NCBI GenBank assembly: GCA_040349255.1
Contig: JBEQUE010000005.1
Location: forward strand, 2,746 to 66,745
Source: Acidobacteriota bacterium
GTDB taxonomy: Bacteria; Acidobacteriota; Thermoanaerobaculia; Multivoradales; UBA5704
Direction: 5' to 3'
Length of the DNA stretch: 64,000 bases
The position numbers were made by a program, and so were the translations under genes. This document shows positions 1 to 64,000 of the stretch, one piece after another. The notes under the pieces are model-generated. The model made no database searches. It saw only the letters and a list, made by a program, of their open reading frames with translations, and was not told where the DNA came from. The first letter of the stretch is position 1. Every line of letters starts with the position of its first letter.

Positions 1-2005
1 TCTCGCAGGCGCTCAGGACCACCAGGTCGGCCATGAGCTTCCTCTGATAGATCTCGGACTCCCGCACGAAGCCGTCCTGAGGGCGTCCATGCTCGTCGTA
101 ACGCGACAGCACGAGGCCGGAGGAATTGGGATGCCCTCCCGCGATGTGGTGCGTCGAAATGTGAATCATCCGGGCCAGCTCCAGCTCGTGGGACAAGGCG
201 GTCTTTCGGTTCGCCTGGAATCCGAGAGCCTCGAAGCGCCTGGCCGGAGGAACGAGATCCAGGATCGCCAGGGCCTCCCGGCGCGAGAAGAAGAGGCGCG
301 CCAGATGCTCATCCGGAGACGCCACCCCGCTCCCTCTTCCCACCGGCGGTTGTGCCGGCCCCGGCAGGAAATGCCGGTCCTCGTCCCGCTCGAAGACAGG
401 ATCGGCGAGAACGGCAAGCTCCCTCGGCGCCGGGGGGCGGCCGGCGAGCTTGCGCCGAAGGCCGACCAGGAACGAGCCCGAGGGTACATTGCTGACCCGA
501 TGATCGACGATCAGCGGCCTTCCCGTCCTCGCGGTCAACCAGGTGAAGGGGATCTTGTGAAGAGCGCCGTCCGGGCTGACCAGCACACACTTCCGAAGCC
601 CGGGCACGGCAGCACGGGGGATCACCATGCGGCTCAGGGTCTCGACTTCCGCGCCGCTTCCGGCGGAAGACAGTTGCTGCCAAGCCTGCTCGACGGCGTC
701 CTCGACCTTGGCGCGCTTTGGCAGGTCGAACGAGGTGATCCCATCCTCGTCGACCCGCCACAGGAAGCTGTCTCGCTCACCCAGATCGTAGGCGAGCAGG
801 GTGCAATCCGCGCCCAGCTCCTGCTGGATCTCGGCCAGCGTGCTCCTCTCCGTGTCGGCGAGGGGCTCGCCCGAGACGTCGTCCAGAAGCGATCGGGAAT
901 GGGAGCGCTCGCGCACGTCGAAGGCTTTCCCATCCCATCCTCCGGTCCGATCCCGCCGGTGCCGTTCCATCAGGAGGGAGACATAGAGCTCGAAGTAACG
1001 CTGCCGCTTGGAAAAGAAGGAGACGCGCAGCCCGGGATCGTCCAGATCGGCCCGGACGGGCTCCACCAGCGACACGGAGCGATCGACGGACGAAATTGCC
1101 TCCTCGAGCCGTCCGAGATCCCGGAGCACCTCGGCCCGACCGAACAGCATGGACGACTTCGCGAGCGGCTCGCTCAGGGGCTCGAGGAGAGCCAGGGCCT
1201 GATCGAAACGGCGCAGGGCTTCGCCCTCCCGGCCCTGCAGATCGGCGATGTGCGCCAGGTCGGCGATCATGAAAGCCTCCCAGCGGACATCTCCCGTCTG
1301 ATGAGACAGGGACCGGGCCCTCTCCAGCTCCTGCGACGCCTGGTCGAGATTTCCCAGATCGCGGTACACCGTTCCGAGCCGACCGCGGAACCGGGCCTCT
1401 TCATCGGGTGTCTCGACAAGCTCGAGAGCCGTCTCATACATCGAGAGCGCCCTCGCCGGAACCTTCATGTCGTGCAGGGCCAACCCCGCGCCGTCGAGCA
1501 CGTCCAGGTGGACCTCCCGGAGATCCTTTATCTGGAGGAGGTCAAGCGCCCGGTTGTAGATCTCGAAAGCCTTCTGGGTCTGGCCCAGCAGCAGGAGGAG
1601 CTGGCCGAGATTGGCGAGAGTGCGCGCCTCCTCCGCGGGCTCGCCGGCCCTGGGCCAGATGGCCAGCGCTTTCCCATACTGGCTCAAGGCCTCCTGGTAT
1701 CGGCCTTGATAGTCCGCGACCAGGCCGAGGCCATTGTGAGCCTTGGCTTCCGCCGAGGCGTCGCCCGCGCGCACCGCCAGGTCCAGGGCACGGGCAAAGA
1801 GCTCTCCGGCCTTGTCCAGATGCAACGCCTTCCATTCGACGAGCCCGTCCTCCACCGCCTTCCTGGCTTCCTCACTGCGTCCTCCCGGCGCGGCAGCCGG
1901 GGGGCGCGCCGGGCCGGAAGTGCTCTGAGGCGCAAGGGCCGGATGGGCGGCGGCCAGCGCCAGCAGGGAGAAGACGATCGGAAGGCAACGATGGTTATCG
2001 ATCAT
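1..2005 (-). CDS. CHAT domain protein with signal peptide and TPR-like repeats (3' end runs off the left edge)
   Basis: My own minus-strand translation starts at ATG 2005..2003: MIDNHRCLPIVFSLLALAAAHPALA (signal-like). TPR-like helices follow (AKAHNGLGLVADYQGRYQEALSQYGKALAI, LGTVYRDLGNLDQASQELERA). It ends with MIHISTHHIAGGHPNSSGLVLS...LMADLVVLSACE, the typical CHAT His/Cys region. It is absent from the ORF track because no stop lies inside the window. It overlaps the upstream anti-sigma stop by 11 nt. Confidence 0.8.
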   Translation of the reverse strand, partial: MIDNHRCLPIVFSLLALAAAHPALAPQSTSGPARPPAAAPGGRSEEARKAVEDGLVEWKALHLDKAGELFARALDLAVRAGDASAEAKAHNGLGLVADYQGRYQEALSQYGKALAIWPRAGEPAEEARTLANLGQLLLLLGQTQKAFEIYNRALDLLQIKDLREVHLDVLDGAGLALHDMKVPARALSMYETALELVETPDEEARFRGRLGTVYRDLGNLDQASQELERARSLSHQTGDVRWEAFMIADLAHIADLQGREGEALRRFDQALALLEPLSEPLAKSSMLFGRAEVLRDLGRLEEAISSVDRSVSLVEPVRADLDDPGLRVSFFSKRQRYFELYVSLLMERHRRDRTGGWDGKAFDVRERSHSRSLLDDVSGEPLADTERSTLAEIQQELGADCTLLAYDLGERDSFLWRVDEDGITSFDLPKRAKVEDAVEQAWQQLSSAGSGAEVETLSRMVIPRAAVPGLRKCVLVSPDGALHKIPFTWLTARTGRPLIVDHRVSNVPSGSFLVGLRRKLAGRPPAPRELAVLADPVFERDEDRHFLPGPAQPPVGRGSGVASPDEHLARLFFSRREALAILDLVPPARRFEALGFQANRKTALSHELELARMIHISTHHIAGGHPNSSGLVLSRYDEHGRPQDGFVRESEIYQRKLMADLVVLSACE

Positions 2006-2789
2006 CAACTTCGAATTCGATGCTGCCGACAGGTTCCGGCGGGCCTTTGCCGAGCCCATACAGCACGGCTTCATATCTGCCCGACTCCAGGGTGGCGCCG
2101 GGGAGCTTGAACGAAACCTCCCAGTCTTGCGCGGACGGAGACGAAGTCTGCTCGACCTCGGAGGTCTTCCAAATCACCTTCCGGCCGCTCAGGATGCGGC
2201 CCTCGTAATGGGGATAGCTCTCCGGGTAAAAGTGGAAAACCGCCGGCCGGCGCGGCGGCGATACCGCGTCGATGGGAGGTTGACTCTCCCCTCCCCCTCG
2301 CACGTTCTCCCCTTCGTAGAAGTCCTTGGCCGCGAGCTCCGGCTTTGGAATGATCATCCAGGCGCCCCATCCCGCGGCCACGGCCACGAGCGCTGCCGCC
2401 ACAGAGCGCCATGGCCGTCGCTTGCGCGGCAGGATCACGGGTGCCGGTGCGGGTGGAGCCGGAGCCGGGAACGGCACCACCGGAGCCGGCTCCCTCTCCC
2501 GGATCCGCGCCCGCAGCGCCTGCCAGTCCTCCTCCACCTCGGCATCGGTCAGCTCGGGGACGCCCGGCGGCGGAGCCAGGTCGGCGAAGCCGGCGAGATC
2601 CAGGAGCAGGTCGCTGCACAGCCGGCAGTGGGCCAGGTGCTCGCGGACCCTCTCCTGGTCCTGCGGCGGCAGGGTGCCTTCGTGATAGGCGGCCAGCTCT
2701 CCGGGCGTCGAGTGCTCGGCCGAAGTGCGGTGCTCCTGTTCCGCCAGGAGGCGGAGGGCCGCGGTCAGGGATGTCTTTTCGTCGTTCAC
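1995..2789 (-). CDS. Anti-sigma factor (zf-HC2-like N-terminus, one TM helix, extracytoplasmic C-domain)
   Basis: Contains the HLAHCRLCSDLLLDL zinc-finger-like motif and the TM segment WRSVAAALVAVAAGWGAWMII. Overlaps the upstream ECF sigma gene by 4 nt. Confidence 0.75.
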   Translation of the reverse strand: MNDEKTSLTAALRLLAEQEHRTSAEHSTPGELAAYHEGTLPPQDQERVREHLAHCRLCSDLLLDLAGFADLAPPPGVPELTDAEVEEDWQALRARIREREPAPVVPFPAPAPPAPAPVILPRKRRPWRSVAAALVAVAAGWGAWMIIPKPELAAKDFYEGENVRGGGESQPPIDAVSPPRRPAVFHFYPESYPHYEGRILSGRKVIWKTSEVEQTSSPSAQDWEVSFKLPGATLESGRYEAVLYGLGKGPPEPVGSIEFEVDDR

Positions 2790-3358
2790 GTCACGTCAAT
2801 CCTGAAATAATCCGACAACCGGTCCCGGAGATGCTGCCTCGCCTGATACAGGTGCGCCTTCACCGTCTCGATGGAGACCTCCATCTCCTCCGCGATCTCA
2901 CGATACTTCATATCGCTGGTCACGCGCAGCATGACGGCCTTCTTCATCTGGGGAGGCAGTTCCTCCAGAGCCTCCCGGAGAAGCCGGGAGCGCTCCTCGG
3001 ACAACATCGACTCCAACGCATCCTCATCACTCTCCGGGTCGCTCGCGTCGGTCGAGTCCAGAGAGACTTCCTCGGCGTCGCGCTTCTGAGCCGCCTGGCT
3101 CCGAAGGGTGTTCTTGTACAGGTTGTTCGCGATCTGAAACAGCCAGGTGACCAGGCTGCTGTCACCCCGGAACCCCTGTCTGTATTTATAGACCCGGAAG
3201 AATGTCTCCTGGGCTAGATCGCGGCTCTCTTCCGTTGAAAATCCCTTGTTCTGGAAGAAGGCCACCACCGGACGGTAGTACCTCCGGAAAAGCTCTTCGG
3301 AAGCTTCCGGCGCGCGATCCTCGGGGTCATCCGGGACGAGGTCGTCCGTCATGGCCAT
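2786..3358 (-). CDS. ECF-family RNA polymerase sigma-70 factor
   Basis: Region 2 (LAQETFFRVYKYRQGFRGDSSLVTWLFQIANNLYKN) and region 4 HTH (MKYREIAEEMEVSIETVKAHLYQARQHLRDRL). Confidence 0.9.
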   Translation of the reverse strand: MAMTDDLVPDDPEDRAPEASEELFRRYYRPVVAFFQNKGFSTEESRDLAQETFFRVYKYRQGFRGDSSLVTWLFQIANNLYKNTLRSQAAQKRDAEEVSLDSTDASDPESDEDALESMLSEERSRLLREALEELPPQMKKAVMLRVTSDMKYREIAEEMEVSIETVKAHLYQARQHLRDRLSDYFRIDVT

Positions 3359-3517
3359 CCTTATGTCTCCATCTGGAGAAAAACTTCGTGTCCCATCCTA
3401 GCCATTCCGGAACTCCGCGACAAGGGCCGGTTGGCACACATCATGAACCGTCCTCCTTCGCCGCCCGGGTGAAAGCGAGCGGCCCGCAGAGACACTTGAC
3501 TGACGAGGAGGTCCACC

Positions 3518-4261
3518 ATGGAGAAGCGTCTCGACGGCAAGATTGCCATCATCACCGGCGCGGGCACCGGCATCGGAGAGGCCATCGCGCACAAGTTCGC
3601 CAAGGAGGGGGCCACGGTCATCCTCAACGGTCTGCCGGGCGATCCCATCGAAGAGGTGGCTTCGGCCATCCGGAAGCACGGCGCCACCGCTCTCACCTAT
3701 GCCGGCGACGTGTCCCAGGAGCGCCATGCCCAGGCGATCGTCCAGCTCACGGTGGACCGCCTGGGACGGCTCGACGTCCTGATCAACAATGCCGGGTACG
3801 TCCCGGCGGTCTTCGCGACGCAGGAGGACATCGACACCCTCGTCCGGGCCAACATCCGGAGCGTGTTCCTGATGGCCCGGTACGCCCTGCCCCATCTCCG
3901 GCAGAGCCGCGGCAACATCGTGTCCGCCGGGTCCGAGTCCGGGGGCACCAAGAGCTGGATCCACTCCTTCATGCACGGCGTCGCCGTCGAGGAGGCCAGG
4001 CACGGGGTGCGCGCCAACTGCGTCTGCACCGGGGCGGTCGACACGGCCTGGGCCGGCCGCGGCACGCCGGAGGAGATCGCGAACGTCTACGCCTTCCTGG
4101 CCTCGGACGAGGCCAGCTATGTCACCGGCGCACTGTGGGTGGTGGACGGCGGGGTCACGGTCGCCAAGGGCGCCATTGCCAAGGAGGAGACGCCGAAGGA
4201 GCTACGGAAGGTCACTCCGGAGCCGACGGCGGCTCCGGAGCCGGTGACAGTGCGAAAGTAA
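3518..4261 (+). CDS. Short-chain dehydrogenase/reductase (SDR) family protein, atypical
   Basis: TGAGTGIG cofactor motif, NNAG, and a C-terminal FLASDEASYVTGALWVVDGG. No recognisable YxxxK, and a ~30-aa Pro/Glu/Thr-rich tail. Confidence 0.75.
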   Translation: MEKRLDGKIAIITGAGTGIGEAIAHKFAKEGATVILNGLPGDPIEEVASAIRKHGATALTYAGDVSQERHAQAIVQLTVDRLGRLDVLINNAGYVPAVFATQEDIDTLVRANIRSVFLMARYALPHLRQSRGNIVSAGSESGGTKSWIHSFMHGVAVEEARHGVRANCVCTGAVDTAWAGRGTPEEIANVYAFLASDEASYVTGALWVVDGGVTVAKGAIAKEETPKELRKVTPEPTAAPEPVTVRK

Positions 4262-4273
4262 GTCTTCGGGCCT

Positions 4274-4897
4274 TTACTTCGGCGCCGGCGCCGCGGCTTC
4301 CTGGCGGTCCGACTCGACCGAGATGCTGACCTTCACGTCGTCGCCCAGGATCGCGCCGCCCGTGTCGAGCGCCCGGTTCCAGGTGATGCCGAACTCCTTG
4401 CGGTCCAGCTTGAAGGCGGTCTCGAAACCGGCCTTCTCGCCGCGCGGGGTCTTGACCGAGCCCAGGACGTCCACCTGGATCGTCGTCTTCTTCGTGACGC
4501 CCTTGATGGTCATGTCGCCCGTCACCTCCAGGGTGTCGGCGTCCACGGCCTTGACCGAGGTGCTCGTGAAGGACCAGGTGGGGAACTTCTCCACGTCGAA
4601 GAAGTCGGGCGAGCGCAGGTGGTTGTCGCGGTCGTCGTTGTCGGTGTCGATCGACTTGGCCTGGACGGTGAAGCTGACGCTCGACGCCGCCGGGTTCGCC
4701 TTGTCGTACTTGATCGTGCCGTCGAAGTCCTTGAAGCGGCCGGACACGTTGCTGACGAAGTGCCGGATGGTAAAGCCGACGCCGCTGTGGTCGGGATCCA
4801 CCTTGTAGACCACCGGATCGGCTGAAGCCGCTGTTGCGAAGAGACCCGGGAGCAGGAGAGCGAGGGACAGGGCCTGGATGAAAGCTTTGGGCTTCAA
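4274..4897 (-). CDS. YceI-family periplasmic (polyisoprenoid-binding-like) protein
   Basis: Signal peptide followed by YKVDPDHSGVGFTIRHFVSNVSGRFKDFDGTIKYD and the typical YceI ending (ITWNRALDTGGAILGDDVKVSISVE). Confidence 0.85.
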   Translation of the reverse strand: MKPKAFIQALSLALLLPGLFATAASADPVVYKVDPDHSGVGFTIRHFVSNVSGRFKDFDGTIKYDKANPAASSVSFTVQAKSIDTDNDDRDNHLRSPDFFDVEKFPTWSFTSTSVKAVDADTLEVTGDMTIKGVTKKTTIQVDVLGSVKTPRGEKAGFETAFKLDRKEFGITWNRALDTGGAILGDDVKVSISVESDRQEAAAPAPK

Positions 4898-4933
4898 GTT
4901 CGGTTCCTCCGGAAATTTGGCAGCCGCACTCTA

Positions 4934-7636
4934 TCAGACCAGCAGTGCGTAGGGTTTCTCGGGGTCGATCCCCAGCTCCCCGATGGCCTTGCGGGCTGCC
5001 GCGGCGTCGATCTCGCCGCGCTTCGCGAGCTCGGCCAGGGCGGCGGCGGCCACGCTCTCGGCGTCCACCTCGAAGAAGCGGCGCAGGGCCTCGCGGGTGT
5101 CGCTGCGGCCGAAGCCGTCGGTGCCCAGGGGGTGGAACCGGCCCGGCAGCCAGCGGGCGATCTGGTCGGGGACCAGCTTCATGTAGTCGGTCACCGCGAG
5201 GATCGGCCGGTCGTCGCCCTCGAACAGCGAGACCACGTACGGCTTGCGCGGCTCCTCGCCGGGATGGAGACGGTTCCAGCGCTCGGCTTCGAGCGCGTCC
5301 CGCCTCAGCTCCTTGTAGCTCGTGGCGCTCCAGACCTCGGCGGCCACGCCGAAGCGCTCGGCCAGGATCTGCTGCGCCCGCAGCGCCTCGCGATGCAGCG
5401 AGCCGCTGCCCAGGAGGTGGACCTTCGGTTTGTCCTCGGTCCCCTCCAGAACGCCTTTGAACTTGTAGAGCCCCTTGAGGATACCCTCGCGGCAGTCGGG
5501 CGAGGGGAGCGGCGGCATCGGGTAGTTCTCGTTGGTCAGGGTGATGTAGTAGAAGATGTCCTCCCGGTCCTTGTACATCCGCCGCAGGCCGTCCTCCAGG
5601 ATGACCGCGATCTCATAGGCATAGGCCGGGTCGTAGGCCAGGAGGTTCGGCACCACGCTCGCGAGCACCAGGCTGTGGCCGTCCTCGTGCTGGAGCCCCT
5701 CGCCGTTGAGCGTCGTGCGGCCGGAGGTGGCGCCGAGCAGGAAGCCGCGCGCCCGCTGGTCCGCCGCGGCCCAGATGAGGTCGCCCACGCGCTGGAAGCC
5801 GAACATCGAGTAGAAGATGAAGAACGGGATGGCGTCGATGCCGTGCGTGGCGTACGAGGTGCCGGCGGCGATGAAGGACGCCATGGAGCCGGCCTCGGTG
5901 ATGCCCTCCTCCAGGATCTGGCCGTTCGTGGCCTCGCGGTAGTAGAGCAGCATGCTCTTGTCCACCGGCTCGTAGAGCTGGCCCACGTGCGAGTAGATGC
6001 CGAACTGGCGGAAGAGCGACTCCATGCCGAAGGTGCGCGCCTCGTCCGGCACGATCGGCACCACCTTGGGGCCGATCTCCTCGTCCTTGAGGAGCTGGGT
6101 GAGCATCTGGACGAACACCATGGTGGTGGAGACGTCGCGGTCCACGCCGGTGTAGTAGCGCTCCCAGGTGCTGGACGCGGGCTGCGGCAGCGGCTCCTTG
6201 CGCACCCGGCGGCTCGGCACGGAGCCGCCCAGCGCGCGGCGGCGCTCCTGGAGGTACTGGATCTCGGGGCTGTCGTCCGCCGGCCGGTAGAACGGGATGT
6301 CGTGCAGATCCTTGTCCGGGATCGGGATGTCGAAGCGGTCGCGGAAGAAGCGCAGCTCGTCCTCGTTGAGCTTCTTCTGCTGGTGGGTGACGTTGCGCCC
6401 CTCGCCGGCCTCGCCGAGGCCATAGCCCTTGACGGTCTTGGCCAGGATGACCGTGGGCGAGCCGGTGTGCTCCACCGCGGCCTTGAACGCGGTGTAGACC
6501 TTGACCGGGTCGTGGCCGCCGCGGCGCAGCTCGTGGAGCTGCTCGTCGGTGTAATTCTTGACCAGCTCCGCCAGCTCGGGGTGCTTGCCGAAGAACTCGC
6601 GGCGGATGTAGTCGCCACCCTCGACGGTGTACTTCTGGAACTCGCCGTCGAGGGTCTCGTTCATGCGCTGGATGAGGAGGCCGGTGTTGTCGGCCTCGAT
6701 GAGGGGATCCCAGTCGGAGCCCCAGATGACCTTGATGACGTTCCAGCCGGCGCCGCGGAAGTTGGTCTCCAGCTCCTGGATGATCTTGCCGTTGCCGCGC
6801 ACGGGTCCGTCGAGGCGCTGCAGGTTGCAGTTGATGACGAAGATCAGGTTGTCGAGCTTCTCGCGGGCGGCGAGGCTGATGGCGCCGAGCGACTCGGGCT
6901 CGTCGGTCTCGCCGTCGCCCAAAAACGCCCAGATCTTGCGGTTCTGGGGGTCGCGCAGGCCGCGGTCGCGCAGGTAGCGGTTGAACTTGGCCTGATAGAT
7001 GGCGGTGATCGGTCCCAGGCCCATGGAGACGGTGGGGAACTCCCAGAAGTCGGGCATGAGCCAGGGATGGGGATAGGAGGCGAGGCCGCCGCCGGTCTCC
7101 AGCTCGCGGCGGAAGGCCTCCATGCGCTCGATCGGGATGCGCCCTTCGAGGAAGGCGTTGGCGTAGATGCCCGGCGAGGCGTGGCCCTGGATGTAGAGCA
7201 TGTCGCCGTCGAAACCGCCTTCGCCGCGTCCCTTGAAGAAGTGGTGCAGGCCGACCTGGTAGAGGGTGGCGGCGGAAGCGTAGGTGGAAATGTGGCCGCC
7301 CAGGCCGGCGAAGCGCTTGTTGGCGCGCACCACCATGGCCATGGCGTTCCAGCGCACGAGGCTCTTGATCTTGCGCTCGACGGCGCGGTCGCCGCCGTAG
7401 GCCGGCTCCTTGTCCCTGGGGATCGTATTGATGTACGGCGTGTTGCCGGTGAACGGGAGGGTGACGTTCTTCTCGTAGCCTTTCTCCAGCAGTTTCTTGA
7501 GGAGGAAGCAGGCGCGGTCGTGCCCTTCGATCTCGACCACCTGCTCGAAGGCGGTCAGCCACTCCTCGGTCTCCTGGACGTCGGCGTCCTTGCCCCCCGT
7601 GTACCAGTTCAGCGGGGTCCTGAACTCCTCGCTCAT
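4934..7636 (-). CDS. aceE: Pyruvate dehydrogenase E1 component, homodimeric type
   Basis: 900 aa. Has the N-terminal DADVQETEEWLTAFEQVV, the ThDP motif GDGETDEPESLGA...NCNLQRLDGPVRGNGKI, and a transketolase-like C-half. Confidence 0.95.
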   Translation of the reverse strand: MSEEFRTPLNWYTGGKDADVQETEEWLTAFEQVVEIEGHDRACFLLKKLLEKGYEKNVTLPFTGNTPYINTIPRDKEPAYGGDRAVERKIKSLVRWNAMAMVVRANKRFAGLGGHISTYASAATLYQVGLHHFFKGRGEGGFDGDMLYIQGHASPGIYANAFLEGRIPIERMEAFRRELETGGGLASYPHPWLMPDFWEFPTVSMGLGPITAIYQAKFNRYLRDRGLRDPQNRKIWAFLGDGETDEPESLGAISLAAREKLDNLIFVINCNLQRLDGPVRGNGKIIQELETNFRGAGWNVIKVIWGSDWDPLIEADNTGLLIQRMNETLDGEFQKYTVEGGDYIRREFFGKHPELAELVKNYTDEQLHELRRGGHDPVKVYTAFKAAVEHTGSPTVILAKTVKGYGLGEAGEGRNVTHQQKKLNEDELRFFRDRFDIPIPDKDLHDIPFYRPADDSPEIQYLQERRRALGGSVPSRRVRKEPLPQPASSTWERYYTGVDRDVSTTMVFVQMLTQLLKDEEIGPKVVPIVPDEARTFGMESLFRQFGIYSHVGQLYEPVDKSMLLYYREATNGQILEEGITEAGSMASFIAAGTSYATHGIDAIPFFIFYSMFGFQRVGDLIWAAADQRARGFLLGATSGRTTLNGEGLQHEDGHSLVLASVVPNLLAYDPAYAYEIAVILEDGLRRMYKDREDIFYYITLTNENYPMPPLPSPDCREGILKGLYKFKGVLEGTEDKPKVHLLGSGSLHREALRAQQILAERFGVAAEVWSATSYKELRRDALEAERWNRLHPGEEPRKPYVVSLFEGDDRPILAVTDYMKLVPDQIARWLPGRFHPLGTDGFGRSDTREALRRFFEVDAESVAAAALAELAKRGEIDAAAARKAIGELGIDPEKPYALLV

Positions 7637-7712
7637 GCTCGCATGACCTCCTGCCCCGGGCCAAACCCCCCGGGGGACGACCTAGATTGTCACGTCTGGG
7701 GCCGCCGCGCCA

Positions 7713-8195
7713 ATGGATCGGGCCAGAGATCGGGATAGAATGCGCGCCACTGTCCGAGGGGAGGGAACCGTGATCGGCAGAGCGTTTGCCCGGATGCTGC
7801 TTCTCCTGACCGTCGTGGGAATTGTCCTGGGGACTGCGGGATGCCAGAACCCGCAGCGTCCGCCATTCATCTTCGAGATCCCGGCCGGCTACAAGGGCTG
7901 GGTGTCGGTGCAGTTCTTCCGCCCGGACTGTCCGGAGGTGCCGCTCGAAGGGGAGAAGGTGGTGGTCAAGATCCCGGCGAACGGCAGCCTGTGCACGGGC
8001 ACGCCGCTCGGCTTCGGGGAGGTCCGGGACGAGTACTACTACGTGGATGCTTCGGGCAACCGGACCGACGCCAGGGCCGACGTCCGGCAGGAGCACGTGG
8101 CGATCGAGGGCGCGGCCCCGAAGAAGATCTTCGAGCGCTTCTTCGTCGGCACCGAGGCCGAGCTCAAGACATCGACCGAGCCCCGCTCCGAGTGA
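7713..8195 (+). CDS. Hypothetical small lipoprotein/secreted protein (start uncertain)
   Basis: N-terminus RAFARMLLLLTVVGIVLGTAGCQNP resembles a lipoprotein signal. No recognisable domain. An internal GTG/ATG start near 7770-7790 is plausible. The 3' end overlaps the convergent caspase gene. Confidence 0.5.
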   Translation: MDRARDRDRMRATVRGEGTVIGRAFARMLLLLTVVGIVLGTAGCQNPQRPPFIFEIPAGYKGWVSVQFFRPDCPEVPLEGEKVVVKIPANGSLCTGTPLGFGEVRDEYYYVDASGNRTDARADVRQEHVAIEGAAPKKIFERFFVGTEAELKTSTEPRSE

Positions 8196-9855
8196 CTCGG
8201 CCCTGCGCGCGGCCCGCCGGGCGCCGCCGGACCCGGAAGCGGCGCTCGATGGTGATCCAGTCGTAGCCGCCGCGCGTCGCGCTGAAGCTCGCCCGGGCCT
8301 CGCGGGTGTCGCCGCGCACGGCCTGGAACAGCGAGGACAGGTCGGTCTCCCGGGTGGTGGCGAAGAGCTTCAGGAACTCCTCGCTTCCATCCGCGGCTCC
8401 ATCCGGCACGAAGAGGTCCAGGCGGTTTTCCGAGAATGTGCCGATCTCGATCGTGCGGCCCGGGGCCAGGGGGTCGCTCACCCCCGGCGCCGGATAGATC
8501 TGGTCGACCTTGCCGGAGAGGCCGAAGTCCAGGACATAGATGTAGAGCGGCTCGGCGTGGCGGTTGACCACGCCGAAGGAGATCCGGTCCCCCTCCTCCA
8601 CTTCGGCGCCGTCGTCGAGACGCTCCCAGCGGCCCTTCTTCAGGATGCCCAGGTTGAAGTCGACCTTGCCGCGCAGCGAGCTGTGCTCGTTGCGGATGGC
8701 CAGGGCGTCCCGGTAGCGCCGCCGGCGACTGTCCAGGCCCGAGTCGCCGCCGGCGCTCTCCTCCACCGCCCGGCACCAGCGGCCGATCGCGCCCGGCTCC
8801 GCCTCGTCCAGGATGCGGGCGGTGGCCGTCATGCCCAGCACCGAGATCACCTCGACGCGGCCGAGGGTCTCGGCAGCACTCTTCACCTGCGGCGGATGGA
8901 CGGTCCAGACCGACCCCTCGGACACGCCGCAGGCGGCGCCTCCGCCCAGGACGACGCGGTCGGCCTCGCGCCGGTGGATCGGGAGGAAACGCATCGGCAC
9001 CAGCTCGTCGAGGCCGAACAGCTCGCGATCGCGCGCGCCCTCGAGCTGGGGCTGCTGCTGGGCGAAGTCCTCGTTCACCCGGGAGGAGACCGGTTCGAAA
9101 ACGTCGCGATAGGTCGGGCAGGCGCCGTCGGGGAGGCTTTCGAGCTCCTGGAGCAGATTCCAGGTCAGGGCTCCGTGGCTCCGGTCGCCGAGGACGAGCT
9201 CGTTCGCGCACTCCGTGTCTCGGCAGGCGGCGATCGCGACATGGCGGATGAACGAGGCCGGGCCGTCCTTGACGTCGCGCATCCTGCGCTGCGCGGGATC
9301 GGGCCGGCGCGTGTCGGCCTTCACCTGGCGGATCCGGGATGGCCGGGGTTTGTCGTCCCTCTTGGTCCGCGCGGTGCTGATCGTGCCCGAGTGGCAGCAG
9401 TCGAGGATCAGCGTGACGTTCGGGGTCTTCCGGGTGAGCGCCGCGACCCGCTCCTGGAGCTCGGCGCCGGAGACGTCCCGGTTCGGGTGGGGGTCCTCGT
9501 GGCCGCTGTCATGGGCGACGAACGTCTCCTCCATGGCGCTGGCCCGACTGATGCTCTCCTCCAGGGCTGTCCGCTGGGACCCGTGGCCGCTGTAGTGGAC
9601 GACCACGGCGTCGTTCTCCCGCACCTGTCCGACCAGGGCGTCCAGGGCGTCCAGGATGCCCTGGCGCGTGGCCTGCTCGTCGAGGAGCAGCTCGATCTGG
9701 CCGGCCGGGAAGCCGAAGCGCGTCTCCAGCAGGGCGGCGACCTCGCGGGCGTCGCGCACGCAGCCTTCGAGCTGCGACTCCGGGCGGAGGTTCGGATACT
9801 TGTCGATGCCGATGATCAGGGCCCTGCGGTTCTGTTTCGGCTGGTCGTGGGTCAT
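8164..9855 (-). CDS. Caspase-family (peptidase C14) protein with DUF4384-like C-terminal domain
   Basis: RALIIGIDKYPN, the catalytic His in VVVHYSGHGSQ and Cys in LILDCCHSG. The C-terminal YIYVLDFGLSGKVDQIYPAPG is DUF4384-like. Start taken at MTHDQPKQ (9855). The track's 9921 start would overlap the divergent gene. Confidence 0.85.
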   Translation of the reverse strand: MTHDQPKQNRRALIIGIDKYPNLRPESQLEGCVRDAREVAALLETRFGFPAGQIELLLDEQATRQGILDALDALVGQVRENDAVVVHYSGHGSQRTALEESISRASAMEETFVAHDSGHEDPHPNRDVSGAELQERVAALTRKTPNVTLILDCCHSGTISTARTKRDDKPRPSRIRQVKADTRRPDPAQRRMRDVKDGPASFIRHVAIAACRDTECANELVLGDRSHGALTWNLLQELESLPDGACPTYRDVFEPVSSRVNEDFAQQQPQLEGARDRELFGLDELVPMRFLPIHRREADRVVLGGGAACGVSEGSVWTVHPPQVKSAAETLGRVEVISVLGMTATARILDEAEPGAIGRWCRAVEESAGGDSGLDSRRRRYRDALAIRNEHSSLRGKVDFNLGILKKGRWERLDDGAEVEEGDRISFGVVNRHAEPLYIYVLDFGLSGKVDQIYPAPGVSDPLAPGRTIEIGTFSENRLDLFVPDGAADGSEEFLKLFATTRETDLSSLFQAVRGDTREARASFSATRGGYDWITIERRFRVRRRPAGRAQGRVTRSGARSMS

Positions 9856-9908
9856 GTCGGGTGAGACCCGGTTCAACAAGGGTTGTGTAGGAGATAGACT
9901 ATGAGTCC

Positions 9909-10406
9909 ATGAACAACTCAACTCCCTCTATCGTAGGCACGTGGGCCCTGGTCGAAGCCTGGGACATCGGCGACGACCCGAACGACCCGACCAAGAAGAC
10001 CTATCCCTGGGGCGATCCGCCGGCAGGCTACTGGGTCTTCGACTCGAGCAGCCATTTCAGCCTGATGATTTCCCAGAACCCGCCGCTGGCCATCCCGGCC
10101 GACCCGTTCTCGGGAAGCCCTCAGCCCAGTTGGCTGACCCCCACGGCACCGTGGACCGTGCCGTACGCTCTGCTGATCGCCACGTTCGCCACCGCCAACC
10201 CCTATGCCTACTTCGGGACCTACACCGTCGAGCTCGACAACCCGAATCCCAACCAGAGCGGCACGCTCCTCCTCACGGTCTTCTCCGACGTGATGCGCGC
10301 CTACACCGGCACCGTGCAGAGCCGGCCCTTCCAGTTCGACGGGCCCGACTTCCTGAATGTGGGTGTTTCAGGCCAGTATCTAAGGCGTTTGCAACGTTTG
10401 ACCTGA
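9909..10406 (+). CDS. Lipocalin-like domain protein (hypothetical)
   Basis: The N-terminal IVGTWALVEAWD ... PAGYWVFDSSSHFSLMISQ pattern is typical of bacterial lipocalin-like domain proteins. Divergent from the caspase gene with ~53 bp between the starts. Confidence 0.6.
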   Translation: MNNSTPSIVGTWALVEAWDIGDDPNDPTKKTYPWGDPPAGYWVFDSSSHFSLMISQNPPLAIPADPFSGSPQPSWLTPTAPWTVPYALLIATFATANPYAYFGTYTVELDNPNPNQSGTLLLTVFSDVMRAYTGTVQSRPFQFDGPDFLNVGVSGQYLRRLQRLT

Positions 10407-10659
10407 TTGACGCGATTCAAGAGGCGCCATAAAGTAGCCAGGTCGATCAAGCTTAAGTACTTCGCCTGCTCATCGGGTCGCGCCTTCGGGCGCCGAGGAC
10501 TCCAGGAAGAGGTACGGACGACTCACGAATGAACAACGGGGCCGGCTGAGCCTGCCACTGCGGAGAGACGCGCTTCGCTATCCAGCGGGCCCGGCTGGAA
10601 AGGCCGGCGCTTCCTCGCCGCGGCTCTCCGGCCAGATCAATGTGGAGGCCGACTGATCC

Positions 10660-12417
10660 ATGAGCGCCAACTCCGGCAATCTTCTCTTCAATACGGTCAG
10701 CTACAACGTCGGTTCACTGCTCGACCAGATCGATCTGGGCAGTGTCGGCCTGCCGGATATCCAGCGGCCGTTTGTCTGGAAGAATGCGAAAATCCGCGAT
10801 CTCCTGGACTCGATGTACCGCGGCTTCCCCGTAGGTTATCTCCTGTTCTGGCAGAACGACCATGCCGAAGGATCGAGGGGCATCGGCGTCGACGGCAAAC
10901 AGAGGCACTCAAGCCTCCTCATCGTCGACGGGCAGCAGCGGTTGACGTCGCTCTACGCAGTCATCAGGGGAAAGAAGGTCCTCCGTGAGGACTACAGCGA
11001 AGAACACATCGAGATCGCGTTCCACCCTCTGGACGAGAAGTTCGAGGTGGCCGACGCCGCGATCCGCAAGGACAAGCACTGGCTGCCGAACATCTCGCGG
11101 CTCTGGTCGTCCGACACCGACCTGTTCGAGCTCGTGGACGAGTATCTCGAAGGACTGCGGCACACGCGGGAGCTCAGCACCGACGAAACCAGAAGATGCC
11201 GACAGAACATCAAGAGGCTCCAGGGTCTCGTAAACTACCCTTTCCAAGCTCTGGAGCTTCTGGCAACAGCCAGCGAGGAACAGGTCAGCCATGTGTTCGT
11301 CCGTATCAACAGCAAGGGGCAGCGGCTGAACGAGGCGGACTTCATCCTCACGCTGATGTCGGTTTACTGGGATGAAGGACGGCACGACCTCGAGCGGTTC
11401 TCGCGCGCAGCCAAGAAGTCCGACAAGAAACCTGGGCCCTACAACCACTTCCTCCAGCCCGCGCCGGACCAGTTGCTGCGGGCAGCGATCGGCTACGGCT
11501 TCAAGAGGGGACGGCTGCAATACGTCTATTCCCTCCTGCGCGGCAAGGATCTGGAAACAGGCAAGTTCAGCGAGGAGCACCGGGAAGCGCAGTTTGCCCG
11601 CCTGAAGGAGGCGCAGGCGGGCGCACTCAACCTCCAGCACTGGAAGGATTTCCTCAAGTGCCTGATGCATGCCGGCTTCCGCAGCGGCAAGGTCATCACC
11701 TCCGAGACCACCGTGCTCTACAGCTACGTGTTCTACCTGCTCGGCCGGGCCGAATACAAGATTTCGGAGAGCGCGTTGCGGCGGACCATCGCGCGCTGGT
11801 TCTTCTTCGCGAGCCTCACCGGCCGCTACACGAATTCGCCCGAATCGGCCCTGGAGAGCGACCTCATCCAGCTCCGGGAGGTGAGCGACGCTGCCGGGTT
11901 CAAGGCGCGCCTCGACCGCAACATCGAGGCGCAGCTCACGGACGACTTCTGGCGCGTGACCCTGCCGAGCGACCTTGACTCGGCCGCGGCGCGCAGCCCT
12001 TCCCTGATGGCCTACATCGCGGCGCTGTGCCTGCTGGATGCGAAAGTCCTGTTTTCCAGGCTGAGCGTGAGCTCCCTGCTCGACCCGACCACGGACGCGT
12101 ACAGGAACTCGCTCGAAAGGCATCACCTCTTCCCCAAGGACTGGCTGAAGAAACATGGCTTTCCGGACGTCCAGAAAACCAACCAGATCGCCAACTACGC
12201 CCTGCTCGAATGGCCGGACAACTCCGACATCTCCGCGCACTCTCCCGCGGAGTACTGGCCGCAGTTCAAGAACCGCTACTCTGCCGCGGAGTGGCGCACG
12301 ATCCGCTACTGGCACGCGCTGCCCGAGCAGTGGGAGACGATGAAGTACGAGGAGTTCCTGAAGAAGCGCCGGGGCCTCATCGCCAAGGTCGTCCGCGACG
12401 GATTCGAAAGGATCTGA
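10660..12417 (+). CDS. DUF262/DUF1524 protein, GmrSD-like (Type IV restriction family)
   Basis: N-terminal ParB-like DUF262 motifs (LPDIQRPFVW, LLIVDGQQRLTSL). C-terminal His-Me/HNH-like DUF1524 region (LERHHLFPKDWL ... NQIANYALLEWPDNSDIS). The upstream intergenic DNA is visibly lower in GC. Confidence 0.8.
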   Translation: MSANSGNLLFNTVSYNVGSLLDQIDLGSVGLPDIQRPFVWKNAKIRDLLDSMYRGFPVGYLLFWQNDHAEGSRGIGVDGKQRHSSLLIVDGQQRLTSLYAVIRGKKVLREDYSEEHIEIAFHPLDEKFEVADAAIRKDKHWLPNISRLWSSDTDLFELVDEYLEGLRHTRELSTDETRRCRQNIKRLQGLVNYPFQALELLATASEEQVSHVFVRINSKGQRLNEADFILTLMSVYWDEGRHDLERFSRAAKKSDKKPGPYNHFLQPAPDQLLRAAIGYGFKRGRLQYVYSLLRGKDLETGKFSEEHREAQFARLKEAQAGALNLQHWKDFLKCLMHAGFRSGKVITSETTVLYSYVFYLLGRAEYKISESALRRTIARWFFFASLTGRYTNSPESALESDLIQLREVSDAAGFKARLDRNIEAQLTDDFWRVTLPSDLDSAAARSPSLMAYIAALCLLDAKVLFSRLSVSSLLDPTTDAYRNSLERHHLFPKDWLKKHGFPDVQKTNQIANYALLEWPDNSDISAHSPAEYWPQFKNRYSAAEWRTIRYWHALPEQWETMKYEEFLKKRRGLIAKVVRDGFERI

Positions 12418-12511
12418 GGCCGACGCCTGAGGCTGGCGGCAATGGGCACAACCCGGCCCCGAGGTGTGCGGAGCACCCCTGGTGCCCCGCACACCTCCGG
12501 CAGCCCACCTC

Positions 12512-12598
12512 TCCCTACAGGCAGGCTCCGGGGCGGGACGGCGGCAGCCTTGGACACGGTGGCCGCCGTCCCTCTCAATTGTCAAGGAACCATGGTTC
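12512..12598. repeat. Inverted-repeat element, left copy (contains an 11-bp GC hairpin and a GAAC-CATG-GTTC palindrome)
   Basis: Region 12535-12596 matches the reverse complement of 13303-13363 at roughly 85 percent identity by hand alignment, with weaker similarity and an indel further out. The hairpin is GGGACGGCGGC (12535-12545) paired to GCCGCCGTCCC (12562-12572) with a 16-nt loop. It is followed by AGGAACCATGGTTCTT. Confidence 0.6.
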
Positions 12599-12900
12599 TT
12601 CCCGAGTGGCCAGGAAGAAGAGCCCGCTGAAGCAGTTCTTTTACGAGCCACCCGGGCAACACGTTCATGATACGCGGGCCGGCTCTGTTTTGAGCCTACC
12701 CTTTCAAAAAGGCACAAAAGTGCCCAAAACGACCCTCCAGAAAACAGAGCGAGCTCCAATCAAACGGGCACGAAATTGGTCTGGCCCGGTTTGTCACAAA
12801 ACAGGGGCCTCCGGCAACTATATATAGAGGACACCGGAATGCCGGGTCCGAAGGACTCCGAGGCGGCCAGATGTGCCGATCTGGCATGAGACAACACCTG

Positions 12901-13221
12901 GGAACCTTCTACGAGACGACGGAACGTTCTACGAGCCAAGGGAACGTTCTATATCAGAATGCAAGGTTCTATGAGCCGACGCAACGTTCTATGACGAAAT
13001 GGAAGGTTCTACGAGCCCCTGGAAGGTTCTACGGCGAAATGGAAGGTTCTACGAGCTGGCGGAACGTTCTACGGAGGAAATGGAAGGTTTTATGAGCCGA
13101 TGGAACGTTCTACACCGAAATGGAAGGTTCCAGGAGCCGATAGAACGTTCTATGCCGGAACGCAAGGTTCTACGGGCCGATGGAACGTTCTACGCCGAAA
13201 TACAACCTTCCGCTGCGATAA
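12901..13221. repeat. Phased tandem array 1: 16 units of 20 bp (one of 21), core GGAA[C/G]GTTCTAYG
   Basis: Units start at 12901, 12921, 12941, 12961, 12981, 13001, 13021, 13041, 13061, 13082, 13102, 13122, 13142, 13162, 13182 and 13202 (the last is degenerate). The right half shows a 40-bp A/B super-repeat (GGAAGGTTCTAYGAGCCGAT + GGAACGTTCTAYGCCGAAAT). The core GAACGTTC is palindromic. Confidence 0.9.
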
Positions 13222-13302
13222 ATCGGCCTCCCCGGCCGCAGGCAAGGTAACGGATCGGCAGGCTGGCTCGTAGAAGGACTCTGTAGGGATAGTCGTAAGG
13301 TT

Positions 13303-13393
13303 TCATGGTTCCTTGACAATCGAGAGGAATGGCGGCTGCCGGGTCCAAGGCCGCCGCCGTTCCGAACTGTTTCACCGGCCGGCGGGCATGTAG
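13303..13393. repeat. Inverted-repeat element, right copy
   Basis: Reverse-complement match to 12512-12598. The hairpin is GGAATGGCGGC (13326-13336) paired to GCCGCCGTTCC (13353-13363), with a 16-nt loop sharing GTCCAAGGC with the left copy. One stem position shows a compensatory change relative to the left copy (G-C to A-T). Confidence 0.6.
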
Positions 13394-13606
13394 CTGACGC
13401 CGAGCGGTCCGCTGATCTTCCAGGCGGCGGGCGCGGCGCCAAGGCGACACTCGCTCGCCGAATGCGACAGGATTTCCCTGGGAGACCTCGTCATCCAGGT
13501 GGCCAATCCCAGGATGTTGTACCGTATGAAGAAGGACACGGTCCGGTTGCAGGATCGCGCCGACGCGGCCCGGATTCGTGAGGCGTTCAATCTGGAAGAC
13601 GACTGA
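13394..13606 (+). pseudogene. Possible 3' remnant of a nucleotidyltransferase-like gene
   Basis: The open frame after stop 13391 reads ...ECDRISLGDLVIQVANPRMLYRMKKDTVRLQDRADAARIREAFNLEDD*. This resembles only the C-terminal tail of small NTase-fold proteins (vaSlEDLI.MK..tgR.kD..D). There is no N-terminal domain, and the frame abuts the right inverted repeat. Its stop overlaps the next ATG (TGATG). Confidence 0.35.
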
Positions 13607-13827
13607 TGTCTGTCCGCAAATACCGATCCGTGAACGACATGCCGGGGGCCCGTCCCCTGCCGCCGCTCGATCCGGAGAACCTGCGCATCGCGTGCGAGCT
13701 GACCGAGCTCGCCTACGCCCTCCACCCCTGGAAGCTCGAGCCCGGGGTCCGCAAGTTCCGCTCCGCCGAGGAAGCTCAACAGCACAGGCAGGAATGGGAG
13801 AAGCGCCAGGTCCGCGCCAAACGTTGA
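13606..13827 (+). CDS. Hypothetical small protein (73 aa)
   Basis: ORF MSVRKYRSVNDMPGARPLPPLDPENLRIACELTELAYALHPWKLEPGVRKFRSAEEAQQHRQEWEKRQVRAKR. Codon usage looks genuine and it is coupled to the upstream remnant. No domain recognised. Confidence 0.45.
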   Translation: MSVRKYRSVNDMPGARPLPPLDPENLRIACELTELAYALHPWKLEPGVRKFRSAEEAQQHRQEWEKRQVRAKR

Positions 13828-13871
13828 ATCGATGGAGGCAGCCTCGGGCCGGGCCGCTCTTCGGATATGCA

Positions 13872-14612
13872 TCATGGATGCAGAACGCGAACGGTCACCT
13901 CCTCGGCCGGCTCGGAGGAGGCCCGGCCGGCCAGGCGAAGCCGGATCTCTCCCGCCGGGAGCAGGCTCCGGGGCAGGAGGACGCGGACGGTGCCGGAGTC
14001 GGAGAGCAGACCGTCCAGGACACCGGTCGGGCGGCCGGACGCGTCGAGGATCTCCAGCCGCAGGCCGGTCTCCGTCTGGAGCCGGGCGGAGTTGAGGATC
14101 AGGGCTATGCCGACCGCCGGTACGCGGATCTCCCGGGGAGGCTCGGGCCCGCGGTGGACGCCCGGCATGTCGACGACCTCCAGGGGCAGGTTGGGGATGG
14201 CCCGCGGCGAGAGGCTCCAGAAGGACAGGGCCACGGCCGCCAGCAGGGACGCGGCGGCGAACGCGTAGGCCGTACGGAGCGAGGCGAGGACCGGCGGCAG
14301 CCGCCAGCCCGCAGGCTGCGGAGGCCGCGTCTGAGGCTCGGCGAAGATCTGTCTTCGCAGCTCCTGCCAGGAGACGGCCACGTCGATGCCGGTCTCACCC
14401 TGGACGGGCTCCAGGAACTGCTCCAGATCGAGGAGCAGGTCCGGGCAGTCGAAGCAGACGCCGAGATGCCGGCAGACACGGGCGGCGCGACGGGCGGAGA
14501 GCCGGCCGTCGCGCCAGGCGGTGAGCTCCTCGGGAGACGGGTGCCAGCCGGCCTCGGGACCGAGGCGCTCCTCGCGGCCGAGGAGGCGGAAGGCGAGGGC
14601 GAGGTCCGTCAT
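13872..14612 (-). CDS. Anti-sigma factor (zinc-finger-like N-terminus, one TM helix)
   Basis: CRHLGVCFDCPDLLLDLEQF motif and the TM segment AYAFAAASLLAAVALSFWSL. Lies directly downstream of an ECF sigma gene. Confidence 0.7.
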   Translation of the reverse strand: MTDLALAFRLLGREERLGPEAGWHPSPEELTAWRDGRLSARRAARVCRHLGVCFDCPDLLLDLEQFLEPVQGETGIDVAVSWQELRRQIFAEPQTRPPQPAGWRLPPVLASLRTAYAFAAASLLAAVALSFWSLSPRAIPNLPLEVVDMPGVHRGPEPPREIRVPAVGIALILNSARLQTETGLRLEILDASGRPTGVLDGLLSDSGTVRVLLPRSLLPAGEIRLRLAGRASSEPAEEVTVRVLHP

Positions 14613-14640
14613 GAGCCCTCCTCCCCATCCCCTTTCCGGC

Positions 14641-15246
14641 TCAGTCCTCCGGATCCGTCAGCTCGAGCTTCAGCCGCTTCCGGGCCTGGAAGAGATGGGC
14701 TTTGACGGTGTCGATCGAAATCCCCATGATGGTTGCGATCTCCTTGTACTTGTAGCCCTTGTCGTAGCGCAGGAGGAAGCAGGTGCGCATCTGGTCGGGC
14801 AATCCCTGGATCGCCTGGCTGAGAGTCGATGCGCGCTCCCGTTCCAACACGTCCTCCAGGGCCCTGGCCTCGGACGGCGGCGGCTCGATGGCCGCCGGCT
14901 TGCCATCCTCGTCCCGCCCGCCGGTCTCGATGGAGGTCTCCCATCCTTTGCGCTTGCCGGTTCCCCTGCGTCTCAGCTCGTTTTGATACACGTGGTCCGC
15001 GATCTCGAACAGCCAGGTCTTGAACCCGGATGCGCGGCGGAATGATGCGATACCTCTGAAGACCCTCAAAAAGACGTCCTGGGTGAGATCGTCGGCTTCA
15101 TCTTTCGAGAAGCCGCGCTGCCGGAAGAAGTTCTGGACACGCTTGGCGTGCAGCTTGAACAGCCGCTCGAAGTTGGCCTCGGCGTCGATCCCGGCCTGGA
15201 TCAGCTCGACAAGGCGCAGGCTGGGGTCGTCGTCGACGGGAGACAT
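14641..15246 (-). CDS. ECF-family RNA polymerase sigma-70 factor
   Basis: DDLTQDVFLRVFRGIASFRRASGFKTWLFEIADHVYQNELRRR (region 2) and YKYKEIATIMGISIDTVKAHLFQARKRLK (region 4). Confidence 0.9.
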   Translation of the reverse strand: MSPVDDDPSLRLVELIQAGIDAEANFERLFKLHAKRVQNFFRQRGFSKDEADDLTQDVFLRVFRGIASFRRASGFKTWLFEIADHVYQNELRRRGTGKRKGWETSIETGGRDEDGKPAAIEPPPSEARALEDVLERERASTLSQAIQGLPDQMRTCFLLRYDKGYKYKEIATIMGISIDTVKAHLFQARKRLKLELTDPED

Positions 15247-15250
15247 CCCC

Positions 15251-16327
15251 TTAGCTTAACGGATGAGCGAACCCGGAACCGAGCAGCTCCCGCGACAACT
15301 CGTCCATCCTCTGCCGGAAGTCCGCCTCCAGGGCCGCCTTCTCGCCCTCCGGCAGGAAGGACTGCCGCAGGGCGGCGAGCGACAGGCCGGCCAGCTCGGC
15401 GGGGGTGTAGCCGAACGCCTCGTGCAGGCGCAGGTACTCGCGGCTCAGGTCGGTGTCGAAGAAGGCGGGGTCGTCCGAATTGACCGAGACCGGGACGCCG
15501 GCCCGGTAGAGGCGGTCGAACGAGTGGCTCTCGACGTCCGGGAAGACGCCGAGGCAGACGTTCGAGCTCGGGCAGACCTCCAGCGGGATGTGCCGGTCGC
15601 AGAGCTCCACGACGAGCGCCGGGTCCTCCACCGCCCGGACGCCGTGGCCGACGCGCTCGGCGCCGCAGACCTCCAGGACCGAGCGGATCGACTCCGGGCC
15701 GGCGTGCTCGCCGGCGTGCGCCACCCGGCGAAGACCTTCCCGGGCCGCGATCTCGAAATGCTCGCGGAACGGCTCGCTCGGGAAGCGCGACTCGCTGCCC
15801 GAGAGGCCCAGGGCCACCACTCCGCGACTCCGGCCGGCCACGGCCCACTCCAGCGTGCGGTCCGCGGCCTCGACGCCCACGTTGCGCACGATGTCCGGAA
15901 TGAGCCGGAGCCGCGAGCCGAAGCGCCGCTCCCCCTCCGCCATCGCCTCTTCGAGCGCGGCCAGGATCTCGTCTCCGTTGCCGCCGTTCGCGAGATGGGT
16001 GGAGATCGTGAAGTGGGTCTCGGTGTAGACCACGCCCTGCCCGGCCTGAGCCTCCACGAAGTCGAGCGCCAGGAGCTTGAAATCCTCGGGCCTGCGCAGC
16101 GCCCGCGAGCACGTGAGGTAGACCTGGACGAAGTGCTCGAAGTCGCGGAAGCGGAACCAGTTGCGGAGCCCCTCCTCGTCGCCGGCCGGCAGGTCGACGC
16201 CGTTGCGCCGCGCCAGCTCCAGGAGGACGCCGGGACGCATGGCGCCTTCCAGGTGGACGTGCAGCTCCACCTTGGGCATCCGCCGGAGGAAGAGCTCGAC
16301 GCTCACCGGCTGCTCACCTGTTGGCAA
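15251..16327 (-). CDS. add: Adenosine deaminase
   Basis: VELHVHLEGAMRP metal-binding motif, HAGE, and SVNSDDPAFF near the C-terminus. Confidence 0.9.
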   Translation of the reverse strand: MPTGEQPVSVELFLRRMPKVELHVHLEGAMRPGVLLELARRNGVDLPAGDEEGLRNWFRFRDFEHFVQVYLTCSRALRRPEDFKLLALDFVEAQAGQGVVYTETHFTISTHLANGGNGDEILAALEEAMAEGERRFGSRLRLIPDIVRNVGVEAADRTLEWAVAGRSRGVVALGLSGSESRFPSEPFREHFEIAAREGLRRVAHAGEHAGPESIRSVLEVCGAERVGHGVRAVEDPALVVELCDRHIPLEVCPSSNVCLGVFPDVESHSFDRLYRAGVPVSVNSDDPAFFDTDLSREYLRLHEAFGYTPAELAGLSLAALRQSFLPEGEKAALEADFRQRMDELSRELLGSGFAHPLS

Positions 16328-16835
16328 CTGCGGGGTCGGAGGGTCGGAGGCGGAGACGGAGGCGCTCCAGCACCAGGGCGGGCACCAGGCCGGTGAGGTC
16401 GCCGCCCAGGGCGTAGACCTCCTTGACCAGCCGGCTCGACAGGTAGCTGTAGTCCTCCCGCGGCATCATGAAGACGGTCTCGACGCGCGGGTTCAGGCGG
16501 CGGTTCATGAGCGCCATCTGGAACTCGTACTCGAAGTCCGAGACCGCCCGGAGGCCGCGCACCACGGCGCGGGCGCCGATCCGGTCGATGAAGTCGACGA
16601 GCAGCCCCGAGAAGCTCTCCACCCGGCAGTCCGCCCGGCCGTCGACGAGCGAGCGGATGGTCTCCATCCGCTCGTCCACGGAGAACAGCGGCTTCTTCTG
16701 CTCGTTGTAGAGCACCGCGATGACGACCTCGTCGAACAGCGGCCGGCAGCGCTCGATGATGTCGAGGTGGCCGTTGTGGAGCGGATCGAACGTGCCGGGG
16801 TAAACGGCGATCCTCCTGGTCATCTCGCGGTTCAT
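16314..16835 (-). CDS. coaD: Pantetheine-phosphate adenylyltransferase
   Basis: RIAVYPGTFDPLHNGHLDIIER ... SDFEYEFQMALMNRRL. It is only the last ~170 codons of track ORF 16314..17984. ATG 16835 forms an ATGA overlap with the upstream stop. ATG 16823 is an alternative start. Confidence 0.9.
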   Translation of the reverse strand: MNREMTRRIAVYPGTFDPLHNGHLDIIERCRPLFDEVVIAVLYNEQKKPLFSVDERMETIRSLVDGRADCRVESFSGLLVDFIDRIGARAVVRGLRAVSDFEYEFQMALMNRRLNPRVETVFMMPREDYSYLSSRLVKEVYALGGDLTGLVPALVLERLRLRLRPSDPAVANR

Positions 16836-19003
16836 TTCGCGTCGCGCGCCTCGGAAAGGTTGAAGGTCACCACGTTGTAGGACGCGTCGGTGACCCGGAG
16901 CAGCAGCAGCGCCGGCCTGGCGTTCCCGGTCTCGATCACCAGCGTCTCGGTCTGGCCGTCGATCAGCCCGTCGGCCGACGGCACCGGCTTCCACTCCTGG
17001 GCGTCCACGCTGAACATGGCCTCCCGCAGCGGGCTCGCCGCGTCGCGCACGGTGGCGCGCACCTGGCCGCCCTTCCCAGACGGCCGATCCATCTTGACCA
17101 GGACCGGCGTGGTGTTGTCCACCACCACCGGGTCGCTCACCCGCTCGGCGACCTGGGCGCTGCCGGGGTCGTTCGACGGCCGGTCCGAGGCGCGCAGCCG
17201 GAAGCGGTAGATGCCGTCCGGCAGGGACGTGGCGTCGAACGCGTAGTAGTTGTCCTCCAGCTCGTCCGCGACCCGCAGCCAGTCGCCGTCCGAGGCGGCC
17301 GGCCGGAAGGAGAGCTCGTACTCCAGCCCGTCCTGGTTGGGGTCGGAGGCGGTCCAGCGCAGCGTCCGGAAACCCTTCTTCCACAGCGGCTTGGTGCGGC
17401 CGTCGTCCTCGTCCGCGGGCTGGCCCACGGTGGTGAAGATCCCCTCGCGGGTGGGATGGGCCGGCTCGTAGACCTGGTTCGAGGGGTTGAAGTTCTGCGG
17501 CACCAGGATCTGGCCCGGCTCCAGCGCGCCGAACCCGTCGATGCGCGGGCTCAGGTTCTCCTGCCGGTAGGACAGCTCGGCGGTGTAGAGGACCGGAGGC
17601 GCGGAGTCCGAGTCCATCACGGCCCGCCACTGGACGTAGCGTCCGCGGGGCAGGTCTTCGAGCGCGATCTCCTCGCCCTTCTTCGCCGCCGTCCAGGGCG
17701 ACCAGGTACGGTCCGGCTCGGCGCTCATGCCGCTGCGGAACGAGAAGCGCACCGCGCTGCCGCCCGGCGTCTCGCCGCGCCACCGGAACGTTCCGAACCG
17801 GGCGGCCTGGCCGGCGTCGAGCGCCGCGCTGGTGTAGGTGCCGGTCTTCTCGGTCCGGGCCGTGACCCGGTAGAGCGCCGCCGCGTTCGTGGTGGCGAAC
17901 GCCGGGCCGGCCTCGCCGGGGAGCAGGGCGACGATCTGGCGCTCGTCCACGTCCTTCTCCAGCAGGAGCTGGCGGTCGGACCAACTGTAAAGCTTACCTT
18001 CCAGGCCGGTCGCCGCCCAGAGGCGGCCCCGGGACCACAGCACGTCGTAGACGGTGTCGCCGGCGAAGCTCCAGAGGCTCTCCACCACTCCGGTGGGCGA
18101 GATCGAGAGCAGCTCGCTGCGCGGCCCGGTGGCGCCGGCCGGGCGGGAGCCCGCCGCAGTGTCTGCACCGGCCGCGCCCGCGTCGGGCTGCGCCTGGGCG
18201 TCACCAGCAGCGGGTTGGGAGAGGTCGACCAGGCTGGACTCGGAAGCGACGACGCCGGCGTAGCAGGTGCCGTCCGGCCCCACGGCCAGGGCCACGACCT
18301 CGGGCTCGTCGGCGTCGTAGAGGGTCCGGGCGTTGCCGTCCTTGCCGAGCCGCAGGATGAGCCCCTCGCCCGCGGTGCCGAGCAGGACGTCGCCGTCCGG
18401 CAGCACCTCCATGGAGCGCAGGTGGGTGTCGTCGCTGTCGTAGAGCACCTGGCCGCGGCCGTCGGCTCCCACCTTGAAGAGCTTGCCCTGGGTGCCGGTG
18501 GCGACGAGGAGGCCGCCGTCCTTCGCCCGCGCCAGCGCCCAGATGTAGGTCTCGCCGGGATCGAAGAAGACGTCCGATTTGCCGTTGGCGATGCGGTAGA
18601 CCTTGCCGCGGGGCGAGGTACCGGCGAAGACCGTGCCGTCGGGGTCGGCCCAGACGGCGAAGACCTCGGGCTCCGGCGCGGCGAAGAGCTCGGAGACCTT
18701 TCCCTTCGAGTCGATCCGCAGGACCTTGCCGGCGTTGCCCGTGCCGACCACCCAGCCGTCACCCCCGCCGATACCGCCACCCGCGGCGGAGAGCAGGAAG
18801 GGCTCGCCGATCGAGGCCACGCGCTCGGCGCGCGGGGCGAGCGTCATGCGACCGAGCGAGTCGACGCTCACCCCTTCCAGCGTGCCGGCGAGGAAGCCGG
18901 CCTGGTTCTGGGTCTGGAAGATGTGGACCTGGGTGGCGGCCAGCGGCGCCAGGCCCAGGAGAAGGAACAGCGCGAGTCCGGTCCCCGCCGCCCGTCTCTT
19001 CAA
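16832..19003 (-). CDS. Secreted beta-propeller repeat protein with Y_Y_Y-like C-terminal domain (function unknown)
   Basis: Signal peptide MKRRAAGTGLALFLLLGLAPLAA. Repeated GxVxxL/DGxLxxGT propeller-like blades. C-terminal DGIYRFRLRASD, resembling the two-component-regulator propeller/Y_Y_Y architecture. Confidence 0.6.
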   Translation of the reverse strand: MKRRAAGTGLALFLLLGLAPLAATQVHIFQTQNQAGFLAGTLEGVSVDSLGRMTLAPRAERVASIGEPFLLSAAGGGIGGGDGWVVGTGNAGKVLRIDSKGKVSELFAAPEPEVFAVWADPDGTVFAGTSPRGKVYRIANGKSDVFFDPGETYIWALARAKDGGLLVATGTQGKLFKVGADGRGQVLYDSDDTHLRSMEVLPDGDVLLGTAGEGLILRLGKDGNARTLYDADEPEVVALAVGPDGTCYAGVVASESSLVDLSQPAAGDAQAQPDAGAAGADTAAGSRPAGATGPRSELLSISPTGVVESLWSFAGDTVYDVLWSRGRLWAATGLEGKLYSWSDRQLLLEKDVDERQIVALLPGEAGPAFATTNAAALYRVTARTEKTGTYTSAALDAGQAARFGTFRWRGETPGGSAVRFSFRSGMSAEPDRTWSPWTAAKKGEEIALEDLPRGRYVQWRAVMDSDSAPPVLYTAELSYRQENLSPRIDGFGALEPGQILVPQNFNPSNQVYEPAHPTREGIFTTVGQPADEDDGRTKPLWKKGFRTLRWTASDPNQDGLEYELSFRPAASDGDWLRVADELEDNYYAFDATSLPDGIYRFRLRASDRPSNDPGSAQVAERVSDPVVVDNTTPVLVKMDRPSGKGGQVRATVRDAASPLREAMFSVDAQEWKPVPSADGLIDGQTETLVIETGNARPALLLLRVTDASYNVVTFNLSEARDAK

Positions 19004-20952
19004 CGGCCACCCCCGCCCGTCGAGCCCGTCGAAGACGCCGAGGACACCGTCTCCCCCGTCTCCTCCTGCTTCGGTGTCTCCTCCCCGCCTCCCGGCACGG
19101 GCTCTCGCCGCCGGACCTCCAGGTCGACCCGCACCAGGCCCGAGATGGGCATGGAGAGGGTCTCATCCTTCTCCTGGGCGATGGTGGCGCGCAGCGGCAC
19201 GGCGCTGTCGGACGAGGCCGCTCCCCAGAGCGAGCGCACGGAGCCGGGCAGGCGCGGCATCACCTCGCCGGCCACCGAGAGGCCCGGACCGCCGTAGACG
19301 CCGAGCACCACCAGGTCGCGCCGCGAATGGAGCGAGCGCAGCAGCTTCAGGAGCTGGGGGAAATTCACCGGATCGGCCGGCTCCAGCGTGAGGCGGGCCC
19401 CGTCGGCGCTCGCGCCGTCGCCGATCAGCAGCGAGTAGCGGCCGGCTGGCACGTCCTCCGGCAGGTCGATCGAGACCGAGTGCCGGAAGCGCTCTCCGCG
19501 GTAGGCGGCGAGGTCGAGGTTGATCCCGACCCGATCGCCCGGCCGCACCACGGTGCGGTCGGCCTGGGCGCCCACCAGCGTGGCGGCGCGCGGCTGGAGC
19601 GACTGGGCGACGTCGACCTGGATGTCCTCGAAGCCCACCTTCTCGATCGCGCTCTGGCTCACGTAGGACGCCACGGCCATCAGGAACGCCGCGGCCTCGC
19701 TCGTGGCGCTGTCGCCGTCGAAGCTCTGCTTCACCTCCAGGTCGCCGTACTTCTTCAGCCGGAAGCGGGCGGTCACGTCGAGCCCCTGCGAGCCCGAGGT
19801 GTACGACGCGGATTCGAGGCCCGCCACGAGCGAGCTGCTGACCAGCATCGGGGTGTAGAGCGGCACGTCCGCGAGACGCATCCTGAACTCGCGCGGCTTG
19901 TCGCTGCCGCCGCCCGAGAGGCGCAGCACCATGGGCACGGTCGAGGGCTTGAGGCCGAGCCGCCCCTGGATGCCGGCCTTGCGGTCCTGCTCGAAGGCGC
20001 CGATCTCCTCGCCGAGGTTGGAGATCTTGAAGGAGCTGTTCTGGTTCGAGAGAACCATCACCACCTCGGCGCTCGACATGGGCACGTTGATCGGGCCGAG
20101 ACCGAGGAACGGATGGCCGAAGGCGAGCACCTGGTCGCCGTAGCGGTCGGTCACCGTGCCGATCGCCGCCAGCCGGAAGTCGCCGTCCACCAGCACGATG
20201 CCCACGGCGCTGCCGAGCTTGAGGTCGTTGTCGGTGTCCTCCGGCCGCGCCTTGCCCGCGGAGCTGACCGAGCCGAGCGCCTGGCGCAGGATGCCCATCG
20301 ACTGCTCGCCGAAGCCGGAGGTGGTCCACTGCACGCTCGCCACGCCGTCGTTCGGCATGCGCGGCCGGAGCTTCGCCAGCTCGCGCTGGAAGAGGTCCGG
20401 CGGGATCTTGCCGGAGAGGAGGTCCGTGAGGGGGATCGGCGCATGGGCGGGGACCGGCGGGATCGGCGTGACGGGCTCCATGCCTTTGAGGCCGGAGAGC
20501 CGCCGCATGGACTCGATCGGCGTGATGCCCGCGATGGCCTCGTGCGAGAACGGCCAGCTGAACGCGACCGCGCCGGCCAGGCGGCCGTCGAGGAAGACCG
20601 GGCTGCCGCTCATGCCGGAGGCGACGCCGCTCTTCTCCAGCCCCTTGCCGGTCAGCCGGGCCAGGATGTAGCTCATGTCCACGGCGTTCTGGTTGCGCAG
20701 GATACCGACGACCTCGACCTCGAAGCGCTCGGGCTCGCTGCCGGAGAACACGCTGAGGCCGTAGCCCTTCTGGCCGGCCTTGACCTCGTCGACCGAGATG
20801 ATCGGCAGCTCCTTGGGGCCGAGCCCCTGGCGCTCGACGGGCATCGTGGGCTGGGGGACCTGGGTGGGCGCCTGGGCCGAGGCGACCCCGGGAACCGCGA
20901 GGAGGAGCAGGCCCGCGAGGGTCTGCCGGCGAAGACGGGACAATCGAATCAT
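19000..20952 (-). CDS. Peptidase S55 (SpoIVB-like) family protein, secreted
   Basis: Signal peptide, then KGYGLSVFSGSEPERFEVEVVGIL and the serine motif SGMSGSPVFLDGRLAGAV. Overlaps the next gene by 4 nt. Confidence 0.7.
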   Translation of the reverse strand: MIRLSRLRRQTLAGLLLLAVPGVASAQAPTQVPQPTMPVERQGLGPKELPIISVDEVKAGQKGYGLSVFSGSEPERFEVEVVGILRNQNAVDMSYILARLTGKGLEKSGVASGMSGSPVFLDGRLAGAVAFSWPFSHEAIAGITPIESMRRLSGLKGMEPVTPIPPVPAHAPIPLTDLLSGKIPPDLFQRELAKLRPRMPNDGVASVQWTTSGFGEQSMGILRQALGSVSSAGKARPEDTDNDLKLGSAVGIVLVDGDFRLAAIGTVTDRYGDQVLAFGHPFLGLGPINVPMSSAEVVMVLSNQNSSFKISNLGEEIGAFEQDRKAGIQGRLGLKPSTVPMVLRLSGGGSDKPREFRMRLADVPLYTPMLVSSSLVAGLESASYTSGSQGLDVTARFRLKKYGDLEVKQSFDGDSATSEAAAFLMAVASYVSQSAIEKVGFEDIQVDVAQSLQPRAATLVGAQADRTVVRPGDRVGINLDLAAYRGERFRHSVSIDLPEDVPAGRYSLLIGDGASADGARLTLEPADPVNFPQLLKLLRSLHSRRDLVVLGVYGGPGLSVAGEVMPRLPGSVRSLWGAASSDSAVPLRATIAQEKDETLSMPISGLVRVDLEVRRREPVPGGGEETPKQEETGETVSSASSTGSTGGGGR

Positions 20953-21599
20953 TCTTCCTCTCCCTGGGCTGCGTGGAGCGCCAGCGCCTCGCGCAGCCGA
21001 TCGACGGGGAATCTCCCAGTCCGTAGAACCACAGGTCCGCCCTCCTCTATTGCCACCAGCGTGGAGGGGGGCCCGCCGGGCAGGATTCCGCCGTCCACCA
21101 CCACCGCATCCTCGCCCGCCAGCAGCTCCGCCGCGCCCGCGGGGTCCAGCACCGGTTCTCCACCGCTCGGGTTGGCGCTGGTGGCCGTGAGCCCGTGCCC
21201 CAGCTCGCCGAGCAGGCGCCGCAGGCCGTCGTGGCCCGGAACCCGCACCGCGAGCGCCGACTCCCCCGCGCTGGCCGGAAGCGGCCGCGCAACGGGCAGG
21301 ACCACGGTGAGAGGCCCCGGCCAGCAGGCGGAGAGGGGGATCAGTATAGAAAGGTCCGGATCGATCCCCAAATCCGCGAGCTGCTCCGGTCCGGCCACCA
21401 CCACGGGGAGCGCCTTCCTTGGCTCGCGCCCCTTGATGCGATAGATCGCCTCGACGCCGATCCGGTTCCGCGGATCGGCTCCGAAGCCGTAGCTCGACCC
21501 GGTCGGGATGGCCAGGACGCCGCCCCGCCGCAGCAGCGCGCGCAGCGGCTCGACCGGCTCGCCCGGGCGCCAGAACGGAGCGGGGCTCCGGTCTCTCAT
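20949..21599 (-). CDS. tsaC: L-threonylcarbamoyladenylate synthase (YrdC/TsaC family)
   Basis: LAIPTGSSYGFGADPRN, IYRIKGREPRKALPVVV and SANPSGGEP are typical YrdC-domain motifs. The 216-aa length fits the short TsaC form. Confidence 0.85.
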   Translation of the reverse strand: MRDRSPAPFWRPGEPVEPLRALLRRGGVLAIPTGSSYGFGADPRNRIGVEAIYRIKGREPRKALPVVVAGPEQLADLGIDPDLSILIPLSACWPGPLTVVLPVARPLPASAGESALAVRVPGHDGLRRLLGELGHGLTATSANPSGGEPVLDPAGAAELLAGEDAVVVDGGILPGGPPSTLVAIEEGGPVVLRTGRFPVDRLREALALHAAQGEEE

Positions 21600-23356
21600 G
21601 ATCGACGCCTGGCTTTCGCGGGCTTCGGCGCGGGCCGCGCTCCGCCCTCGATCAGCTCCCGGGCGTGCGACAGCGAGAGCGGCGTCACCGCGGAGCCGGC
21701 GAGCATGCGCGCCACCTCCTCGACCCGGGCGCCGGCGGCCAGCTCCTCGACCTTGACCCGGGTGCGGCCCTTGTCCACGGTCTTGCTCACCTTGAAATGG
21801 GCGTCGGCGAAGCAGGCCACCTGCGGCAGATGGGTGACGGCGAGGATCTGCCCGCCCTCGGCCAGCCGCTGCAGCTTGCGTCCGAGCGCCGCGGCCTCGG
21901 CGCCGCCGATGCCGGTGTCGACCTCGTCGAACACCAGGCTCGGCCGTGCGGTCTCTGCGGCGGTCGCCTCGCCATGGGCGGCGAGCTGGAGGGCGAGGTG
22001 GATGCGCGACAGCTCGCCGCCGGAGGCGATGCGGGCGAGAGGCCGCGGCTCCTCGCCGGGGTTCGGAGCGAACAGAAAGACGACCTGGTCCACGCCGTCG
22101 CGGCCGAAGTCGACCGCCACGCCGTCGAGCACCAAGGGACTGTCGGCGCGCCGCCGCCGCTCCAGGGCCACGCCGAGGCGGGCGCGGCCGAGCCCGAGGT
22201 CCTTGAGCTCGCCCTCGATGCGCTCGACGAGCGCCTTGCCCCAGCGCTCGCGGGCCTGCGAGAGCGCCACGGCCGCGTCGCGGTACTCCCGGAGCGCGGC
22301 GGCCACGCGGGCCTGCAGCTCGTCGCGGTTCTCGGCGTCCCCTTCGAGCTCGGCCAGCTCGGCCTCGATCTCGGCACGGCGGGCGAGGACGGCCACCGTA
22401 TCGCCGCCGTGTTTGCGCGAGAGGCGCTCCAAAAGGGCCAGCCGCTCCTCGATGAAGTCGAGCCGGGCGGGGTCGGCCTCCAGGCCGTCGAGCCGGTGGC
22501 CGAGCGCGGTGGACAGCTCGGCGAGCCGGATGCGCACCTCCTCCAGCTCGGCGTTCCAGGCCGCGGCCTGCGGCTCCCAGGCCTCGACGTCCGCGAGCAG
22601 GCCCTGGCTCTTGCCGACCCGCTCCAGGGCCGAGCCTTCCTCCTCGGAGATCAGGGAGAACGCGGTGCCGAGAGCGCGGGTTATGGCCTCGGCATGGCGC
22701 AGCACCTCGCGCTCGGAGCGCAGCTCGGCGTCCTCGCCGGCGCGGATCTTCGCGGCGTCGATCTCGGACGTTTGGAAGCGCAGCAGGTCGACGCGCTCGC
22801 GCCGCGCCCGGTCGTCGCCGGTCAGGTGCTCCAGCCGCTCGGCGAGCCGCGAGTGCTGGTCGAACGCGGACTCGACCCGACCGAGCAGGGGTCCTCCTTC
22901 AGGGCCGCCGCTCCGGTCGAGCATGCGCTTCTGAAGCTCGGGCTCGACCAGGCCCATCTCGTCGCGCTGGCCGTGGATGCGCAGGAGATACGGCGCGAGG
23001 TCCGAGAGCAGCCGGAGCGTGGTCGGCTGGTCGTTGACGAACACCCGGTTGCGTCCGCTGCGCGCGATCTCGCGCCGCACGAGCACCTCACGGCCTTCGG
23101 CTTCGAGCCCGGCCTCCTCGAAGACCGAGCGCCAGGCGTCGCCTTCGAGCTCGAACACGCCGCTCACCGTGAGCGCTTCGGCGTCGGAGCGGATCATCTC
23201 CGTGCTGGCCCGGGAGCCGGAGAGAAGCGACAGAGAGTCGACGATGATCGACTTGCCCGCCCCGGTCTCACCCGAGAGGATGTTCAGGCCGGCCCCCAGC
23301 TCGACGGAGGCTTCGGCCATGACGGCCAGGTTGCGGACGTGGATTTCGCGCAGCAC
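21596..23356 (-). CDS. recN: DNA repair protein RecN
   Basis: Walker A LNILSGETGAGKSIIVDSL, a long coiled coil, and the C-terminal ASGGELSRIHLAL signature with LVFDEVDTGIGG. GTG start. Confidence 0.95.
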   Translation of the reverse strand: MLREIHVRNLAVMAEASVELGAGLNILSGETGAGKSIIVDSLSLLSGSRASTEMIRSDAEALTVSGVFELEGDAWRSVFEEAGLEAEGREVLVRREIARSGRNRVFVNDQPTTLRLLSDLAPYLLRIHGQRDEMGLVEPELQKRMLDRSGGPEGGPLLGRVESAFDQHSRLAERLEHLTGDDRARRERVDLLRFQTSEIDAAKIRAGEDAELRSEREVLRHAEAITRALGTAFSLISEEEGSALERVGKSQGLLADVEAWEPQAAAWNAELEEVRIRLAELSTALGHRLDGLEADPARLDFIEERLALLERLSRKHGGDTVAVLARRAEIEAELAELEGDAENRDELQARVAAALREYRDAAVALSQARERWGKALVERIEGELKDLGLGRARLGVALERRRRADSPLVLDGVAVDFGRDGVDQVVFLFAPNPGEEPRPLARIASGGELSRIHLALQLAAHGEATAAETARPSLVFDEVDTGIGGAEAAALGRKLQRLAEGGQILAVTHLPQVACFADAHFKVSKTVDKGRTRVKVEELAAGARVEEVARMLAGSAVTPLSLSHARELIEGGARPAPKPAKARRRS

Positions 23357-23425
23357 GCGGTGATCGGGGAAGCTCCAGAGATCGGTCTGCCGGAGGCGAA
23401 AGGGAGTGTATCAGAGGGGGCAACG

Positions 23426-23431
23426 TATAAT
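23426..23431 (+). promoter_or_regulatory. Candidate -10 box (TATAAT) for a leaderless MNT/HEPN transcript
   Basis: A perfect TATAAT lies 6 nt upstream of the MNT ATG (23438), and no Shine-Dalgarno sequence lies between them. Confidence 0.4.
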
Positions 23432-23437
23432 GTCGCC

Positions 23438-23887
23438 ATGGAGAAAACAGGTTCCGACATCGCCGAACGCGCCGAGCGCATCGAAGCGCTCGTCGGCGCC
23501 TGCCGGGAGGTCCTGCGCTCGGAGGGCTCCGACAGGATCGAGGCGGTCTTCCTGTACGGCAGCTCGCTGGACGACGGGTTCAGACCGGACAGCGACGTGG
23601 ACCTGGCCGTCCTGGACGACGGGAAGGACCGCCTGAGCTGGCGCGACCAGGCCCGCCTGATGGACGCCCTGGAGCGTGCGACCGGAAAGGGAGTCGACCT
23701 TCGGATGCTCCGGGAGAGCAGCCCGTCGCACCAGGCGCACGTGCTGGAGCGAGGCCGCCTGGTGTGGTCTCGCGATTCCGGAGTCGTCGAAGGCTACGCC
23801 CTGGACCTCCGAAGCGCCGCGAAGGCCGAGCGCGACCGCGCCGAGTCGGAATGGCCGCGGATGCTGAGACGGCTGGCCGGCCGCTGA
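23438..23887 (+). CDS. Nucleotidyltransferase-domain protein (MNT-type antitoxin)
   Basis: The LYGSSLDDGFRPDSDVDLAVL minimal NTase motif (GS...DxD). It is only the last 149 codons of track ORF 21665..23887. Confidence 0.8.
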   Translation: MEKTGSDIAERAERIEALVGACREVLRSEGSDRIEAVFLYGSSLDDGFRPDSDVDLAVLDDGKDRLSWRDQARLMDALERATGKGVDLRMLRESSPSHQAHVLERGRLVWSRDSGVVEGYALDLRSAAKAERDRAESEWPRMLRRLAGR

Positions 23888-23897
23888 CCCGCGCTCC

Positions 23898-24329
23898 ATG
23901 GTGAACCGCGAGTACCTCCTGGAGCAGTTCCACCTCGCCGAGGAGTATCTCGGGCGGGCCCGGGCGATCGCCGGCCTCTCTCTGGAGGCCTACGTCCAGG
24001 ACAAGAACGCGGTCGACGCGAGCGTCCGCCAGCTCACGGTCTTGTTCGAAACCTGCCACAACATCGGGAAGCACCTGATCTCCCGGCACGAATGGCGCGC
24101 CCCGGGCAGCAAGGCGGAGACCTTCGAGATCCTGGCGGAGCACTCCGTTCTGCCTCTGAACCTGGTCGAGGCCTTCCAGGGAGCCTCCCGCTTCCGGAAC
24201 CTGGTCACCTACCAGACGGCCGTCGTGCGGGACGAGCTGGTCTACGAGGTTCTCAAGAGCCACCTGGAGGACTTCGACCGCTTCCTGTCGTGCGTGGCCC
24301 GCTGGCTGGAGAGCGAAAACCCCGGCTGA
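23898..24329 (+). CDS. HEPN (DUF86-like) protein, cognate partner of MNT
   Basis: 143-aa helical protein 10 nt downstream of MNT. The motif region reads SRFRNLVTYQ, that is RN-x3-Y where RN-x3-H is expected. Confidence 0.75.
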   Translation: MVNREYLLEQFHLAEEYLGRARAIAGLSLEAYVQDKNAVDASVRQLTVLFETCHNIGKHLISRHEWRAPGSKAETFEILAEHSVLPLNLVEAFQGASRFRNLVTYQTAVVRDELVYEVLKSHLEDFDRFLSCVARWLESENPG

Positions 24330-24330
24330 A

Positions 24331-24726
24331 CTACTCCCTCTTCCCGTTCCAGCAGGTCGGCACGAACTCCGGGTCCTCCTGGGCGCGGCGCTCGAAGCTC
24401 AGGAAGTCGTAGTAGCCGCAGCGGGTGGTGGCCGGGTAGAGGCGGCAGATGTCCGGCCGGGCTTCGTAGATCGTGCAGCGCCGGGTCTCGGTGTCCAGGA
24501 ACCGGCAGATCGTGCCGTAGACATGGTCCGGCTGGTGGCGCAGCACCACCTCCCCGGGTTCCTCGCCTTTCTTGGTAAACTTCCGCGCGGCCGATTCCGG
24601 GCTCAGTCCGAAGTGCTCCGCCAGACGGGCGACGTCCGACGGCTGGACCGGAATCCTCGGATAGGAACAGCAGTAGGCGGGACAGCGGTTGCAGTTGTAG
24701 AAGATGGTCAGGCCCACGGCCCGCAT
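24331..24726 (-). CDS. YkgJ-family cysteine-cluster protein (UPF0153)
   Basis: CNRCPAYCCSY plus CRFLDTETRRCTIYEARPDICRLYP, the classical CxxCxxCC ... C pattern. Confidence 0.8.
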   Translation of the reverse strand: MRAVGLTIFYNCNRCPAYCCSYPRIPVQPSDVARLAEHFGLSPESAARKFTKKGEEPGEVVLRHQPDHVYGTICRFLDTETRRCTIYEARPDICRLYPATTRCGYYDFLSFERRAQEDPEFVPTCWNGKRE

Positions 24727-24749
24727 TCTACTCTCCGGAGACCCTTTTC

Positions 24750-26729
24750 ATGCGCTCGAAGCCGCCCTTCCTGGTTTTCTTGTCTCTCCTCCTCGCGCTC
24801 CCGCTTGCCGCCGCCGAGCCGGCCGCGGAGCTGGTGCCGACCCCCGACAGCATCCTCCCGCGCCACGTGCCGGACATCCCGCGCTCCTCGACTGAAGGGC
24901 TCCTGCCCTATGAAAACCTGCGCGTGGCCTGGCTCGCGGACTGGCATCCGACCGAGCGCCGCATCCTCATCCGCACCCGGTTCGGCGAGAGCACGCAGCT
25001 CCACGAGGTCGCCATGCCCATGGGCGCCCGTACTCAGCTCACCTTCTACCGGGATCTGGTCATGGAAGGCGCCTACCGGCCCGGGCGTCCCGAACAGATC
25101 GCGGTCTCCCTGAACGAGAAGGGCGCCGAGAACTACCAGCTCCTCCTCCTCGACCGCGGCACGGGAAAGATCCGGCGCTTCACCGACGGCCGGAGCCGCA
25201 ACACGGACCCGGAGTGGTCCCACGACGGCAAGCTCCTCGCCTATGCCAGCAACGCGCGCAACGGCCGCGACTTCGACCTCTACGTCACCGACGCCTCGGG
25301 CCCCGGCGCCGAGCGGCGCGTGGCCGAGCTCCAGGGCTCCTGGAGCGTCCTCGCATGGAGCCCCGACGACCGGCGCATCCTGCTCAAGGAGGACAAGTCT
25401 CCGACCGATGCCTACCTGCACTGGGTGGACGCCGCGACCGGCGAGGTGCATGCCCTGACTCCGCGGCGATCCCAGGACGCCGGGCCGGTCGCCTATGACG
25501 AGGCCGTCTGGGCCGCCGACGGCCGCTCGGTCCTCGCCACCACCGACGCGGACGGAGAGTTCCTGCACCTCGTGCGCCTCAGTATCGAGGGGGGTGACGG
25601 CGACGCCGGGTCGGCTCCCCTGCCCGGGACCACCGGATTGAAGTGGGACGTGGAGGAGTTCGACCTCTCGGAGGACGGCAACCTGCTCGCCTTCGTGGTC
25701 AACGAGGACGGCTTCAGCCGCCTGCACTTCCTCGACCTGCGGACCGGCAAGGAGCTGCCGGCCCCGGAGATGCCCGCCGGCGTCATGACCCGGCCCCGGT
25801 TCCGCCCCGGCTCCCACGAGGTCGCGTTCGGCCTCGCCTGGGCCCGCGCCACGCGGGACGTCTACAGCTACGACACCGACACCCGCCGCCTGGAGCGCTG
25901 GACCGCCAGCGAGGCCGGCGGCCTCAACACCGCGGCGTTCGCCCTCCCCGAGCTGGTCCACTTCAAGAGCTTCGACGGACGCCCGATCCCGGCCTTCGTC
26001 TACCGCCCGCCCGCCGATCGCTTCCCCGGACCGCGGCCGGTCTACGTCGACATCCACGGCGGCCCCGAGGAGCAGGCCCGGCCGGGCTTCCTCGGCAGCA
26101 ACAACTACTTCATCAGCGAGCTCGGGATCGCGGTCGTGGCGCCGAACGTGCGCGGCTCCGCCGGCTATGGCAAGAGCTACCTGACGCTCGACAACGGCGA
26201 GAAGCGCGAGGACTCGGTCCAGGACATCGGCGCTCTCCTCGACTGGATCGCCACCCAGCCCGGGCTCGACGCCTCGCGCGTCATGGTCTCCGGCGGTTCC
26301 TACGGCGGCTACATGGTGCTCGCCTCGCTCGTCCACTACAGCGACCGGCTGCGCTGCGCCTTCGACTCCGTCGGGATCAGCGACTTCGTGACCTTCCTCG
26401 AGAGCACGAGCGACTACCGCCGCGACCTGCGGCGCGCCGAGTACGGCGACGAGCGCGATCCGAAGATGCGCGAGCACCTGCTGAAGATCGCGCCGGCCCG
26501 CAACGTGGCGCGCATCGGCAAGCCGCTCCTGGTCAGCCAGGGCGCCAACGACCCGCGCGTGCCGATCTCCGAGTCCGACCAGATGGTCGCCGCCCTCGAA
26601 GGCCGCGGCGTGCCGGTCTGGTACCTCGTCGGCAAGGACGAGGGCCACGGCTTCCAGAAGAAGAGCAACAGCGACTACCAGCGCGCCGTGCTGGTGAGGT
26701 TCATGGAGACGTACCTGCTGGGCAAGTAG
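24750..26729 (+). CDS. S9-family serine peptidase (prolyl oligopeptidase/dipeptidyl aminopeptidase type) with N-terminal beta-propeller
   Basis: Signal peptide, TolB-like propeller repeats (WSHDGKLLAY, WSPDDRRILL), nucleophile motif SGGSYGGYM, then GANDPRVP and EGHGF. Confidence 0.9.
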   Translation: MRSKPPFLVFLSLLLALPLAAAEPAAELVPTPDSILPRHVPDIPRSSTEGLLPYENLRVAWLADWHPTERRILIRTRFGESTQLHEVAMPMGARTQLTFYRDLVMEGAYRPGRPEQIAVSLNEKGAENYQLLLLDRGTGKIRRFTDGRSRNTDPEWSHDGKLLAYASNARNGRDFDLYVTDASGPGAERRVAELQGSWSVLAWSPDDRRILLKEDKSPTDAYLHWVDAATGEVHALTPRRSQDAGPVAYDEAVWAADGRSVLATTDADGEFLHLVRLSIEGGDGDAGSAPLPGTTGLKWDVEEFDLSEDGNLLAFVVNEDGFSRLHFLDLRTGKELPAPEMPAGVMTRPRFRPGSHEVAFGLAWARATRDVYSYDTDTRRLERWTASEAGGLNTAAFALPELVHFKSFDGRPIPAFVYRPPADRFPGPRPVYVDIHGGPEEQARPGFLGSNNYFISELGIAVVAPNVRGSAGYGKSYLTLDNGEKREDSVQDIGALLDWIATQPGLDASRVMVSGGSYGGYMVLASLVHYSDRLRCAFDSVGISDFVTFLESTSDYRRDLRRAEYGDERDPKMREHLLKIAPARNVARIGKPLLVSQGANDPRVPISESDQMVAALEGRGVPVWYLVGKDEGHGFQKKSNSDYQRAVLVRFMETYLLGK

Positions 26730-26739
26730 GTCGGGGGGC

Positions 26740-27783
26740 CTACGCCTCCTGCGGGGACACGGCCACGCGGTTGCGCCCGCTCCTCTTCGAGAGGAGCAGG
26801 GCGTGGTCCGCGGCGTGGTAGAGATCCTGCGGGGCCGCCATCTTCTCCGAGAGCTGGGCCACGCCGAAGCTGCAGCTCAGCGAGATCTTGAGGTCGCCAT
26901 AGCGATGGTCGAGGTCGAGGACCCGGTCCCTCAGCTTGAGCGCCAGACTCTCCGCCTGGGAGGCCGTGGTCTCGGGCGACAGGATCACGAACTCGTCGCC
27001 GCCGACCCGCGCCAGCGTCTGCTCGGGCCGCACCAGGTCCTTGGCGAGCCCGGCCACCTGCTTGAGCGCGAAGTCGCCGCAGAGATGGCCGTAGGTGTCG
27101 TTGATGCGCTTGAACTCGTCGAGGTCGAAGATGATCAGCGACAGCGGACGGGAGTGGCGCACCGAGCGCGCGAACTCGCGCTGGACCTCCTCCTCGAACT
27201 TCCGCTTGTTGTAGATCTCGGTCAGGCCGTCGAGCGACACGAGCTCGTAGATCGCCATGTGGTAGGCGCTCTCGACGTCCTGCTCGTGGAGGAACTTGAA
27301 GTGGACCGCCGCGGTCTGGAAGCGGTCGCCGGTCTTGAGCACCGTCCGGCCGTGGATCGCCTGGCCGTTGACGTAGGTGCCGTTGGTGCTCCCCAGGTCC
27401 TCCAGGGTCACCACCGAGCCGACGTAGCGCAGCCGGGCGTGCTTGCGCGAGATCGACATCACCTCGGGCAGGCTGATCGCCACCGAGCTCGACCGGCCGA
27501 TCTCCAGGGTCGCGCCCGAGGAGAGCCGGAACCGCGAGCCCAGCCGCTGCCCCTCCGGGTGCGCGATCAGGATGATGTCGGCCTCGGACTCCGCCGTGGG
27601 GGCGAGGCCGCGCCCCACCACCCGTTCGCGGGTCGCGGTCTGGAAGGTCTGGGTGAGGCCGCTCTCCTGGAGAGAGGACGCATCGACCCCGTCCGTGTCA
27701 CTCCCTTCACGGTCGAGCTTCTGGTAGGCATCCGAACGCTGGCGCTCGTCCATTTTTAAGTGGTCCAAACCGACGGGATCCAA
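26740..27783 (-). CDS. FHA domain-containing diguanylate cyclase (GGDEF)
   Basis: FHA region (IGRSSSVAISLPEVMSISRKHARL...GSTNGTYVNGQ) followed by GGDEF (RINDTYGHLCGD ... ARVGGDEFVIL). Confidence 0.85.
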   Translation of the reverse strand: MDPVGLDHLKMDERQRSDAYQKLDREGSDTDGVDASSLQESGLTQTFQTATRERVVGRGLAPTAESEADIILIAHPEGQRLGSRFRLSSGATLEIGRSSSVAISLPEVMSISRKHARLRYVGSVVTLEDLGSTNGTYVNGQAIHGRTVLKTGDRFQTAAVHFKFLHEQDVESAYHMAIYELVSLDGLTEIYNKRKFEEEVQREFARSVRHSRPLSLIIFDLDEFKRINDTYGHLCGDFALKQVAGLAKDLVRPEQTLARVGGDEFVILSPETTASQAESLALKLRDRVLDLDHRYGDLKISLSCSFGVAQLSEKMAAPQDLYHAADHALLLSKRSGRNRVAVSPQEA

Positions 27784-27849
27784 TCTCTTCCTGACGTTAC
27801 GATGGTTTATCGTACCACGCCGCCGCGCGCGAGCCCAAAAGACCCAGGC

Positions 27850-28749
27850 TCAACGGCCGGACAGCATGGCCCGCATCACATGGCGGGCGACCTCGGGGTT
27901 CTCGCGCAGCCGGCGCATCGAGTACGGGTACCAGTCCTTGCCGTAGGGGACATAGACCCGCAGCCGGTGGCCGCCGGCGATCAGGATGCGCCGCATCTCC
28001 TCGTCCACCCCCAGGAGCATCTGGAACTCGTACTGCTCGCGCTTCAGGCCATGCCTGTCGATCAGGCCGACGGCGCGGCAGACCAGGTACTCGTCGTGGG
28101 TGGCGATGCCCGGGTAGACGCCGTTCTCGATCAGCTTCTCGAGCGCGCGGACGTAGCTCGCCTGGATGGTCTCCTTGCCCTTCCAGGCGACCGTCCGGGG
28201 CTCGACGTAGATCCCCTTGCAGATCCGCACGTTCGGGTTCTGCTTCGGCAGGGCCGCGATGTCAGCCAGGGTGCGGCGCATGTAGGCCTGGAGCACCACT
28301 CCCACGTTGCCGTGCTTCGCGTGCAGCTCGTGGTAGATGCGCAGCGTCGCATCCGTGGTGCTGGCGTCCTCCATGTCGATGCGGACGAAGTTGCCGTACT
28401 TCTTCGCCGTGGCCACGATCCGGTCCACGTTGTCGCGGCAGAAGCCCTCGTCGATCTTGAGCCCCAGCATGGTCAGCTTGATGGAGGCGTTGGAGTCGAG
28501 GCCCTCGCGGTCGATCGCCTCGAAGACCCGCACGTACTCCTCGACCGCGGCGAGCGCCGTCTCCTTCTCCTTGACCTCCTCGCCGAGCACGTCGAGGGTG
28601 GCCATGGCCCCCTCCTGGTTGAGTTTGCGGATCATGCGCACGGCGTCGGCCAGGGTCTCCCCCGCCACGTAGCGGGAGGCGACCCGGCGGACCACCGGCT
28701 TGGGCACGGCGGGCAGACCGGTGACCAGCAGCTTGTCGAAGGCGCTCAT
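27850..28749 (-). CDS. Proline dehydrogenase family protein
   Basis: ATLDVLGEEV ... IKLTMLG ... VRIDMEDA ... VVLQAYMRRT ... RICKGIY ... YVPYG resembles monofunctional proline dehydrogenase. Confidence 0.85.
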   Translation of the reverse strand: MSAFDKLLVTGLPAVPKPVVRRVASRYVAGETLADAVRMIRKLNQEGAMATLDVLGEEVKEKETALAAVEEYVRVFEAIDREGLDSNASIKLTMLGLKIDEGFCRDNVDRIVATAKKYGNFVRIDMEDASTTDATLRIYHELHAKHGNVGVVLQAYMRRTLADIAALPKQNPNVRICKGIYVEPRTVAWKGKETIQASYVRALEKLIENGVYPGIATHDEYLVCRAVGLIDRHGLKREQYEFQMLLGVDEEMRRILIAGGHRLRVYVPYGKDWYPYSMRRLRENPEVARHVMRAMLSGR

Positions 28750-28768
28750 GAAGGATCGATGTCCGGGA

Positions 28769-30100
28769 TCAGGCGTTGGCCATTTCGGGAGTCGTCGGGA
28801 TGGGGTCGTCGACCACCCAGCGCACGGATTTCGAGCACGGGCACGAGCCGCCGACCCGCCGCAGCGCGGGCATCCGCCCGGCCGCCTGCTCGGCCGTCGT
28901 CTCGCCGCGGGCGATCTGCGCCATGGCGTCCACGAAATCCTTGTAGTCGCGGCCGGCGCGGTAGGCGTCGGGCAGGTTCGCCTCCAGGTGCCTGAGGTAG
29001 GTCTGGAAGTCGTCGAAGCTCTCGCCCGCGAAGCCCGCCATCTTGAACGCCGGCATGCCGCGGCGGCGGAAGAAGTCGGGATGAGGCATGTGCAGGAGGT
29101 CCTCGCGCCGCAACCCCTCGACCGTCTCTCCCGCCAGGACGCGGTCGAGCGCGCTCTCGGCCTCGGTGGGGCCGAGCGAAGGCACCCGCGCCCGCAGGTA
29201 GCGCAGGTTCAGGTCGCGCACCAGCTTCCCGACCTCTTCGTAGTACTGGCGCTGGGCCTCGGCGTTCTTCATCGGCTTGAGTCCGAAGCGGACGTTCGTG
29301 CCGCCGCCGCGCTCGTCGCCGAACATCTCCAGGCCACGCGGCAGCCACTTGTTGAGCGCCTTCTGGACCATGTCCATGCTGATCAGGCCCTCGCCCTTCG
29401 CGGCCTGCATGACCCAGCGCCGCATCGGCACCACGCCGGAGGCCAGGTGGAAAGCCTCCTCGCGCAGCATCTGCGGCATGCTCTCGGCCATCGGCTGGTA
29501 GGCGCTGATCTTCTGCATGGCGAGCTGGTACTTGCCCACCCGGTCGATCAGGGCGCAGAACACCACGTTGTCCACGAACGAGTCGAAGTCGATGTTGAAG
29601 GCGCCCAGCAGGTGGGAGCCGGTGTTCATCGACAGGATGTCCTCGATCGCGTCCGAGGCCGACTCCTTGGAGACCGACGTCCAGTCGTCCTCGACCAGCA
29701 GGTGGAGCATCTGGTAGCCGTGGCGCAGCTCCTCGGCCATCATGCGCAGGATCCAGAACTGCTCCTCCTCGTCCTGGGCGCGGGCGAGCGTCAGCCGGTG
29801 CTGCTGGATGGAGCCGAACTCGGTCGAGGCCTGGGCGCGGATGGCGCCGTGGAGGTGGTGGGCCTGCTCGGGGTTCATCTCCGCGGCGCGGGTGAACTTC
29901 GGCTTGCCCTTGGCGTCGCCGCACTCGATCTCGGTGCACATGCCGAGCTCGCGGTAGGCGCAGAGCTCGAAGCGGGGCTCGCGCGGGAAGTGCTTCTCCC
30001 AGTTGTCCAGGAGGAACTCGTAGTCGGGGAGATAGGCGTCCTTCCACCGCAGAACGGCGTCGTGGAACGGCTTGGGAAGGGTGGTGGTCCTGGAGCTCAT
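28769..30100 (-). CDS. Ferritin-like di-iron protein, PaaA/BoxB-like (putative oxygenase component)
   Basis: Spaced carboxylate/His ligand candidates: STEFGSIQQH, MMAEELRHGYQM, CALIDRVGKY, MLREEAFHLASG. Start taken at ATG 30100, which is preceded by AGGAG. The family assignment is from motif spacing only. Confidence 0.5.
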   Translation of the reverse strand: MSSRTTTLPKPFHDAVLRWKDAYLPDYEFLLDNWEKHFPREPRFELCAYRELGMCTEIECGDAKGKPKFTRAAEMNPEQAHHLHGAIRAQASTEFGSIQQHRLTLARAQDEEEQFWILRMMAEELRHGYQMLHLLVEDDWTSVSKESASDAIEDILSMNTGSHLLGAFNIDFDSFVDNVVFCALIDRVGKYQLAMQKISAYQPMAESMPQMLREEAFHLASGVVPMRRWVMQAAKGEGLISMDMVQKALNKWLPRGLEMFGDERGGGTNVRFGLKPMKNAEAQRQYYEEVGKLVRDLNLRYLRARVPSLGPTEAESALDRVLAGETVEGLRREDLLHMPHPDFFRRRGMPAFKMAGFAGESFDDFQTYLRHLEANLPDAYRAGRDYKDFVDAMAQIARGETTAEQAAGRMPALRRVGGSCPCSKSVRWVVDDPIPTTPEMANA

Positions 30101-30132
30101 CCTTGTCTCACTCCTGTCTATCTCCACCGGCC

Positions 30133-30582
30133 TCAGAGGGGCCGGACGAACGGTCTCAGGGTCGATGGCTGGAAGCCGAGGGCGCTGAAGAAGCTGCGGA
30201 TCTCTCCCATGTCCTCGTCCACCAGGGTCCGGACGGTGCGGACCCCCTGCCGCCGGAAGTAGTCCATCATGGCCTCGGCCAGCCGCCGGCCGACCGCCTT
30301 GCCGCGGACGCCGGGATCGACGCCGAGGTGCTCGATCCAGCCGGTGGGCTCCTCGATGCCGAACTCTCCGGACCGGACCTCGCCCAGCATGAAGCCGACG
30401 ACCCGGCCGTCCAGCTCGGCGATCACCGAAGCCTCGGGGTCCCGCCGTAGGTAATAACCAACCCGGCGCTCCCAGACTTCCGGCCTGTACTGGCCGGTGA
30501 TCGTCTCGTCGATGCCGACGATGGAGCTGATGTCGAGCTCATCCACCGGCCGGACGCGGACTTCGGTTGCCGTTTCAGCCAT
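30133..30582 (-). CDS. GNAT-family N-acetyltransferase
   Basis: VVGFMLGEV ... IEHLGVDPGVRGKAVGRRLAEAMMDYFRRQG is the acetyl-CoA binding motif A (Q/RxxGxG/A). Confidence 0.85.
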   Translation of the reverse strand: MAETATEVRVRPVDELDISSIVGIDETITGQYRPEVWERRVGYYLRRDPEASVIAELDGRVVGFMLGEVRSGEFGIEEPTGWIEHLGVDPGVRGKAVGRRLAEAMMDYFRRQGVRTVRTLVDEDMGEIRSFFSALGFQPSTLRPFVRPL

Positions 30583-30748
30583 TCCTGTCTTCCTTCTCTT
30601 CTTCCTGATCTCGGGGAAACCGGACCGGCAGGCCCGGGGCGCTGCGATTCTATCTTATCCTTGCGGCGCCATGGACGCTGCCATGGCCAACCCCTCTGCC
30701 AGGCGGCAGAACCAGGGTTCGCGCTGAGCGTGGCCGGGCTCCGGCAGG

Positions 30749-31777
30749 TCAGTCTCGAAGGAGCTGAAGCCGCGCGCTGATCCGCCGCAGGCGGTCGAGC
30801 CAGAGCCTCAGGAGCCCTCTGCGGATCGCGGCCTGCTCACCGATCCGGCGCATTTTCTCGATACAGCCGAGCTCCGCAAGGACCCGCCCCACCTGGTCCC
30901 ACTGGCCCAGGCGGCGATAGAGCAGGATCGACCGGCTGAGCAACCGGGCCGCGTCCTCGGGCCGACCCTGCGAAGTGCGCAGCGCGGCCTTGCGCTCCAG
31001 CAGGCGCGCCCTCTCCATCCGGTCGCCGGTGCCGCGCAGCAGGTGGGCCTCCGCGCGCCGCAGGCTCTCCTCGGCGGATTTGAGGTCGCCGGCCTCGCGC
31101 CAGACGTCGGCGAGCGCCGTCCAGGCCCGCGCGGTCAGCTCCTGGACCAGGGCGTCCGGATGGATGGAAGTGTCGATCCGGCCGGAGAGGCTGACGGTCA
31201 GCCCGGCGCAGACGCCCGCTTCTCCGAGGTCACGTCCGAGATCCCGCGCCCGGCGGGCCCGGTCGAGCAGGAGCTCGCAGAAGCCCCAGGTGTGGAAGCG
31301 CGCCTCGGCCTGCACCAGAGCGGGCCAGAGCTCGCGCGGCCGGGCATCCAACTCGGCCATCCGGTGCCGCGCCTCGGCGCGCTCCGCCTCCAGGTCGGCC
31401 TGGGCGCTCCGCACCCGGTTGATGACCCGGTTCATCAGGGAGTCGTAGCGGAACCGCTTCGACAGGGCCTCCGGGTCTCCGACGCCGTTCGTGGCATCGC
31501 TCCCCGCGTTCCAGAGCGCGGCGGTGACCGTGCGGCACCGGGCGCATCCGGGCAGCAGGTGCAGGATCACCCGGCGGGACTCGCGCTGGGACAGATCCCC
31601 CAGCATGAAGCCCTCCAGCTCCGCCCGTGTGGGATGCGGATCGGCCTTTCCGGCCAACGCGCCACCGTCATGCAATCTGGGCATGCTCGTCGTACCTTGT
31701 TTCCACGATAACACCGCCGCCGCGCCCTGTCCAGTCGTAGGCCAGCCGAAGGAAGACCCGGCTTTGCGCAAGCTCAC
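30749..31777 (-). CDS. Hypothetical protein with N-terminal zinc-finger-like motif and helical (TPR-like) C-terminal region
   Basis: ELEGFMLGDLSQRESRRVILHLLPGCARC resembles a zf-HC2/anti-sigma-type N-terminus, and the rest is helical. The GTG start forms a GTGA overlap with the lipA stop. An internal start at MPRLHDGG is possible. Confidence 0.5.
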   Translation of the reverse strand: MSLRKAGSSFGWPTTGQGAAAVLSWKQGTTSMPRLHDGGALAGKADPHPTRAELEGFMLGDLSQRESRRVILHLLPGCARCRTVTAALWNAGSDATNGVGDPEALSKRFRYDSLMNRVINRVRSAQADLEAERAEARHRMAELDARPRELWPALVQAEARFHTWGFCELLLDRARRARDLGRDLGEAGVCAGLTVSLSGRIDTSIHPDALVQELTARAWTALADVWREAGDLKSAEESLRRAEAHLLRGTGDRMERARLLERKAALRTSQGRPEDAARLLSRSILLYRRLGQWDQVGRVLAELGCIEKMRRIGEQAAIRRGLLRLWLDRLRRISARLQLLRD

Positions 31778-32751
31778 CGCGCCACTCGCGCGGCCGGAGT
31801 CTCTCCCGAGACGTGCTCATGCGCGTGATAACTGCTCCGCACCAGAGGCCCGGCTTCGCAGTGGGCGAATCCGAGCGCCAGGGCGTGCTCGCGGTAAGCG
31901 GCGAACTCGTCCGGATGGACCCAGCGGTCCACCGGCAGGTGCTTCGAAGTCGGCTGCAGGTACTGGCCGATCGTCAGGATCTCCACGCCGGCGCTCCGGA
32001 TGTCGCGGATCGTCGAGCGCACCTCGTCCGGAGTCTCTCCCAGGCCGACCATGATCCCGGTCTTCACCCTCCCGGAGTATCCTCCGGCAGCCCCCGCGTC
32101 GCGCCGCCGGGCGGCCTCGGCGAGCAGCGCCAGGCTACGGTCGTAGCGGCTGCCGGGACGCGCCTGGCGGTACATCCGCGGCACCGTCTCCATGTTGTGC
32201 GAGAAGACCTCGGGCGCGGCCGCGAGCACCGTGTCGAGCGCGTCCGGCACGCCGCGGAAGTCGGGCGTCAGCACCTCGACCGCGGTCTCCGGATTGCGCC
32301 GGTGGATGGCGCGGATCACCTGCGCGAAGTGGCCGGCGCCGCCGTCGCGCAGGTCGTCCCGGTCCACGGACGTGATGACCGCGTGGCGCAGGCCCATCAC
32401 CTCGACCGCTTCCGCCACGTGCCCGGGCTCGGCGGGGTCGACGCCCGCCTGCGGCCGGCCGGAGGTCACGGCGCAGAAGCCGCAGCGGCGCGTGCAGACG
32501 TCGCCGAGGATCATGAAGGTGGCGGTGCCGTGCTCGCCCCAGCACTCATAGATATTGGGGCAGCGGGCTTCCTGACACACCGTGTGCAGACTCAGACTGT
32601 CAACGAGCGTCCGGACCTTGTGGTAGGAGGCCGGCGTCGCCAGCCGGATGCGCAGCCACTCGGGCCGGGGCTCCCGGCGCTTCGAAGAAGGTATGGAAGA
32701 AGAGTCGGCTCCGTTCGCGCGGCCGCCGATCTGGACTAGAGTCTCGCTCAT
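31774..32751 (-). CDS. lipA: Lipoyl synthase
   Basis: CQEARCPNIYECW and the radical-SAM CTRRCGFCAV clusters. Start taken at MSETLVQ (32751) rather than the track's 32814. Confidence 0.9.
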   Translation of the reverse strand: MSETLVQIGGRANGADSSSIPSSKRREPRPEWLRIRLATPASYHKVRTLVDSLSLHTVCQEARCPNIYECWGEHGTATFMILGDVCTRRCGFCAVTSGRPQAGVDPAEPGHVAEAVEVMGLRHAVITSVDRDDLRDGGAGHFAQVIRAIHRRNPETAVEVLTPDFRGVPDALDTVLAAAPEVFSHNMETVPRMYRQARPGSRYDRSLALLAEAARRRDAGAAGGYSGRVKTGIMVGLGETPDEVRSTIRDIRSAGVEILTIGQYLQPTSKHLPVDRWVHPDEFAAYREHALALGFAHCEAGPLVRSSYHAHEHVSGETPAARVAR

Positions 32752-32871
32752 GGTCGCTAGTGTATCCCGGACACGGCTGGCACGGACCCTGCTTAGGCTC
32801 CGGTTGTCGAGCATGAAAGGCCGACGAGCCGAGTGAACCGAGCCGCACCAGCCGCACCAGGAGACCGAGCC

Positions 32872-34089
32872 ATGAACCGCACCTTTCTCCGGCTAGCCGC
32901 CACCTGCGCCCTCCTGGCGCCGGTCTCCGCGGCCTTCGCCGGTGTACTTTCAGGGAACTGCCGCACCGCCGAGCAGCCCGCTGCCACGCTGCTCTACCCC
33001 TACTTCGAAACCGACCTCGAGCACGCCGACGGCGCCACCACCCTCATCTCGATCAACAACGCCTCGTCGCGGCCCACGGTCGCCCGCGTCGTCCTGTGGA
33101 CCGACTGGGGCGCGCCCACGCTCGCCTTCGACGTCTACCTCACCGGCTACGACGTCCAGAGCCTCAACCTGCGCGACGTGCTCAACGGGCAGCTCCCGGG
33201 CACCGGCCCCAACGTCAGCCCGAACGGGCCGCTGTCGGACGCCAACTCCGTCTTCCCCGGCTGCGACGCGGTGGCCAAGCAGTCCGTTGCGGCCCTCGAC
33301 CGCGACACCCTGCAGGCCGCGCACACCGGCCGGCCCCTGCCCGGCATGAGCCCGGCGCAGTGCCTGGGAAGCGGCTCGCGCGGCCCCCAGATCGCCACCG
33401 GCTACATCACCGTCGACGTGGTCAACCGCTGCTCGGCCAGCACCGTCGGCAAGCTGCAGAACACGCCGGCCGATCCGGCCTATTTCGTGTCCGGGGGCGC
33501 GGGCCTGGCCTCGGACAGCAACGTGCTCTGGGGCGAGTACTTCTACGTGAACCCGTCGAAGAACTCCTCCGACAGCAACACCGCGGTCCACATCGTCGCC
33601 GACCCCGACGCCTTCTCCGCCGGCGACTACACGTTCTACGGGCGCTACGTCGGCTTCGACAGCCGGGACGACCGCGCGCCGCTGTCGAGCCTCTACTACG
33701 TGCGCTACCTGAACGGCGCGGCCTTCTCGGGCGGCACGGACCTGGTGGTCTGGCGCGACAACCGCTCGACCGTGACCAGCGCCCGGAGCTGCGGCACCAG
33801 CCCGGCCTGGGCGCCGCTCGGCGAGTTCCAGCTCGTGGCCTTCGACGAGGACGAGAACCCGACCGAGATCCCGAAGAGCAAGGCCTTCCCGCTCGCCGTG
33901 CAGAAGGTCCACGTGGGCACCGACAGCCTGTCCGTGAGCGACAACTTCGGCTGGCTGATGATCGACCTGTGGCACGCCGACTCCACCCACGCGCAAGGCT
34001 GGGTGGGCGTGGTGATGAGCGCCCAGGGCCGCTTCTCGGTCTCTCACTCGGCCATCCGGGCGGACGACCTCTGCAACTTCGGGATGTAG
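32872..34089 (+). CDS. Secreted hypothetical protein (405 aa, 6 Cys in the mature part)
   Basis: Signal peptide MNRTFLRLAATCALLAPVSAAFA. The mature protein contains LLYPYFETDL, VVLWTDWGAPTLAFDVYLTGYDVQSLNLRDVL and GYITVDVVNRCS. No domain recognised. Confidence 0.6.
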   Translation: MNRTFLRLAATCALLAPVSAAFAGVLSGNCRTAEQPAATLLYPYFETDLEHADGATTLISINNASSRPTVARVVLWTDWGAPTLAFDVYLTGYDVQSLNLRDVLNGQLPGTGPNVSPNGPLSDANSVFPGCDAVAKQSVAALDRDTLQAAHTGRPLPGMSPAQCLGSGSRGPQIATGYITVDVVNRCSASTVGKLQNTPADPAYFVSGGAGLASDSNVLWGEYFYVNPSKNSSDSNTAVHIVADPDAFSAGDYTFYGRYVGFDSRDDRAPLSSLYYVRYLNGAAFSGGTDLVVWRDNRSTVTSARSCGTSPAWAPLGEFQLVAFDEDENPTEIPKSKAFPLAVQKVHVGTDSLSVSDNFGWLMIDLWHADSTHAQGWVGVVMSAQGRFSVSHSAIRADDLCNFGM

Positions 34090-34104
34090 GCCGTCAGCAG
34101 GAGA

Positions 34105-36396
34105 TCAGCCTGGCGGAGAGGTTCGGCCTCCGCCGGGCTGCGAAGGCTGCCGGAGATACGACTCCGGGATCGGCGGCATCCTGAGCGTGAGATCCTGCAG
34201 AGGGAGAAGGGAACCGCGCGAGCACTGCTCGGGCGGCGGCTCCAGGCCTCTGGGAATCATGGAGTGCGCTGCGCCCCCGATGCAGACGAGATACTCGCCA
34301 GCCTCGACGTTCGGCAGAACCAGGCGGTGCGGATCGGGTTGCGCCGCTCGCTGGAACTGAGTCCAGCGAAACAGCATCCCGAGCGGGACAAAGGTCCCGT
34401 TGTGCGCGAGCAGGCCGCCCCCAAGGGTTTTGATCACCTCGCTCGTCTCGCTTCCGAAATCGATCACAAGGTTCCCTCCGGCTGTTTCCAGAGGAACCTC
34501 CAGCACGTTGCCAACGACAGCCTGTACCTTCAGCATGCGGGTGGCATATCCGGGAGCGATGACCGCCAGATGGATGACGCGCGTACCGGCAGGAAGCTTC
34601 AGCGTGAATTCTCCCGTCGGTCCGCTCACCGTTTCCATCCCGCTCGCCGCACCTGTCCCTCCCATGTCCGCATTGGCGGTGATCCGGGCACCGGGCACCG
34701 GACCTCGCGCGAAAGAGATCAGGCCGTCGATCGTCATGCGGGCCTGAAGGACGAGCCTCAGGACCGGGCTCTCGCGCTCTTCTTCGACAGCGGCCTGGAA
34801 CCAGTCGCTCTCCCTTTCGCCTTCATCGGCATGAACGAAGTGAGGTCCCGGCTGCAGTCCGCGCAACTCAAACCTACCTTCCTCGTTCGTCTGGGCATAG
34901 CTTTGCAGCGAGCGGCCAGGAGGTTTGACCATGACGGTTGCGCGAGGAACGGGCTGCCCATGCTCGTCCACGACCTCTCCCCGAAGCCGCGTGTCCGGAA
35001 TACGAAGCTCGACCGGGGCATAGCTTTTTCCCGCCGGCTTCCGGACCTCGACGGGAGGGAGTCGGAGTTGGAGCCCCTCCCGGTCCGAGACCAGTTCCAC
35101 GACCCAGATGCCCTCCTTGGGCAGCCACCCCTCGAACACACCGTGCTCGTCCGAATCAAACCGGCTCCTCGCGGGCGCCGACTTTCCTCCGAACCAGATC
35201 TCAGCCGCGAGCGGCTCGCGCCCGAGATAGATTCGTCCTCGGACCTGGACGCCTTCCAGCGAGTAGTGGAAATCCGTGCGCCCGACCGCAAGCTCCACCT
35301 CCTCCAGCAACCGTGGCCCCTCGCCGTCTTTGACAGATATACGGTAGCGGCCCGGACTCAATCCTTCCTGTTCCCAGGCGCCCTCCCGATCGGCAGTTCC
35401 CTTCAAGGAGAGGCTCTTCGCACCTTCGACGTCCGCTTTCCTTTCCAGAACGACGCCCCAGGGAGATCCTGAGGAGCTCACAGGCGGCTCGAGAGTCAAT
35501 CGGAACGTGAGTGGACGTACGAGCACCAGGGGTTCCTGGATCTGTGCCTCCAGATCGGGGCGCACCTCGATGTCGGATCGGCTGGTCTCGGCGAAACCCT
35601 CCTTGGCAACCGTGACCACCTGGATACCGGGAGGCGCTTCCAGTTGAAAAAAGCCGCGCGCATTGGTCTTCGTCTCCACAGCCATGGCCCGCAGCCCCTC
35701 GGCGCGCGAGGGCTCGGAGGGAAATCCGAGGGTCTGCGTCTGCAGACGAACCCTGGCATCCGCCACGTCCTTCAGGTCTTCCGTCCGGACCCAACCCACC
35801 ACGGAAGAGCCCGCCTTGAGCGGGATCTCTCCAAGGTCCCTTTGTTCACCGCCCCTCATCTCCACGTCCCAGAGATAGGCGGGAACATGCTTTGGGACTC
35901 GCAGCCGCAGGTCGAGGCGCCCTGCCGGCACCTTGCACCGGAAGCGGCCTGCCTCGACCGGGCATCTCGTCGCGGTCAGAGGAGCCTTCGGACCTGGGGC
36001 GGAAGGGGAGCTTTCCAGCCGAAGATCCACTTCCGTTGGAGCCATTCCACCCTGAGACGCCGCCAGGGTCCCCAGCACCATGGCGGCAGGGAACAGGCGA
36101 AGCGTCACCGAATCCAGACCCGGCTGCGGTGTGAACCATTGGGGCGCGCTCCAGAACCCGGGATCGTCCGTCACCGCCTGCCAGGCAAGGCCCTCTTCGA
36201 GCTCGACCACCATTTCCCCCGGGACAGGCAGGGAAAAAGCTCTGGGCGAAGCCGCGCCTTGAGGGAGCAGGCGCACCTTCACCAAGCCCTTGCCGTCGCC
36301 GAGGGCCTCAGCCTTGAATCGGATGCGAGCCGCCGAGGCCTCCCCCATCGACAGAAGAGACAGCACGAGGAAACTGGCGAGGCGCAGACCCTTCAT
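34105..36396 (-). CDS. Secreted carboxypeptidase-regulatory-like (prealbumin-fold) repeat protein, 763 aa
   Basis: Start taken at MKGLRLASFLVLSLLSMGEASA (signal peptide). There are several repeats of the G.V.D..G.P...A.V........T...G.F.L..L.PG.Y type (for example LRGEVVDEHGQPVPRATVMV...TNEEGRFELRGLQPGPHFV). GC is visibly lower than in flanking genes. Confidence 0.7.
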   Translation of the reverse strand: MKGLRLASFLVLSLLSMGEASAARIRFKAEALGDGKGLVKVRLLPQGAASPRAFSLPVPGEMVVELEEGLAWQAVTDDPGFWSAPQWFTPQPGLDSVTLRLFPAAMVLGTLAASQGGMAPTEVDLRLESSPSAPGPKAPLTATRCPVEAGRFRCKVPAGRLDLRLRVPKHVPAYLWDVEMRGGEQRDLGEIPLKAGSSVVGWVRTEDLKDVADARVRLQTQTLGFPSEPSRAEGLRAMAVETKTNARGFFQLEAPPGIQVVTVAKEGFAETSRSDIEVRPDLEAQIQEPLVLVRPLTFRLTLEPPVSSSGSPWGVVLERKADVEGAKSLSLKGTADREGAWEQEGLSPGRYRISVKDGEGPRLLEEVELAVGRTDFHYSLEGVQVRGRIYLGREPLAAEIWFGGKSAPARSRFDSDEHGVFEGWLPKEGIWVVELVSDREGLQLRLPPVEVRKPAGKSYAPVELRIPDTRLRGEVVDEHGQPVPRATVMVKPPGRSLQSYAQTNEEGRFELRGLQPGPHFVHADEGERESDWFQAAVEEERESPVLRLVLQARMTIDGLISFARGPVPGARITANADMGGTGAASGMETVSGPTGEFTLKLPAGTRVIHLAVIAPGYATRMLKVQAVVGNVLEVPLETAGGNLVIDFGSETSEVIKTLGGGLLAHNGTFVPLGMLFRWTQFQRAAQPDPHRLVLPNVEAGEYLVCIGGAAHSMIPRGLEPPPEQCSRGSLLPLQDLTLRMPPIPESYLRQPSQPGGGRTSPPG

Positions 36397-36692
36397 CAGG
36401 GAGCGACCGTTGCCAGGGGCTCGCGAGGGAGATTGAGGTTGTCTTGCGGCGCCAGAGAGGTCCACTGACACCAGAATGAAACGTAACAACCTTCGTCCGT
36501 TGTTTCGCGGCAGTTTTCCCAGCACTCACTGCAGAACGTATTGGTCCACTGGCACCTGTAGACCGGAATGCATCCCATGGCTTCGCTACAGACCTGGCCG
36601 GCGGGACTGCACTCCATGCAAGCTTCAGCAGGAAGCGCTGACACGATGGAGACGAAAAGAAAGAGCCCGATGACAAACCCTGTTCTCTTCAT
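36396..36692 (-). CDS. Small secreted cysteine-rich protein (98 aa, 10 Cys in the mature region)
   Basis: Signal peptide MKRTGFVIGLFLFVSIVSALPAEA, then CMECSPAGQVCSEAMGCIPVYRCQWTNTFCSECWENCRETTDEGCYVSFWCQW. An SD-like AAAGGTAGGG precedes the ATG. Its stop overlaps the ATG of the next gene (TGATG). Confidence 0.6.
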   Translation of the reverse strand: MKRTGFVIGLFLFVSIVSALPAEACMECSPAGQVCSEAMGCIPVYRCQWTNTFCSECWENCRETTDEGCYVSFWCQWTSLAPQDNLNLPREPLATVAP

Positions 36693-36734
36693 GGATCCCT
36701 ACCTTTCCAAAGAAACCAGGTGTCGGCAACCCTC

Positions 36735-37397
36735 CTACGGCAGACCGGGCGCCAGCCGGGACGCGCCCGAGTAGAGCAGCACGGCGAAGAAGTGGCAGAC
36801 GCTGCCACCGATCACGAACAGGTGCCAGACGAGGTGGGCGTAGCGCAACCGGTGCCAGGCGAAGAAGATCACGCCCAGGCTGTAGCTCACGCCTCCGGCC
36901 AGCAGCCAGAGAACGCCGGCGGGCGGCACGTGCGTGGTCAGCGGCTCGATGGCGATCAGCACCAGCCAGCCCATCACCAGGTAGAAGGCCGCGGAGGTCT
37001 TCGGGTACCGGAACCCGAGCGTCGCCTTGAACACGATCCCGCCCACCGCGAGCACCCAGATCGAAACCAGGAGCATCCAGCCCCACGGCCCGCGCAACGC
37101 TCCCAGGGTGAACGGCGTGTAGGTGCCGGCGATGAGCAGATAGATCGCCGAGTGGTCGATCACCCGCCAGCGGCTCTTGTGCGGCGACGGCAGGGGCAGC
37201 GCGTGGTAGACGGTCGAGGCCGCGTAGAGCAGCACCAGCATGGCGCCGAACACCGCGCCGCCGACCACCTGCCAGGGGTCATTGCGCTCGATCGCGCCGG
37301 CCACCAGCACCGGCAGCGCCGCGAGGCTTGCGAGGAGCCCGAGCCCGTGGCTGATGCTGCAGGCCAGCTCTTCCCCCGGCGTGAGAGGTCGCCTCAT
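36735..37397 (-). CDS. Hemolysin III / PAQR-family membrane protein
   Basis: Seven predicted TM helices. Motifs EELACSISHGLG, YAASTVYHAL, DHSAIYLLIAGTYTPF and HLVWHLFVIGGSVCHF. Confidence 0.9.
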   Translation of the reverse strand: MRRPLTPGEELACSISHGLGLLASLAALPVLVAGAIERNDPWQVVGGAVFGAMLVLLYAASTVYHALPLPSPHKSRWRVIDHSAIYLLIAGTYTPFTLGALRGPWGWMLLVSIWVLAVGGIVFKATLGFRYPKTSAAFYLVMGWLVLIAIEPLTTHVPPAGVLWLLAGGVSYSLGVIFFAWHRLRYAHLVWHLFVIGGSVCHFFAVLLYSGASRLAPGLP

Positions 37398-37418
37398 CCC
37401 GGGGACGGTAGCACGAAA

Positions 37419-38132
37419 TCACCCGGGCGGATCGCCGACCGGCTCCTCCGGCGTCGTCCGGAGATCCTCCATCAGGCCGAGCACGGTGCGGGTCAGCGGC
37501 CGGAGGATCGGCAGCTTCGCGAGCGCGATCAGCCGGACCACCAGCGTCACCGTGCGGTCGATCAGGCGGTAGGTCCGCGCGCAGTCCGGCGACTGGTCGT
37601 GGATCCAGAAGAGAACCATCCCCATCTGGTACATCCAGAGCAGGTTCGGCAGCTCGGCCGCGAGCTCCGCATGGCCGATCCGGAGACTCGAGCCTTCCAG
37701 CACCTCCGCGAACAGCGCCGTCGACCTCTCGCGCAGCGGCCGGGACTCCTCGCTGAACGGGTTCAGCATGTTGCGCGGGTCGGCCGCGGTGCGGAAGAGG
37801 ACGCCCGAGAGCCGGTGGTACGGCATGGCCGTGGCGATCTTCTTCTGCAGCACGCCGCGGAGGCGCGCCGCGAAGTCCCGCTCGGACTCCAGGATCTCCC
37901 GGCAGGCTTCCAGGTGCTCCTCGTGCGAGCGCTCGTAGAACGCCTGGACCAGGTGCTCCTTCGCGCGGAAGTAGTAGTAGGCGTTCCCGACCGAGAGACC
38001 GGCCGCCTCGGCGATGACCCGCATCGTGGTCTCCTCGAAGCCGCGCTCCCGGAACAGCCCGAGCGAGGTGTCGAGGATCTGGGCGCGCGTCTGCTCGCCC
38101 TTGCGGGTCTTGAATGCGATCGTGCCGGTCAA
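37419..38132 (-). CDS. TetR-family transcriptional regulator
   Basis: N-terminal HTH RAQILDTSLGLFRERGFEETTMRVIAEAAGLSVGNAYYYFRAKEHLV. Confidence 0.9.
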   Translation of the reverse strand: MTGTIAFKTRKGEQTRAQILDTSLGLFRERGFEETTMRVIAEAAGLSVGNAYYYFRAKEHLVQAFYERSHEEHLEACREILESERDFAARLRGVLQKKIATAMPYHRLSGVLFRTAADPRNMLNPFSEESRPLRERSTALFAEVLEGSSLRIGHAELAAELPNLLWMYQMGMVLFWIHDQSPDCARTYRLIDRTVTLVVRLIALAKLPILRPLTRTVLGLMEDLRTTPEEPVGDPPG

Positions 38133-38215
38133 CGGTCTCTCCAGTGGGTCAGGGTGAAACAGATCCGGGCCAGGAAGACCCGGAGGCCTTCCCGACCCGG
38201 AACGGTTTGCTCAGG

Positions 38216-39772
38216 TCACTTGCAGGTCTTACCGCCGGCAGGGCCCTTGCAGCTGTTCGAGCAGCACTGGCTGTTGGTGGTGCAGCTCGAGCCCGTGGCG
38301 CCGCAGCCGCCACCGCCGCCCGGGTTCAGGAAGGCGGCCAGGTTCGGGTACGACACCGCGAACGCGCCGTCGACCGTCGCGTTGGCGGCGGCGTTGCAGA
38401 CGTTGTTGACGTCGGTGCCGCAGGCGCCGTAGAGCTGGCCGACGATCTGGCCGGCGCTGTTGACGACCGGCGAGCCGGAGCTGCCACCCTCGGTGGCGCC
38501 CACGGTGTCACGGCTGTAGATGAAGTTGCCGCGGTTCAGCGTGCGGCAGGTTCCCTTGCTGGTATCGACCACGCCTTCGGAATAGGCCTGCGGAGAGCCC
38601 TTCGGGTGGCTGATGCGATAGAGGCCCAGGTTGTTGGTGTTGGCGACCGGCGTGCTCAGCCAGCCCAGGTAGGTGGTGATGCCGTCCGTCGACACCGGCG
38701 TGGACGCGAGTTGCACCAGGGTGTAGTCGGAGGTCGAGCCGCTCGCCTTGATCGTCGAGCCGACCGTGTCGCCGGCGTTGTTGTAGGGCTGCGTGCAGTT
38801 CGGGTTGCTGCAGGTGGTCTCGTAGTCGAAGTAGGTCTCCAGGCTGGCGGCCTCGCCGCTGGAGCTGATGCAGTGGTGGGCGGTCAGGAGGTAAGGGATC
38901 ACCGTGGCGGTGACCGTGTCCGCGATCAGGCCGCCGGTGCAGATGTAGAACGAGGCGCCGGACTGGAACAGGAGGCCGGCGATCGCGTCCTTGGCGGTGG
39001 CGACCACGGGGCTCGACTGGCAGGCCGCGTTGACCACGCAGTTGGCGTTGGTCGCGCAAAGGTTGCTGGCCTGGCCGATGAGACCCTTCATGCCGTCGTC
39101 GAAGAAGCCCTTCTCGCCGTAGCGCGGTGCCACGAAGCGCTCACCCATCACGCCGACCTCGGCGATCGTCATGCGCGGAGCGCTATCGGCATCGGCCGGC
39201 GAGTGGACCTGGACCAGGAGCTCCTGGCCGAAGACCGTGTTGGTGTGGACCTCGCCATTGCCAAGCGGGCCGCGGCCCGTGTACGGACCGAACGCCTGGC
39301 CAGCCAGGTTGTAGACGTACATCTCGGCACCGGCCGGCAGGTCGACGCCCGTCAGGTGCAGGCGCAGAGCGGTGGCGCCGGCGACCTTCACCGAGGCCGT
39401 CCAGACGAAGCCGCCGTCATTCGTGGCGCGGGTGGCGCCGACGTTCGCCCGGGTGAAGTCGACCGCGACGCCGACCGGCTTGGCCACGCCGACGAAGTAC
39501 TTCTGCTCGACATTGCCCGTCTCGTTGATCCGGTGGCGCTCGGCGTTCGTGAGCTCGACCATGACCGGAGCCTTCTGCGCCTGCGCGACCCGGCCGGCGG
39601 CCAGGTGCTGCTGGAGTGCCCTCATCTCTTCGGCGCGGGCGCCGGGGTCCCGCGGTGTGCCCACCGTCTCCGGGCTCGCCTGAGCGCCGAAAATGGCGTC
39701 GAGCGAGGCGGCGGATCCGGGAAGCGCCGACATGCACAGGGCGATCGCTGCACAACAGACCATTCTCTTCAT
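38216..39772 (-). CDS. Secreted trypsin-like (S1 family, lysyl-endopeptidase-like) serine protease with C-terminal 6-Cys knottin-like module
   Basis: Start at MKRMVCCAAIALCMSALPGSAAS (39772), preceded by AAGGAG. Catalytic His in LLTAHHC and Ser in TEGGSSGSPV. The tail is GGGGGCGATGSSCTTNSQCCSNSCKGPAGGKTCK. Confidence 0.8.
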   Translation of the reverse strand: MKRMVCCAAIALCMSALPGSAASLDAIFGAQASPETVGTPRDPGARAEEMRALQQHLAAGRVAQAQKAPVMVELTNAERHRINETGNVEQKYFVGVAKPVGVAVDFTRANVGATRATNDGGFVWTASVKVAGATALRLHLTGVDLPAGAEMYVYNLAGQAFGPYTGRGPLGNGEVHTNTVFGQELLVQVHSPADADSAPRMTIAEVGVMGERFVAPRYGEKGFFDDGMKGLIGQASNLCATNANCVVNAACQSSPVVATAKDAIAGLLFQSGASFYICTGGLIADTVTATVIPYLLTAHHCISSSGEAASLETYFDYETTCSNPNCTQPYNNAGDTVGSTIKASGSTSDYTLVQLASTPVSTDGITTYLGWLSTPVANTNNLGLYRISHPKGSPQAYSEGVVDTSKGTCRTLNRGNFIYSRDTVGATEGGSSGSPVVNSAGQIVGQLYGACGTDVNNVCNAAANATVDGAFAVSYPNLAAFLNPGGGGGCGATGSSCTTNSQCCSNSCKGPAGGKTCK

Positions 39773-39970
39773 GAATTCTCCTTGTCCCCCGATGCGAGGA
39801 ATCACTGTCCGATCCGACTTCTCCGAATGGACGGCCAGCCCCAGCGCAATGAGCGTGCCCGCAGGACCCGCTTTGAGCACGAAAAATGAAACCCCTTTAA
39901 AACAAAGGCTTTTTGAATATGGAAACCTCATCCGCCCCGGATCAAGTCCGGGTCAAGTCCTGCGCAGGGC

Positions 39971-40004
39971 TCAGCTTCTGACCCGGGAAATGGTCAGAAG
40001 TTGA
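39971..40004. promoter_or_regulatory. Long inverted repeat / hairpin in the protease-res divergent intergenic region
   Basis: TCAGCTTCTGACC (39971-39983) pairs with GGTCAGAAGTTGA (39992-40004). This gives a 13-bp stem with one G-T pair and an 8-nt loop, 89 nt upstream of the res ATG. Confidence 0.35.
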
Positions 40005-40092
40005 CCCGCTCGCTCCGTCGATCCGCCCCTGCTCCCGGAGCCGGACTCCGGAGGCCGCCGCCTCCCGCTCATGCTAGGCTCCGTGCTCCGAC

Positions 40093-42816
40093 ATGGCCCT
40101 GCACCCCGGATTTCCCTCTTCACCCTACGACCTGCTGATCCCCGAGCACCGCTGGTTTCCGGCCGCCGAGGAGCTCCGGGCGACCGCCTACGAGAAGCTC
40201 CTGCCGCCGCTCGTGGCCCGGATCCGGACGGAGGTCGCGTCCTGGCGCGCCGCCGGGTACGCCGGCGCGTCCGCGACCTCGCGCGCCCTGCTCGCCTGGT
40301 GGTTCGAGCGCGAGCACCGGACCGAAGGGCCCGGAGGCGCGCAGAGCCTGTTCCGCTACTACTTCGCGCAGCGCGAGGCGGTCGAGACGGTCGTCTGGCT
40401 CCACGACGTCCGCGGCGTGCGCGACAGGTTCGACCTCCTGCGCTTCGACGCCTCGGGCGCCGTCTCCACCGGGATGTTCGACGAGGAGTGGCCGCGCTAC
40501 GTCGTCAAGATGGCCACGGGCGCGGGCAAGACCAAGGTCCTCGCGCTGCTCCTCGCCTGGAGCTACTTCCACCGGCTCTACGAGCCCGCCTCGACGCTGG
40601 CCCGGAACTTCCTCGTCATCGCGCCGAACATCATTGTCCTCGACCGCCTGCGCACCGACTTCGACGGCCTGCGGATCTTCTTCCGCGACCCCGTTCTGCC
40701 GCCGAACGGCTACGAGGGCAGGAGCTGGAGCGAAGACTTCCAGGTGGCGCTCCACCTGCAGGACGACGCGCGGGTGCTCCGGCCGACCGGCAATCTCTTC
40801 CTGACCAACATCCACCGCGTCTTCCTCGGCGACACCGCCGAGCCTTCGCCCGAGGACGACGACCTGCGCGACTACTTCCTCGCCCCGTTCGGACCGAAAC
40901 CCGTCGGCAAGACCTCCGACAGCCGGACCGACCTCGGCGAGATCGTCCGCGAGATCGACGAGCTGGCGATCTTCAACGACGAGGCCCATCACATCCACGA
41001 CGCCCGGCTCGCCTGGTTCCGGAGCCTCCAGGACATCCATCACCGCATGCTCCAGCGCGGCCGCTCCCTGTCGCTGCAGCTCGACCTGACGGCCACGCCG
41101 CGGCACGACAACGGCGCGATCTTCGTCCAGACCGTCTCCGACTACCCGCTGGTCGAAGCCATCCACCAGAACGTCGTGAAACACCCCGTACTGCCGGACG
41201 GCCCGAGCCGGGCGCGGCTCCACGAGCGGAAGAGCGCCATCTTCACCGAACGGTACGCCGACTACCTCGCTCTCGGCGTCGAGGAATGGCGCAAGAGTTA
41301 CGCCGAGCACGAGGCGCTCGGGAAGAAGGCGGTCCTCTTCGTGATGGTCGACGACACCCGCAACTGCGACGAGGTCGGCGCCTACCTGGAACGGATCTGC
41401 CCCGAGCTCCAGGAAGCCGTCCTGGTCATTCACACCAAAAACAACGGCGAGATCTCCGAGTCCGCCTCCGGCAAGAGCGTCGAGGAGCTGGACAGGCTCC
41501 GGCGAGCGGCCCATCAGATCGATACCTGGCAGAGCCCGTACAGGGCCATCGTGTCGGTGCTCGTGCTTAAGGAAGGCTGGGACGTCCGCAACGTGACCAC
41601 CATCGTGGGGCTCCGGGCCTACAGCTCGAAGAGCAAGATCCTCCCGGAGCAGACCCTGGGCCGCGGGCTCCGGCGGATGTACTTCGGCAGCGGGGCCCCG
41701 GAGACCGTCTCGGTCCTCGGCACGCCCGCGTTCATGGATTTCGTCGAATCCATCCAGACCGAGGGCGTGGTCTTCGAACGCGTGCCGATGGGCCCGGGGG
41801 CCGACCGGGCGGAGTCCCTGATCGTCGAGATCGATCCCGACAAGACAAAGGATTTCGAAGCGCTCGACATCTTCCTGCCCCGCCTGACCCGCCGCTACCA
41901 TCGCGCGTTCAAGGATCTCGATGCCCTGGACCCGGCGGACCTGGGCAATCCCCGGCTGGCCTTGAAGCCGTTCCGGCCCGAGGAGACGCGGGAGATCGTG
42001 TTCAGGACCATGCTCGAAGGAGAGGTCCATCACACCCTCCGCCTGGAAGGCTCCGGGCCGGCGGACTACCGCTCGGTGGTCGCCTTCTTCGCCCGGCAAC
42101 TGCTGCGGGAGATGCGGCTCGTCGGCGGCTACGACGCGCTCTACGGCCAGGTGAAGCGCTTCCTGCGCGACCACCTGTTCGAGGGCGGGCCCGCCGACCT
42201 CGAGGACCCGGTCGTGCTGCGGAACCTGTCCGAGCCCGAGCCGGGCAAGATCCTCTTAGACGCCTTCCGGAAAGCGATCAACGCGCTCACGCTGGAGGAG
42301 CGCGGCAGCGCCGCGGTCGAGGACTGGATCCGGGTCCGCGACACCCGCCCGTTCCGCACCGAGCCGCGGCCGTATCTCGTCCCGCGAAGGTCGCTCTTCA
42401 CGAAGATCGTCGGCGAGCCGCGCGCCGGCGGGCTGGAGCTCGAATTCGCCGCCTTCCTCGACCGCGCGCCCGGCGTGGCGGCCTTCGCCAAGAACTATTT
42501 CGCGGTCGGCTTCCAGCTCGACTACGTCAAGGCAAACGGCGACCTGTCGAGCTACGTGCCGGACTTCCTGGTCAGGACCGAGGACGGGACGGTCTTCGTG
42601 ATCGAGACCAAGGGCCGCGAGGAGATCGATCTGCCTCCGAAGATGAGGCGCCTGCGCCAGTGGTGCGCCGACGCCACTGGGGCCAGCCGGGCTGCCGGTG
42701 GCCCGGACTATCGCTTCGTCTACGTCGACCAGGCCGGCTTCCAGTCGCATCGGCCCGCGACCTTCGCCGGCCTGGTCGAAACCTTTCGGGAGTACCAGGG
42801 GGAGTACCAGGAATGA
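40093..42816 (+). CDS. res: Type III restriction enzyme Res subunit (SF2 helicase + PD-(D/E)xK nuclease)
   Basis: Walker A KMATGAGKTKV, DEAH box IFNDEAHHI, helicase C motifs (VLKEGWDVRNV), and a C-terminal nuclease motif SYVPDFLVRTEDGTVFVIETKGRE. Confidence 0.9.
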   Translation: MALHPGFPSSPYDLLIPEHRWFPAAEELRATAYEKLLPPLVARIRTEVASWRAAGYAGASATSRALLAWWFEREHRTEGPGGAQSLFRYYFAQREAVETVVWLHDVRGVRDRFDLLRFDASGAVSTGMFDEEWPRYVVKMATGAGKTKVLALLLAWSYFHRLYEPASTLARNFLVIAPNIIVLDRLRTDFDGLRIFFRDPVLPPNGYEGRSWSEDFQVALHLQDDARVLRPTGNLFLTNIHRVFLGDTAEPSPEDDDLRDYFLAPFGPKPVGKTSDSRTDLGEIVREIDELAIFNDEAHHIHDARLAWFRSLQDIHHRMLQRGRSLSLQLDLTATPRHDNGAIFVQTVSDYPLVEAIHQNVVKHPVLPDGPSRARLHERKSAIFTERYADYLALGVEEWRKSYAEHEALGKKAVLFVMVDDTRNCDEVGAYLERICPELQEAVLVIHTKNNGEISESASGKSVEELDRLRRAAHQIDTWQSPYRAIVSVLVLKEGWDVRNVTTIVGLRAYSSKSKILPEQTLGRGLRRMYFGSGAPETVSVLGTPAFMDFVESIQTEGVVFERVPMGPGADRAESLIVEIDPDKTKDFEALDIFLPRLTRRYHRAFKDLDALDPADLGNPRLALKPFRPEETREIVFRTMLEGEVHHTLRLEGSGPADYRSVVAFFARQLLREMRLVGGYDALYGQVKRFLRDHLFEGGPADLEDPVVLRNLSEPEPGKILLDAFRKAINALTLEERGSAAVEDWIRVRDTRPFRTEPRPYLVPRRSLFTKIVGEPRAGGLELEFAAFLDRAPGVAAFAKNYFAVGFQLDYVKANGDLSSYVPDFLVRTEDGTVFVIETKGREEIDLPPKMRRLRQWCADATGASRAAGGPDYRFVYVDQAGFQSHRPATFAGLVETFREYQGEYQE

Positions 42817-44930
42817 CCCGCCCGCGAGCCCCGAAGCACCACGACGCGCTCTCCGACGCCGAGAAGCGCGACCTGATCGAGCTGATCCAGCAGGGCAAGC
42901 CGCTGCCCGAGCGGTACCGCTTCCTGCTCTTCGAGGACAAGCGCGAGGTGGAGCTGGTCTGGAACGGCAAGACGCGGGACGTCTGCACGACCGTGCTCCC
43001 CTTCCAGAGCCTGGAGCACGTGGACGAGCCGCGCGAGGAGACGCGGGCGCAGCAGGAGCTTTTCGATTCCCGCGGGCGGCAGCTCGCGGGCTGGACCAAC
43101 AAGCTGATCTGGGGCGACAACCGGCTGATCCTCTCGTCTCTGAAGAGCGGACCCCTGCGCGAGCAGATCGAGGAGGCCGGCGGCCTCAAGCTCATCTACA
43201 TCGATCCGCCCTTCGACGTCGGCGCCGACTTCTCCATGGACATCGAGATCGGCGGCGAGACCTTTCACAAGGAGCCCAACCTCCTCGAGCAGATCGCCTA
43301 CCGCGACACCTGGGGCCGCGGCGCCGACAGCTTCATCAGCATGATCTCGGAGCGCCTGATCCTCATGCGGGACCTGCTGGCCGACGACGGCACTATCTTC
43401 GTGCACTGCGACTGGCGCGTGAGCGGCTACCTGCGCCTGGTGCTCGACGAGATCTTCGGCCGTGAGTCCCTCCGCAACCACATCCTGTGGCTTTACAGCG
43501 GAGGGGGCATCCCGACCACGGAGATGCCGAAGAAGCACGACGACATCTTCTGGTATTCGAAAGGCGACCGCTGGCAGTACAACCCGGTCTACAGGAATTA
43601 CTCCGAGGGGACGATGCAGCGCGGCCGGACCGCCGTCAAGGGAGAGAACGCGGCGCTCCGGAGCGAAGGCACGCCGATCAACAACTGGTGGCCCGACGTC
43701 AAGAAGATCACCAGCCCCACCGATCCGGAAAAGCTTTACTATCCGACCCAGAAATCCGAGGAGCTGCTCGAGCGCGTGATCACGCTCGCCAGCCGGAAGG
43801 GCGACCTGGTCGCCGACTTCTTCTGCGGCTCCGGCACCACCGCGGCCGTGGCAGAAAAGCTGGGGCGCAAGTGGATCGCCGTCGATCTCGGGAAGTTCGC
43901 CGTCCACACCACGCGCAAGCGGCTGATCGGCGTGCAGCGGGAGCTCAAGGAGCAGGGCAAGCCGTTCCGGGCGTTCGAGGTGCTGAACCTGGGACGGTAC
44001 GAGCGCCAGGCCTATCTCCACGTCGGCGGACGTCTCACGCCGGAGCAGCGCGAGCAGGCGCTGGCGGCGAAGGAACGCGAGTTCCGCGAGCTGATCCTGC
44101 GGGCCTACAAGGCGCAGCCGCTCGAAGAGGCCTCGTTCTTCCACGGCCGGACCGCGGGGCGGCTCGTCGTCGTCGGCCCGATCAACCTCCCCGTCGGCCG
44201 CCTGTTCGTCGAGGAGGTCATCACCGAGTGCCGCAAGCGCGGCGCCACGCGGGTGGATCTGCTCGCCTTCGAGTTCGAAATGGGACTCTTTCCCGCGGTC
44301 CTCCAGGAGGCGCGGCAGAAGGGCATCGATCTCACCCCCAGGTACATTCCGGCGGAGGTCTTCGACAAGCGCGCCGTGGACCGGGGCCAGGTCGTCTTCT
44401 TCGACATCTCCTTCATCGAAGCGACGCCGCGCCACGACTCCCGGAACCGGTTCGCCCTCAAGATCGAGCTGACCGACTTCTCCGTTCACTACAACCAGGG
44501 CCAGGCCGAGGACCTCGTCAAGGCCATCCGGGAAGGTAAAAACGACGTCCTCTGCGAGCAGGGCCAGCTCGTCAAGGTGACGAAGGACCGGAACGGAGTC
44601 GTCGCGCGCGAGGTGCTGACCCGGACATGGACCGACTGGATCGACTACTGGGCCGTGGACTTCAACTACGAGAGCCGCAAGGAGATCATCCGGGTGCCCA
44701 GAGGCCAGGGCCAGGACGACTCCGGAAACGCCGAGCTCGAGGACCGCTGGACCGGCGGCTACCTCTTCGAGAACGAATGGCAGAGCTTCCGCACGCGGAA
44801 GAACCGCGAGCTCGAGCTCCTCACCGCCCGGCATCTCTACGACCGGCCCGGCCGCTACACCGTGGCCGTCAAGGTGATCGACATCTTCGGCAACGACACC
44901 ATGACCCTCGTGCCGGTCAACATCGGCTGA
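42812..44930 (+). CDS. mod: Type III R-M Mod subunit (N6/N4 DNA methyltransferase, beta class)
   Basis: Motif IV IYIDPPF and motif I DLVADFFCGSGTTAAVAEKLGRKWIAVD. The ATG at 42812 overlaps the res stop (ATGA). The N-terminal part of track ORF 42660..44930 is an out-of-gene extension. Confidence 0.9.
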
Positions 44931-44940
44931 ACAAGGGCTT

Positions 44941-45380
44941 CTCCACCACAACGTTGCCTCGTTCACCGCAACGTCGGCTTCTCCACCGCAACTCAAGCTT
45001 ACGTTGCGGTGAAGAAGGTGAAGTTGCGGCAACTCAAAACGTATTCACCGCAACCCGGGCTTGTTCACCGCAACCTAACGATACTTTGCCGCAACGTCGC
45101 TTTCTTCACCGCAACCTTACTCCATTTTGCCGCAAACTGGAGATATTCACCGCAACGTCGTCTTCTTCACCGCAATTCAAGCTTCTCTGCTGCAACTCAA
45201 GGCGAAATTGCCGCAACGTCTCCTTGTTCACCGCAACGTCATGTTCTTCACCGCAACGCCGGCTTCTCTGCCGCAACGCCGCCTTGTCTGCCGCAACCTG
45301 CTCCCAGGTTGCGGCAAAACCCGGAGATGCGGCGAGTCGCCTCGGTTTCTGCCGCAACTTGCGGAGATTTGCCGCAACCT
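44941..45380. repeat. Phased tandem array 2: about 21 units of 20-21 bp, core (T)TCACCGCAAC / (T)TGCCGCAAC(GTC)
   Basis: Eighteen direct cores end at 44952, 44972, 44992, 45054, 45074, 45095, 45115, 45136, 45156, 45176, 45196, 45217, 45237, 45257, 45277, 45297, 45358 and 45378. Three inverted cores (GTTGCGG) lie at 45003, 45023 and 45307 and keep the same phase. The array starts about 10 nt after the mod stop and ends about 20 nt before the next ATG. Confidence 0.9.
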
Positions 45381-45397
45381 CATGATATCCTCCCTGC

Positions 45398-45904
45398 ATG
45401 AGCTCGAAGCTGTCGGTGGAGCAGATCCTGGCGAACCTGTCGCAGCGCGCGGCCCTTCATCGCAACAAGGAAGCCTTCCACGCACAGCAGGAGATCCATC
45501 ACCGGGAGCAACGGGCGCTCCATGCCGCCGAGCTCGCCAAGGTGGAGCAAAGCCTGGAGGCCCTTCAGGCCGTCGTGCCGTCCGCGATCGAGCTCGCCGC
45601 TCCGGTCCGGACCTCGCCGGCTCCGGCGATCTCGCAGGTAGCCCTGCCGGCCGAGGGACGCCTGATGGTCAGCCGGTTGCTGCGGCAGATCGCCCTGAGC
45701 CCCGACCTGGCCGAGCCGTTCGGCCCGACCTCGCTGGTCGCGGCGGCCAATCGCGCCTTTGCGGACCGCCTGCCCCGGCCGGTCGGACCGAGGACGGCTT
45801 CGGACGTGCTGCGCCGCATGCTCGCCGCCGGCGAGATCCAGCTCGCCCGCGACGGCAAGGCGTTTCACGAAGCCCTGTACGTCCGGAGGCCCGGGAAGGG
45901 CTGA
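45398..45904 (+). CDS. Hypothetical protein (168 aa), helical N-terminus, possible winged-helix-like C-terminus
   Basis: The ORF lies just downstream of array 2. The N-terminal part has a coiled-coil-like composition. The C-terminal ASDVLRRMLAAGEIQLARDGKAFHEALYVRR resembles a wHTH recognition helix plus wing. There is no SD, and no family was recognised. Confidence 0.5.
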   Translation: MSSKLSVEQILANLSQRAALHRNKEAFHAQQEIHHREQRALHAAELAKVEQSLEALQAVVPSAIELAAPVRTSPAPAISQVALPAEGRLMVSRLLRQIALSPDLAEPFGPTSLVAAANRAFADRLPRPVGPRTASDVLRRMLAAGEIQLARDGKAFHEALYVRRPGKG

Positions 45905-45906
45905 TC

Positions 45907-46470
45907 CTACCCCGCTGCCTCGTAGGCCTGCCGGATCCAGGCGACGAGCTCCGGATCGACCTCGGCGGCGTCGGCGACGTTCACCTTGTACTGGCACATG
46001 CCTCCGGCAGGCATGGCCAGGAGGCGCGGCGTCGCTTCGGCCCCTTTCATGTTCAGCCCCACTTCGACGCGCGTCTTCGTGGCCGGGCCGATCATGGCGA
46101 ACTGCTTCTTGCGCCGCAGGCTGACATAGCCCTTCTTGGGAGCGATCTCGAACGGTCCGAAGGCGTCGATGGCGGCCATGAGCCGGTCATGGATCGGCCG
46201 CAGGCCGGCCTTGCCGCCCGAGTAGATCTCGTCCAGGACGTCTCCGGAAGCCGCCGGCGCCGGGGCGCCTTCGGCAGCCTTCAGATACCTCTGCGTGAGA
46301 GTATTGGCATCCCCATGCCCCAGGCCGAGACTGCTCTTGAGCCAGTCGCGGATCTCGCCATGCTTCTGGAGGCCGCTCTCACGAACCAGGCTGAAAAGCT
46401 CGTCCAGGGACTTGCCGGTCTTTGCCTGGATGTTCCTGAGTTGGGTCTCAAACGCCTTGTCTACGTCCAT
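45907..46470 (-). CDS. DUF4287/DUF5655-like protein
   Basis: Start at MDVDKAFETQLRNIQAKTGKSLDELFSLV (preceded by GAGGAG). The C-terminal part is KKGYVSLRRKKQFAMIGPATKTRVEVGLNMKG. The longer track ORF 45907..46770 is an upstream extension. Confidence 0.65.
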   Translation of the reverse strand: MDVDKAFETQLRNIQAKTGKSLDELFSLVRESGLQKHGEIRDWLKSSLGLGHGDANTLTQRYLKAAEGAPAPAASGDVLDEIYSGGKAGLRPIHDRLMAAIDAFGPFEIAPKKGYVSLRRKKQFAMIGPATKTRVEVGLNMKGAEATPRLLAMPAGGMCQYKVNVADAAEVDPELVAWIRQAYEAAG

Positions 46471-46786
46471 GGATCTCCTCATCAAGAAATCCGAGCTCTG
46501 AGCCGACAAACCCGGCTGTCCCCTCAGGACCGGAGAGCTCGAGCCAGACCGGTCCTCCGTCGGGAAGGACATCGAGCCTGAAATGGAGGAAGCGGCAGCA
46601 CTGTCGCTCCAGCTCGATGACGCGGGCGATGTCCGCGAGGACGCCCGGCGCGGCTTCGAAGCGGAGGCGAATCCCGTTCTCGATCGCCAGCGCCTCGGCG
46701 CACCGGGCCCGCAGCGCGGCCAGGACCTCACGGCGCTGGTCAAGCTCGGCAGCGGTGAGAGAGCAGGCAATGGGGATGTCGGTCAT
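46448..46786 (-). CDS. Hypothetical small protein (112 aa, CC motif)
   Basis: MTDIPIACSLTAAELDQRREVLAALRARC ... ELERQCCRFLHFRL. The composition looks coding, but no domain was recognised. Confidence 0.4.
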   Translation of the reverse strand: MTDIPIACSLTAAELDQRREVLAALRARCAEALAIENGIRLRFEAAPGVLADIARVIELERQCCRFLHFRLDVLPDGGPVWLELSGPEGTAGFVGSELGFLDEEIHGRRQGV

Positions 46787-46795
46787 GGTTTCAAC

Positions 46796-48415
46796 TCAAT
46801 CCTGGATCGACCGGTCCTTGGTCTCCCGCAAAAACAGCGCGCCGACCACGACCGTCATCAGCGCCACCACGACCGGATACCACAGGCCGGCGTAGATGTT
46901 CCCGGCGCGCGCCACCATGGCGGTGGCGAGGAGCGGCAGCATGCCTCCGAACCAGCCATTGCCGATGTGGTAGGGCAAGGACATCGAGGTGTAGCGGATG
47001 CGGGTCGGGAACAGCTCGACCAGGAAGGCCGCGATCGGGCCGTAGACCATGGTCACGTAGAGGACCATGACGGTCAGGATCAATACGGTCATCCCGTAGT
47101 TGATCCGCGACTTGTCCACCTCGGCCGGATAGCCGGTCTGCGCCAGCGCTTCCTTGTAGCGGGCCTCGTCCCAGCCGGCCAGCTCGACACCGCCGAGATG
47201 GGTCAAAACCGACTGGCCGCCGTCCGCGGACACCGCCGGCAGCGACTCGAAGGACAGGCCCGACTTGGTCAGGAAGTCCTTCGCCCGGTCGCAGTCCGTG
47301 AACCTCGTCTTCGGGCCGGCGAAGACGTGAAAGCTGCAATCGCTCGCGGCGACCGTGATCGGATGAGCCGCGTTGTACTCCTCCAGCCCCGGGTTCACGG
47401 CATGGGTCAGCGCCTTGAAGAGCGGGAAGTAGGTAAGCGCGGCGAGCAGGCAGCCGGCGAGGATGATCTTCAGCCGGCCGATGCGGTCCGAGAGCTTGCC
47501 GAACACGATGAAGAACGGCGTTCCCAGGACCAGCGAGATCCCGACCACGGTGTAGGCCGTGAGGTAGTCGAGCTTGAGCGAAATGGTGAGGAAGAAGAGC
47601 GCGTAGAACTGGCCCGTGTACCAGACGACGCCCTGCCCGGCGGTCGCTCCGAGCAGCGCGAGCAGCACGTACTTGTTGTTCGGGTAGTGCAGGAAGCTCT
47701 CGCGCAGCGGCGACTTCGAACCCCTGCCCTCCGCCTTCATCTGGCGGAAGACCGGCGACTCCTCCAGCTTGAGCCGGATGTAGACCGAGACGGCCAGCAG
47801 CACGAGCGAGACCAGGAACGGGATCCGCCAGCCCCAGCTCGTGAAGGTCTCGGCCGGCATCAGGCCTCGGCAGGTGCCGATCACGAACAGCGACAGGAAG
47901 AAGCCGATCGTCGCGGTGGTCTGGATCCAGCTCGTCGCGGCTCCGCGGTTGCGGTCCGAGGCGTGCTCGGCGACATAGGTTGCGGCACCGCCGTACTCGC
48001 CGCCGAGCGCGAGCCCCTGGAGCAGCCGGAGGGTGACCAGGATGACCGGCGCCGCCATTCCGATCGACTCGTAGGTGGGCAGCAGGCCGACCCCGAAGGT
48101 CGAGACGCCCATGACGACGATGGTCAACAGGAAGGTGTGCTTCCGGCCGGCCAGGTCGCCCAGCCGTCCGAAGACCAGCGCGCCGAACGGCCGCACCAGG
48201 AAGCCGGCGGCATAGGTCGCGAACGCCGAGAGCAGCGCCGCGGTCTCGTTGCTCTTCGGGAAGAAGAGAGCCGCGAAGAACGGCGCCAGCGTGGCATACA
48301 GGTAGAAGTCGTACCACTCGAAGACCGTGCCGAGCGACGAGGCGAAGATGACCCTCCGCTCGTCGGCCCGCGAGATCGAGACGAGGGGGGACGGCGTCTG
48401 GGGTTCCGCGGCCAT
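46796..48415 (-). CDS. MFS transporter, metabolite:H+ symporter (MHS) type
   Basis: GTVFEWYDFYLYATLAPFF, LVRPFGALVFGRLGDLAGRK, and about 12 TM helices with an insertion in the central loop. Confidence 0.9.
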   Translation of the reverse strand: MAAEPQTPSPLVSISRADERRVIFASSLGTVFEWYDFYLYATLAPFFAALFFPKSNETAALLSAFATYAAGFLVRPFGALVFGRLGDLAGRKHTFLLTIVVMGVSTFGVGLLPTYESIGMAAPVILVTLRLLQGLALGGEYGGAATYVAEHASDRNRGAATSWIQTTATIGFFLSLFVIGTCRGLMPAETFTSWGWRIPFLVSLVLLAVSVYIRLKLEESPVFRQMKAEGRGSKSPLRESFLHYPNNKYVLLALLGATAGQGVVWYTGQFYALFFLTISLKLDYLTAYTVVGISLVLGTPFFIVFGKLSDRIGRLKIILAGCLLAALTYFPLFKALTHAVNPGLEEYNAAHPITVAASDCSFHVFAGPKTRFTDCDRAKDFLTKSGLSFESLPAVSADGGQSVLTHLGGVELAGWDEARYKEALAQTGYPAEVDKSRINYGMTVLILTVMVLYVTMVYGPIAAFLVELFPTRIRYTSMSLPYHIGNGWFGGMLPLLATAMVARAGNIYAGLWYPVVVALMTVVVGALFLRETKDRSIQD

Positions 48416-48610
48416 CGGGCTCCTCCCGGATTGGATGCCGGAAGGATACCAGCATCGGCTCTCTCCCGCGGCGGCCGCCCCGGGTGTAACGCGGCGCTTC
48501 CCGAATCGCCTACCTGCCGGAGAGCGCTGTGACCTGCTTCACAACGGAGCTCTGCCGGTCGTGAGACGCTACCGGCGCCAACTCAGCAGTCCTGATCAAA
48601 GGAGCCGCTC

Positions 48611-49246
48611 ATGAAGCGCATGATGACTTTCGGGTTGTTCCTGCTGTGCCTCGCAGCGTCGCCCCTCCACGCCCAGTCCTCGGCCCGGGGCAGCGCCCGG
48701 TTCGTGATGCAGGACGGTCTGAGCAAGACTGTGGAGTTCTCGGCCAGCAGGGACGAGAAGGGGAAGACGACCGGCTCGTTGACCTTCTCCGACGAAGCCA
48801 AGGTCCCGGACTCCGACGATCCCGAGGGTAGCGGCGACTCCTTTACGCTTTCCTTGAAGGCGCAGCTCGACGACTCGACGTTCGAGAAGAACAGGGCCAT
48901 CCTGAGCGGCACGGTCCTCGACTCCAACCACAAGACCTTCATCGGCCAACGGGTGCAGTTCGTCCTGGAAGACAACGGCAACGACCCCAAGGTGCCGGAC
49001 CAGTTGACCTGGATGTTCTGCGCCCGGAGCGCCGGAGGTTGGATTCCGTCCGACGCGGAGCTGCCTTACGACGACGGCGCGTTCCTGCACTGGTGGGCCA
49101 CCGATGCGGAGCGCGACGACGACGTCGGGATCCCTTCGGTCGATCTCCTTCCGAAAGAAGGGGTGTCGTGTCCGGTCTGGCCGATCTGGTGGTACACCTT
49201 CGCCGAGCTGTGGAAGTGGGAGGGCGACATCATCGTCGAGTCCTGA
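48611..49246 (+). CDS. Secreted hypothetical protein (211 aa, acidic, Trp-rich C-terminus)
   Basis: An AAAGGAG SD and the signal peptide MKRMMTFGLFLLCLAASPLHA. The C-terminus is CPVWPIWWYTFAELWKWEGDIIVES. GC is visibly lower than in neighbouring genes. Confidence 0.6.
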   Translation: MKRMMTFGLFLLCLAASPLHAQSSARGSARFVMQDGLSKTVEFSASRDEKGKTTGSLTFSDEAKVPDSDDPEGSGDSFTLSLKAQLDDSTFEKNRAILSGTVLDSNHKTFIGQRVQFVLEDNGNDPKVPDQLTWMFCARSAGGWIPSDAELPYDDGAFLHWWATDAERDDDVGIPSVDLLPKEGVSCPVWPIWWYTFAELWKWEGDIIVES

Positions 49247-49293
49247 AAAGCATCTCAGGGCACGAGCAACACCTTGCCCCGAGGCCCGGACGC

Positions 49294-49824
49294 CTACGGA
49301 CGGCGGCTCAGGATCGAGAGGTACGCGCGCCAGACGCCGACCTCCTCCGTGTACCGCCCGGCCATGACCCGGACGATCTGGGCGACGTGGTTCAGGTCGT
49401 GGACGGCCCACGTGGCCAGGAGCTGCTGCAGATCGACCGCGCCGAGCTCGGGGTGGCGGCCGGGCAGCGCCAGTTGAGCCTCGCCGAGCCGCCAGCCTCG
49501 GACGATGTCGAGGTTCTCCCGGCGAAGCTCCGCGAAGCGGTCGAGGAGCTGGTCCAACGACCAGCCGGCGAAACGATCGAGCTGGGCGAAGCGGTCGAAG
49601 GGCTCGAACGGCCGGTCCGCGCCGTGCTCCAGGATGATCCGGGCGCGAGGGACCCAGTCGGTCTCCTCGCCGTGGATGAGGTGGCCCACCACGTCGAACG
49701 CGGTCCAGGTGTCGGGACCTTCGTCGACGGCGTGCCAGGAGGCGCTCGTGCCGCGGAGGAGCGCGTCCACTGCGGCGGGAGTGCGCTCCAGGATGTCGAG
49801 TGTCTCGGAAAGGTCGAAGCTCAA
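49294..49824 (-). CDS. DinB-superfamily protein
   Basis: A four-helix metal-binding pattern with His residues ([18 protein letters not shown] ... [12 protein letters not shown]). Confidence 0.8.
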
Positions 49825-50789
49825 GGCAGGAGCAGCACCTTTCCCGTCGTCGTCCGGCCTTCGAGGGCGCGGTGGGCCTCGGCGGCTTCGCGGAGCGGCA
49901 GCTCGAGGCCGATGCGCAGCTTGAGCTTCCCTTCCCGGATCCAGCCGAGGACGTCGTTGGCCCGCGACGCGAGCTCGTCCCTCGTCACGATGTAGTGGAA
50001 CAGGGACGGCCGCGTGAGATAGAGCGAGCCCTTGCCGTTCAGGATGCCCGGATCGAAGGGCGGAACCGGTCCGCTCGCCTGTCCGAAGAGAGCCATCACG
50101 CCGCGGCGGGCCAGGGAGTCGAGGCTCTTGTCGAACGTCGCCCGGCCCACGCCGTCGTAGACCGCCTGGACACCCTGGCCGTCCGTAAGGCGCCGGACCT
50201 CGGCCGCGAAGTCCTGTTTGTCGTAGAAGATCACCTCGTCGGCGCCGGCTTCGCGGGCGAGCCGCGCCTTCTCCTCCGTGGAGGTGGTGGCGAGGACGCG
50301 GGCGCCCCGCAGCTTCGCGATCTGGCAGAGGAGCAGACCGACTCCGCCGGCCGCGGCATGGACCAGACAGGTATCGCCGGGCTTGAGAGGATACGTGGAG
50401 CAGGCGAGATAGTGCGCCGTCATGCCCTGCAGCATGGCCGCGGCGCCATCGCGGGCGTTCAGGCCCTCGGGAAGCTTGACCAGGCGCTCCGCCGGCACCG
50501 CGGCCTTCTCGGCGTAGGCACCCATCACGCCGGCATAGGCGACCCGGTCGCCGACCGCCAGACCGGTCACTCCCGGCCCAACCGCCTCGACCGTGCCGGC
50601 CGCCTCCTGGCCGAGGGTGAACGGCAAGGGGACCTTGTAGAGGCCCGTCCGGTGATAGACGTCGATGAAGTTGACGCCGATCGCCTCGACGCGGACCAGC
50701 GCCTGGCCTTCCGCCGGGACCGGGTCCGGGATGTCCTCGTACCGGAGAACTTCGGGACCTCCGGGAGACTCGACTCGGATCGCTTTCAT
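49821..50789 (-). CDS. qor: NADPH:quinone oxidoreductase (zeta-crystallin type MDR)
   Basis: [50 protein letters not shown] and a C-terminal GKVLL. Confidence 0.9.
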
Positions 50790-50813
50790 GGCTGCCCTCC
50801 TCCGCCGCGCATC

Positions 50814-51434
50814 TTAGTAGAGAGTCGAGCGTTGCCGCTCCTGGAGCCCCTGATCGTACGCCTCGCCGTCGATCTCCCGGTCCGAGAGAGCGGCGAGAAT
50901 CTGGCCGGCGGAGGGCACCGTTTCCAGGATTTCGGCGGACAGCTTACCCCACAGGTTGGAGCGGTGTACGGCTCGCGCGCACTGGAAGTACACCGCCTCG
51001 ACCGTGATCACGAGAACGCACCGGGGCGGCGCGCCCTGCACGGAGAACCGCTGGAGCAGATCGGGAGCGACCGAGATGCTGGCCTTGCCGTTGACCCGCA
51101 GCGTCTCTCCGACGCCCGGGATCAGGAAGAGGAGGGCAACCCGCGGATCGCCGAGGATGTTCCGGAGGCTGTCGATCCGGTTGTTGCCGCGGCGCTCGGG
51201 CAGCAGCAGGGTGCGCTCGTCCTGCACCGCCACGAAACCCGGCGCGTCGCCGCGCGGCGAGGCATCCAGTCCACCCGGGCCCACCGTCGAGAGCACCGCG
51301 AACGGCGAGGCGGCGATCAGGGCCTGGTAGACCGGATGGAGGTACGGCACCTCCTTGCGCAGCGCGGCTTCGGAGACCGGTCCGAACAGGGCTTCCAGCT
51401 CGGCCAGCGTGCCGAGGATGTGGGGATGTTCCAT
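50814..51434 (-). CDS. Pyridoxamine 5'-phosphate oxidase-family (FMN-binding split-barrel) protein
   Basis: FAVLSTVGPGGLDASPRGDAPGFV ... LLLPERRGNNRIDSLRNI ... VGETLRVNGKA is typical of the PPOX-type flavoprotein group. Confidence 0.8.
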   Translation of the reverse strand: MEHPHILGTLAELEALFGPVSEAALRKEVPYLHPVYQALIAASPFAVLSTVGPGGLDASPRGDAPGFVAVQDERTLLLPERRGNNRIDSLRNILGDPRVALLFLIPGVGETLRVNGKASISVAPDLLQRFSVQGAPPRCVLVITVEAVYFQCARAVHRSNLWGKLSAEILETVPSAGQILAALSDREIDGEAYDQGLQERQRSTLY

Positions 51435-51436
51435 GG

Positions 51437-52303
51437 TCAGGTCCGGACGTCCAGCGCCACGTCGAGCGCCGGCGAGCTGTGGGTGAGCCAGCCGACGGAG
51501 ATCATGTCCACGCCGGTGGCGGCGACCGCTGGCGCCGTCTGCGGCGTGATGCCGCCGGAGGCTTCGGTCAGGGCCTTGCCTTTGGCGAGGGCCACGGCCT
51601 CTCTCAGGGTCTCGATCGACATGTTGTCCAGGAGGACGACGTCGACTCCCAGGTCCAAGGCTTCGCGGAGCTGGTCCAGGGAGTCCACCTCCAGCTCGAT
51701 CTTCACCAGGTGGCCGACGTAGGCGCGGGCGCGCTCCACGGCCGGACGGATGCCTCCGGCCAGGGCCACGTGGTTGTCCTTGATCAGGACGGCGTCGTCG
51801 AGGCCGAAGCGATGGTTGCTGCCGCCTCCGGCCTTGACCGCGTATTTCTCCAGCGCCCGCAGGCCGGGCGTGGTCTTGCGGGTGCAGACGATGCGCGTGC
51901 CGTGCGGCGCAACCAGCGCCACGAGGTCGCGGGTGGTGGTCGCCACGCCGCAGAGCCGGCCGAGAAGGTTGAGCGCAGTGCGTTCGGCCGAGAGGAGCGA
52001 GCGCGCCGGGCCTCGCACCACGGCCAGGGTCTCGCCCGCGGCGGCGTCCCGGCCGTCCCGCTTCTGAAACTCGATGTCCACCGTGGGATCGAGGATGCGG
52101 AAGGCGGAGACCGAGGCCTCCAGGCCTGCCACGCGGCCCGGTTTGCGGGACACGATCAGGGCTTCGGCCTTCAGGTCCGGCGGCAGGACCGCGTCGCTGG
52201 TCAGGTCGCCGGCCCGGCCGAGGTCCTCTTCGAGCGCCCGCCTCACGAGTGGCTCGTAGAGGAGGGGCGGGAGGGAGGCGAGCCGCGGCTCGGTCGCGCT
52301 CAC
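51437..52303 (-). CDS. nadC: Nicotinate-nucleotide pyrophosphorylase (carboxylating)
   Basis: LVRRALEEDLGRAGDLTS, CTRKTTPGLRALEKYAV, HRFGLDDAVLIKDNH, ASGGI. The GTG start at 52303 forms a GTGA overlap with the nadB stop. The track ORF is over-extended to 52603. Confidence 0.9.
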   Translation of the reverse strand: MSATEPRLASLPPLLYEPLVRRALEEDLGRAGDLTSDAVLPPDLKAEALIVSRKPGRVAGLEASVSAFRILDPTVDIEFQKRDGRDAAAGETLAVVRGPARSLLSAERTALNLLGRLCGVATTTRDLVALVAPHGTRIVCTRKTTPGLRALEKYAVKAGGGSNHRFGLDDAVLIKDNHVALAGGIRPAVERARAYVGHLVKIELEVDSLDQLREALDLGVDVVLLDNMSIETLREAVALAKGKALTEASGGITPQTAPAVAATGVDMISVGWLTHSSPALDVALDVRT

Positions 52304-53886
52304 CGCGCCACCGCCAGCCGCGGCTCCGGAGCTCCGGAAGCTTCGAAGACAGCCGAGCCGTCGGGCGCGGCGGTCAGGTACAGGCGGTGCTGCCAGTCGG
52401 GATCGGTCTGCGGGAAGTCGGAGCGGTAGTGGCCTCCCCGGCTCTCGCGCCGGGCGAGCGCCGCGGCCGCGACCAGGCGCGCCACGCCGAGGAGGTTCCT
52501 CGCCTCCCCCGCCGCTTCCGGCGAGGCCTCGGACAGCGCATCCAGCTCGGACAGCGCCGCGGTCAGACCCTCCTCGTCCCGCACGACGCCGACCTTCTCC
52601 CACAGGATGCGGCGGACGGCGTGCTTCAGCTCGGCGTCCCGGGGAGTGCCCCGGGGAACCCTGGGAGCCTGGCGACCGGAAGGCGCGCGCCCGCCGGCGG
52701 AGCCCCGCAGGTCCTCCGCCACGCGGGCGCCGAAGACGAGCGCCTCCAGCAGCGAGTTGCTCGCCAGGCGGTTGGCCCCGTGGACGCCGGTCGAGGAGAC
52801 CTCGCCGCAGGCCCAGAGGCCGGAGAGCGACGACCGGCCGAGGCCGTCCACGGCGATGCCGCCCATGTGGTAGTGCGCGGCCGGCGCCACCGGCATCGGC
52901 TCGACGCGCGGGTCGAGACCGTGCTGCCGGCAGAGCTCGAAGACGGTCGGGAAGCGCTCGGGGAACTCGTCGCCGACGGCCTCGCGGGCGTCCAGGAAGA
53001 CCCGGCGGCCAGCCATCAACTGGCGCCAGATCGCCCGCGCCACCACGTCGCGCGGCGCCAGCTCGGCGTCGGCGTGCTCGTCCTTCATGAAACGGACGCC
53101 GTGGTCGTCGATCAGGACCGCGCCCTCGCCGCGCAGCGCCTCGGTCAGGAGCGGCATGGGCTCGCCCTCGGTTTCCACGGCCAGCGCGGTGGGATGGAAC
53201 TGGACGAACTCCAGGTCGACGAGCCGCGCGCTGGCCCGCGCCGCCATGGCCAGGCCGTCACCCGTGGCCTCGCGCGGGTTCGTGGTACGGAGGTAGAGCT
53301 GGCCCGGGCCGCCCGTCGCGAGCACGACGGCGTTCGTCAGGTGGAGCACCGGGCGGCCATCCTCGTGGATGGCGAGCACGCCGGTCACCCGGCCGTCCTC
53401 TGCGAGAATCAGATCGACCGCGAAGGCGCGCTCCTCGACCTTGACCTCGGGCGCGTGGCGCACGGCTTCGGCCAGGGTACGGACGATCTCGGAGCCCGTC
53501 GCGTCCCGGGCGTGGAGGATGCGGCGGCGGCTGTGCGCGGCCTCGCGGCCCAGGTCGAGCTCGCCGGCGGTGTCGCGGTCGAAGCGCGCTCCGAGGTCGA
53601 GCAGGGCCTTGACCCGCTCCGGACCTTCGCCGGTCAGCAGGCCCACGGCCCGCGGATCGCAGAGCCCGGCGCCGGCCGAGAGGGTGTCCGCGGCGTGGAG
53701 CTTCGGCGTGTCGTCGGCGCCGAGCGCCGCGGCCACGCCGCCCTGCGCCCACGGGCTGGAGCCGCTGACCAGCGTGGCCTTGGTGAGCACGGTCACGGAG
53801 AGCGGCGCGCAGCCGAGCGCCGCGGTCAGGCCCGCGGCGCCGCTGCCGACCACCAGGACGTCCGAGCGCTCGATGCGAGCGTTCAC
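52300..53886 (-). CDS. nadB: L-aspartate oxidase
   Basis: The FAD motif [16 protein letters not shown], then [18 protein letters not shown] and RESRGGHYR. The GTG start at 53886 forms a GTGA overlap with the nadA stop. The upstream part of track ORF 52300..54816 is wrong-frame. Confidence 0.9.
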
Positions 53887-54929
53887 TTGCCCTCCCGGCG
53901 CCCGACGGCGAGCATCCGGTCCAGGGCGAGCTTCGCCCGCGCTCCCACCTCCGGATCGACGTGGACCTCGTACTGCATCGTCTGCAGCGACCGGAGGATC
54001 TTCGGCAGCGTGATCCTCTTCATGTGCGGGCAGAGCTGGCACGGGCGGACGAACTCGACGTCCGGGAACTCCACGGCCACGTTGTCGCTCATCGAGCACT
54101 CGGTGATCATCACCACCCGCCGCGGCCGGGTGTCGCCCACGCGGCGGATCATGGCCGCGGTGGAGCCCACGAAGTCGGCCTCGGCCAGGACGTCCGGCGG
54201 GCACTCGGGGTGGGCCAGGATCTCGATCTCGTCGCCCCGTCCATAGGCCTGGCGGTACTGGCGCAGGTCCTCGCCCGTGAAGCGCTCGTGGACCTCGCAG
54301 TGGCCCTTCCAGAGGATGAGCTGGACGTCGGTCTGGGAGGCCACGTACTTGCCCAGGTATTCGTCGGGCAGGAAGATGACGCGGTCGACGCCCAGCGACT
54401 CGACCACGGCCACGGCGTTGGCCGAGGTGCAGCAGATGTCGGACTCGGCTTTCACCTCGGCCGAGGTGTTGACGTAGGTCACCACCGGCACGCCGGGGTA
54501 GCGCTCCCGGAGCAGCCGGATGTCCGCGCCCGTGATCGAGGCGGCGAGCGAGCAGCCGGCCTCCAGGTCCGGGATCAGGACGGTCTTCTCCGGCGACAGG
54601 ATCTTGGCGGTCTCGGCCATGAAGTGGACACCGGCCAGGACGATGACGTCGGCCTCGGTCTTCGCGCCCTGCTGGGCGAGCGCCAGGGAGTCGCCCGCGA
54701 AGTCGGCGACGCCGTGGTAGATCTCGGGCGTCTGGTAGTTGTGCGCCAGGATCACGGCGTTCCTCTGCCGCTTCAGCTCGTTGATCGCCGCGATGTACGG
54801 CGCATGGATCGGCCATTCGAGGTCGGGCAGGACCGGCGCCACCTTCTCGCGGAGCGCGGCCGTGGCGCGGGCGACCTCGGGGGTGTACTCCAGGACGGCG
54901 GAGGTGTTCGAAGCGTCCAGAAGGCCCAT
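53883..54929 (-). CDS. nadA: Quinolinate synthase
   Basis: [46 protein letters not shown] and CPHMKRITL. Start taken at MGLLD (54929), because a palindromic operator-like site occupies the longer track extension. Confidence 0.9.
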
Positions 54930-54944
54930 TCTCTCTATCCCTTC

Positions 54945-54963
54945 TATGCTCATCCTGAGCATA
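54945..54963. promoter_or_regulatory. Palindromic operator candidate upstream of nadA (possible NrtR site)
   Basis: TATGCTCA-TCC-TGAGCATA has perfect 8-bp arms and lies 15 nt upstream of the nadA ATG. A related imperfect copy, TATGCTAC-GAC-TGAGTATT, sits at 55007-55025. Confidence 0.4.
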
Positions 54964-55093
54964 TGCACGGTATGAAGAAAGGCCGGGATGTCCCGACCTT
55001 CCTGCTTATGCTACGACTGAGTATTAGCTCATGTCAAGAGCGCGCGGCGGATCCGTGTCGCCGCTGTGACGTACAACAGAGGGGAGGCAAGAA

Positions 55094-56062
55094 CTATGCC
55101 TTGAGCGCTCCGCGACCGACCCCCGGCGCCGGTCTTTCCCGGAGCACGCTGCGGCGGAAGCGGAACAGCTCGGCCGGCCGGCCGCCGGTGCGCACGTCCT
55201 TGCCGGTGCCTTCGACGAGGCCGCCGTGCTCGACCAGGCGGCGGAAGTTCTGCTTGTGGAGCGGCGTCCCGGTGAGGGCCTCCACTACGGTCTGGAGCTG
55301 CAGGAGGGTGAAGGTGGCCGGCAGCAGCTCGAACACGACCGGCCGGTAGCGGATCTTTCCGCGCAGGCGCCCGAGCGCGGTGGCCAGGATGCGGCGGTGG
55401 TCCAGGGTCATGGGCCGGCCGGAAGGAAGGCCGTCCTCCGGGACAGCTCCCTCGCCGCGCTCCCGCCGATCCCGGCGGGCCTCGGGCAGGAGCAGGGCCT
55501 CGTAGAGCAGCTCGTAGCGTTCGAGCACGCGGTCCGGGTCCCAGTGCGCGCCGCCGAGGCCGAAGGCGATATCGGCGCGCTCGCGGCGGGCCTCGGGCGC
55601 GCCGGCGATCCAGGCTTCCAGGGCCGGAGCAATATCGCCGATATCGCGGTCGAGCGCCCGGGGCCGGCCGCGGCGCCAATCCTCCCATGGGAAGTAGTCG
55701 TACCAGTCGCGCCAGCTCGCCTCGCCCTTGACCGAGGCCTCCCGGACCAGCGCGAGGTAGGCCACGGAGACGAGCCGCGGCCCGCCATGGCTCTCGGCCG
55801 GATCGCGATTGCCGTCGCCGAAGGTGTAGAGCTGCTCGACGTAGCCCAGCGGGAGCCCGGTCTGCTCGGTCACCCAGCGGCGCAGGCCGCGGTCGAGAGT
55901 GCGGTCGAGCTCGGGCTCCAGCGGTCCGAACGGCAGCGCGTCCTCGGCCGGCCCGCCGGACGGAGGCGTCCTGCGGATCGTGAGGATCCGGGGCACCTCC
56001 TCCGTGACCGCCACGATCACGGCGTTGAGGCCGAGGTCGACGCGCGGAGCTCCGGCAGCCAT
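55094..56062 (-). CDS. NrtR-like regulator (Nudix-like domain + C-terminal winged helix)
   Basis: A Nudix-fold-like N-half (LNAVIVAVTEEVPRILTIRR ... LPFGPLEPE) and a C-terminal FTLLQLQTVVEALTGTPLHKQNFRRLVEHGGLVEGTG...GGRPAELFRF. Lies just upstream of nadABC. Its ATG overlaps the lipB 3' end by 46 nt. Confidence 0.75.
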   Translation of the reverse strand: MAAGAPRVDLGLNAVIVAVTEEVPRILTIRRTPPSGGPAEDALPFGPLEPELDRTLDRGLRRWVTEQTGLPLGYVEQLYTFGDGNRDPAESHGGPRLVSVAYLALVREASVKGEASWRDWYDYFPWEDWRRGRPRALDRDIGDIAPALEAWIAGAPEARRERADIAFGLGGAHWDPDRVLERYELLYEALLLPEARRDRRERGEGAVPEDGLPSGRPMTLDHRRILATALGRLRGKIRYRPVVFELLPATFTLLQLQTVVEALTGTPLHKQNFRRLVEHGGLVEGTGKDVRTGGRPAELFRFRRSVLRERPAPGVGRGALKA

Positions 56063-56736
56063 GACGTCCAGGGATCGGAATCGGAGACCGGCTCGCGCCC
56101 GAGGATCTCGGCCAAGTGGCGCGCGCAGGCGGCGGCGACGTCGGGTAGCGCCGGGGTCTGGCCCGTCAGGCGCTCGATCGAGGTCATCTCGACCTGGTTC
56201 AGGCCGCACGGGATGATCCCCGAGAAGTAGGACAGGTCGGTCGAGACGTTCAAGGCGAAGCCGTGGGTGGTGACCCAGCGCGAGAGATGGACGCCGATCG
56301 AGGCGATCTTGCTCTTCCCCACCCAGATTCCGATGAACGCCGCCTCCTCGCCAGGCCGGCCCTCGATGCCATAGCCGGCGAGCGTCCGGAGGAGCGCCTC
56401 CTGCAAGTCGCGCACGTAGCGCCGGATGTCCCGCCGGTCCGGGCTCAGGTTGACGATCGGATAACCGACGAGCTGCCCGGGGCCGTGGTAGGTCACCTGG
56501 CCGCCGCGGTCGCACTCGGCGACCTCGACCCCGCGGGCCTGGAGCCAGTCGGAGCCGGCCAGCACGTCCGAGCCGTCGGCGTTGCGGCCCAGGGTGTAGA
56601 CGTGCGGGTGCTCCAGGAGGAGGAAGCGCTCCGGTCCCTCTCCGCTCTTCACCGCCTCGCGCACGTCGAGCTGCAGCTCGACGGCCTCGCCGTAAGGGAT
56701 GCGTCCGAGCCAGCTCCAGTGAAGAGCACGCGACAT
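56017..56736 (-). CDS. lipB: Octanoyltransferase (lipoyl(octanoyl) transferase)
   Basis: FLLLEHPHVYTLGRN, ECDRGGQVTYHGPGQLVGYPI, KIASIGVHLSRWVTTHGFALNV. Confidence 0.9.
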   Translation of the reverse strand: MSRALHWSWLGRIPYGEAVELQLDVREAVKSGEGPERFLLLEHPHVYTLGRNADGSDVLAGSDWLQARGVEVAECDRGGQVTYHGPGQLVGYPIVNLSPDRRDIRRYVRDLQEALLRTLAGYGIEGRPGEEAAFIGIWVGKSKIASIGVHLSRWVTTHGFALNVSTDLSYFSGIIPCGLNQVEMTSIERLTGQTPALPDVAAACARHLAEILGREPVSDSDPWTSWLPELRASTSASTP

Positions 56737-56791
56737 GGGCCCGCATTGTACGGCAGTGCTATAAGATACGCGCTCACTTGGGAGGGGGATC

Positions 56792-58054
56792 ATGGAGAAG
56801 GTGGTCACAGCGATCCTCGGTGGTGGGCAGGGCAGCCGTCTCTGGCCCTTGACGCGGCACCGCGCCAAGCCGGCGGTGCCGATCGGCGGCAAGTTCCGCC
56901 TCATCGACATCCCGATCAGCAACAGCCTGCACGCCGGCATCGACCGGATCTTCGTCATCACGCAGTTCAACAGCGCGAGCCTGCACCGCCACATCGCGCA
57001 GACCTACCGCTTCAGCGCCTTCTCGCTCGGCTTCGTGAACATCCTGGCCGCGGAGCTGACCACGGAGCGCAAGGACTGGTTCCAGGGCACGGCGGACGCG
57101 GTGCGCCAGTGCCTGCCGCGCCTGCTGGAGTCGGACCCGCCCGAGGTGCTGATCCTGTCGGGCGACCAGCTCTACATGATGAACATCTCGGAGTTCATCC
57201 AGACGCACCGCAACCGGCAGGCCGACCTGACGATCGCGGTCAAGCCGGTGACGCGCGAGGAGGCGACGGGCTTCGGCATCCTGCGCCTCGACCCCTCGGG
57301 CCGCATCATCGAGTTCGTGGAGAAGCCCAAGGACCCGGCCCTGCTCGACGAGCTCGCGCTCGACGCGCAGACCCAGGCCGCGCTCGGCTTCCCGGCGCCT
57401 CAGGGTTCGTACCTCGCGAGCATGGGCATCTACGTGTTCAAGTCCGAGGTGCTGACCGAGCTCCTCGTGGGCAGCACGACGGTCGACTTCGGCCGCGAGG
57501 TGATCCCCCAGTCGCTCGGCCAGTACAAGGTCTACGCCTATCCCTACGAAGGCTACTGGACGGACATCGGCACGATCCCGAGCTTCCACCGGGCGAACCT
57601 GGACCTCACGCTGCCGCTGCCGCCGCTCAACATGTACGACCCCGAGCTGCGGATCTTCACCCACCCGCGCTTCCTGCCGGGCACGAAGGTCAACGAGTGC
57701 TTCGTGCGCTGGTCGATCCTGAGCGAGGGGAGCATCCTGTCGGGCAGCCGGGTGGAGGACTCGATCATCGGCGTCCGCGCCGTGGTGCGGGAAGGCGCGG
57801 TCATCGAGCGCACCGTGGTGATGGGCGCCAACTCCTGGGAGAGCCTCAACGGCAGCCCCGAGATCCCGATCGGCATCGGCCGCGACTGCCACATCCGCAA
57901 CGCGATCCTCGACTTCAACGTCCGCATCGGCGACGGCTGCCGGCTGCTCAACGAGGCCGGGGTCGAGAACGCCGACAACGAGCAGTACGCGATCCGCGAC
58001 GGCATCATCGTGGTCATGAAGAACGCCGTCCTGCCTCCGGGGACCGTGATCTGA
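56792..58054 (+). CDS. glgC: Glucose-1-phosphate adenylyltransferase
   Basis: ILGGGQGSRLWPLTRHRAKPAVPIGGKFRLIDIPISN, WFQGTADAV and a left-handed beta-helix C-terminus. Confidence 0.95.
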   Translation: MEKVVTAILGGGQGSRLWPLTRHRAKPAVPIGGKFRLIDIPISNSLHAGIDRIFVITQFNSASLHRHIAQTYRFSAFSLGFVNILAAELTTERKDWFQGTADAVRQCLPRLLESDPPEVLILSGDQLYMMNISEFIQTHRNRQADLTIAVKPVTREEATGFGILRLDPSGRIIEFVEKPKDPALLDELALDAQTQAALGFPAPQGSYLASMGIYVFKSEVLTELLVGSTTVDFGREVIPQSLGQYKVYAYPYEGYWTDIGTIPSFHRANLDLTLPLPPLNMYDPELRIFTHPRFLPGTKVNECFVRWSILSEGSILSGSRVEDSIIGVRAVVREGAVIERTVVMGANSWESLNGSPEIPIGIGRDCHIRNAILDFNVRIGDGCRLLNEAGVENADNEQYAIRDGIIVVMKNAVLPPGTVI

Positions 58055-59493
58055 TGCGCATTTGCCAGGTCGCGGCGGAGGTGGCTCCGTTCGCCAAGAC
58101 AGGCGGGCTGGGCGACGTGGTCGGAGGCCTGTCGGCGTACCTCGGCCGCGCGGGCCACGATGTCCGCATCGTGATGCCGTTCTACGGCCAGCTCGCGCGG
58201 CGGCCGGAGACTTTCATCCCGGTGGACTTCATCCAGCGCGTGCCGATCCCGATGGGCGGCCGGCTGTTCTCGGTCTCGGCGCTCACCTGCAAGCTGCCCG
58301 GCAGCGACGTGGACGTCTATTTCGTCTCCTGCCCCGAGCTCTATGCGCAGGAAGGGATCTATCACGGCGACGGGTCAGACGGAGTCCGCTTCGGCGTGCT
58401 CACCCGGGCCGCGTTCGAGCTCTGCCAGCGCATGGGCTGGGGCCCGGACGTCGTCCACTGCCACGACTGGCACACCGCGCTCGCGCCGGTCTATCTCAAG
58501 GCGCTGTACGACTGGGACCGGCTGTTCGACCGCACGCGGACCGTGCTGACGATCCACAACATGGCCTTCCAGGGCTATCTGTCCGCCGGATACGTGAACG
58601 ATCTCGGCCTCGGGAAGCATGGCTGGATGCTGGACACCGCGGGCGGGGCCTTCAACGTGCTCAAGAACGGGTTGATCCACGCCGACGCGATCACGGCCGT
58701 GAGCCGCACCTACGCCCGCGAGATCCAGGGCGACCAGGGCTTCGGCCTGGACTGGCTGCTGCGGGCGCGCGCGGACCGGCTGTTCGGCATCGTCAACGGC
58801 GTGGACTACGGCGAGTGGGATCCGCAGCGCGATCCGCACCTGCCGTTTCACTACTCCGCCGACGACCTCGCGGGCAAGCGGGAGATGAAGCGGACGCTCC
58901 TCAAGGAGACCGGGATCGGGGAGGGGGATCTCGAAACGCCGATCGTCGGAATCGTCTCGCGCCTGACTGCTCAGAAAGGTTTTGAATTGGGCTTCGACGT
59001 CCTGCCGGCCCTTCTGGCACGGCGGAACTTCCGCCTGATCGCGCTCGGCAGCGGCGAGCCGAAGTACGAGGACTTCTTCCAGTGGCTCCAGTGGCGCTTC
59101 GCGGGCCGGGCCTGGTTCTACCGCGGCTTCCACAACCCGCTCGCGCACTGGATCGAGGCGGGTGCCGACCTCTTCCTGATGCCGTCGCGCTTCGAGCCCT
59201 GCGGCCTGAACCAGATGTACAGCCTGCGCTACGGCACGCCGCCGATCGTCCGGAAGACCGGCGGCCTGGCCGACACGGTCGAGCCCTGGAACGCGCAGAC
59301 CGGCCAGGGCACCGGCTTCGTCTTCGAGCACTTCGACGCCGAAGGGCTACGCTGGGCTCTGGACACGGCGCTCGACGCCTGGGAGGACCGCGCCTCCTGG
59401 GGCCGCCTCATGCGCAACGGCATGGAGAAGGACTACTCCTGGGACGTGCAGGGCCGGGAGTACGAAGAGCTCTACCGGCGGTTCGCGGGATAG
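58054..59493 (+). CDS. glgA: Glycogen synthase (ADP-glucose type)
   Basis: MRICQVAAEVAPFAKTGGLGDVV and PSRFEPCGLNQMY. The ATG overlaps the glgC stop (TGATG). It is only the last 479 codons of track ORF 56263..59493. Confidence 0.95.
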   Translation: MRICQVAAEVAPFAKTGGLGDVVGGLSAYLGRAGHDVRIVMPFYGQLARRPETFIPVDFIQRVPIPMGGRLFSVSALTCKLPGSDVDVYFVSCPELYAQEGIYHGDGSDGVRFGVLTRAAFELCQRMGWGPDVVHCHDWHTALAPVYLKALYDWDRLFDRTRTVLTIHNMAFQGYLSAGYVNDLGLGKHGWMLDTAGGAFNVLKNGLIHADAITAVSRTYAREIQGDQGFGLDWLLRARADRLFGIVNGVDYGEWDPQRDPHLPFHYSADDLAGKREMKRTLLKETGIGEGDLETPIVGIVSRLTAQKGFELGFDVLPALLARRNFRLIALGSGEPKYEDFFQWLQWRFAGRAWFYRGFHNPLAHWIEAGADLFLMPSRFEPCGLNQMYSLRYGTPPIVRKTGGLADTVEPWNAQTGQGTGFVFEHFDAEGLRWALDTALDAWEDRASWGRLMRNGMEKDYSWDVQGREYEELYRRFAG

Positions 59494-59519
59494 AGGGGCG
59501 CAGACGTCTGCGCCCCTCC
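59494..59519. terminator. Bidirectional intrinsic-terminator-like hairpin between glgA and the convergent Cys-rich gene
   Basis: GAGGGGCGCAGAC-GTCTGCGCCCCTC is a perfect 26-nt GC-rich palindrome directly after the glgA stop. The flanks are only weakly T-rich. Confidence 0.6.
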
Positions 59520-59526
59520 AGGCTCT

Positions 59527-59856
59527 TCAGTTGGCCGCCATCGGCGGAGCGACGTCCGCATTGAGGCAGGCGGCGGCCGGGGCGAGGGTGGGCGCACCGA
59601 GACCGATCTCGGTGAGGGACTTCTGCGTCTGCGTCTGCGCGGACTGGGCGGCCGCGCACTGGATGTAGTAGCAGCTACAGGGCCCGTTGCTGGCGCAGAG
59701 CGCTCCCGTGGGAGTCGGGGAATCCTGGCACTGCCGACAGAGGGGGCCCACCTTGACGCAGATGCCGTAGCAATCGGCGGAGGCCGATCCAGCGAGGCCA
59801 AAGAGAGCGGCGAAGACGGCGAGGCAGAGAACGAGACGGGTTCCGGTCAATCTCAT
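59527..59856 (-). CDS. Small secreted cysteine-rich protein (109 aa; 8-Cys core)
   Basis: AAGGAG SD and the signal peptide MRLTGTRLVLCLAVFAALFGLAGSASA. The core is CYGICVKVGPLCRQCQDSPTPTGALCASNGPCSCYYIQC (C-x3-C-x6-C-x2-C-x10-C-x5-C-x-C-x4-C), followed by an Ala/Gln/Thr/Pro-rich tail. Confidence 0.6.
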   Translation of the reverse strand: MRLTGTRLVLCLAVFAALFGLAGSASADCYGICVKVGPLCRQCQDSPTPTGALCASNGPCSCYYIQCAAAQSAQTQTQKSLTEIGLGAPTLAPAAACLNADVAPPMAAN

Positions 59857-59975
59857 AGGCTCCTTTCCGTGAGGAATCAGTCCTCACGCATAGCAGTATA
59901 TCTACGAGGTCGAACGCCTGAAGTTGCGAAAGCATGGCGAGCCCGGAGGGCGCTCCGGGCTCGCCGGGCTTCCGG

Positions 59976-60278
59976 CTATCGGGTCGCCGGTGTCATCGGA
60001 GTGGTCGTCGCGGGGGAGCCGGGTTCCGGAGCGAAGATCCCGAAGGCTTCCGGCGTCACGGCCGCCTCGGTCGTTGAGGCGGAGGGCCACCAGCAGATCT
60101 CGTCCAGGCAGTGGCAGGCGCTCATCTGGCGGCAACCCGAATAGTCGTCTCCGGTGTAGACGCAGCCCCAGCAGTTCTCCGAGATCTCCGTACAGAGATA
60201 TCCGCACGCCTGGGCTGCCGGAGCGCAGAGGGCGAATAGCAGGGCGAGTCCGATCGCGGCCTTCGTCATCGGTTTCAT
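59976..60278 (-). CDS. Small secreted cysteine-rich protein (100 aa; paralogue of 59527..59856)
   Basis: GAAGGAG SD and the signal peptide MKPMTKAAIGLALLFALCAPAAQA. The core is CGYLCTEISENCWGCVYTGDDYSGCRQMSACHCLDEIC (C-x3-C-x6-C-x2-C-x9-C-x5-C-x-C-x4-C), followed by a Thr/Pro/Ala-rich tail. Confidence 0.6.
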   Translation of the reverse strand: MKPMTKAAIGLALLFALCAPAAQACGYLCTEISENCWGCVYTGDDYSGCRQMSACHCLDEICWWPSASTTEAAVTPEAFGIFAPEPGSPATTTPMTPATR

Positions 60279-60387
60279 CGGGATCTCCTTCGAGCGACCC
60301 GGAAGGGATCATTCCCTTCGAGAAGACCGCAATCTTAGCAAGTGGCTATCCGCTCATCCAGAGATCCGGACGTCGCCCGAGATGCGG

Positions 60388-60600
60388 TCACGCCGCGACG
60401 TCGATGTACTCCACACGGCTGGAAGGCTGAGGCGCGGGGATGCCGTCCTCCCCCATGCCCTCCAGATGGAATTCGATGGCCTCCCGAATCTGCTGCTCAA
60501 CTTCCGCCAGGGTAACGCCCGTGGTGACGCATCCCGGAAGATCCGGGACGTAGGCGGAGTAGTTGTTTTCAGCTCGCTCGATGACTACCGCATAGCGCAT
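60388..60600 (-). CDS. HicB-family (UPF0150) protein, short form without DNA-binding domain
   Basis: MRYAVVIERAENNYSAYVPDLPGCVTTGVTLAEVEQQIREAIEFHLEGM is the canonical HicB N-domain. No hicA-like ORF is adjacent. Confidence 0.8.
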   Translation of the reverse strand: MRYAVVIERAENNYSAYVPDLPGCVTTGVTLAEVEQQIREAIEFHLEGMGEDGIPAPQPSSRVEYIDVAA

Positions 60601-60634
60601 GACAACCTCAACGGAACACCCAGAGAGCAGTAAG

Positions 60635-62074
60635 TCAGGAGTACCGGCTTAGGGAGCTTGGCCTGGGCAGGTCACCCCGGATGAGCACGATACCTAGCAC
60701 GATTGGCCGATCGCCGCCGGTCGGTGGGGAGATGAATCTCACCCCGATATCGTTTTCCAGGCTTCCGGGCGCGGCCCCTTTCTGAGGCCGGCAGAGGACC
60801 GCCAGCACGCCGCACCTGCGGTCGCTTCCAACGACATACTGCGAGAGCTGCTGCCCTGAGGCTTCGAGCGCACCTTCCAGATCGACCGGCTGCGGATCGA
60901 CCTTCAGCTCCAGGCGGACGCCATGGAAGGAGAGATCGGTGATGCCGCCAGCGACATGAGAGTGTTCGTCCAGATCCGAGCCGATGTTCCGGTTGGTTCT
61001 CAGCCTCGATTTCATCTCTTTCTGGAAATCCGCTTCCGACCAGTCTCCGGGGAAGATGTTGTCCGCAAGGCTCTCATGGGCGACGAGCCCCACGGCGCCG
61101 AGAAGCGCCAGAAAGGAGGCCAGTTCCTCATCAGGCAGGCCGTGAGGCCGCGCCTGGTCCCGGGCATGCCGGACAGCCTGGGCAACGGCCCTGTTCCCGC
61201 CCCAGAGGTGGTCGTGCTCCTCGCAGCGGAAACGAAGGTGGCTTTGGCCCTGCACGACCACCTTCGGCATCTCACCCTCCGCGGGAAGCAGGTGGACGCC
61301 ATACGAAATTTCAAGAGGCCGGGCGAGGGAGTCGTGTGGGAGCCGAACGCAGAGCCTTCCCGTCCGGGAGAACGTCAGGGCGCCCGAGGAGCTCTCCTCG
61401 ATGGTGAACGTCGGCGCTTCGATCGTTCCATAGGGCTCGACCGTGAGGGGGGAGACCTCGACCGCCTTAGCCCTAGGGGGCCATTGAGAAAGCCGGACCT
61501 CGACGCTGAGGTCGTAAAGGAGGTTTGCCCGGATGTCCTTAGGTTCTCCGACTGGGTCGGTCCCCAAGCTGAACCTAAGGACTGCGACGACCGCCCTGGG
61601 TTCGGGCCGTGCCTTGCCGGTCAGTTCCGAAGTATCAAGCTTCGCCGGGGCCGGCGGACCCGGAAAGGGCAGGGGCAGTCGGACCGCGAGGAGATCCTCG
61701 AAGCAGGCCTCGACCTCCTCCTCGGCCGATACCTCCGTCAGTTTCCGCGCCACCTTCTCCACATCCGGACCGGACGGGCCGCCGACTCCCCGCCGGACCA
61801 CGTCCCGCGCCCGCTGCCGGGCAGCCCGCAGGTGGCGGTCGGCATCCATCTCCGCGTCCCGCACGGCTGCACCCCAAAGGTGAAGGTGCCCCACGGCACG
61901 GACGAGCTCTCCATAAGCGGAGAAGGCTATCCCGGCACCGGGCTCCAAGCGCTTGGACAGGCTTTCGAGCTCGTCGGCGACCACGGCCAGTTCGTTCGCC
62001 GGGCGGGCACCCGCCTGCACACTGCGGAGCGCCTCAATCGCCTGAAGCCGGGGCTGGTACTCTGGGAAAAACAT
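60635..62074 (-). CDS. Hypothetical protein with C-terminal PD-(D/E)xK-like nuclease motif (about 480 aa; start uncertain)
   Basis: The C-terminal SEADFQKEMKSRL ... HVAGGITDLSFHGVRLELKVD ... QQLSQYV fits the E...D...E-x-K...Q restriction-endonuclease-fold pattern. The N-terminal two-thirds is unrecognised. Candidate starts are ATG 62074 (overlaps the upstream gene by 41 nt) and GTG 62128. GC is visibly lower. Confidence 0.55.
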   Translation of the reverse strand: MFFPEYQPRLQAIEALRSVQAGARPANELAVVADELESLSKRLEPGAGIAFSAYGELVRAVGHLHLWGAAVRDAEMDADRHLRAARQRARDVVRRGVGGPSGPDVEKVARKLTEVSAEEEVEACFEDLLAVRLPLPFPGPPAPAKLDTSELTGKARPEPRAVVAVLRFSLGTDPVGEPKDIRANLLYDLSVEVRLSQWPPRAKAVEVSPLTVEPYGTIEAPTFTIEESSSGALTFSRTGRLCVRLPHDSLARPLEISYGVHLLPAEGEMPKVVVQGQSHLRFRCEEHDHLWGGNRAVAQAVRHARDQARPHGLPDEELASFLALLGAVGLVAHESLADNIFPGDWSEADFQKEMKSRLRTNRNIGSDLDEHSHVAGGITDLSFHGVRLELKVDPQPVDLEGALEASGQQLSQYVVGSDRRCGVLAVLCRPQKGAAPGSLENDIGVRFISPPTGGDRPIVLGIVLIRGDLPRPSSLSRYS

Positions 62075-63995
62075 CCCTCCGCTCCCTGTTGATCTCCTCG
62101 TCACGGGCAATCTCCGCTTCCAGAGCACGAATTTCCTGGATCAACGCGCTAGCGTCATGCGGCCTCCGCTGCTCCAGAGCCAATTCCAGCTCCAATGCCT
62201 TGGCATAGACCGCGAGCCGCAGACGTTGCGGCAAACGCGACCGCTCGTTCCCACAGGCAAGGACGGCAGCATTGGCGAGTCTGGCCGCAGCGTCCCATTC
62301 TCCATGCTCGTTGAGCAGAGAGAGGAGCGGTATCACGGCCATGGGCCTCCCGTGTGCCACTTCCTGGCCGACCGTTACAATGCGCTCTGCAACACGGCTT
62401 ACTTCCTCCCCGGGGAGCCTCTTCAGTTGTTCGACGACGAACTCACTCCGATGGTCAAATGGCTGACCCGTGATGGGCAAGCTCAGTAGCAGGTCCCCAT
62501 ATCCAGGACAGCTCCGCAGGAAGTGGCCAGCCTCACGCACGAAACCATACGCGTGCTCCTCCTCTAGCCTGCGCCCGATCGCCAACGAGTAGCGCTGGGC
62601 CCTGCCGAACAGTTGTTGGTCCTCCGACGCCAGAGCCAACAGCTTGGAGAGTGCTCTGGCAAGGAAGTTCCCATCCAATCCCTGGTCTGCGTAGACTCGA
62701 ACAAGCGCGCTCACCCGCTGGAGCGCAAGGGTTCGATAATGCTCGGGCAAAGTGGCGTTCTGAAGGGAGTAGAGGGCTCGCTGGTGAACCCCCATATATG
62801 GATCGCCAAGCAGGATGAGAAAACTCTCATGGAGAAGAGAGGGAAGGTTCTCGGCTCCGAGATGGTCACAAAGATCCTTGTATGCGACACATGCTGCGGA
62901 CCTGACGAGGATCGAGGCATGCGTCATGGCCGAATAGACCTCCGGAAGAACCCGAGACTGCTGCACGTGGCTGGCGCGGATCTCTCCCAGGACTTCGACC
63001 AGCATCGCCCTGAAGCGGTCAGCAAGAGGTGGCAGGGGATGCAACGTCTCGAAGATCAGCGTCAATACCTTGTTTCGAACGTCCGAGTCGGGATGATGCC
63101 GGGCTATCCACACAACAAACTCCATCAGAGCGTTCGCAAGGCCAAGGAGAGCCATCTGTCTTGCTCCGTGGAACAGCTCCTGCAATCCCTTCGGCCGTGG
63201 ATCGCTGAGGATTGAAGAACCTTGGGCTGCAGCGTCCGCCTGCTGGCACGCCACCGCTGCTACTCCGAGCAATGTCTCGACCGATTCCGCGGCAAGGTCC
63301 CACGGGATTAGATATAAATCCTGATCCCGTAGGAATTCGTTCAAGCGCTGCAGCCGCGAATCCTCAGGAAGAGCCGCAAGGACCCTCAGGATCATTTGAA
63401 ATGCATTGGCCTGGACAGGGCTCGAGTTCGACGACCTCTCTCGTTCCTTGGATGAGTGCCGGCCCGAGGCATCACGGATCTGAAAGAAGTCCATAAGGGT
63501 CCTGAGCACTCCGCTCCTCACGTTCTCGTCACCATCCTCCAGATGGCGGTCGAGGAGGTCTTCGATGTCCCGAGGAAAGTGAAGAAGCAGTGCGGCCAAG
63601 GCCCAGGAGGCAGCCGCGGATGTGGGACCCGCGTCGTATGAATCGTCGGGCAACCTGAAAGAACCGATGAGGCATGCGCCAAGACCCCTAGCATCGAGGG
63701 AGGCGCCACCGTTCAGGAACGTGACGATTGCGGACGCAGCGGCTCGCCTTGGATTTTTATCCTCCTGGGAGAGCGCATTCTTGAGACCTGCCTCTACCAC
63801 CTCCGGCGCGGCCCTGTGTGCAGCCAGGAGGGGGTCTGGATGGCTCGCTCTGAACCGGTCGAACACCGAACCACTAGGCTCCTCCGCCAGAACGAGCAGA
63901 CCGGGAAAGGCTGCCTGGATCTCTGCGGTATGAGATTCATCCAGTTGCCTGCCGGCGATTTCAACAGACTCCTCCATGGCTTCATGCCTTGCCAC
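62034..63995 (-). CDS. HEAT/ARM-like helical-repeat protein (at least 653 aa; may extend past the right edge)
   Basis: All-helical composition with recurrent HEAT-like D..VR..A/V..L segments (DGDENVRSGVLRTLMDFF, DSDVRNKVLTLIFETL, ILVRSAACVAYKDLCDHLG, DPYMGVHQRALYSLQN). The listed start is a GTG at 63995, but the frame stays open to position 64000. Confidence 0.55.
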   Translation of the reverse strand: MARHEAMEESVEIAGRQLDESHTAEIQAAFPGLLVLAEEPSGSVFDRFRASHPDPLLAAHRAAPEVVEAGLKNALSQEDKNPRRAAASAIVTFLNGGASLDARGLGACLIGSFRLPDDSYDAGPTSAAASWALAALLLHFPRDIEDLLDRHLEDGDENVRSGVLRTLMDFFQIRDASGRHSSKERERSSNSSPVQANAFQMILRVLAALPEDSRLQRLNEFLRDQDLYLIPWDLAAESVETLLGVAAVACQQADAAAQGSSILSDPRPKGLQELFHGARQMALLGLANALMEFVVWIARHHPDSDVRNKVLTLIFETLHPLPPLADRFRAMLVEVLGEIRASHVQQSRVLPEVYSAMTHASILVRSAACVAYKDLCDHLGAENLPSLLHESFLILLGDPYMGVHQRALYSLQNATLPEHYRTLALQRVSALVRVYADQGLDGNFLARALSKLLALASEDQQLFGRAQRYSLAIGRRLEEEHAYGFVREAGHFLRSCPGYGDLLLSLPITGQPFDHRSEFVVEQLKRLPGEEVSRVAERIVTVGQEVAHGRPMAVIPLLSLLNEHGEWDAAARLANAAVLACGNERSRLPQRLRLAVYAKALELELALEQRRPHDASALIQEIRALEAEIARDEEINRERRDVFPRVPAPASGD

Positions 63996-64000
63996 GGCCT

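Follow-up and report, generated by a model that had tools for sequence, protein, structure and literature searches.

Direct repeats of ~20 bp phased near two helical turns are a hallmark of iterons and of parC/tubC-type centromeres, and incA-type iteron arrays are sinks for their own binding protein. Tandem sub-repeats of 10, 20 and 31 bp also make up the inverted termini of the Drosophila Foldback (FB) elements. Iteron or centromere arrays had been named as the nearest architectural analogue of a 20-bp tandem array (hereafter array 1) in the initial annotation of the DNA analysed here, a stretch of 64 kb that we refer to as the window, with the remark that no rep or par gene is nearby; as far as architecture is concerned, our analysis agrees on both points. 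Array 1 belongs to a lineage-specific repeat family that is dispersed in the intergenic DNA of Thermoanaerobaculia-type Acidobacteriota, and it sits in a composite intergenic element of ~830 bp bounded by inverted REP-like hairpin modules. The main features of this element are:

12534..12594, plus strand: left flanking module, made up of a GC-rich hairpin (12535-12572) and then TCTCAATTGTCAAGGAACCATG; REP-like
12634..12665, plus strand: outlying degenerate unit AGTTCTTTTACGAGCC of the left flank, forming an inverted-repeat pair with 13249-13280
12693..12740, plus strand: second small hairpin GGCACAAAAGTGCC, between the left module and array 1
12818..12827, no strand assigned: palindrome CTATATATAG
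12901..13221, plus strand: array 1, 16 units in head-to-tail order, 20 bp long except for one of 21 bp, with A/B alternation; non-coding
13249..13280, minus strand: outlying inverted unit AGTCCTTCTACGAGCC (13262-13277) of the right flank
13304..13364, minus strand: right flanking module, the left module in inverted orientation (87% complementarity over 61 nt)

Tandem Repeats Finder reported a period of 20 at 12901-13194 (14.6 copies) and a period of 40 at 12921-13201 (7 copies, 78% match). Reading of the sequence placed the unit starts at 12901, 12921 and so on up to 13202, with the single 21-bp unit at 13061 and the last of the 16 units degenerate, so that the extent and unit number given earlier stand. 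Each unit consists of a core, GGAAsGTTCTAyG, and a 7-bp spacer. When up to two mismatches were allowed, this core was matched 17 times within array 1 and twice in the rest of the 64 kb, whereas 2.5 matches are expected in shuffled sequence and a count of 19 was reached in none of 100 shuffles. Autocorrelation of array 1 at lags of 20, 40 and 60 was 0.60, 0.68 and 0.54, respectively (median 0.24). The units alternate between an A type (GGAAG...AGCCGAT) and a B type (GGAAC...CCGAAAT); this super-repeat had been recognized before and assigned to the right half of the array, but it actually spans 12921-13201. Conservation is modestly higher in the core than in the spacer (0.87-0.90 versus 0.75-0.80). 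The core had been described as a palindrome fit for a dimeric binder: such a protein would indeed be suited by it, but the core is only partly palindromic. That the period is close to two helical turns was confirmed.

The GC content of array 1 is 0.51, versus 0.68 for the window. From 12510 to 13300 it is ~0.5 and flat over all three codon phases, whereas the local genes have a GC3 of ~0.9; array 1 therefore is non-coding. The 20-bp period also rotates the reading frame, and TAG occurs in each unit on the minus strand. The earlier view that array 1 does not encode a repeat protein is upheld by the flat codon-phase GC and the frame rotation, and the same holds for the view that it is not a CRISPR, given its 20-bp units, their ~7 semi-conserved spacer bases alternating between two types and the lack of cas domains among the neighbours of either array 1 or the second array of the window (array 2, described below). 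Two further roles were considered and rejected. The array motifs are not enriched outside arrays in the window (GTTCTA was observed there 9 times for 9.9 expected, about the chance level), so that an uptake-sequence or Chi-like role is unlikely. GGAAC resembles the -35 element of ECF sigma factors and an ECF sigma/anti-sigma pair is encoded 1.4 kb away; array 1 was nevertheless rejected as a set of ECF-sigma promoters, on the sequence alone, because no -10-like element is present 16-17 bp downstream in the 20-bp register.

The inverted modules that bracket array 1 (12534-12665 and 13249-13364) were missed in the initial annotation. In each, a GC hairpin precedes TTGTCAAGGAACCATG, and a unit-like CCTTCTACGAGCC comes last. 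The hairpin of the left module is a REP-like element that is also dispersed in a related MAG, SMAG_U7022, and the same flanking module adjoins the array of another locus in this MAG (L011). As regards a MITE, which would have terminal inverted repeats and a target-site duplication, the modules lie on both sides of array 1 and on one side only in L011, and no direct repeat of 7 bp or more, as expected of a target-site duplication, was found at the outer ends of the array 1 modules. The hairpin GGCACAAAAGTGCC is kept beside the L011 array as well. The AT palindrome noted earlier near array 1 is found exactly at 12818-12827, but it is missing from the homologous L011 flank and is therefore probably not a defining part of the element.

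Pfam searches with 10 ORFs around array 1 identified a caspase, a lipocalin, GmrSD_N, an ECF sigma/anti-sigma pair and an adenosine deaminase. The GmrSD_N (DUF262) gene occupies 10660-12417. Array 1 had been described as lying just downstream of it; the array is downstream, but it begins 484 bp past the stop of the gene (12417). To the right of array 1, small plus-strand genes are followed by the anti-sigma/ECF-sigma pair and the adenosine deaminase gene; codon-phase GC and homology with a relative place the small genes from ~13400 and at 13606-13827. A 167-aa minus-strand ORF (13372-13875) was considered as an adjoining binder gene and is probably spurious: codon-phase GC favours the small plus-strand genes, 13526-13815 matches such genes in a relative (L049), and the ORF has no relation to S1, the protein encoded next to array 2.

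Related arrays were sought in one genome per GTDB species by scanning for three GTTCTAYG cores at 20-bp spacing. This procedure led to 37 loci, for ~0.1 chance matches expected in random sequence, a number to be read with the caveat that unrelated tandem arrays may carry the motif by chance. Nine of the 37 come from one MAG, the Thermoanaerobaculia SMAG_U7022, and all nine belong to the same 20/21-bp family as array 1 (9-27 units each); this count is a lower bound, the MAG having at least nine arrays. Together with 12 others, they bring the number of loci from Acidobacteriota to 21, all of them between ORFs. The 12 others are mostly arrays with a 10-bp period, (GGTTCTACGG)n, often occurring as inverted pairs. 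The 20-21-bp period corresponds to about two helical turns, and the 10-bp period of these other classes to about one. When the consensuses of 10 arrays were compared, the positions G1, A3, A4 and C17, which lie outside the search pattern, were invariant while the spacers differed between arrays, which suggests that the core is a recognized sequence. No leader or trailer sequence common to all arrays was conserved. The genes that flank the SMAG_U7022 arrays code for SecDF, OmpA, a VWA protein, UPF0047, CBS, glyoxalase, an amino-acid permease, a LysM transglycosylase, a Ser/Thr kinase, TPR and a sigma-54 activator, and the arrays face both 3' and 5' ends of genes, in both orientations. Four arrays were met without selection in Thermoanaerobaculia DNA (array 1, array 2, L053 and L055), and all four have a 20-21-bp period with at least three different cores. 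Literature searches that covered Thermoanaerobaculia, Acidobacteria repeats and the repeat sequence itself brought up no relevant description of the arrays, or of the proteins S1 and S2 introduced below.

The second array of the window had been reported after the Type III mod gene. It is real, and the gene that follows it appears in the second line:

44946..45378, plus strand: array 2, 21 CCGCAAC-type sites in 20/21-bp phase, 18 of them forward and 3 inverted
45398..45904, plus strand: gene for S1 (168 aa), the conserved partner of array 2

The final site of array 2 is located 26 bp before the start codon (ATG) of S1. No significant match to S1 was found in Pfam, NCBIfam, PHROG or PDB sequence searches; the S1 family counts 290 representatives when clustered at 50% identity, almost all of 160-175 aa. 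One homologue (41% identity, E 1e-33) is encoded in an 8.78-Mb Thermoanaerobaculia genome, where CCGCAA/TTGCGG arrays lie directly upstream of its gene and the last site is again at -26. A metagenome scan added eight S1 loci (seven distinct, since L057 and L058 have identical upstream sequence). All eight have an upstream array whose sites are separated by multiples of 21 bp and whose autocorrelation is highest at 21, 42 and 63, and in five of them the last site falls 25-35 bp before the ATG. An upstream array is therefore present at 10 out of 10 S1 loci, i.e. the window and the nine others fetched. Moreover, the core varies with the S1 protein: it is GCCGCAA at most loci, GACGCAA in L061, GTCGCA/GCGACA in L062 and GCTGCAA/TGCAGCA in L063. 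An array upstream of every S1 gene, with a core that co-varies with the protein, identifies array 2, as far as sequence comparison goes, as the cognate cis-array of S1. The array had been proposed to be associated with the Type III mod gene; it tracks S1 instead, the neighbours of the nine other S1 loci being a kinase, VapBC, DUF1841 and unknowns, with no R-M genes among them, and its location after mod is incidental. Array 2 would probably be both an operator and an assembly site for S1, the binding itself being putative. In the AlphaFold model of S1 (single-sequence), residues 7-59 form a long N-terminal helix, which a disordered linker connects to a C-terminal domain of the type helix-helix-helix-strand-strand (pLDDT 53-71), whose predicted topology may, with low confidence, be compatible with a winged helix. 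Foldseek searches of the PDB gave nothing at E<1 for the model of S1 or for that of S2.

S2 is an uncharacterized protein of 128-141 aa, which hhalign found not to be homologous to S1. In SMAG_U7022 (L001), 213 bp separate a GTTCTA array from the S2 gene downstream. The sample with the syntenic relative of the window also contains L053, where a 21-bp ATAGGTTCCGG array is immediately followed by the start of an S2 homologue; in L065 and L066, the S2 gene is just upstream of arrays with a ~20.5-bp period that contain GGAAGCTTCC and begin after the intrinsic terminator of S2. S2 genes are thus found beside AGsTTC-core arrays in four genomes (L001, L053, L065 and L066). The motif AGsTTC, which was chosen post hoc after inspection of the arrays, has 7-12 occurrences in three S2-linked arrays versus ~0.4 expected, and is absent from S1 arrays and from controls. 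In the S2 model, a three-helix bundle precedes the motif YGxxSEKLxEFGxQPFRGR, which is strongly conserved, and a tail that is basic and rich in proline; the model has no recognizable DNA-binding fold and no significant fold match; Pfam, PHROGs, NCBIfam and PDB sequence searches returned nothing significant. There is no S2 homologue within the 64-kb window (tblastn), and two S2 paralogues are apparently encoded elsewhere in the MAG to which the window belongs (MES1243871 and MES1243479, to be compared with MES1240051; consecutive accessions). Many of the contigs that carry S2 are only ~1 kb long. A second type of gene recurs beside the arrays: of the nine arrays in SMAG_U7022, three directly adjoin diverged XRE-HTH+TPR paralogues, on the 3' side of these genes, and an HTH-TPR gene occurs together with an array and S2 in one neighbourhood both in L053 and in L006.

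The reading that we favour, with a probability of about 0.5, is that array 1, an orphan, belongs to a dispersed family of arrays that are helically phased and each form a multi-site platform for a DNA-binding protein. With one partly palindromic site every two DNA turns or so, array 1 would offer a helically phased platform to a sequence-specific, probably dimeric protein encoded elsewhere, which would coat it cooperatively. Array 2 together with S1 is the clearest precedent within the window. The leading candidate for the binder of array 1 would be S2, the alternative being an HTH-TPR protein; since most arrays are orphan and three of nine abut HTH-TPR genes, the binder may also be another protein, or there may be none. 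That the arrays are bound by protein is an inference on our part, and the consequence of such putative binding may be local regulation, titration of the protein or local structuring of the DNA or chromosome. Several considerations run counter to the platform reading: S2 lacks a recognizable DNA-binding fold, the C-terminal domain of S1 is modelled at low confidence, AGsTTC was picked post hoc, tandem arrays can expand and homogenize without function, and the gap between core and spacer conservation within array 1 is modest.

A neutral or selfish minisatellite, generated by slippage or unequal recombination, spread together with the REP-like modules and devoid of sequence-specific function, is the main rival explanation, if a somewhat unlikely one in our estimate. 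It would account well for the occurrence of the family at many unrelated intergenic sites, for the inconsistent position and orientation of the arrays relative to neighbouring genes, and for the fact that the inverted modules around array 1 are themselves dispersed; the A/B alternation and the super-repeats of 61, 81 and 103 bp are typical of arrays homogenized by recombination, and L049, which is syntenic with the window (PDH E1, DUF6843, caspase ... lipocalin), has no array. However, slippage alone does not predict that four out of four unselected arrays keep a 20-21-bp period despite at least three different cores. Nor does a neutral origin sit easily with a core that is identical, unselected positions included, in 10 arrays whose spacers have diverged, with a repeated adjacency to S1 and S2 genes that is unlikely by chance, or with module ends that lack a target-site duplication.

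A more ambitious form of the platform reading is rather doubtful as it stands: in a chromosomal system of a kind not described before, small oligomerizing proteins of Thermoanaerobaculia-type Acidobacteriota (S1, possibly S2) would each have a co-evolving array phased at ~21 bp, and the orphan GTTCTA arrays would be chromosomal landing pads for them. If true, it would amount to a bacterial satellite DNA with its satellite-binding protein, serving chromosome organization or regulatory buffering.

Array 1 could also act at the RNA level, for example if it were transcribed as a 3' extension of a neighbouring gene and worked as a structured RNA, a protein sponge or a stabilizer, in the manner of REP/BIME or of CsrB-type RNAs. 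Its plus strand folds better than shuffled sequences (z = -5.0) because the palindromic cores of neighbouring units pair, each of its units displays a GGA motif on that strand, and 9 of the 15 defined flanks in the family are gene 3' ends. We consider this role unlikely. The arrays of L002, L004 and L009 run in the sense direction of the adjacent gene whereas those of L006, L024 and L036 run antisense to it, those of L065 and L066 come after an intrinsic terminator, and neither array 2 nor the 10-bp arrays contain GGA motifs. Scanning for sigma-70 promoters and intrinsic terminators around array 1 revealed none, Rfam 15 yielded nothing for the whole window at gathering score, or for 12400-13650 with E<=1 as the limit, and periods of 10, 20 and 21 bp fit the helical repeat of DNA.

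The initial annotation had associated the arrays with restriction-type genes; as elements of defence, they would regulate or titrate the GmrSD or Type III R-M genes beside them, or serve these as decoys. The idea stemmed from the fact that both arrays of the 64-kb window adjoin restriction-type genes; a GC content of 0.60-0.63 in the GmrSD region, lower than that of the window and as in an acquired island, also goes in this direction. It is now very unlikely. No defence gene was found beside any of the nine SMAG_U7022 arrays, and array 2 follows S1 rather than mod, as seen above. Orthologues of the GmrSD protein of the window (80-86% identity) reside inside type I R-M operons in four contexts (L049-L052, the first of them syntenic), none of which has an array within 6 kb; array 1 has no specific relation to the GmrSD gene. 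Scatter of similar arrays regardless of gene context had itself been named as the outcome that would contradict a tie to defence genes, and scatter is what the search of relatives revealed: since the same family lies beside unrelated, ordinary genes at no fewer than nine loci, the claim is refuted on its own terms, and both window arrays should not be annotated as defence-associated.

Most improbable of all is that array 1 is the relic of an integrated replicon, i.e. the iteron set or partition centromere of a plasmid, ICE or phage, which its ~20-bp direct repeats near two helical turns and the AT palindrome 75 bp upstream would recall, since there is no rep, par, integrase or transfer gene within ~10 kb, a tRNA/tmRNA scan of the window found none, a single genome can hold at least nine arrays (SMAG_U7022), PLSDB contains no match to the arrays, S1 or S2, and IMG/VR none to S1 or S2, and the palindrome is not kept in L011.

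If the arrays are bound as the platform reading proposes, free-living bacteria would keep chromosomal multi-site arrays as platforms for small oligomerizing proteins, an architecture so far known mainly from plasmid iterons and centromeres. The analysis also brings forward two uncharacterized protein families, S1 and S2, each with a ready predicted DNA target, which makes them directly testable. On the practical side, such repeats probably break short-read assemblies of Acidobacteriota MAGs.

When set against known systems, array 1 shares with iterons (P1 incA/oriR, RK2, R6K and pPS10) direct repeats in the range of ~17-22 bp, about two helical turns, its own period being 20/21 bp over 16 units, as well as a conserved core with a variable spacer; cooperative protein binding would be a further likeness, putative for the arrays described here. 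Unlike iterons, it has no adjacent Rep gene and no origin context, the only origin-type AT element being a 10-bp palindrome that is not conserved, and it has 16 units (up to 27 in the family) where iterons have 3-9. Iterons form one or a few arrays per replicon, whereas SMAG_U7022 has at least nine at unrelated loci, and searches of plasmid and viral collections gave no matches.

Centromere systems such as ParR/parC (R1, pSK41), TubR/tubC and StbA/stbDR (R388) are better compared with array 2, which is located directly upstream of a gene for a small protein and whose proximal site overlaps the likely promoter region, DNA binding by S1 being putative. In contrast to these systems, no ParA, ParM or TubZ motor gene lies near either array, array 2 and S1 form a solitary module on the chromosome, neither the sequence nor the fold of S1 shows detectable similarity to ParR, TubR or StbA, and array 1 has no adjoining gene for a binding protein. 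S1 also resembles nucleoid proteins of the H-NS/Lsr2 type, in architecture only: a predicted N-terminal coiled coil, a flexible linker and a small C-terminal, putatively DNA-binding domain would suit the formation of filaments along DNA. There is, however, no homology, the prediction is of low confidence, and S1 is paired with a specific repeated motif and not with AT-rich DNA.

The inverted pairs of 10-bp GGTTCTAC arrays at related Acidobacteriota loci recall FB elements, by analogy only, since the latter are eukaryotic and neither a transposase nor a target-site duplication was found here. REPs are palindromic hairpins in alternating orientation, not 20-bp direct repeats, and the cyanobacterial STRRs are built of heptamer units without a core-plus-spacer structure. 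The family is nonetheless lineage-specific, non-coding, multi-copy and exclusively intergenic like REP/BIME and STRR, its short-unit tandem arrays are scattered round the chromosome as STRRs are, and array 1 is itself flanked by REP-like hairpins. As a genomic phenomenon, the arrays are closest to these dispersed extragenic repeats.

Phased arrays adjoin the genes of two small, uncharacterised protein families. In the first, S1 (~168 amino acids; n = 290 representatives), a linker connects a coiled coil to a C-terminal domain with possible winged-helix topology. A 21-bp-phased array of sites lies 5' of the S1 gene in 10/10 loci examined, and across these loci the core of the sites co-varies with the S1 protein. 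In the second, S2 (~128 amino acids), the conserved motif YGxxSEKLxEFGxQPFRGR comes after a three-helix bundle, and the S2 gene is adjoined by an array with a period of ~20–21 bp in 4 of 5 loci. Many S2-bearing contigs are just ~1 kb in length, as though repeats interrupt their assembly.

Window 45398–45904: S1 gene (homologous loci in L055 and L057–L064)
L001 913–1338; L053 7055–7415; L065 4001–4381; L066 4001–4414; L006 5654–6058: S2 genes

Two sets of restriction-type genes lie close to the arrays of the window.

Window 40093–44930: Type III-like pair, res then mod, upstream of the array that precedes S1
Window 10660–12417: GmrSD_N gene (orthologue loci L049–L052)
Window 12458–12500: GC hairpin with 20-nt arms, 40 bp 3' of the GmrSD stop codon

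The res gene encodes a ResIII helicase (907 amino acids) and mod an N6_N4_Mtase (756 amino acids) with a weakly PKD-like C-terminus; their longest ORFs overlap by ~150 bp. In MAGs labelled Verrucomicrobiae and Chlorobaculum, the GmrSD_N protein has orthologues of 80–86% identity; these reside inside type I R-M operons, with hsdS/hsdM on one side and hsdR on the other. The window copy is solitary and occupies a low-GC patch (0.60–0.63). Together, this suggests that the defence gene is horizontally mobile and that its site, flanked by the caspase and lipocalin genes, is variable. The hairpin beyond its stop codon is likely a terminator and is separate from the REP-like module, the inverted hairpins bracketing the 20-bp array at 12901–13221.

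Tandem arrays of other kinds were also encountered, as were small ORFs near the window end.

L007, L008, L010, L017, L021, L025, L027, L029, L031, L032: 10-bp-period arrays
L040, L043, L044, L045, L047, L048 (IMG/VR contigs): back-to-back viral arrays
Window 59530–60610, minus strand: two small cysteine-rich ORFs and a candidate HicB-like gene
Window 59493–59518 and 59927–59974: palindromic terminators, with these small ORFs and the candidate gene between

The (GGTTCTACGG)n arrays are dispersed in other Acidobacteriota (Vicinamibacterales and unclassified MAGs), at several loci in each genome and frequently in inverted pairs that form large imperfect palindromes. The repeat units of the back-to-back tandem arrays on the viral contigs are the hexamer GGATTC and the decamer CCGCAACTCG. 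The two cysteine-rich ORFs are secreted in appearance; the HicB-like gene, judged by eye, is a possible assignment.

Finally, Thermoanaerobaculia genomes carry multiple copies of a three-gene cassette.

L053–L056, ~3100–6430 in each, and L024 1–2024: three-gene cassette

It encodes a TPR protein (~486 amino acids), a small opposite-strand ORF (71–91 amino acids) and an XRE-HTH+TPR protein (~475 amino acids). HTH-TPR genes of this type adjoin 3 of the 9 GTTCTA arrays (the family of the 12901–13221 array) in one MAG. In its layout, the cassette is reminiscent of RNPP-type regulator-plus-peptide pairs.

Follow-up and report, generated by a model that had tools for sequence, protein, structure and literature searches.

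A phased 20-bp repeat array as the putative binding platform of a small predicted winged-helix protein encoded downstream in Thermoanaerobaculia

The window analyzed here is a 64,000-nt stretch of Acidobacteriota DNA in which the spacer between a Type III mod gene and the gene for a 168-aa hypothetical protein is occupied by about twenty phased copies of a short motif (array 2). The question raised by this locus is which neighbor the array serves, if any, and how. The preferred answer, given a probability of about 0.65 on sequence comparisons and structure prediction, is that array 2 serves the downstream protein as its cognate, multi-site platform for DNA binding, and that array and gene form a self-contained chromosomal module conserved in Thermoanaerobaculia. 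On the best reading, the platform would also autoregulate the gene and would be built like plasmid centromere or iteron arrays.

Within 44941-45380, the site was counted 18 times in direct orientation and 3 times inverted but in phase, all on a 20-21-bp lattice, together with one degenerate and one half-phase inverted copy. This agrees with the initial annotation, which had described a 440-bp array of about 21 phased units, and with Tandem Repeats Finder, which reported arrays of period 20, 41 and 81 over 44941-45297. The site consensus is T(C/T)(C/T)(A/G)CCGCAACnT, 11-13 bp long, and the direct units read on the + strand, which is the strand of the downstream gene. Their CCGCAAC-type cores start at 44946 (degenerate), 44966, 44986, 45048, 45068, 45089, 45109, 45130, 45150, 45170, 45190, 45211, 45231, 45251, 45271, 45291, 45352 and 45372, while the GTTGCGG cores of the inverted units start at 45003, 45023 and 45308. 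Since the mod stop codon is at 44928-44930 and the next ATG at 45398, the array fills the whole spacer, as had been proposed, and the low GC noted earlier was also found (56% versus 68% in the window). YNCCGCAAC occurs 24 times in the window compared with 5.19 ± 2.09 in shuffled sequence, with 0 of 100 shuffles reaching 24, and 17 of the 24 copies are inside the 440-bp array. Outside the array, the exact 7-mer core is not enriched, with 9 copies per strand in the window versus about 7 expected from our own estimate by base composition.

The features of the locus are as follows, the array being described also by a logo pooled from 15 arrays.

44941-45380, + strand: array 2, about 21-23 units on a 20-21-bp lattice
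44984-45033, no strand: distal orientation switch, in which the direct unit 44984-44992 faces two inverted units; a head-to-head junction, kept in the orthologous array of locus L196
45003-45013, - strand: inverted unit GTTGCGGTGAA, part of the distal orientation switch
45023-45033, - strand: inverted unit GTTGCGGCAAC, part of the distal orientation switch
45308-45318, - strand: third in-phase inverted unit, within the feature 45308-45336
45326-45336, - strand: degenerate inverted unit GATGCGGCGAG, following the third inverted unit
45352-45364, no strand: promoter-proximal palindrome CCGCAACTTGCGG, with the half-phase inverted unit inside
45368-45378, + strand: last direct unit TTTGCCGCAAC, ending 7 nt 5' of the -10-like hexamer
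45383-45391, + strand: extended -10-like motif TGATATCCT (TGnTATCCT), called from cross-locus conservation
45398-45904, + strand: gene for the 168-aa protein, ABUT39_00525 (NCBI hypothetical protein, Acidobacteriota MAG), the proposed binder of the array

Palindromes had been reported at 45023-45033 and 45352-45364, and both are present there. The claim that phase is kept across the inverted units depends on how it is measured. With the 11-mer TTCACCGCAAC, centered on its sixth base, the phase is exact (20, 21, 20, 21), whereas on the 7-mer core the inverted units are offset by 3 bp. Over 15 arrays, 150 of 217 direct-direct center distances were exactly 20 bp and 84% were 19-21 bp; phase was kept at 9 of 15 head-to-head and 7 of 16 tail-to-tail junctions.

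Several other classes of repeat do not fit. Array 2 is not coding, since its period is not divisible by 3 and an indel of 41 bp occurs. A CRISPR array was rejected, as the 11-nt cores and 9-nt spacers compare with repeats of 23-50 bp and there is no cas gene among the Pfam-scanned neighbors. A REP/MITE-type mobile repeat was likewise discarded: no flanking inverted or terminal repeats were found around the array-2 module, its relatives or the orphan (gene-less) arrays described below.

The location of the array directly 3' of the Type III mod gene had suggested that the repeats are clustered recognition sites of Type III Mod/Res, serving as a methylation-sensitive switch or a self-targeting buffer, and a type I hsdR gene has another array (L063) on its 3' side. 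Comparison with other loci leaves this proposal with hardly any credibility. Nine other gene-linked arrays of the main subfamily have no R-M gene upstream, the core is conserved over genomes whose R-M complements must differ, and L196, a relative with 85% nucleotide identity to the window, keeps the orthologous array with its cores conserved, although res/mod are gone and a RhuM gene is in their place, with remnants of 103 bp and 47 bp left. The locus comparison shows array 2 to be independent of R-M genes, and the adjacency seen in one window is incidental, which is a lesson for scans of this kind.

Nor did array 1 add to a link with defense. The initial annotation had taken two arrays beside restriction genes as a defense-linked class. 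Array 1 (12901-13201) is real and lies within a pair of 61-nt inverted repeats, but its core is unlike that of array 2, no paralogue of the 168-aa family was found near it in the window and no array-1-like repeats were found in other loci. The AACGT sub-motif said to connect the two arrays is too short to carry weight, and no tie of array 1 to the array-2 system was established.

L196 also provided a measure of constraint. Its array aligns with that of the window unit by unit, inverted units included, and the indels between them are whole units (21 and 41 bp). The 11-nt cores are 85% identical, compared with 54% for the spacers (Fisher p = 1.6e-12), and this difference shows selective constraint on the cores. 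The whole-unit indels and the fast turnover of the spacers would agree with neutral satellite DNA, or with a role of the RNA itself (a transcribed repeat or a protein-sponge RNA, for example), and both strands of array 2 fold better than shuffled sequence (z-scores of -5.5 and -7.8). These explanations are nevertheless very improbable. A satellite does not account for the conservation of cores but not spacers across family-level divergence, and the folding signal is trivial because inverted units pair with direct units. In addition, transcription from the predicted promoter, located at the array's 3' end, would lead away from the repeats, inverted copies kept in phase are a usual feature of sites recognized in duplex DNA, and Rfam gave 0 matches at gathering score over the whole window. 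A permissive Rfam scan of 44000-46500 returned chance-level matches, the best of which (E = 0.07, at 46427-46500) is outside the array.

The array was then considered together with the gene behind it. An upstream CCGCAAC-core array was present in 10 of the 10 main-subfamily loci examined (the window, L013, L192, L193, L195-L199 and L269), and in 9 of them it comprised 12-22 direct units with a period of 19-21 bp plus 0-5 inverted units. The flanking genes are unrelated, differing even between relatives of 85% nucleotide identity, and R-M genes are upstream in the window only. As judged from these ten loci, the array is shown to be obligatorily linked to the gene in the main subfamily. The module loci are on contigs of 0.2-8.4 Mb with housekeeping neighbors.

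Scanning genomes with three CCGCAAC at 19-21-bp spacing mostly returned unrelated 7-bp and 21-bp satellites, and among the matches listed (at least 120) true relatives were in four Thermoanaerobaculia MAG contigs only; the same pattern on viral contigs gave 0 true relatives. A metagenome scan with a stricter 20-bp pattern, in which a 10-bp sub-period was not forbidden, mostly picked up a 10-bp satellite without relation to the array (CACACCGCAA/CACACTGCAA) from low-GC contigs, with 6 relevant among the 120 loci listed. Literature searches on Thermoanaerobaculia tandem repeats or on the motif string found nothing relevant.

The family of the 168-aa protein comprises at least 374 hypothetical proteins, and its taxonomically named members are all from Thermoanaerobaculia or Acidobacteriota. 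The family gene is under purifying selection (dN/dS of 0.35-0.43); Logan contigs with the identical protein were 100% identical to the window and so uninformative on variation. The AlphaFold2 model (pLDDT 82.7) predicts a long N-terminal helix at residues 7-67 with His at heptad spacing (H21, H28, H35, H42), a disordered linker at 68-89 (pLDDT < 50 at residues 68-81) and a C-terminal winged helix at 90-163 with the order helix-helix-helix-strand-strand. The best Foldseek matches were the winged-helix DNA-binding domains of PadR, Fur, Zur and MarR, with weak E-values (about 5e-3) that indicate a generic winged helix only. No match was obtained with Pfam, PHROGs, NCBIfam or PADLOC, and the PDB sequence search gave nothing below E = 0.17; the divergent member P0200 had a sub-threshold Fur/Irr winged-helix match.

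Divergent subfamilies have another recognition helix and other upstream repeats. ASDxLRRML is common to the recognition helices of all CCGCAAC-core loci. P0223 (RQISVSLRWLA) has 12 GCCGCGCAAC repeats of 21 bp, P0200 (ATVGRTLLRFG) about 11 direct and 6 inverted TCCGCGACAG repeats at 21 bp, and P0140 (RAVSVTLRRLA) irregular GCCGCGAT repeats. For the divergent member P0176 (locus L321), no clear array was seen in the 318 bp available. This comparison shows that the repeat sequence changes together with the recognition helix, in four specificity classes only. P0025 and P0140 are both encoded by VIA62, so in this genome several paralogue-array pairs of putatively differing specificity coexist. Linkage, conservation of cores versus spacers and the tracking of the helix by the repeat are comparative support for the earlier suggestion that the array serves the 168-aa protein as multi-site operator or nucleoprotein platform.

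The repeats could instead be bound by another factor acting in trans, for example DnaA or a response regulator of the OmpR/PhoB type, with the 168-aa gene as the regulated target only. The units TTATCCACC in L101, L195 and L199 agree with the DnaA box TTATCCACA at 8 of its 9 positions, and the TTCAC-type direct repeats recall response-regulator boxes. However, the 5' positions of the DnaA box (-7 to -5) hold 0.1-0.3 bits in the pooled logo, its final A is C in the array units, and GCAAC, which is outside the box, is nearly invariant. Response-regulator boxes repeat every 10-11 bp, not 20 bp, and a foreign factor leaves unexplained that the core tracks the recognition helix of the adjacent protein. 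Such a factor is considered unlikely. A DnaA-box cluster (oriC, datA, DARS) was rejected for a similar cause, the conserved element being CCGCAAC and not TTATNCACA.

The gene-proximal end of the array coincides with a candidate promoter. The -10-like motif sits there in the window, and its last T precedes the A of the start codon by 6 nt, which predicts a leaderless or near-leaderless mRNA for the 168-aa gene. A generic sigma-70 and terminator scan found no promoter or terminator, so the promoter call is based on cross-locus conservation instead. The pattern TGnTA[TGA][ACT][CAT]T has exactly one match in the upstream 720 nt of 9 of the 10 family genes, each time on the side near the gene (-15 to -122), and none in orphan arrays and L209. 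L196 has a 93-nt leader; the window copy has none, and it also lacks the downstream operator unit that, with the leader, is present in most relatives.

In the proposed mechanism, the 11-13-bp T(C/T)(C/T)(A/G)CCGCAACnT site would be read by the winged helix at the C-terminus, whose recognition helix is R-T-A-S-D-V-L-R-R-M-L. The spacing of about 20 sites at 20 bp, just under two helical turns, would let neighboring proteins, joined via the long N-terminal helix, coat the approximately 440 bp as one cooperative nucleoprotein filament. This filament would end on the gene's own extended -10 promoter, covering in most relatives also one or two units just downstream of it, so that high occupancy should shut the gene off, a negative autoregulation. 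The protein may also load on orphan arrays elsewhere in the chromosome, and thus a few loci would be marked with very large complexes, possibly bridged or anchored. We infer binding from co-location, conservation and the predicted fold; cooperativity, autorepression and any higher-order role are inferred as well. Autoregulation cannot be the whole function, since 20 sites far exceed the need of an operator and the orphan arrays regulate no promoter. These orphan arrays occur between convergent housekeeping genes. An ORF of 166 aa that precedes the orphan array of L101 proved unrelated to the family.

Plasmid systems provide the nearest designs for comparison. In pSK1 Par and R388 StbA/stbS, a lone gene for a small DNA-binding protein also lies behind phased direct repeats that hold its own promoter (bioRxiv 10.1101/2022.04.29.490116, PMC11500499). 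In these single-protein systems the protein is both autoregulator and centromere binder; pSK1 Par has an HTH domain and a coiled coil, stbS consists of 2 x 5 repeats of 9 bp each with an 11-bp period, and further, smaller sets of repeats bound by StbA occur elsewhere on the replicon, a parallel to the orphan arrays (bioRxiv 10.1101/2022.04.29.490116, PMC11500499). The likeness, with an NTPase partner gene absent, is an architectural match only, and no sequence similarity to Par or StbA was detected in Pfam, PHROGs, NCBIfam and PDB sequences. pSK1 has seven direct repeats and one inverted. Unlike these plasmid systems, the module is chromosomal, class-wide and equipped with about 20 sites at a 20-bp period, and the domain order is reversed, with the predicted coiled coil N-terminal and the winged helix C-terminal. 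KfrA of plasmid RA3 is similar in its HTH and long alpha-helical oligomerizing part, and in its operator 9-bp repeats of either orientation surround the -10 element of the promoter of its own gene. It differs in having five repeats and an N-terminal HTH, in being plasmid-borne and in working with KfrC, IncC and KorB, whereas the approximately 20 sites here are mostly upstream of the promoter and Pfam gave no KfrA match.

The ParR/parC and TubR/tubC systems have phased iterons just upstream of the operon, which a small dimeric protein coats cooperatively to form a superhelical filament, and TubR is a winged-helix protein, like the predicted domain of the 168-aa protein. The repeats of pSK41 parC are 20 bp long. 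In both systems, however, the ParM or TubZ motor gene is always adjacent, and there are 4-10 sites versus 12-24 here. The tubC site has seven 12-bp repeats (bioRxiv 10.1101/2022.04.29.490116).

A complex that is primarily a partition or positioning site without a dedicated NTPase, or a loop anchor bridging gene-linked and orphan arrays, with autoregulation as a by-product, is a tentative possibility, considered doubtful. The plasmid-centromere architecture is matched, with phased direct and a few inverted repeats upstream of and overlapping the promoter of the binder gene (bioRxiv 10.1101/2022.04.29.490116; PMC7783346); the TGnTATCCT motif at which the array ends is 15-122 nt upstream of the ATG. 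The sites are numerous, orphan arrays in convergent intergenic regions have no promoter, and the predicted layout of coiled coil, linker and DNA-binding domain is that of the bridging proteins H-NS and Rok (PMC6936261, PMC6212790). Against this, no ParA, ParM or TubZ NTPase gene was found beside the family gene in the 13 loci examined (including the window, L192, L193, L195-L199 and L323), nor another conserved partner at any locus, and the contigs of 0.2-8.4 Mb are chromosomal. Chromosomes carrying module loci are expected to have their own ParABS system. A centromere-like or anchoring role would extend the binding-platform reading and does not contradict it.

The theta-plasmid iterons of P1, F and RK2, and of RctB on Vibrio chromosome 2, were compared in the same way. 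They have phased direct repeats of 17-22 bp near two helical turns, an embedded binder-gene promoter and extra titrating arrays; here, direct repeats with a period of 20-21 bp stand upstream of a predicted winged-helix gene, its candidate promoter is likewise embedded, and the gene-less arrays resemble incA-type control arrays. The changing neighbors of the module would also fit an integrated plasmid-like element, with array 2 as its replication origin or incompatibility array and the 168-aa protein as a minimal Rep initiator. This origin is nonetheless judged highly improbable. Rep initiators have two winged helices, at least 250 residues and Pfam families, and are of the Rep_3, RepA or RPA type, whereas the 168-aa protein has a single predicted winged helix and no Rep family match in Pfam, NCBIfam or PHROGs. 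Iteron origins are extrachromosomal and contain DnaA boxes as well as an AT-rich unwinding element; neither was seen next to array 2. The megabase contigs, the housekeeping neighbors and the retention of the module across the whole class speak against it as well. Of the earlier description of array 2 as an iteron or centromere-like remnant, the architectural resemblance was retained and the word remnant was dropped, this being a conserved, selected module on megabase chromosomal contigs.

If the binding-platform reading is true, the module would be an uncharacterized protein-DNA system conserved across a poorly studied bacterial class, in which a small winged-helix protein has its own phased array of about 20 sites, extra chromosomal arrays and paralogues of differing specificity. 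The known systems of like design (ParR/parC, TubR/tubC, StbA/stbS, pSK1 Par, KfrA and iterons) are plasmid devices with 4-10 sites, and a chromosomal version without motor or replication function would widen the roles presumed for such arrays. It would also supply a small collection of candidate proteins, each paired with a site of its own specificity, usable as tools.

Finally, the protein was compared with the nucleoid proteins H-NS, Lsr2, MvaT and Rok, in which an oligomerizing helix is N-terminal and a small DNA-binding domain C-terminal, with a flexible linker between them, a layout predicted here as well. The DNA-binding domain of Rok is a winged helix (PMC6212790, PMC6936261). These proteins bind DNA below the genome GC, and array 2 is likewise GC-poorer. 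However, they bind degenerate AT-rich DNA genome-wide, while a specific 11-13-bp site in dedicated arrays is proposed here, which argues against low-specificity AT-rich binding. A dedicated, sequence-specific chromosome-architecture system in Thermoanaerobaculia is conceivable, though not the expected outcome: an H-NS/Rok-like protein would assemble only on 20-bp-lattice arrays, at its own gene and at orphan sites, and would bridge, anchor or segregate them without a motor. The coiled coil of such a protein is possibly switchable through its His residues.

The spacer between the stop codon of the Type III mod gene and the ATG of the 168-aa ORF (44931-45397) is a repeat array nearly throughout.

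Features around array 2
42660-44930: Type III mod gene (Pfam N6_N4_Mtase, PADLOC MTase_III)
44941-45380: array 2, the CCGCAAC-core repeat array
45398-45904: 168-aa ORF, directly after array 2

Tandem Repeats Finder gave periods of 20, 41 and 81 for array 2, and a core scan located 18 direct CCGCAAC-type units at 20-21 bp spacing and three inverted units, at 45003, 45023 and 45308, confirming the period of about 20 bp and the mixed orientations first described between mod and the next ATG. An additional degenerate inverted unit was found at 45326-45336 and a half-phase one within the palindrome 45352-45364. YNCCGCAAC occurs 24 times in the window (5.2 ± 2.1 in shuffles), with 17 of these copies inside the 440-bp array, and the GC content is 56% in the array versus 68% in the window. 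Taking the 11-mer TTCACCGCAAC as the site, centre-to-centre distances at the first orientation switch are 20, 21, 20 and 21; therefore, the claim that phase is kept across inverted units is correct, and the size of the site is defined. Coding repeats were ruled out, since the period is no multiple of three and one indel is of 41 bp. Upstream, a ResIII-helicase gene precedes mod (40093-44930), the longest ORFs overlapping by 157 nt; in Type III systems, mod usually comes before res.

Species-representative genomes were scanned for three CCGCAAC cores at 19-21-bp spacing. Unrelated satellites made up most matches, and among the matches listed only four Thermoanaerobaculia MAG contigs (L013, L047, L063 and L101) carried arrays of the same structure, with a CACCGCAAC core, 9-11 variable nt and a period of 19-20 bp. 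In L013, a homologue of the 168-aa ORF lies downstream of the array. The window protein itself is found unchanged in an Acidobacteriota MAG (NCBI ABUT39_00525). Its relatives of 160-175 aa number at least 374, all without a Pfam domain; those taxonomically named are all Thermoanaerobaculia or Acidobacteriota. An exhaustive profile search yielded 400 family clusters at 50% identity.

Genomic context was compared in ten loci of the main subfamily (the window, L013, L269 and seven relatives on long contigs). In every one of them a CCGCAAC-core array lies upstream of the family gene, with 12-22 direct and 0-5 inverted units in the nine counted and a period of 19 in L013, 20 in most and alternating 20/21 in L198. 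The genes upstream of the arrays are unrelated to each other: CoA-binding, NUDIX, DUF6431 with a Mu-type transposase, ketoacyl synthase, an unannotated ORF beside a YCII gene, and DUF4287/DUF5655. None of the nine loci other than the window has a restriction-modification (R-M) gene upstream. In L196, a syntenic locus with about 85% nucleotide identity to the window (L196 10544-18658 corresponds to window 51437-59496), a RhuM gene takes the place of res and mod, of which 103-bp and 47-bp remnants are left, and the array is retained. The association with restriction genes proposed in the initial annotation did not hold given these loci; among the ten that are gene-linked, R-M genes upstream of the array occur in the window only. 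Array 2 belongs to the downstream 168-aa gene and not to the restriction genes. The alternative of a cluster of Type III recognition sites was rejected on the evidence of L196 and the nine loci without R-M genes upstream.

Around the module (array plus family gene), the window carries chromosomal genes for PDH E1, adenosine deaminase, an ECF sigma factor, an MFS transporter and alcohol dehydrogenase. Between window 40090-46790 and L196 1416-10510, every piece keeps its orientation, but the module is flanked by different genes on either side: the window reads mod, module, DUF4287/DUF5655, and L196 reads DUF4287/DUF5655, module, nadC. A stretch of 5.5 kb in the window (46.8-51.4 kb) is absent from L196. 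In L269, tblastn splits the family gene (7329-7813) into two segments in different frames, owing either to a frameshift (pseudogene) or to a sequencing error; an array with a TGATATCCT motif precedes the gene. In L193, seven copies of the REP-like palindrome CCTGGGACCGCCGGCATCCTGCCGGC lie on both sides of the family gene and of a Y1_Tnp (RAYT-type) transposase gene (9458-11350; transposase at 10645-11181), and single copies adjoin the arrays in L063 (about 416) and L209 (about 7598).

The window and L196 arrays can be aligned unit for unit, including the inverted-unit positions, and the only indels within them span one unit (21 bp) and two units (41 bp). The 11-nt cores are 85% identical, compared with 54% for the spacers (Fisher p = 1.6e-12), and this conservation of cores against diverged spacers contradicts a neutral satellite. 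For the 168-aa gene, dS is 0.31 and dN/dS 0.35, with a dN/dS of 0.16 for the neighbouring nadC-like gene. Pooling 266 units from 15 arrays gave the site consensus T(C/T)(C/T)(A/G)CCGCAACnT. Outside the 7-mer core by which the units were located, positions -4 to -1 still show 0.5-1.05 bits and position +8 shows 0.74 bits, against about 0.1-0.3 bits in the spacer. Direct-direct centre distances are exactly 20 bp in 150 of 217 cases, 19-21 bp in 84% and 39-42 bp, corresponding to one skipped unit, in 10%, while head-to-head junctions are mostly of 20-21 bp. A DnaA-box cluster was rejected: some arrays read TTATCCACC, yet conservation within the unit is lowest at the box positions.

The 168-aa protein had no match in Pfam, PHROGs, NCBIfam or PADLOC, and a PDB sequence search returned nothing below E = 0.17. 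Its AlphaFold2 model (pLDDT 82.7, 41-sequence alignment) predicts one long helix over residues 7-67, a linker without order (68-89) and, at 90-163, a domain of the type helix-helix-helix-strand-strand. The best Foldseek matches of this domain were the winged-helix DNA-binding domains of PadR, Fur, Zur and MarR, at weak E-values (about 5e-3). On the N-terminal helix, H21, H28, H35 and H42 are at exact heptad spacing (window 45458-45523, residues 21-42), H28 and H35 being invariant in the 41 sequences; this face may serve metal- or pH-sensitive oligomerisation. One or two additional FHxxQEx heptads are present in part of the divergent members.

The predicted recognition helix carries an ASDxLRRML motif common to all CCGCAAC-core loci. 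Divergent subfamilies (29-40% identity) keep the same architecture, with a different helix and different upstream repeats.

Recognition helices and upstream repeats in divergent family members
P0223 (L320): RQISVSLRWLA; 12 units of GCCGCGCAAC at 21 bp
P0200 (L322): ATVGRTLLRFG; about 11 direct and 6 inverted TCCGCGACAG units, 21 bp
P0140 (L323): RAVSVTLRRLA; irregular GCCGCGAT repeats
P0176 (L321): HQIADTLRRMH; no clear array within the available 318 bp

P0140 shares the NCBI locus-tag prefix VIA62 with P0025, a main-subfamily protein, indicating two paralogues encoded by one genome.

A generic sigma-70 scan found no promoter. The motif TGnTA[TGA][ACT][CAT]T, however, has exactly one match within the 720 nt upstream of the gene in nine of the ten gene-linked loci, every time at the gene-proximal array end, 15-122 nt before the ATG; L013 has GTTATAATCC in its place, and orphan arrays, which have no family gene nearby, gave no match. 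In most gene-linked loci, the motif is closely followed by one or two units, often CCGCAACCTGGAC, and then by a Shine-Dalgarno sequence. Relative to L196, a 93-nt deletion in the window takes away this leader and leaves TATCCT (45386-45391) ending 6 nt before the A of the ATG, so that a leaderless mRNA is predicted for the window gene. The last array unit (45368-45378) ends 7 nt 5' of this -10-like hexamer. Such an arrangement is typical of autorepressed centromere-binding or iteron-binding protein genes, and autorepression is suggested for the family genes. Fold z-scores of the array as RNA were significant, the source being only inverted units pairing with direct ones; given this trivial pairing, no Rfam family at threshold for the region and a predicted promoter directed away from the array, an RNA element was rejected.

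Three arrays with both flanks visible have no family gene nearby, and all three lie between convergent genes.

Orphan arrays
L101: 16 units, between a 166-aa ORF and a MgsA/RarA gene
L249: 17 units, between Kup and POT transporter genes
L318: 23 units, between SpoIIE-type phosphatase and SLT transglycosylase genes

L063 is a second array on the 5.9-Mb contig of L192, about 2 Mb apart from the first and 3' of a type I hsdR gene; only its upstream side is within the fetched sequence. No terminal repeats were found flanking these arrays. In L209 (reverse complement 3037-3330), an array with three proximal units and a GTGTATCCT promoter-like motif is followed by a REP-like element and no family gene; the locus may be a module that lost its gene.

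These results are explained most simply if the array serves as the cognate multi-site platform for the predicted winged-helix protein encoded next to it. Twenty sites slightly under two helical turns apart would allow side-by-side cooperative binding via the N-terminal helix, and the filament so formed would extend to the promoter of the family gene and repress it. A function beyond autoregulation is indicated by the number of sites, the promoter-less orphan arrays and the coexisting paralogues. Among the nearest functional models are the single-protein partition systems R388 StbA/stbS and pSK1 Par (bioRxiv 10.1101/2022.04.29.490116; PMC11500499), KfrA of plasmid RA3 with its repetitive operator (PMC7783346), ParR/parC and TubR/tubC, and in domain layout the protein resembles H-NS and Rok (PMC6936261, PMC6212790). 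The module cannot be assigned to any of these families, as homology to them and a motor or Rep gene are lacking; it is like them in design only. Phased repeat arrays paired with a cognate, autoregulated binding protein are a known type, to which the module would belong; it stands out as chromosomal, conserved class-wide, motor-less and unusually large. Searches of the searchable literature and of family libraries turned up no account of it.

Array 1 (12901-13201) is real, with 15 units of a G(G/C)AA(C/G)GTTCTA(C/T)G core plus 7 variable nt and a 40-bp superperiod. It differs from array 2 in being enclosed by a 61-nt inverted-repeat pair with 87% complementarity (12534-12594 and 13304-13364), in having no family paralogue anywhere in the window and in having no copies in any fetched locus; consequently, the proposal that two arrays beside two restriction genes form a class was not sustained. 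The non-coding 831-bp block 12534-13364 looks like an inverted-repeat-bounded element, and array 1 may be another protein's array or a mobile element. Within the outer repeats, a second pair, of partial units, flanks array 1 at 12634-12665 and 13249-13280.

Sorangium chromosomes contain their own 20-21-bp tandem arrays (L012 6420-6760, with 15 units; L085 7760-8000; L007 5380-5610) of highly homogeneous GACCGCAACC(C/T)GGGTCGGG(G)T units, which share the CCGCAAC heptamer with array 2 and lack the variable-spacer structure. JGI metagenome contigs of low GC (L200-L319, e.g., Ga0105053 and Ga0335398; examples 42-50%) are full of a 10-bp satellite, CACACTGCAA/CACACCGCAA, which is unrelated to array 2 and forms many blocks per contig, of up to about 69 units and in both orientations.

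What the first reader, a model, noticed from the sequence alone, without database searches (positions are those of the whole stretch)
60388..64000. Lower-GC island at the right edge: HEAT-repeat protein + PD-(D/E)xK-like protein + orphan HicB, a candidate uncharacterised defence-type module
Three co-directional minus-strand genes lie in a visibly AT-richer block. The first is a helical HEAT/ARM-like repeat protein of at least 653 aa, whose frame is still open at the window edge. The second is a protein of about 480 aa that overlaps it by about 41 nt. Its C-terminus fits the restriction-endonuclease fold signature (E...ITDLSFHGVRLELKV...QQLSQY), and its N-terminal two-thirds is unrecognisable. 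The third, 34 nt downstream, is a 70-aa HicB-type protein with no HicA partner and no DNA-binding extension. A large repeat-type (sensor-like) protein coupled to a nuclease-fold effector, with a small antitoxin-like neutraliser, is the general layout of many recently described anti-phage systems. I cannot match this combination to any named one. The module is truncated by the window, so an NTPase or other component may lie upstream.
Basis: inference. Interest (0 to 1): 0.7.

Follow-up and report, generated by a model that had tools for sequence, protein, structure and literature searches.

The report
Olokun anti-phage system beside leftover HicB
The two large genes are a divergent copy of Olokun, a known two-gene bacterial anti-phage system made of a HEAT/adaptin-like protein (OloA) and a nuclease (OloB). 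The small HicB gene next to them is an unrelated leftover of a toxin-antitoxin pair, so this is an ordinary member of a named family.

Summary
Three co-directional minus-strand genes lie in a lower-GC block (GC 0.63 vs 0.68; GC3 0.66-0.77 vs 0.93-0.97 in glgA/glgC). The "unnamed three-gene module" reading does not hold.

- **The nuclease gene.** The 479-aa protein (60635..62074) matches the PADLOC OloB model (3.5e-17). It keeps an invariant E..D..ExK..QxxxY nuclease motif.
- **The HEAT protein.** It is cut by the window edge. It is 83% identical to an 873-aa orthologue that matches PADLOC OloA (2.8e-11).
- **The pairing.** In all 28 genome loci with a full-length OloB relative, an OloA relative lies directly upstream on the same strand. 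Three loci carry the two as one fused ORF. All 21 intact neighbours tested match OloA. The proteobacterial pairs match at about 1e-61 (OloA) and 1e-54 (OloB).
- **What Olokun is.** It is a named, tested defence system: a 2:2 complex of adaptin-like OloA and the PD-(D/E)XK nuclease OloB that cleaves phage DNA.
- **No third gene.** No third gene is conserved, and no NTPase was found among the conserved neighbours.
- **HicB is not part of it.** Related acidobacterial contigs carry the same hicB beside the same glgA-glgC genes. One has an intact hicA where Olokun sits here. The two homology blocks meet at 60611..60623.

Verdict: a new, divergent member of a known kind; low interest.

The parts
62034..64000 (-). 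oloA, 3' part. It encodes the C-terminal 654 residues of an adaptin/HEAT-like OloA of about 873 aa. The N-terminal ~218 residues, including a conserved Cys/His-rich CxxC region, lie beyond the window edge.
   Evidence: The frame is open at the edge. It is 83% identical to residues 219-873 of L001:7420-10041, which matches PADLOC OloA at 2.8e-11. It aligns collinearly to the PADLOC-positive OloA of Paraburkholderia (L015) at E=5e-14. Weak HEAT hits. 21 of 21 family members match OloA, and Adaptin_N matches 5.
60635..62074 (-). oloB, complete, 479 aa (52 kDa). It overlaps oloA by 41 nt.
   Evidence: Identical to NCBI MAG protein P0001. Matches PADLOC OloB at 3.5e-17 over residues 3-392. 22 of 22 homologues match OloB, best 8.7e-49. 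AF2 model mean pLDDT 85.9.
61685..62074 (-). OloB N-terminal helical domain (residues 1-130), the predicted OloA-binding part.
   Evidence: Six helices in the AF2 model. The role is inferred from the AlphaFold3/mass-photometry model of PfOlokun in 10.1101/2025.07.10.664194.
61226..61591 (-). OloB middle beta-sandwich domain (residues 162-283).
   Evidence: Strands 162-283 in the AF2 model. Foldseek matches to Ig-like, integrin and CARDB beta-sandwiches.
60677..61192 (-). OloB C-terminal PD-(D/E)xK-type nuclease domain (residues 295-466). Catalytic-motif codons: E347 61034-61036, D380 60935-60937, E389 60908-60910, K391 60902-60904, Q409 60848-60850, Y413 60836-60838.
   Evidence: These residues are invariant in 22 homologues and the codons were verified. 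In the domain model (pLDDT 86.9, pTM 0.86) the motifs fall on an alpha-beta-beta-beta-alpha-beta order of elements. A PADLOC LmuA model matches this region at 6.9e-09. The Foldseek PDB search of the domain was not significant.
60611..60623 (.). Junction between the Olokun cassette and the resident hicB block.
   Evidence: DNA homology to the Olokun locus L001 runs 63998..60624. Homology to the glgA-hicB contigs L035-L038 starts at 60610. The alignment shows the switch.
60388..60600 (-). hicB, 70 aa, a solo HicB-family antitoxin gene. It is not part of Olokun. It is the remnant of a hicAB pair at a variable site beside glgA.
   Evidence: Pfam HicB_lk_antitox 4.4e-13. NCBI names it a HicB family antitoxin, and the search returned its maximum of 8000 matches, mostly 70 aa. 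Syntenic copies sit beside glgA-glgC in L035 and L037. L037 has HicA (Pfam 6.7e-22) 8 nt upstream of hicB.

Best explanation
Window 60635..64000 carries a divergent acidobacterial copy of the two-gene Olokun anti-phage system.

- oloA encodes a protein of about 873 aa: an N-terminal Cys/His-rich region followed by an adaptin/HEAT-like solenoid. The window holds only its last 654 codons.
- oloB overlaps oloA by 41 nt. It encodes a 479-aa protein with a helical N-terminal domain, a beta-sandwich domain and a C-terminal PD-(D/E)xK nuclease (E347, D380, E389-x-K391, Q409-xxx-Y413).

Proposed mechanism, inferred from the studied Pseudomonas system: OloA binds the helical N-terminus of OloB to form a 2:2 complex of roughly 296 kDa. 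The two nuclease domains then sit side by side and cut invading phage DNA while sparing host DNA. The solenoid is the likely sensing or regulating scaffold.

The cassette was acquired horizontally. It has low GC3 and a different genomic context in its closest relative. It sits at a variable site next to glgA, immediately upstream of a resident hicB, in the position where a relative carries hicA. HicB is therefore a bystander: an orphaned antitoxin gene that may be co-transcribed with oloAB but is not a component of the system.

Shown here: homology, gene pairing and fusion, motif conservation, and the homology junction. Inferred: complex formation, DNA cleavage and anti-phage activity for this particular copy.
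For: **Family assignment**
- OloB matches at 3.5e-17.
- The full-length OloA orthologue, 83% identical to the window fragment, matches OloA at 2.8e-11.
- The same homologue family includes proteobacterial pairs with near-full-length PADLOC matches: OloA 8.4e-61 and 2.2e-61, OloB 1.2e-54 and 6.5e-54. Their sizes are the same as here.
- The window's OloA fragment aligns directly to one of those OloA proteins (E=5e-14).

**Pairing**
- In 28 of 28 loci with a full-length OloB relative, an OloA relative lies directly upstream on the same strand.
- Three loci have a single fused ORF. The fused L027 protein matches both models.
- 21 of 21 intact OloA neighbours match PADLOC OloA.
- The 41-nt overlap is the same in L001 and in the window.

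**Nuclease**
- E, D, ExK and QxxxY are invariant.
- They sit on a confident alpha/beta model.

**Published function**
- Olokun forms a 2:2 complex of adaptin-like OloA and PD-(D/E)XK OloB of about 278 kDa.
- It degrades T7, SECphi17 and SPO1 DNA but not E. coli or plasmid DNA.
- The predicted mass here is 2 x (96 + 52) kDa.

**Horizontal origin**
- GC3 is 0.66-0.77 against 0.93-0.97 in glgA/glgC.
- L001 has unrelated flanking genes.

**HicB exclusion**.
Against: - The window's own OloA fragment gives no PADLOC OloA match at E<=1. Its assignment rests on its orthologue and on pairwise alignment.
- PADLOC matches for this acidobacterial clade are weak and partial. OloB covers profile positions 5-373 of 556. 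OloA covers 17-270 of 596.
- Foldseek of the isolated C-terminal domain against the PDB found nothing significant (best E=0.21). Restriction-endonuclease-like folds appeared only among weak hits.
- No Pfam family and no PDB sequence relative was found for OloB.
- No experiment exists for this clade, and activity is known only from a preprint on a Pseudomonas system whose sequence I could not obtain.
- hicB lies only 34 nt downstream with a GAGG upstream of its ATG (read from the sequence). No terminator-like site lies between the genes. Co-transcription, and some functional link, therefore cannot be excluded.
Confidence: 0.88

Rival explanations
1. One reading: a three-gene, unnamed defence module in which the HicB-like protein neutralises the nuclease-fold effector, possibly with a further NTPase upstream.
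For: The three genes are co-directional. The gap is 34 nt, an RBS-like GAGG precedes the hicB ATG (read from the sequence), and no terminator-like site lies between. All three genes lie in the lower-GC block. No hicA is present.
Against: - The 87%-identical orthologous locus has an unrelated 87-aa gene after oloB.
- A HicB-like ORF was found in only 1 of 31 loci, about 7 kb away on the opposite strand.
- It is also absent in L032/L033 and L034.
- No family is conserved within 4 kb in more than 3 of 28 loci.
- DNA homology to the Olokun cassette ends 11 nt after the oloB stop.
- hicB homology belongs to the glgA-side block shared with relatives that have no Olokun gene beside hicB and carry hicA or a DUF4145 gene in that position.
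- The two large genes match a named system.
Confidence: 0.05
2. A Lamassu-type system: the nuclease protein is an LmuA effector.
For: PADLOC LmuA model PDLC03853 matches the C-terminal ~135 residues (6.9e-09 here; 18 of 22 homologues, best 1.7e-14).
Against: - The match covers only the last 135 of 655 profile positions. The rest of the protein matches OloB.
- The partner gene matches OloA in 21 of 21 cases and never matched an LmuB model.
- No other gene is conserved nearby.
- The match most likely reflects a shared nuclease-type domain. That reading is an inference.
Confidence: 0.02
3. A housekeeping scaffold-nuclease pair, for example in DNA repair or RNA processing, rather than a defence system.
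For: HEAT/adaptin solenoids scaffold nucleases in cellular complexes. The whole-protein Foldseek search gave low-TM hits to Integrator complex chains. No experiment exists for this clade.
Against: - Distribution is patchy across Acidobacteriota, Nitrospira, Gemmatimonadota, Proteobacteria, a Spirochaetia MAG and Thermodesulfobacteriota.
- The genomic context differs even between 87%-identical copies.
- GC3 is foreign to the host.
- Neighbours are toxin-antitoxin and defence genes: VapBC and DUF433/DUF5615 in L034, and a methyltransferase plus HNH protein in L030.
- The family has tested anti-phage members.
- The Integrator matches have TM of about 0.2.
Confidence: 0.04

Closest known systems
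Olokun defence system (OloA/OloB), attributed to Millman et al. 2022 by reviews PMC13223576 and PMC12926258; biochemistry of the Pseudomonas system PfOlokun in bioRxiv 10.1101/2025.07.10.664194
   Same: - Two genes, with oloA first and overlapping oloB.
- OloA is an adaptin/HEAT-like solenoid.
- OloB has an N-terminal helical domain and a C-terminal PD-(D/E)XK nuclease.
- Subunit sizes fit a 2:2 complex of about 280-300 kDa.
- Sequence homology to both PADLOC models is bridged by strongly matching proteobacterial members of the same homologue set.
   Different: - This is a divergent acidobacterial clade. It is only about 30% identical to proteobacterial OloB, and its PADLOC matches are weak and partial.
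- An automated caller would not find OloA in the truncated window.
- No functional data exist for this clade.
PADLOC candidate model 'HEAT_CxxC_PD-DEXK' (PDLC01150)
   Same: The model's name describes the domain set seen here: a HEAT solenoid, a CxxC region and a PD-DExK nuclease. That set occurs in one polypeptide in the fused L014, L016 and L027 proteins. Three OloA relatives match the model weakly (best 9.9e-04).
   Different: The matches are marginal. The window proteins themselves do not match it. I could not inspect the model's origin.
Lamassu LmuA effector (PADLOC PDLC03853)
   Same: The C-terminal ~135 residues, which carry the nuclease motifs, are recognisably similar.
   Different: No LmuB model was matched and no other partner gene is conserved nearby. 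The N-terminal two thirds and the partner protein are Olokun-type.
HicAB type II toxin-antitoxin module
   Same: The 70-aa protein is a typical short HicB (Pfam 4.4e-13). A syntenic relative (L037) has the canonical hicA-hicB pair with the same 70-aa HicB.
   Different: hicA is missing here. Its position is occupied by the Olokun cassette.

Membership tests
Olokun | An OloB homologue is present | tested here: met
   PADLOC OloB 3.5e-17, residues 3-392 against profile positions 5-373 of 556. 22 of 22 homologues match, best 8.7e-49. Family members L015 and L024 match at about 1e-54 over profile positions 3-455.
Olokun | An OloA (adaptin/HEAT-like) homologue is present | tested here: met
   The window fragment alone gives no PADLOC match. 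It is 83% identical to L001 OloA, which matches at 2.8e-11. It also aligns to the PADLOC-positive L015 OloA at 5e-14. 21 of 21 family members match OloA, and Adaptin_N and HEAT Pfam hits occur.
Olokun | oloA and oloB are adjacent and co-directional as a two-gene unit | tested here: met
   41-nt overlap in the window and in L001. 28 of 28 loci are paired and 3 are fused. No third gene is conserved.
Olokun | A PD-(D/E)XK active site in the OloB C-terminal domain | tested here: met
   E347, D380, E389, K391, Q409 and Y413 are invariant in 22 sequences. They fall on an alpha-beta-beta-beta-alpha-beta order of elements in the model.
Olokun | Restriction-endonuclease-like fold of the C-terminal domain, by structure comparison | tested here: inconclusive
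   Foldseek of the domain model against the PDB gave a best E of 0.21. EndoMS, AF1548, BstYI, EcoP15I, DdmD and EcoT38I appear only as weak hits with TM 0.24-0.28.
Olokun | 2:2 OloA-OloB complex, selective phage-DNA cleavage, anti-phage protection | not testable with these tools
   Known only for PfOlokun. The predicted subunit masses here are 96 and 52 kDa.
HicAB toxin-antitoxin | HicB antitoxin domain | tested here: met
   Pfam HicB_lk_antitox 4.4e-13. NCBI names it a HicB family antitoxin.
HicAB toxin-antitoxin | An adjacent HicA toxin gene | tested here: not met
   No candidate ORF of 25 aa or more lies around hicB. The upstream neighbour is oloB. HicA is present in the syntenic locus L037 (Pfam 6.7e-22).
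Lamassu | LmuA together with an SMC-like LmuB (and LmuC) | tested here: not met
   Only the C-terminal 135 residues match an LmuA model. The partner matches OloA and never an LmuB model. No other gene is conserved nearby.

The most novel reading that the evidence does not exclude
After losing hicA to the insertion, the resident hicB may have been captured by the Olokun operon. It lies 34 nt downstream with its own RBS-like GAGG and no terminator-like site between the genes. It might now modulate OloB, or the expression of oloAB, in this lineage. More broadly, the 5' edge of hicB beside glgA may act as a recombination site where defence cargo is exchanged: hicA, a DUF4145 gene and Olokun each occupy that position in different relatives.
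Probability: 0.06. Interest if true: 0.45.

Novelty: new member of a known kind. Interest (0 to 1): 0.2.

Why it matters
The practical value is in annotation. Two "hypothetical proteins" in an Acidobacteriota MAG can be named OloA and OloB. The family is shown to reach Acidobacteriota, Nitrospira, Gemmatimonadota and Thermodesulfobacteriota, with members too divergent to match the models strongly.

The natural OloA-OloB fusions and the invariant motif residues give independent support for the physical complex and the active site proposed for Olokun. No sequence relative of either protein was found in the PDB.

The locus also shows how an "orphan antitoxin next to a nuclease" can mislead guilt-by-association reasoning. 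Here the adjacency comes from cargo exchange at a variable site.

Tried and rejected
- **Extending the window failed.** The exact HicB and OloB proteins are not indexed. The missing OloA N-terminus had to be inferred from L001 and L032.
- The 22-sequence alignment had no sufficiently conserved stretch. A 13-sequence alignment worked.
- **Whole-protein Foldseek of OloB.** Top hits were Integrator complex chains and Ig-like beta-sandwiches at TM of about 0.2. I treated this as domain-level noise, not homology.
- **Domain-only Foldseek** gave nothing significant.
- **PDB sequence-profile searches** with OloB, its C-terminal domain and OloA found no relatives. OloA gave only designed alpha-repeat proteins.
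- **Pfam** has no family for OloB. NCBIfam has none for either large protein.
- **Promoter and terminator scan of 59300-60800** found nothing.
- **Literature.** The 2022 preprint behind the discovery paper that reviews cite for Olokun does not use the name. The 2025 preprint has no supplementary text held, so I could not align directly to PfOloA/PfOloB or learn which residues were mutated.
- **L032's OloA.** It was called as 643 aa and briefly suggested a short form without the N-terminal region. The ORF is really 868 aa, and the gene caller had split it.
- **Rejected readings.** Lamassu and a housekeeping role were considered and rejected (see rivals).


Full report
**1. Observation**

The three minus-strand ORFs are present.
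- hicB-like: 60388..60600, 70 aa.
- A 497-codon maximal ORF at 60635..62128. Its real product is 479 aa (60635..62074), identical to the NCBI protein [quoted passage not shown] on a 67,264-bp contig.
- A HEAT-like ORF ending at 62034 and still open at base 64000.

The block is compositionally distinct. GC is 0.63 against 0.68. GC3 is 0.655 (HEAT gene), 0.767 (nuclease gene) and 0.746 (hicB), against 0.925 and 0.974 in the adjacent glgA and glgC.

Pfam gives HicB_lk_antitox at 4.4e-13 for the small protein. It gives sub-threshold HEAT hits for the large one and nothing for the middle one.

**2. Identity of the two large genes**

PADLOC models give the first lead. The middle protein matches OloB of the Olokun system (3.5e-17, residues 3-392). 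Its C-terminal 135 residues also match an LmuA model (6.9e-09). The truncated HEAT protein gives no PADLOC match.

An 87%-identical OloB orthologue lies on a 2.7-Mb ENA contig (L001), with the same 41-nt overlap to an upstream 873-aa gene. That protein is 83% identical to the window's HEAT fragment over residues 219-873. The window therefore lacks about 218 N-terminal residues. The 873-aa protein matches PADLOC OloA at 2.8e-11.

A scan of species-representative genomes with the OloB alignment returned 30 loci.
- In all 28 loci with a full-length OloB relative, an OloA relative lies immediately upstream on the same strand.
- In L014, L016 and L027 the two are a single ORF of about 1300-1360 aa. 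The L027 protein matches both models at about 1e-28.
- All 21 intact OloA neighbours match PADLOC OloA (best 1.7e-61). Five also match Pfam Adaptin_N.
- All 22 OloB homologues match PADLOC OloB (best 8.7e-49).

The Paraburkholderia (L015) and Hydrogenophaga (L024) pairs match over nearly the whole profiles: OloA at about 1e-61 and OloB at about 1e-54. Their protein sizes (858/488 and 855/484 aa) are the same as in the acidobacterial clade. The window's OloA fragment aligns collinearly to L015 OloA (E=5e-14).

The window therefore holds a divergent member of the Olokun family.

**3. Anatomy**

*OloB.* The AF2 model has mean pLDDT 85.9. It shows three parts:
- a helical N-terminal domain (residues 1-130);
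- a beta-sandwich (residues 162-283);
- an alpha/beta C-terminal domain (residues 295-466).

E347, D380, E389, K391, Q409 and Y413 are invariant across 22 homologues that are as little as 28% identical to the window protein. In the separately modelled domain (pLDDT 86.9, pTM 0.86) they fall on helix / strand 2 / strand 3 / helix, within an alpha-beta-beta-beta-alpha-beta order of elements. From general knowledge, this is the layout of RecB/Cas4-like PD-(D/E)xK nucleases.

Foldseek against the PDB did not confirm the fold. The best E was 0.21, and restriction-endonuclease-like folds appeared only among weak hits. No PDB sequence relative exists.

*OloA.* Orthologues carry an N-terminal region with invariant W26, C27, C56, N80, C81, C84 and R87, and a nearly invariant H29. 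This is a probable metal-binding CxxC module and lies outside the window. The HEAT/adaptin-like solenoid follows it.

**4. Mechanism**

The literature describes Olokun as one of the PD-(D/E)XK nuclease defence systems.
- PfOlokun purifies as a complex of about 278 kDa, modelled as 2:2.
- It degrades T7, SECphi17 and SPO1 DNA but not E. coli chromosomal or plasmid DNA. It nicks plasmid and needs micromolar protein in vitro.
- Active-site mutations in OloB disrupt the complex (10.1101/2025.07.10.664194).

The subunits here are predicted at 96 and 52 kDa, or 296 kDa for a 2:2 complex. The natural fusions support a physical complex. I infer the same mechanism for this copy. Nothing about its activity has been tested.

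**5. HicB**

HicB is not conserved with the pair.
- The gene after oloB in L001 is unrelated.
- A HicB-like ORF was found in only one of 31 loci, about 7 kb away on the opposite strand.
- L032/L033 and L034 lack it.
- No neighbour family recurs in more than three of 28 loci.

DNA homology between the window and L001 runs from 63998 to 60624 and stops 11 nt after the oloB stop codon.

The HicB protein belongs to a very large family of mostly 70-aa proteins. The search returned its maximum of 8000 matches, and the best 120 listed are 77-100% identical. In related acidobacterial contigs, hicB (82-86% nucleotide identity) lies beside the same glgA-glgC genes (88-90% identity to window 59493..57020). 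Homology to those contigs resumes at window 60610, 10 nt upstream of the hicB ATG.

At the position directly upstream of hicB:
- L037 carries an intact hicA (62 aa, Pfam HicA_toxin 6.7e-22);
- L035 and L036 carry a DUF4145 gene;
- the window carries Olokun.

The junction is therefore 60611..60623. hicB is a resident remnant of a hicAB pair at a variable site, and the Olokun cassette occupies the place of hicA. Co-transcription of hicB with oloAB remains possible: no terminator-like site was found, and a GAGG precedes the ATG. No comparative evidence supports a functional link.

**6. Comparison and novelty**

Membership in Olokun is met on homology of both proteins, gene arrangement and active-site motifs.
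- Lamassu is excluded because no LmuB partner is present.
- HicAB membership fails on the absent toxin.

This clade is divergent enough for PADLOC matches to be weak, and the MAG annotates both proteins as hypothetical. This is a new member of a known kind, not a new system.

**7. Verdict**

Confidence that this is an Olokun-family oloAB pair is about 0.88. Interest is low (0.2). The residual novel possibility is co-option of the orphaned hicB, or a hicB-anchored site of cargo exchange, at about 0.06.

Noticed in passing
window 59527..59856 (-) and 59976..60278 (-): Two small proteins (109 and 100 aa) with signal-peptide-like N-termini share the same eight-cysteine spacing, C-3-C-6-C-2-C-9/10-C-5-C-1-C-4-C. 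Neither has a Pfam match. They fill the ~890 nt between hicB and glgA, a segment that is absent in L037, where hicB abuts glgA. A relative of the first gene sits elsewhere in L038. They may be paralogous secreted Cys-rich peptides carried as variable cargo.
   Followed up: partly
window ~8160..14500: A second lower-GC island (2-kb windows at GC 0.61-0.64 against a mean of 0.68). It holds a GmrSD_N/DUF262 type IV restriction-like protein at 10660..12417 (+) (Pfam 2.3e-30). Just upstream of the island, at 8164..9921 (-), lies a caspase-domain (Peptidase_C14) protein (4.1e-26). This is probably another defence island.
   Followed up: partly
L014:3748-7635, L016:7376-11383, L027:7343-11419: Natural OloA-OloB fusion proteins of about 1300-1360 aa occur in an Acidobacteriota MAG, a Spirochaetia MAG and a Thermodesulfobacteriota MAG. 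The L027 protein matches PADLOC OloA (4e-28) and OloB (2.4e-28) in one polypeptide.
   Followed up: partly
L030:6553-10303 (Pseudomonas sp. GM74): An 86-aa OloB fragment (PADLOC 1.4e-09) lies next to a cytosine methyltransferase (1.1e-79) and an HNH protein. It appears to be a degraded Olokun remnant in a restriction-modification-type island.
   Followed up: partly
L013:11481-11999, L015:11426-11998, L029:11422-12021: In three Burkholderiales-type loci, a related ORF of about 170-200 aa follows oloB within 6-65 nt. Two of them give marginal HEPN_AbiU2 Pfam hits (about 0.006-0.008, below threshold). This may be a clade-specific accessory gene.
   Followed up: partly
L035:1748-2476, L036:417-1145, L037:2305-2493, and window 60611..60623: The position immediately upstream of hicB, next to glgA, carries different cargo in related Acidobacteria: hicA, a DUF4145 gene, or Olokun. 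Uma2, BrnA, DUF433, nucleotidyltransferase and PemK genes lie nearby. It appears to be a hotspot for toxin-antitoxin and defence cargo.
   Followed up: partly
L032:3435-6041: The public gene call splits this OloA into a 643-aa protein plus a spurious 171-aa gene on the opposite strand. The ORF is really 868 aa.
   Followed up: yes
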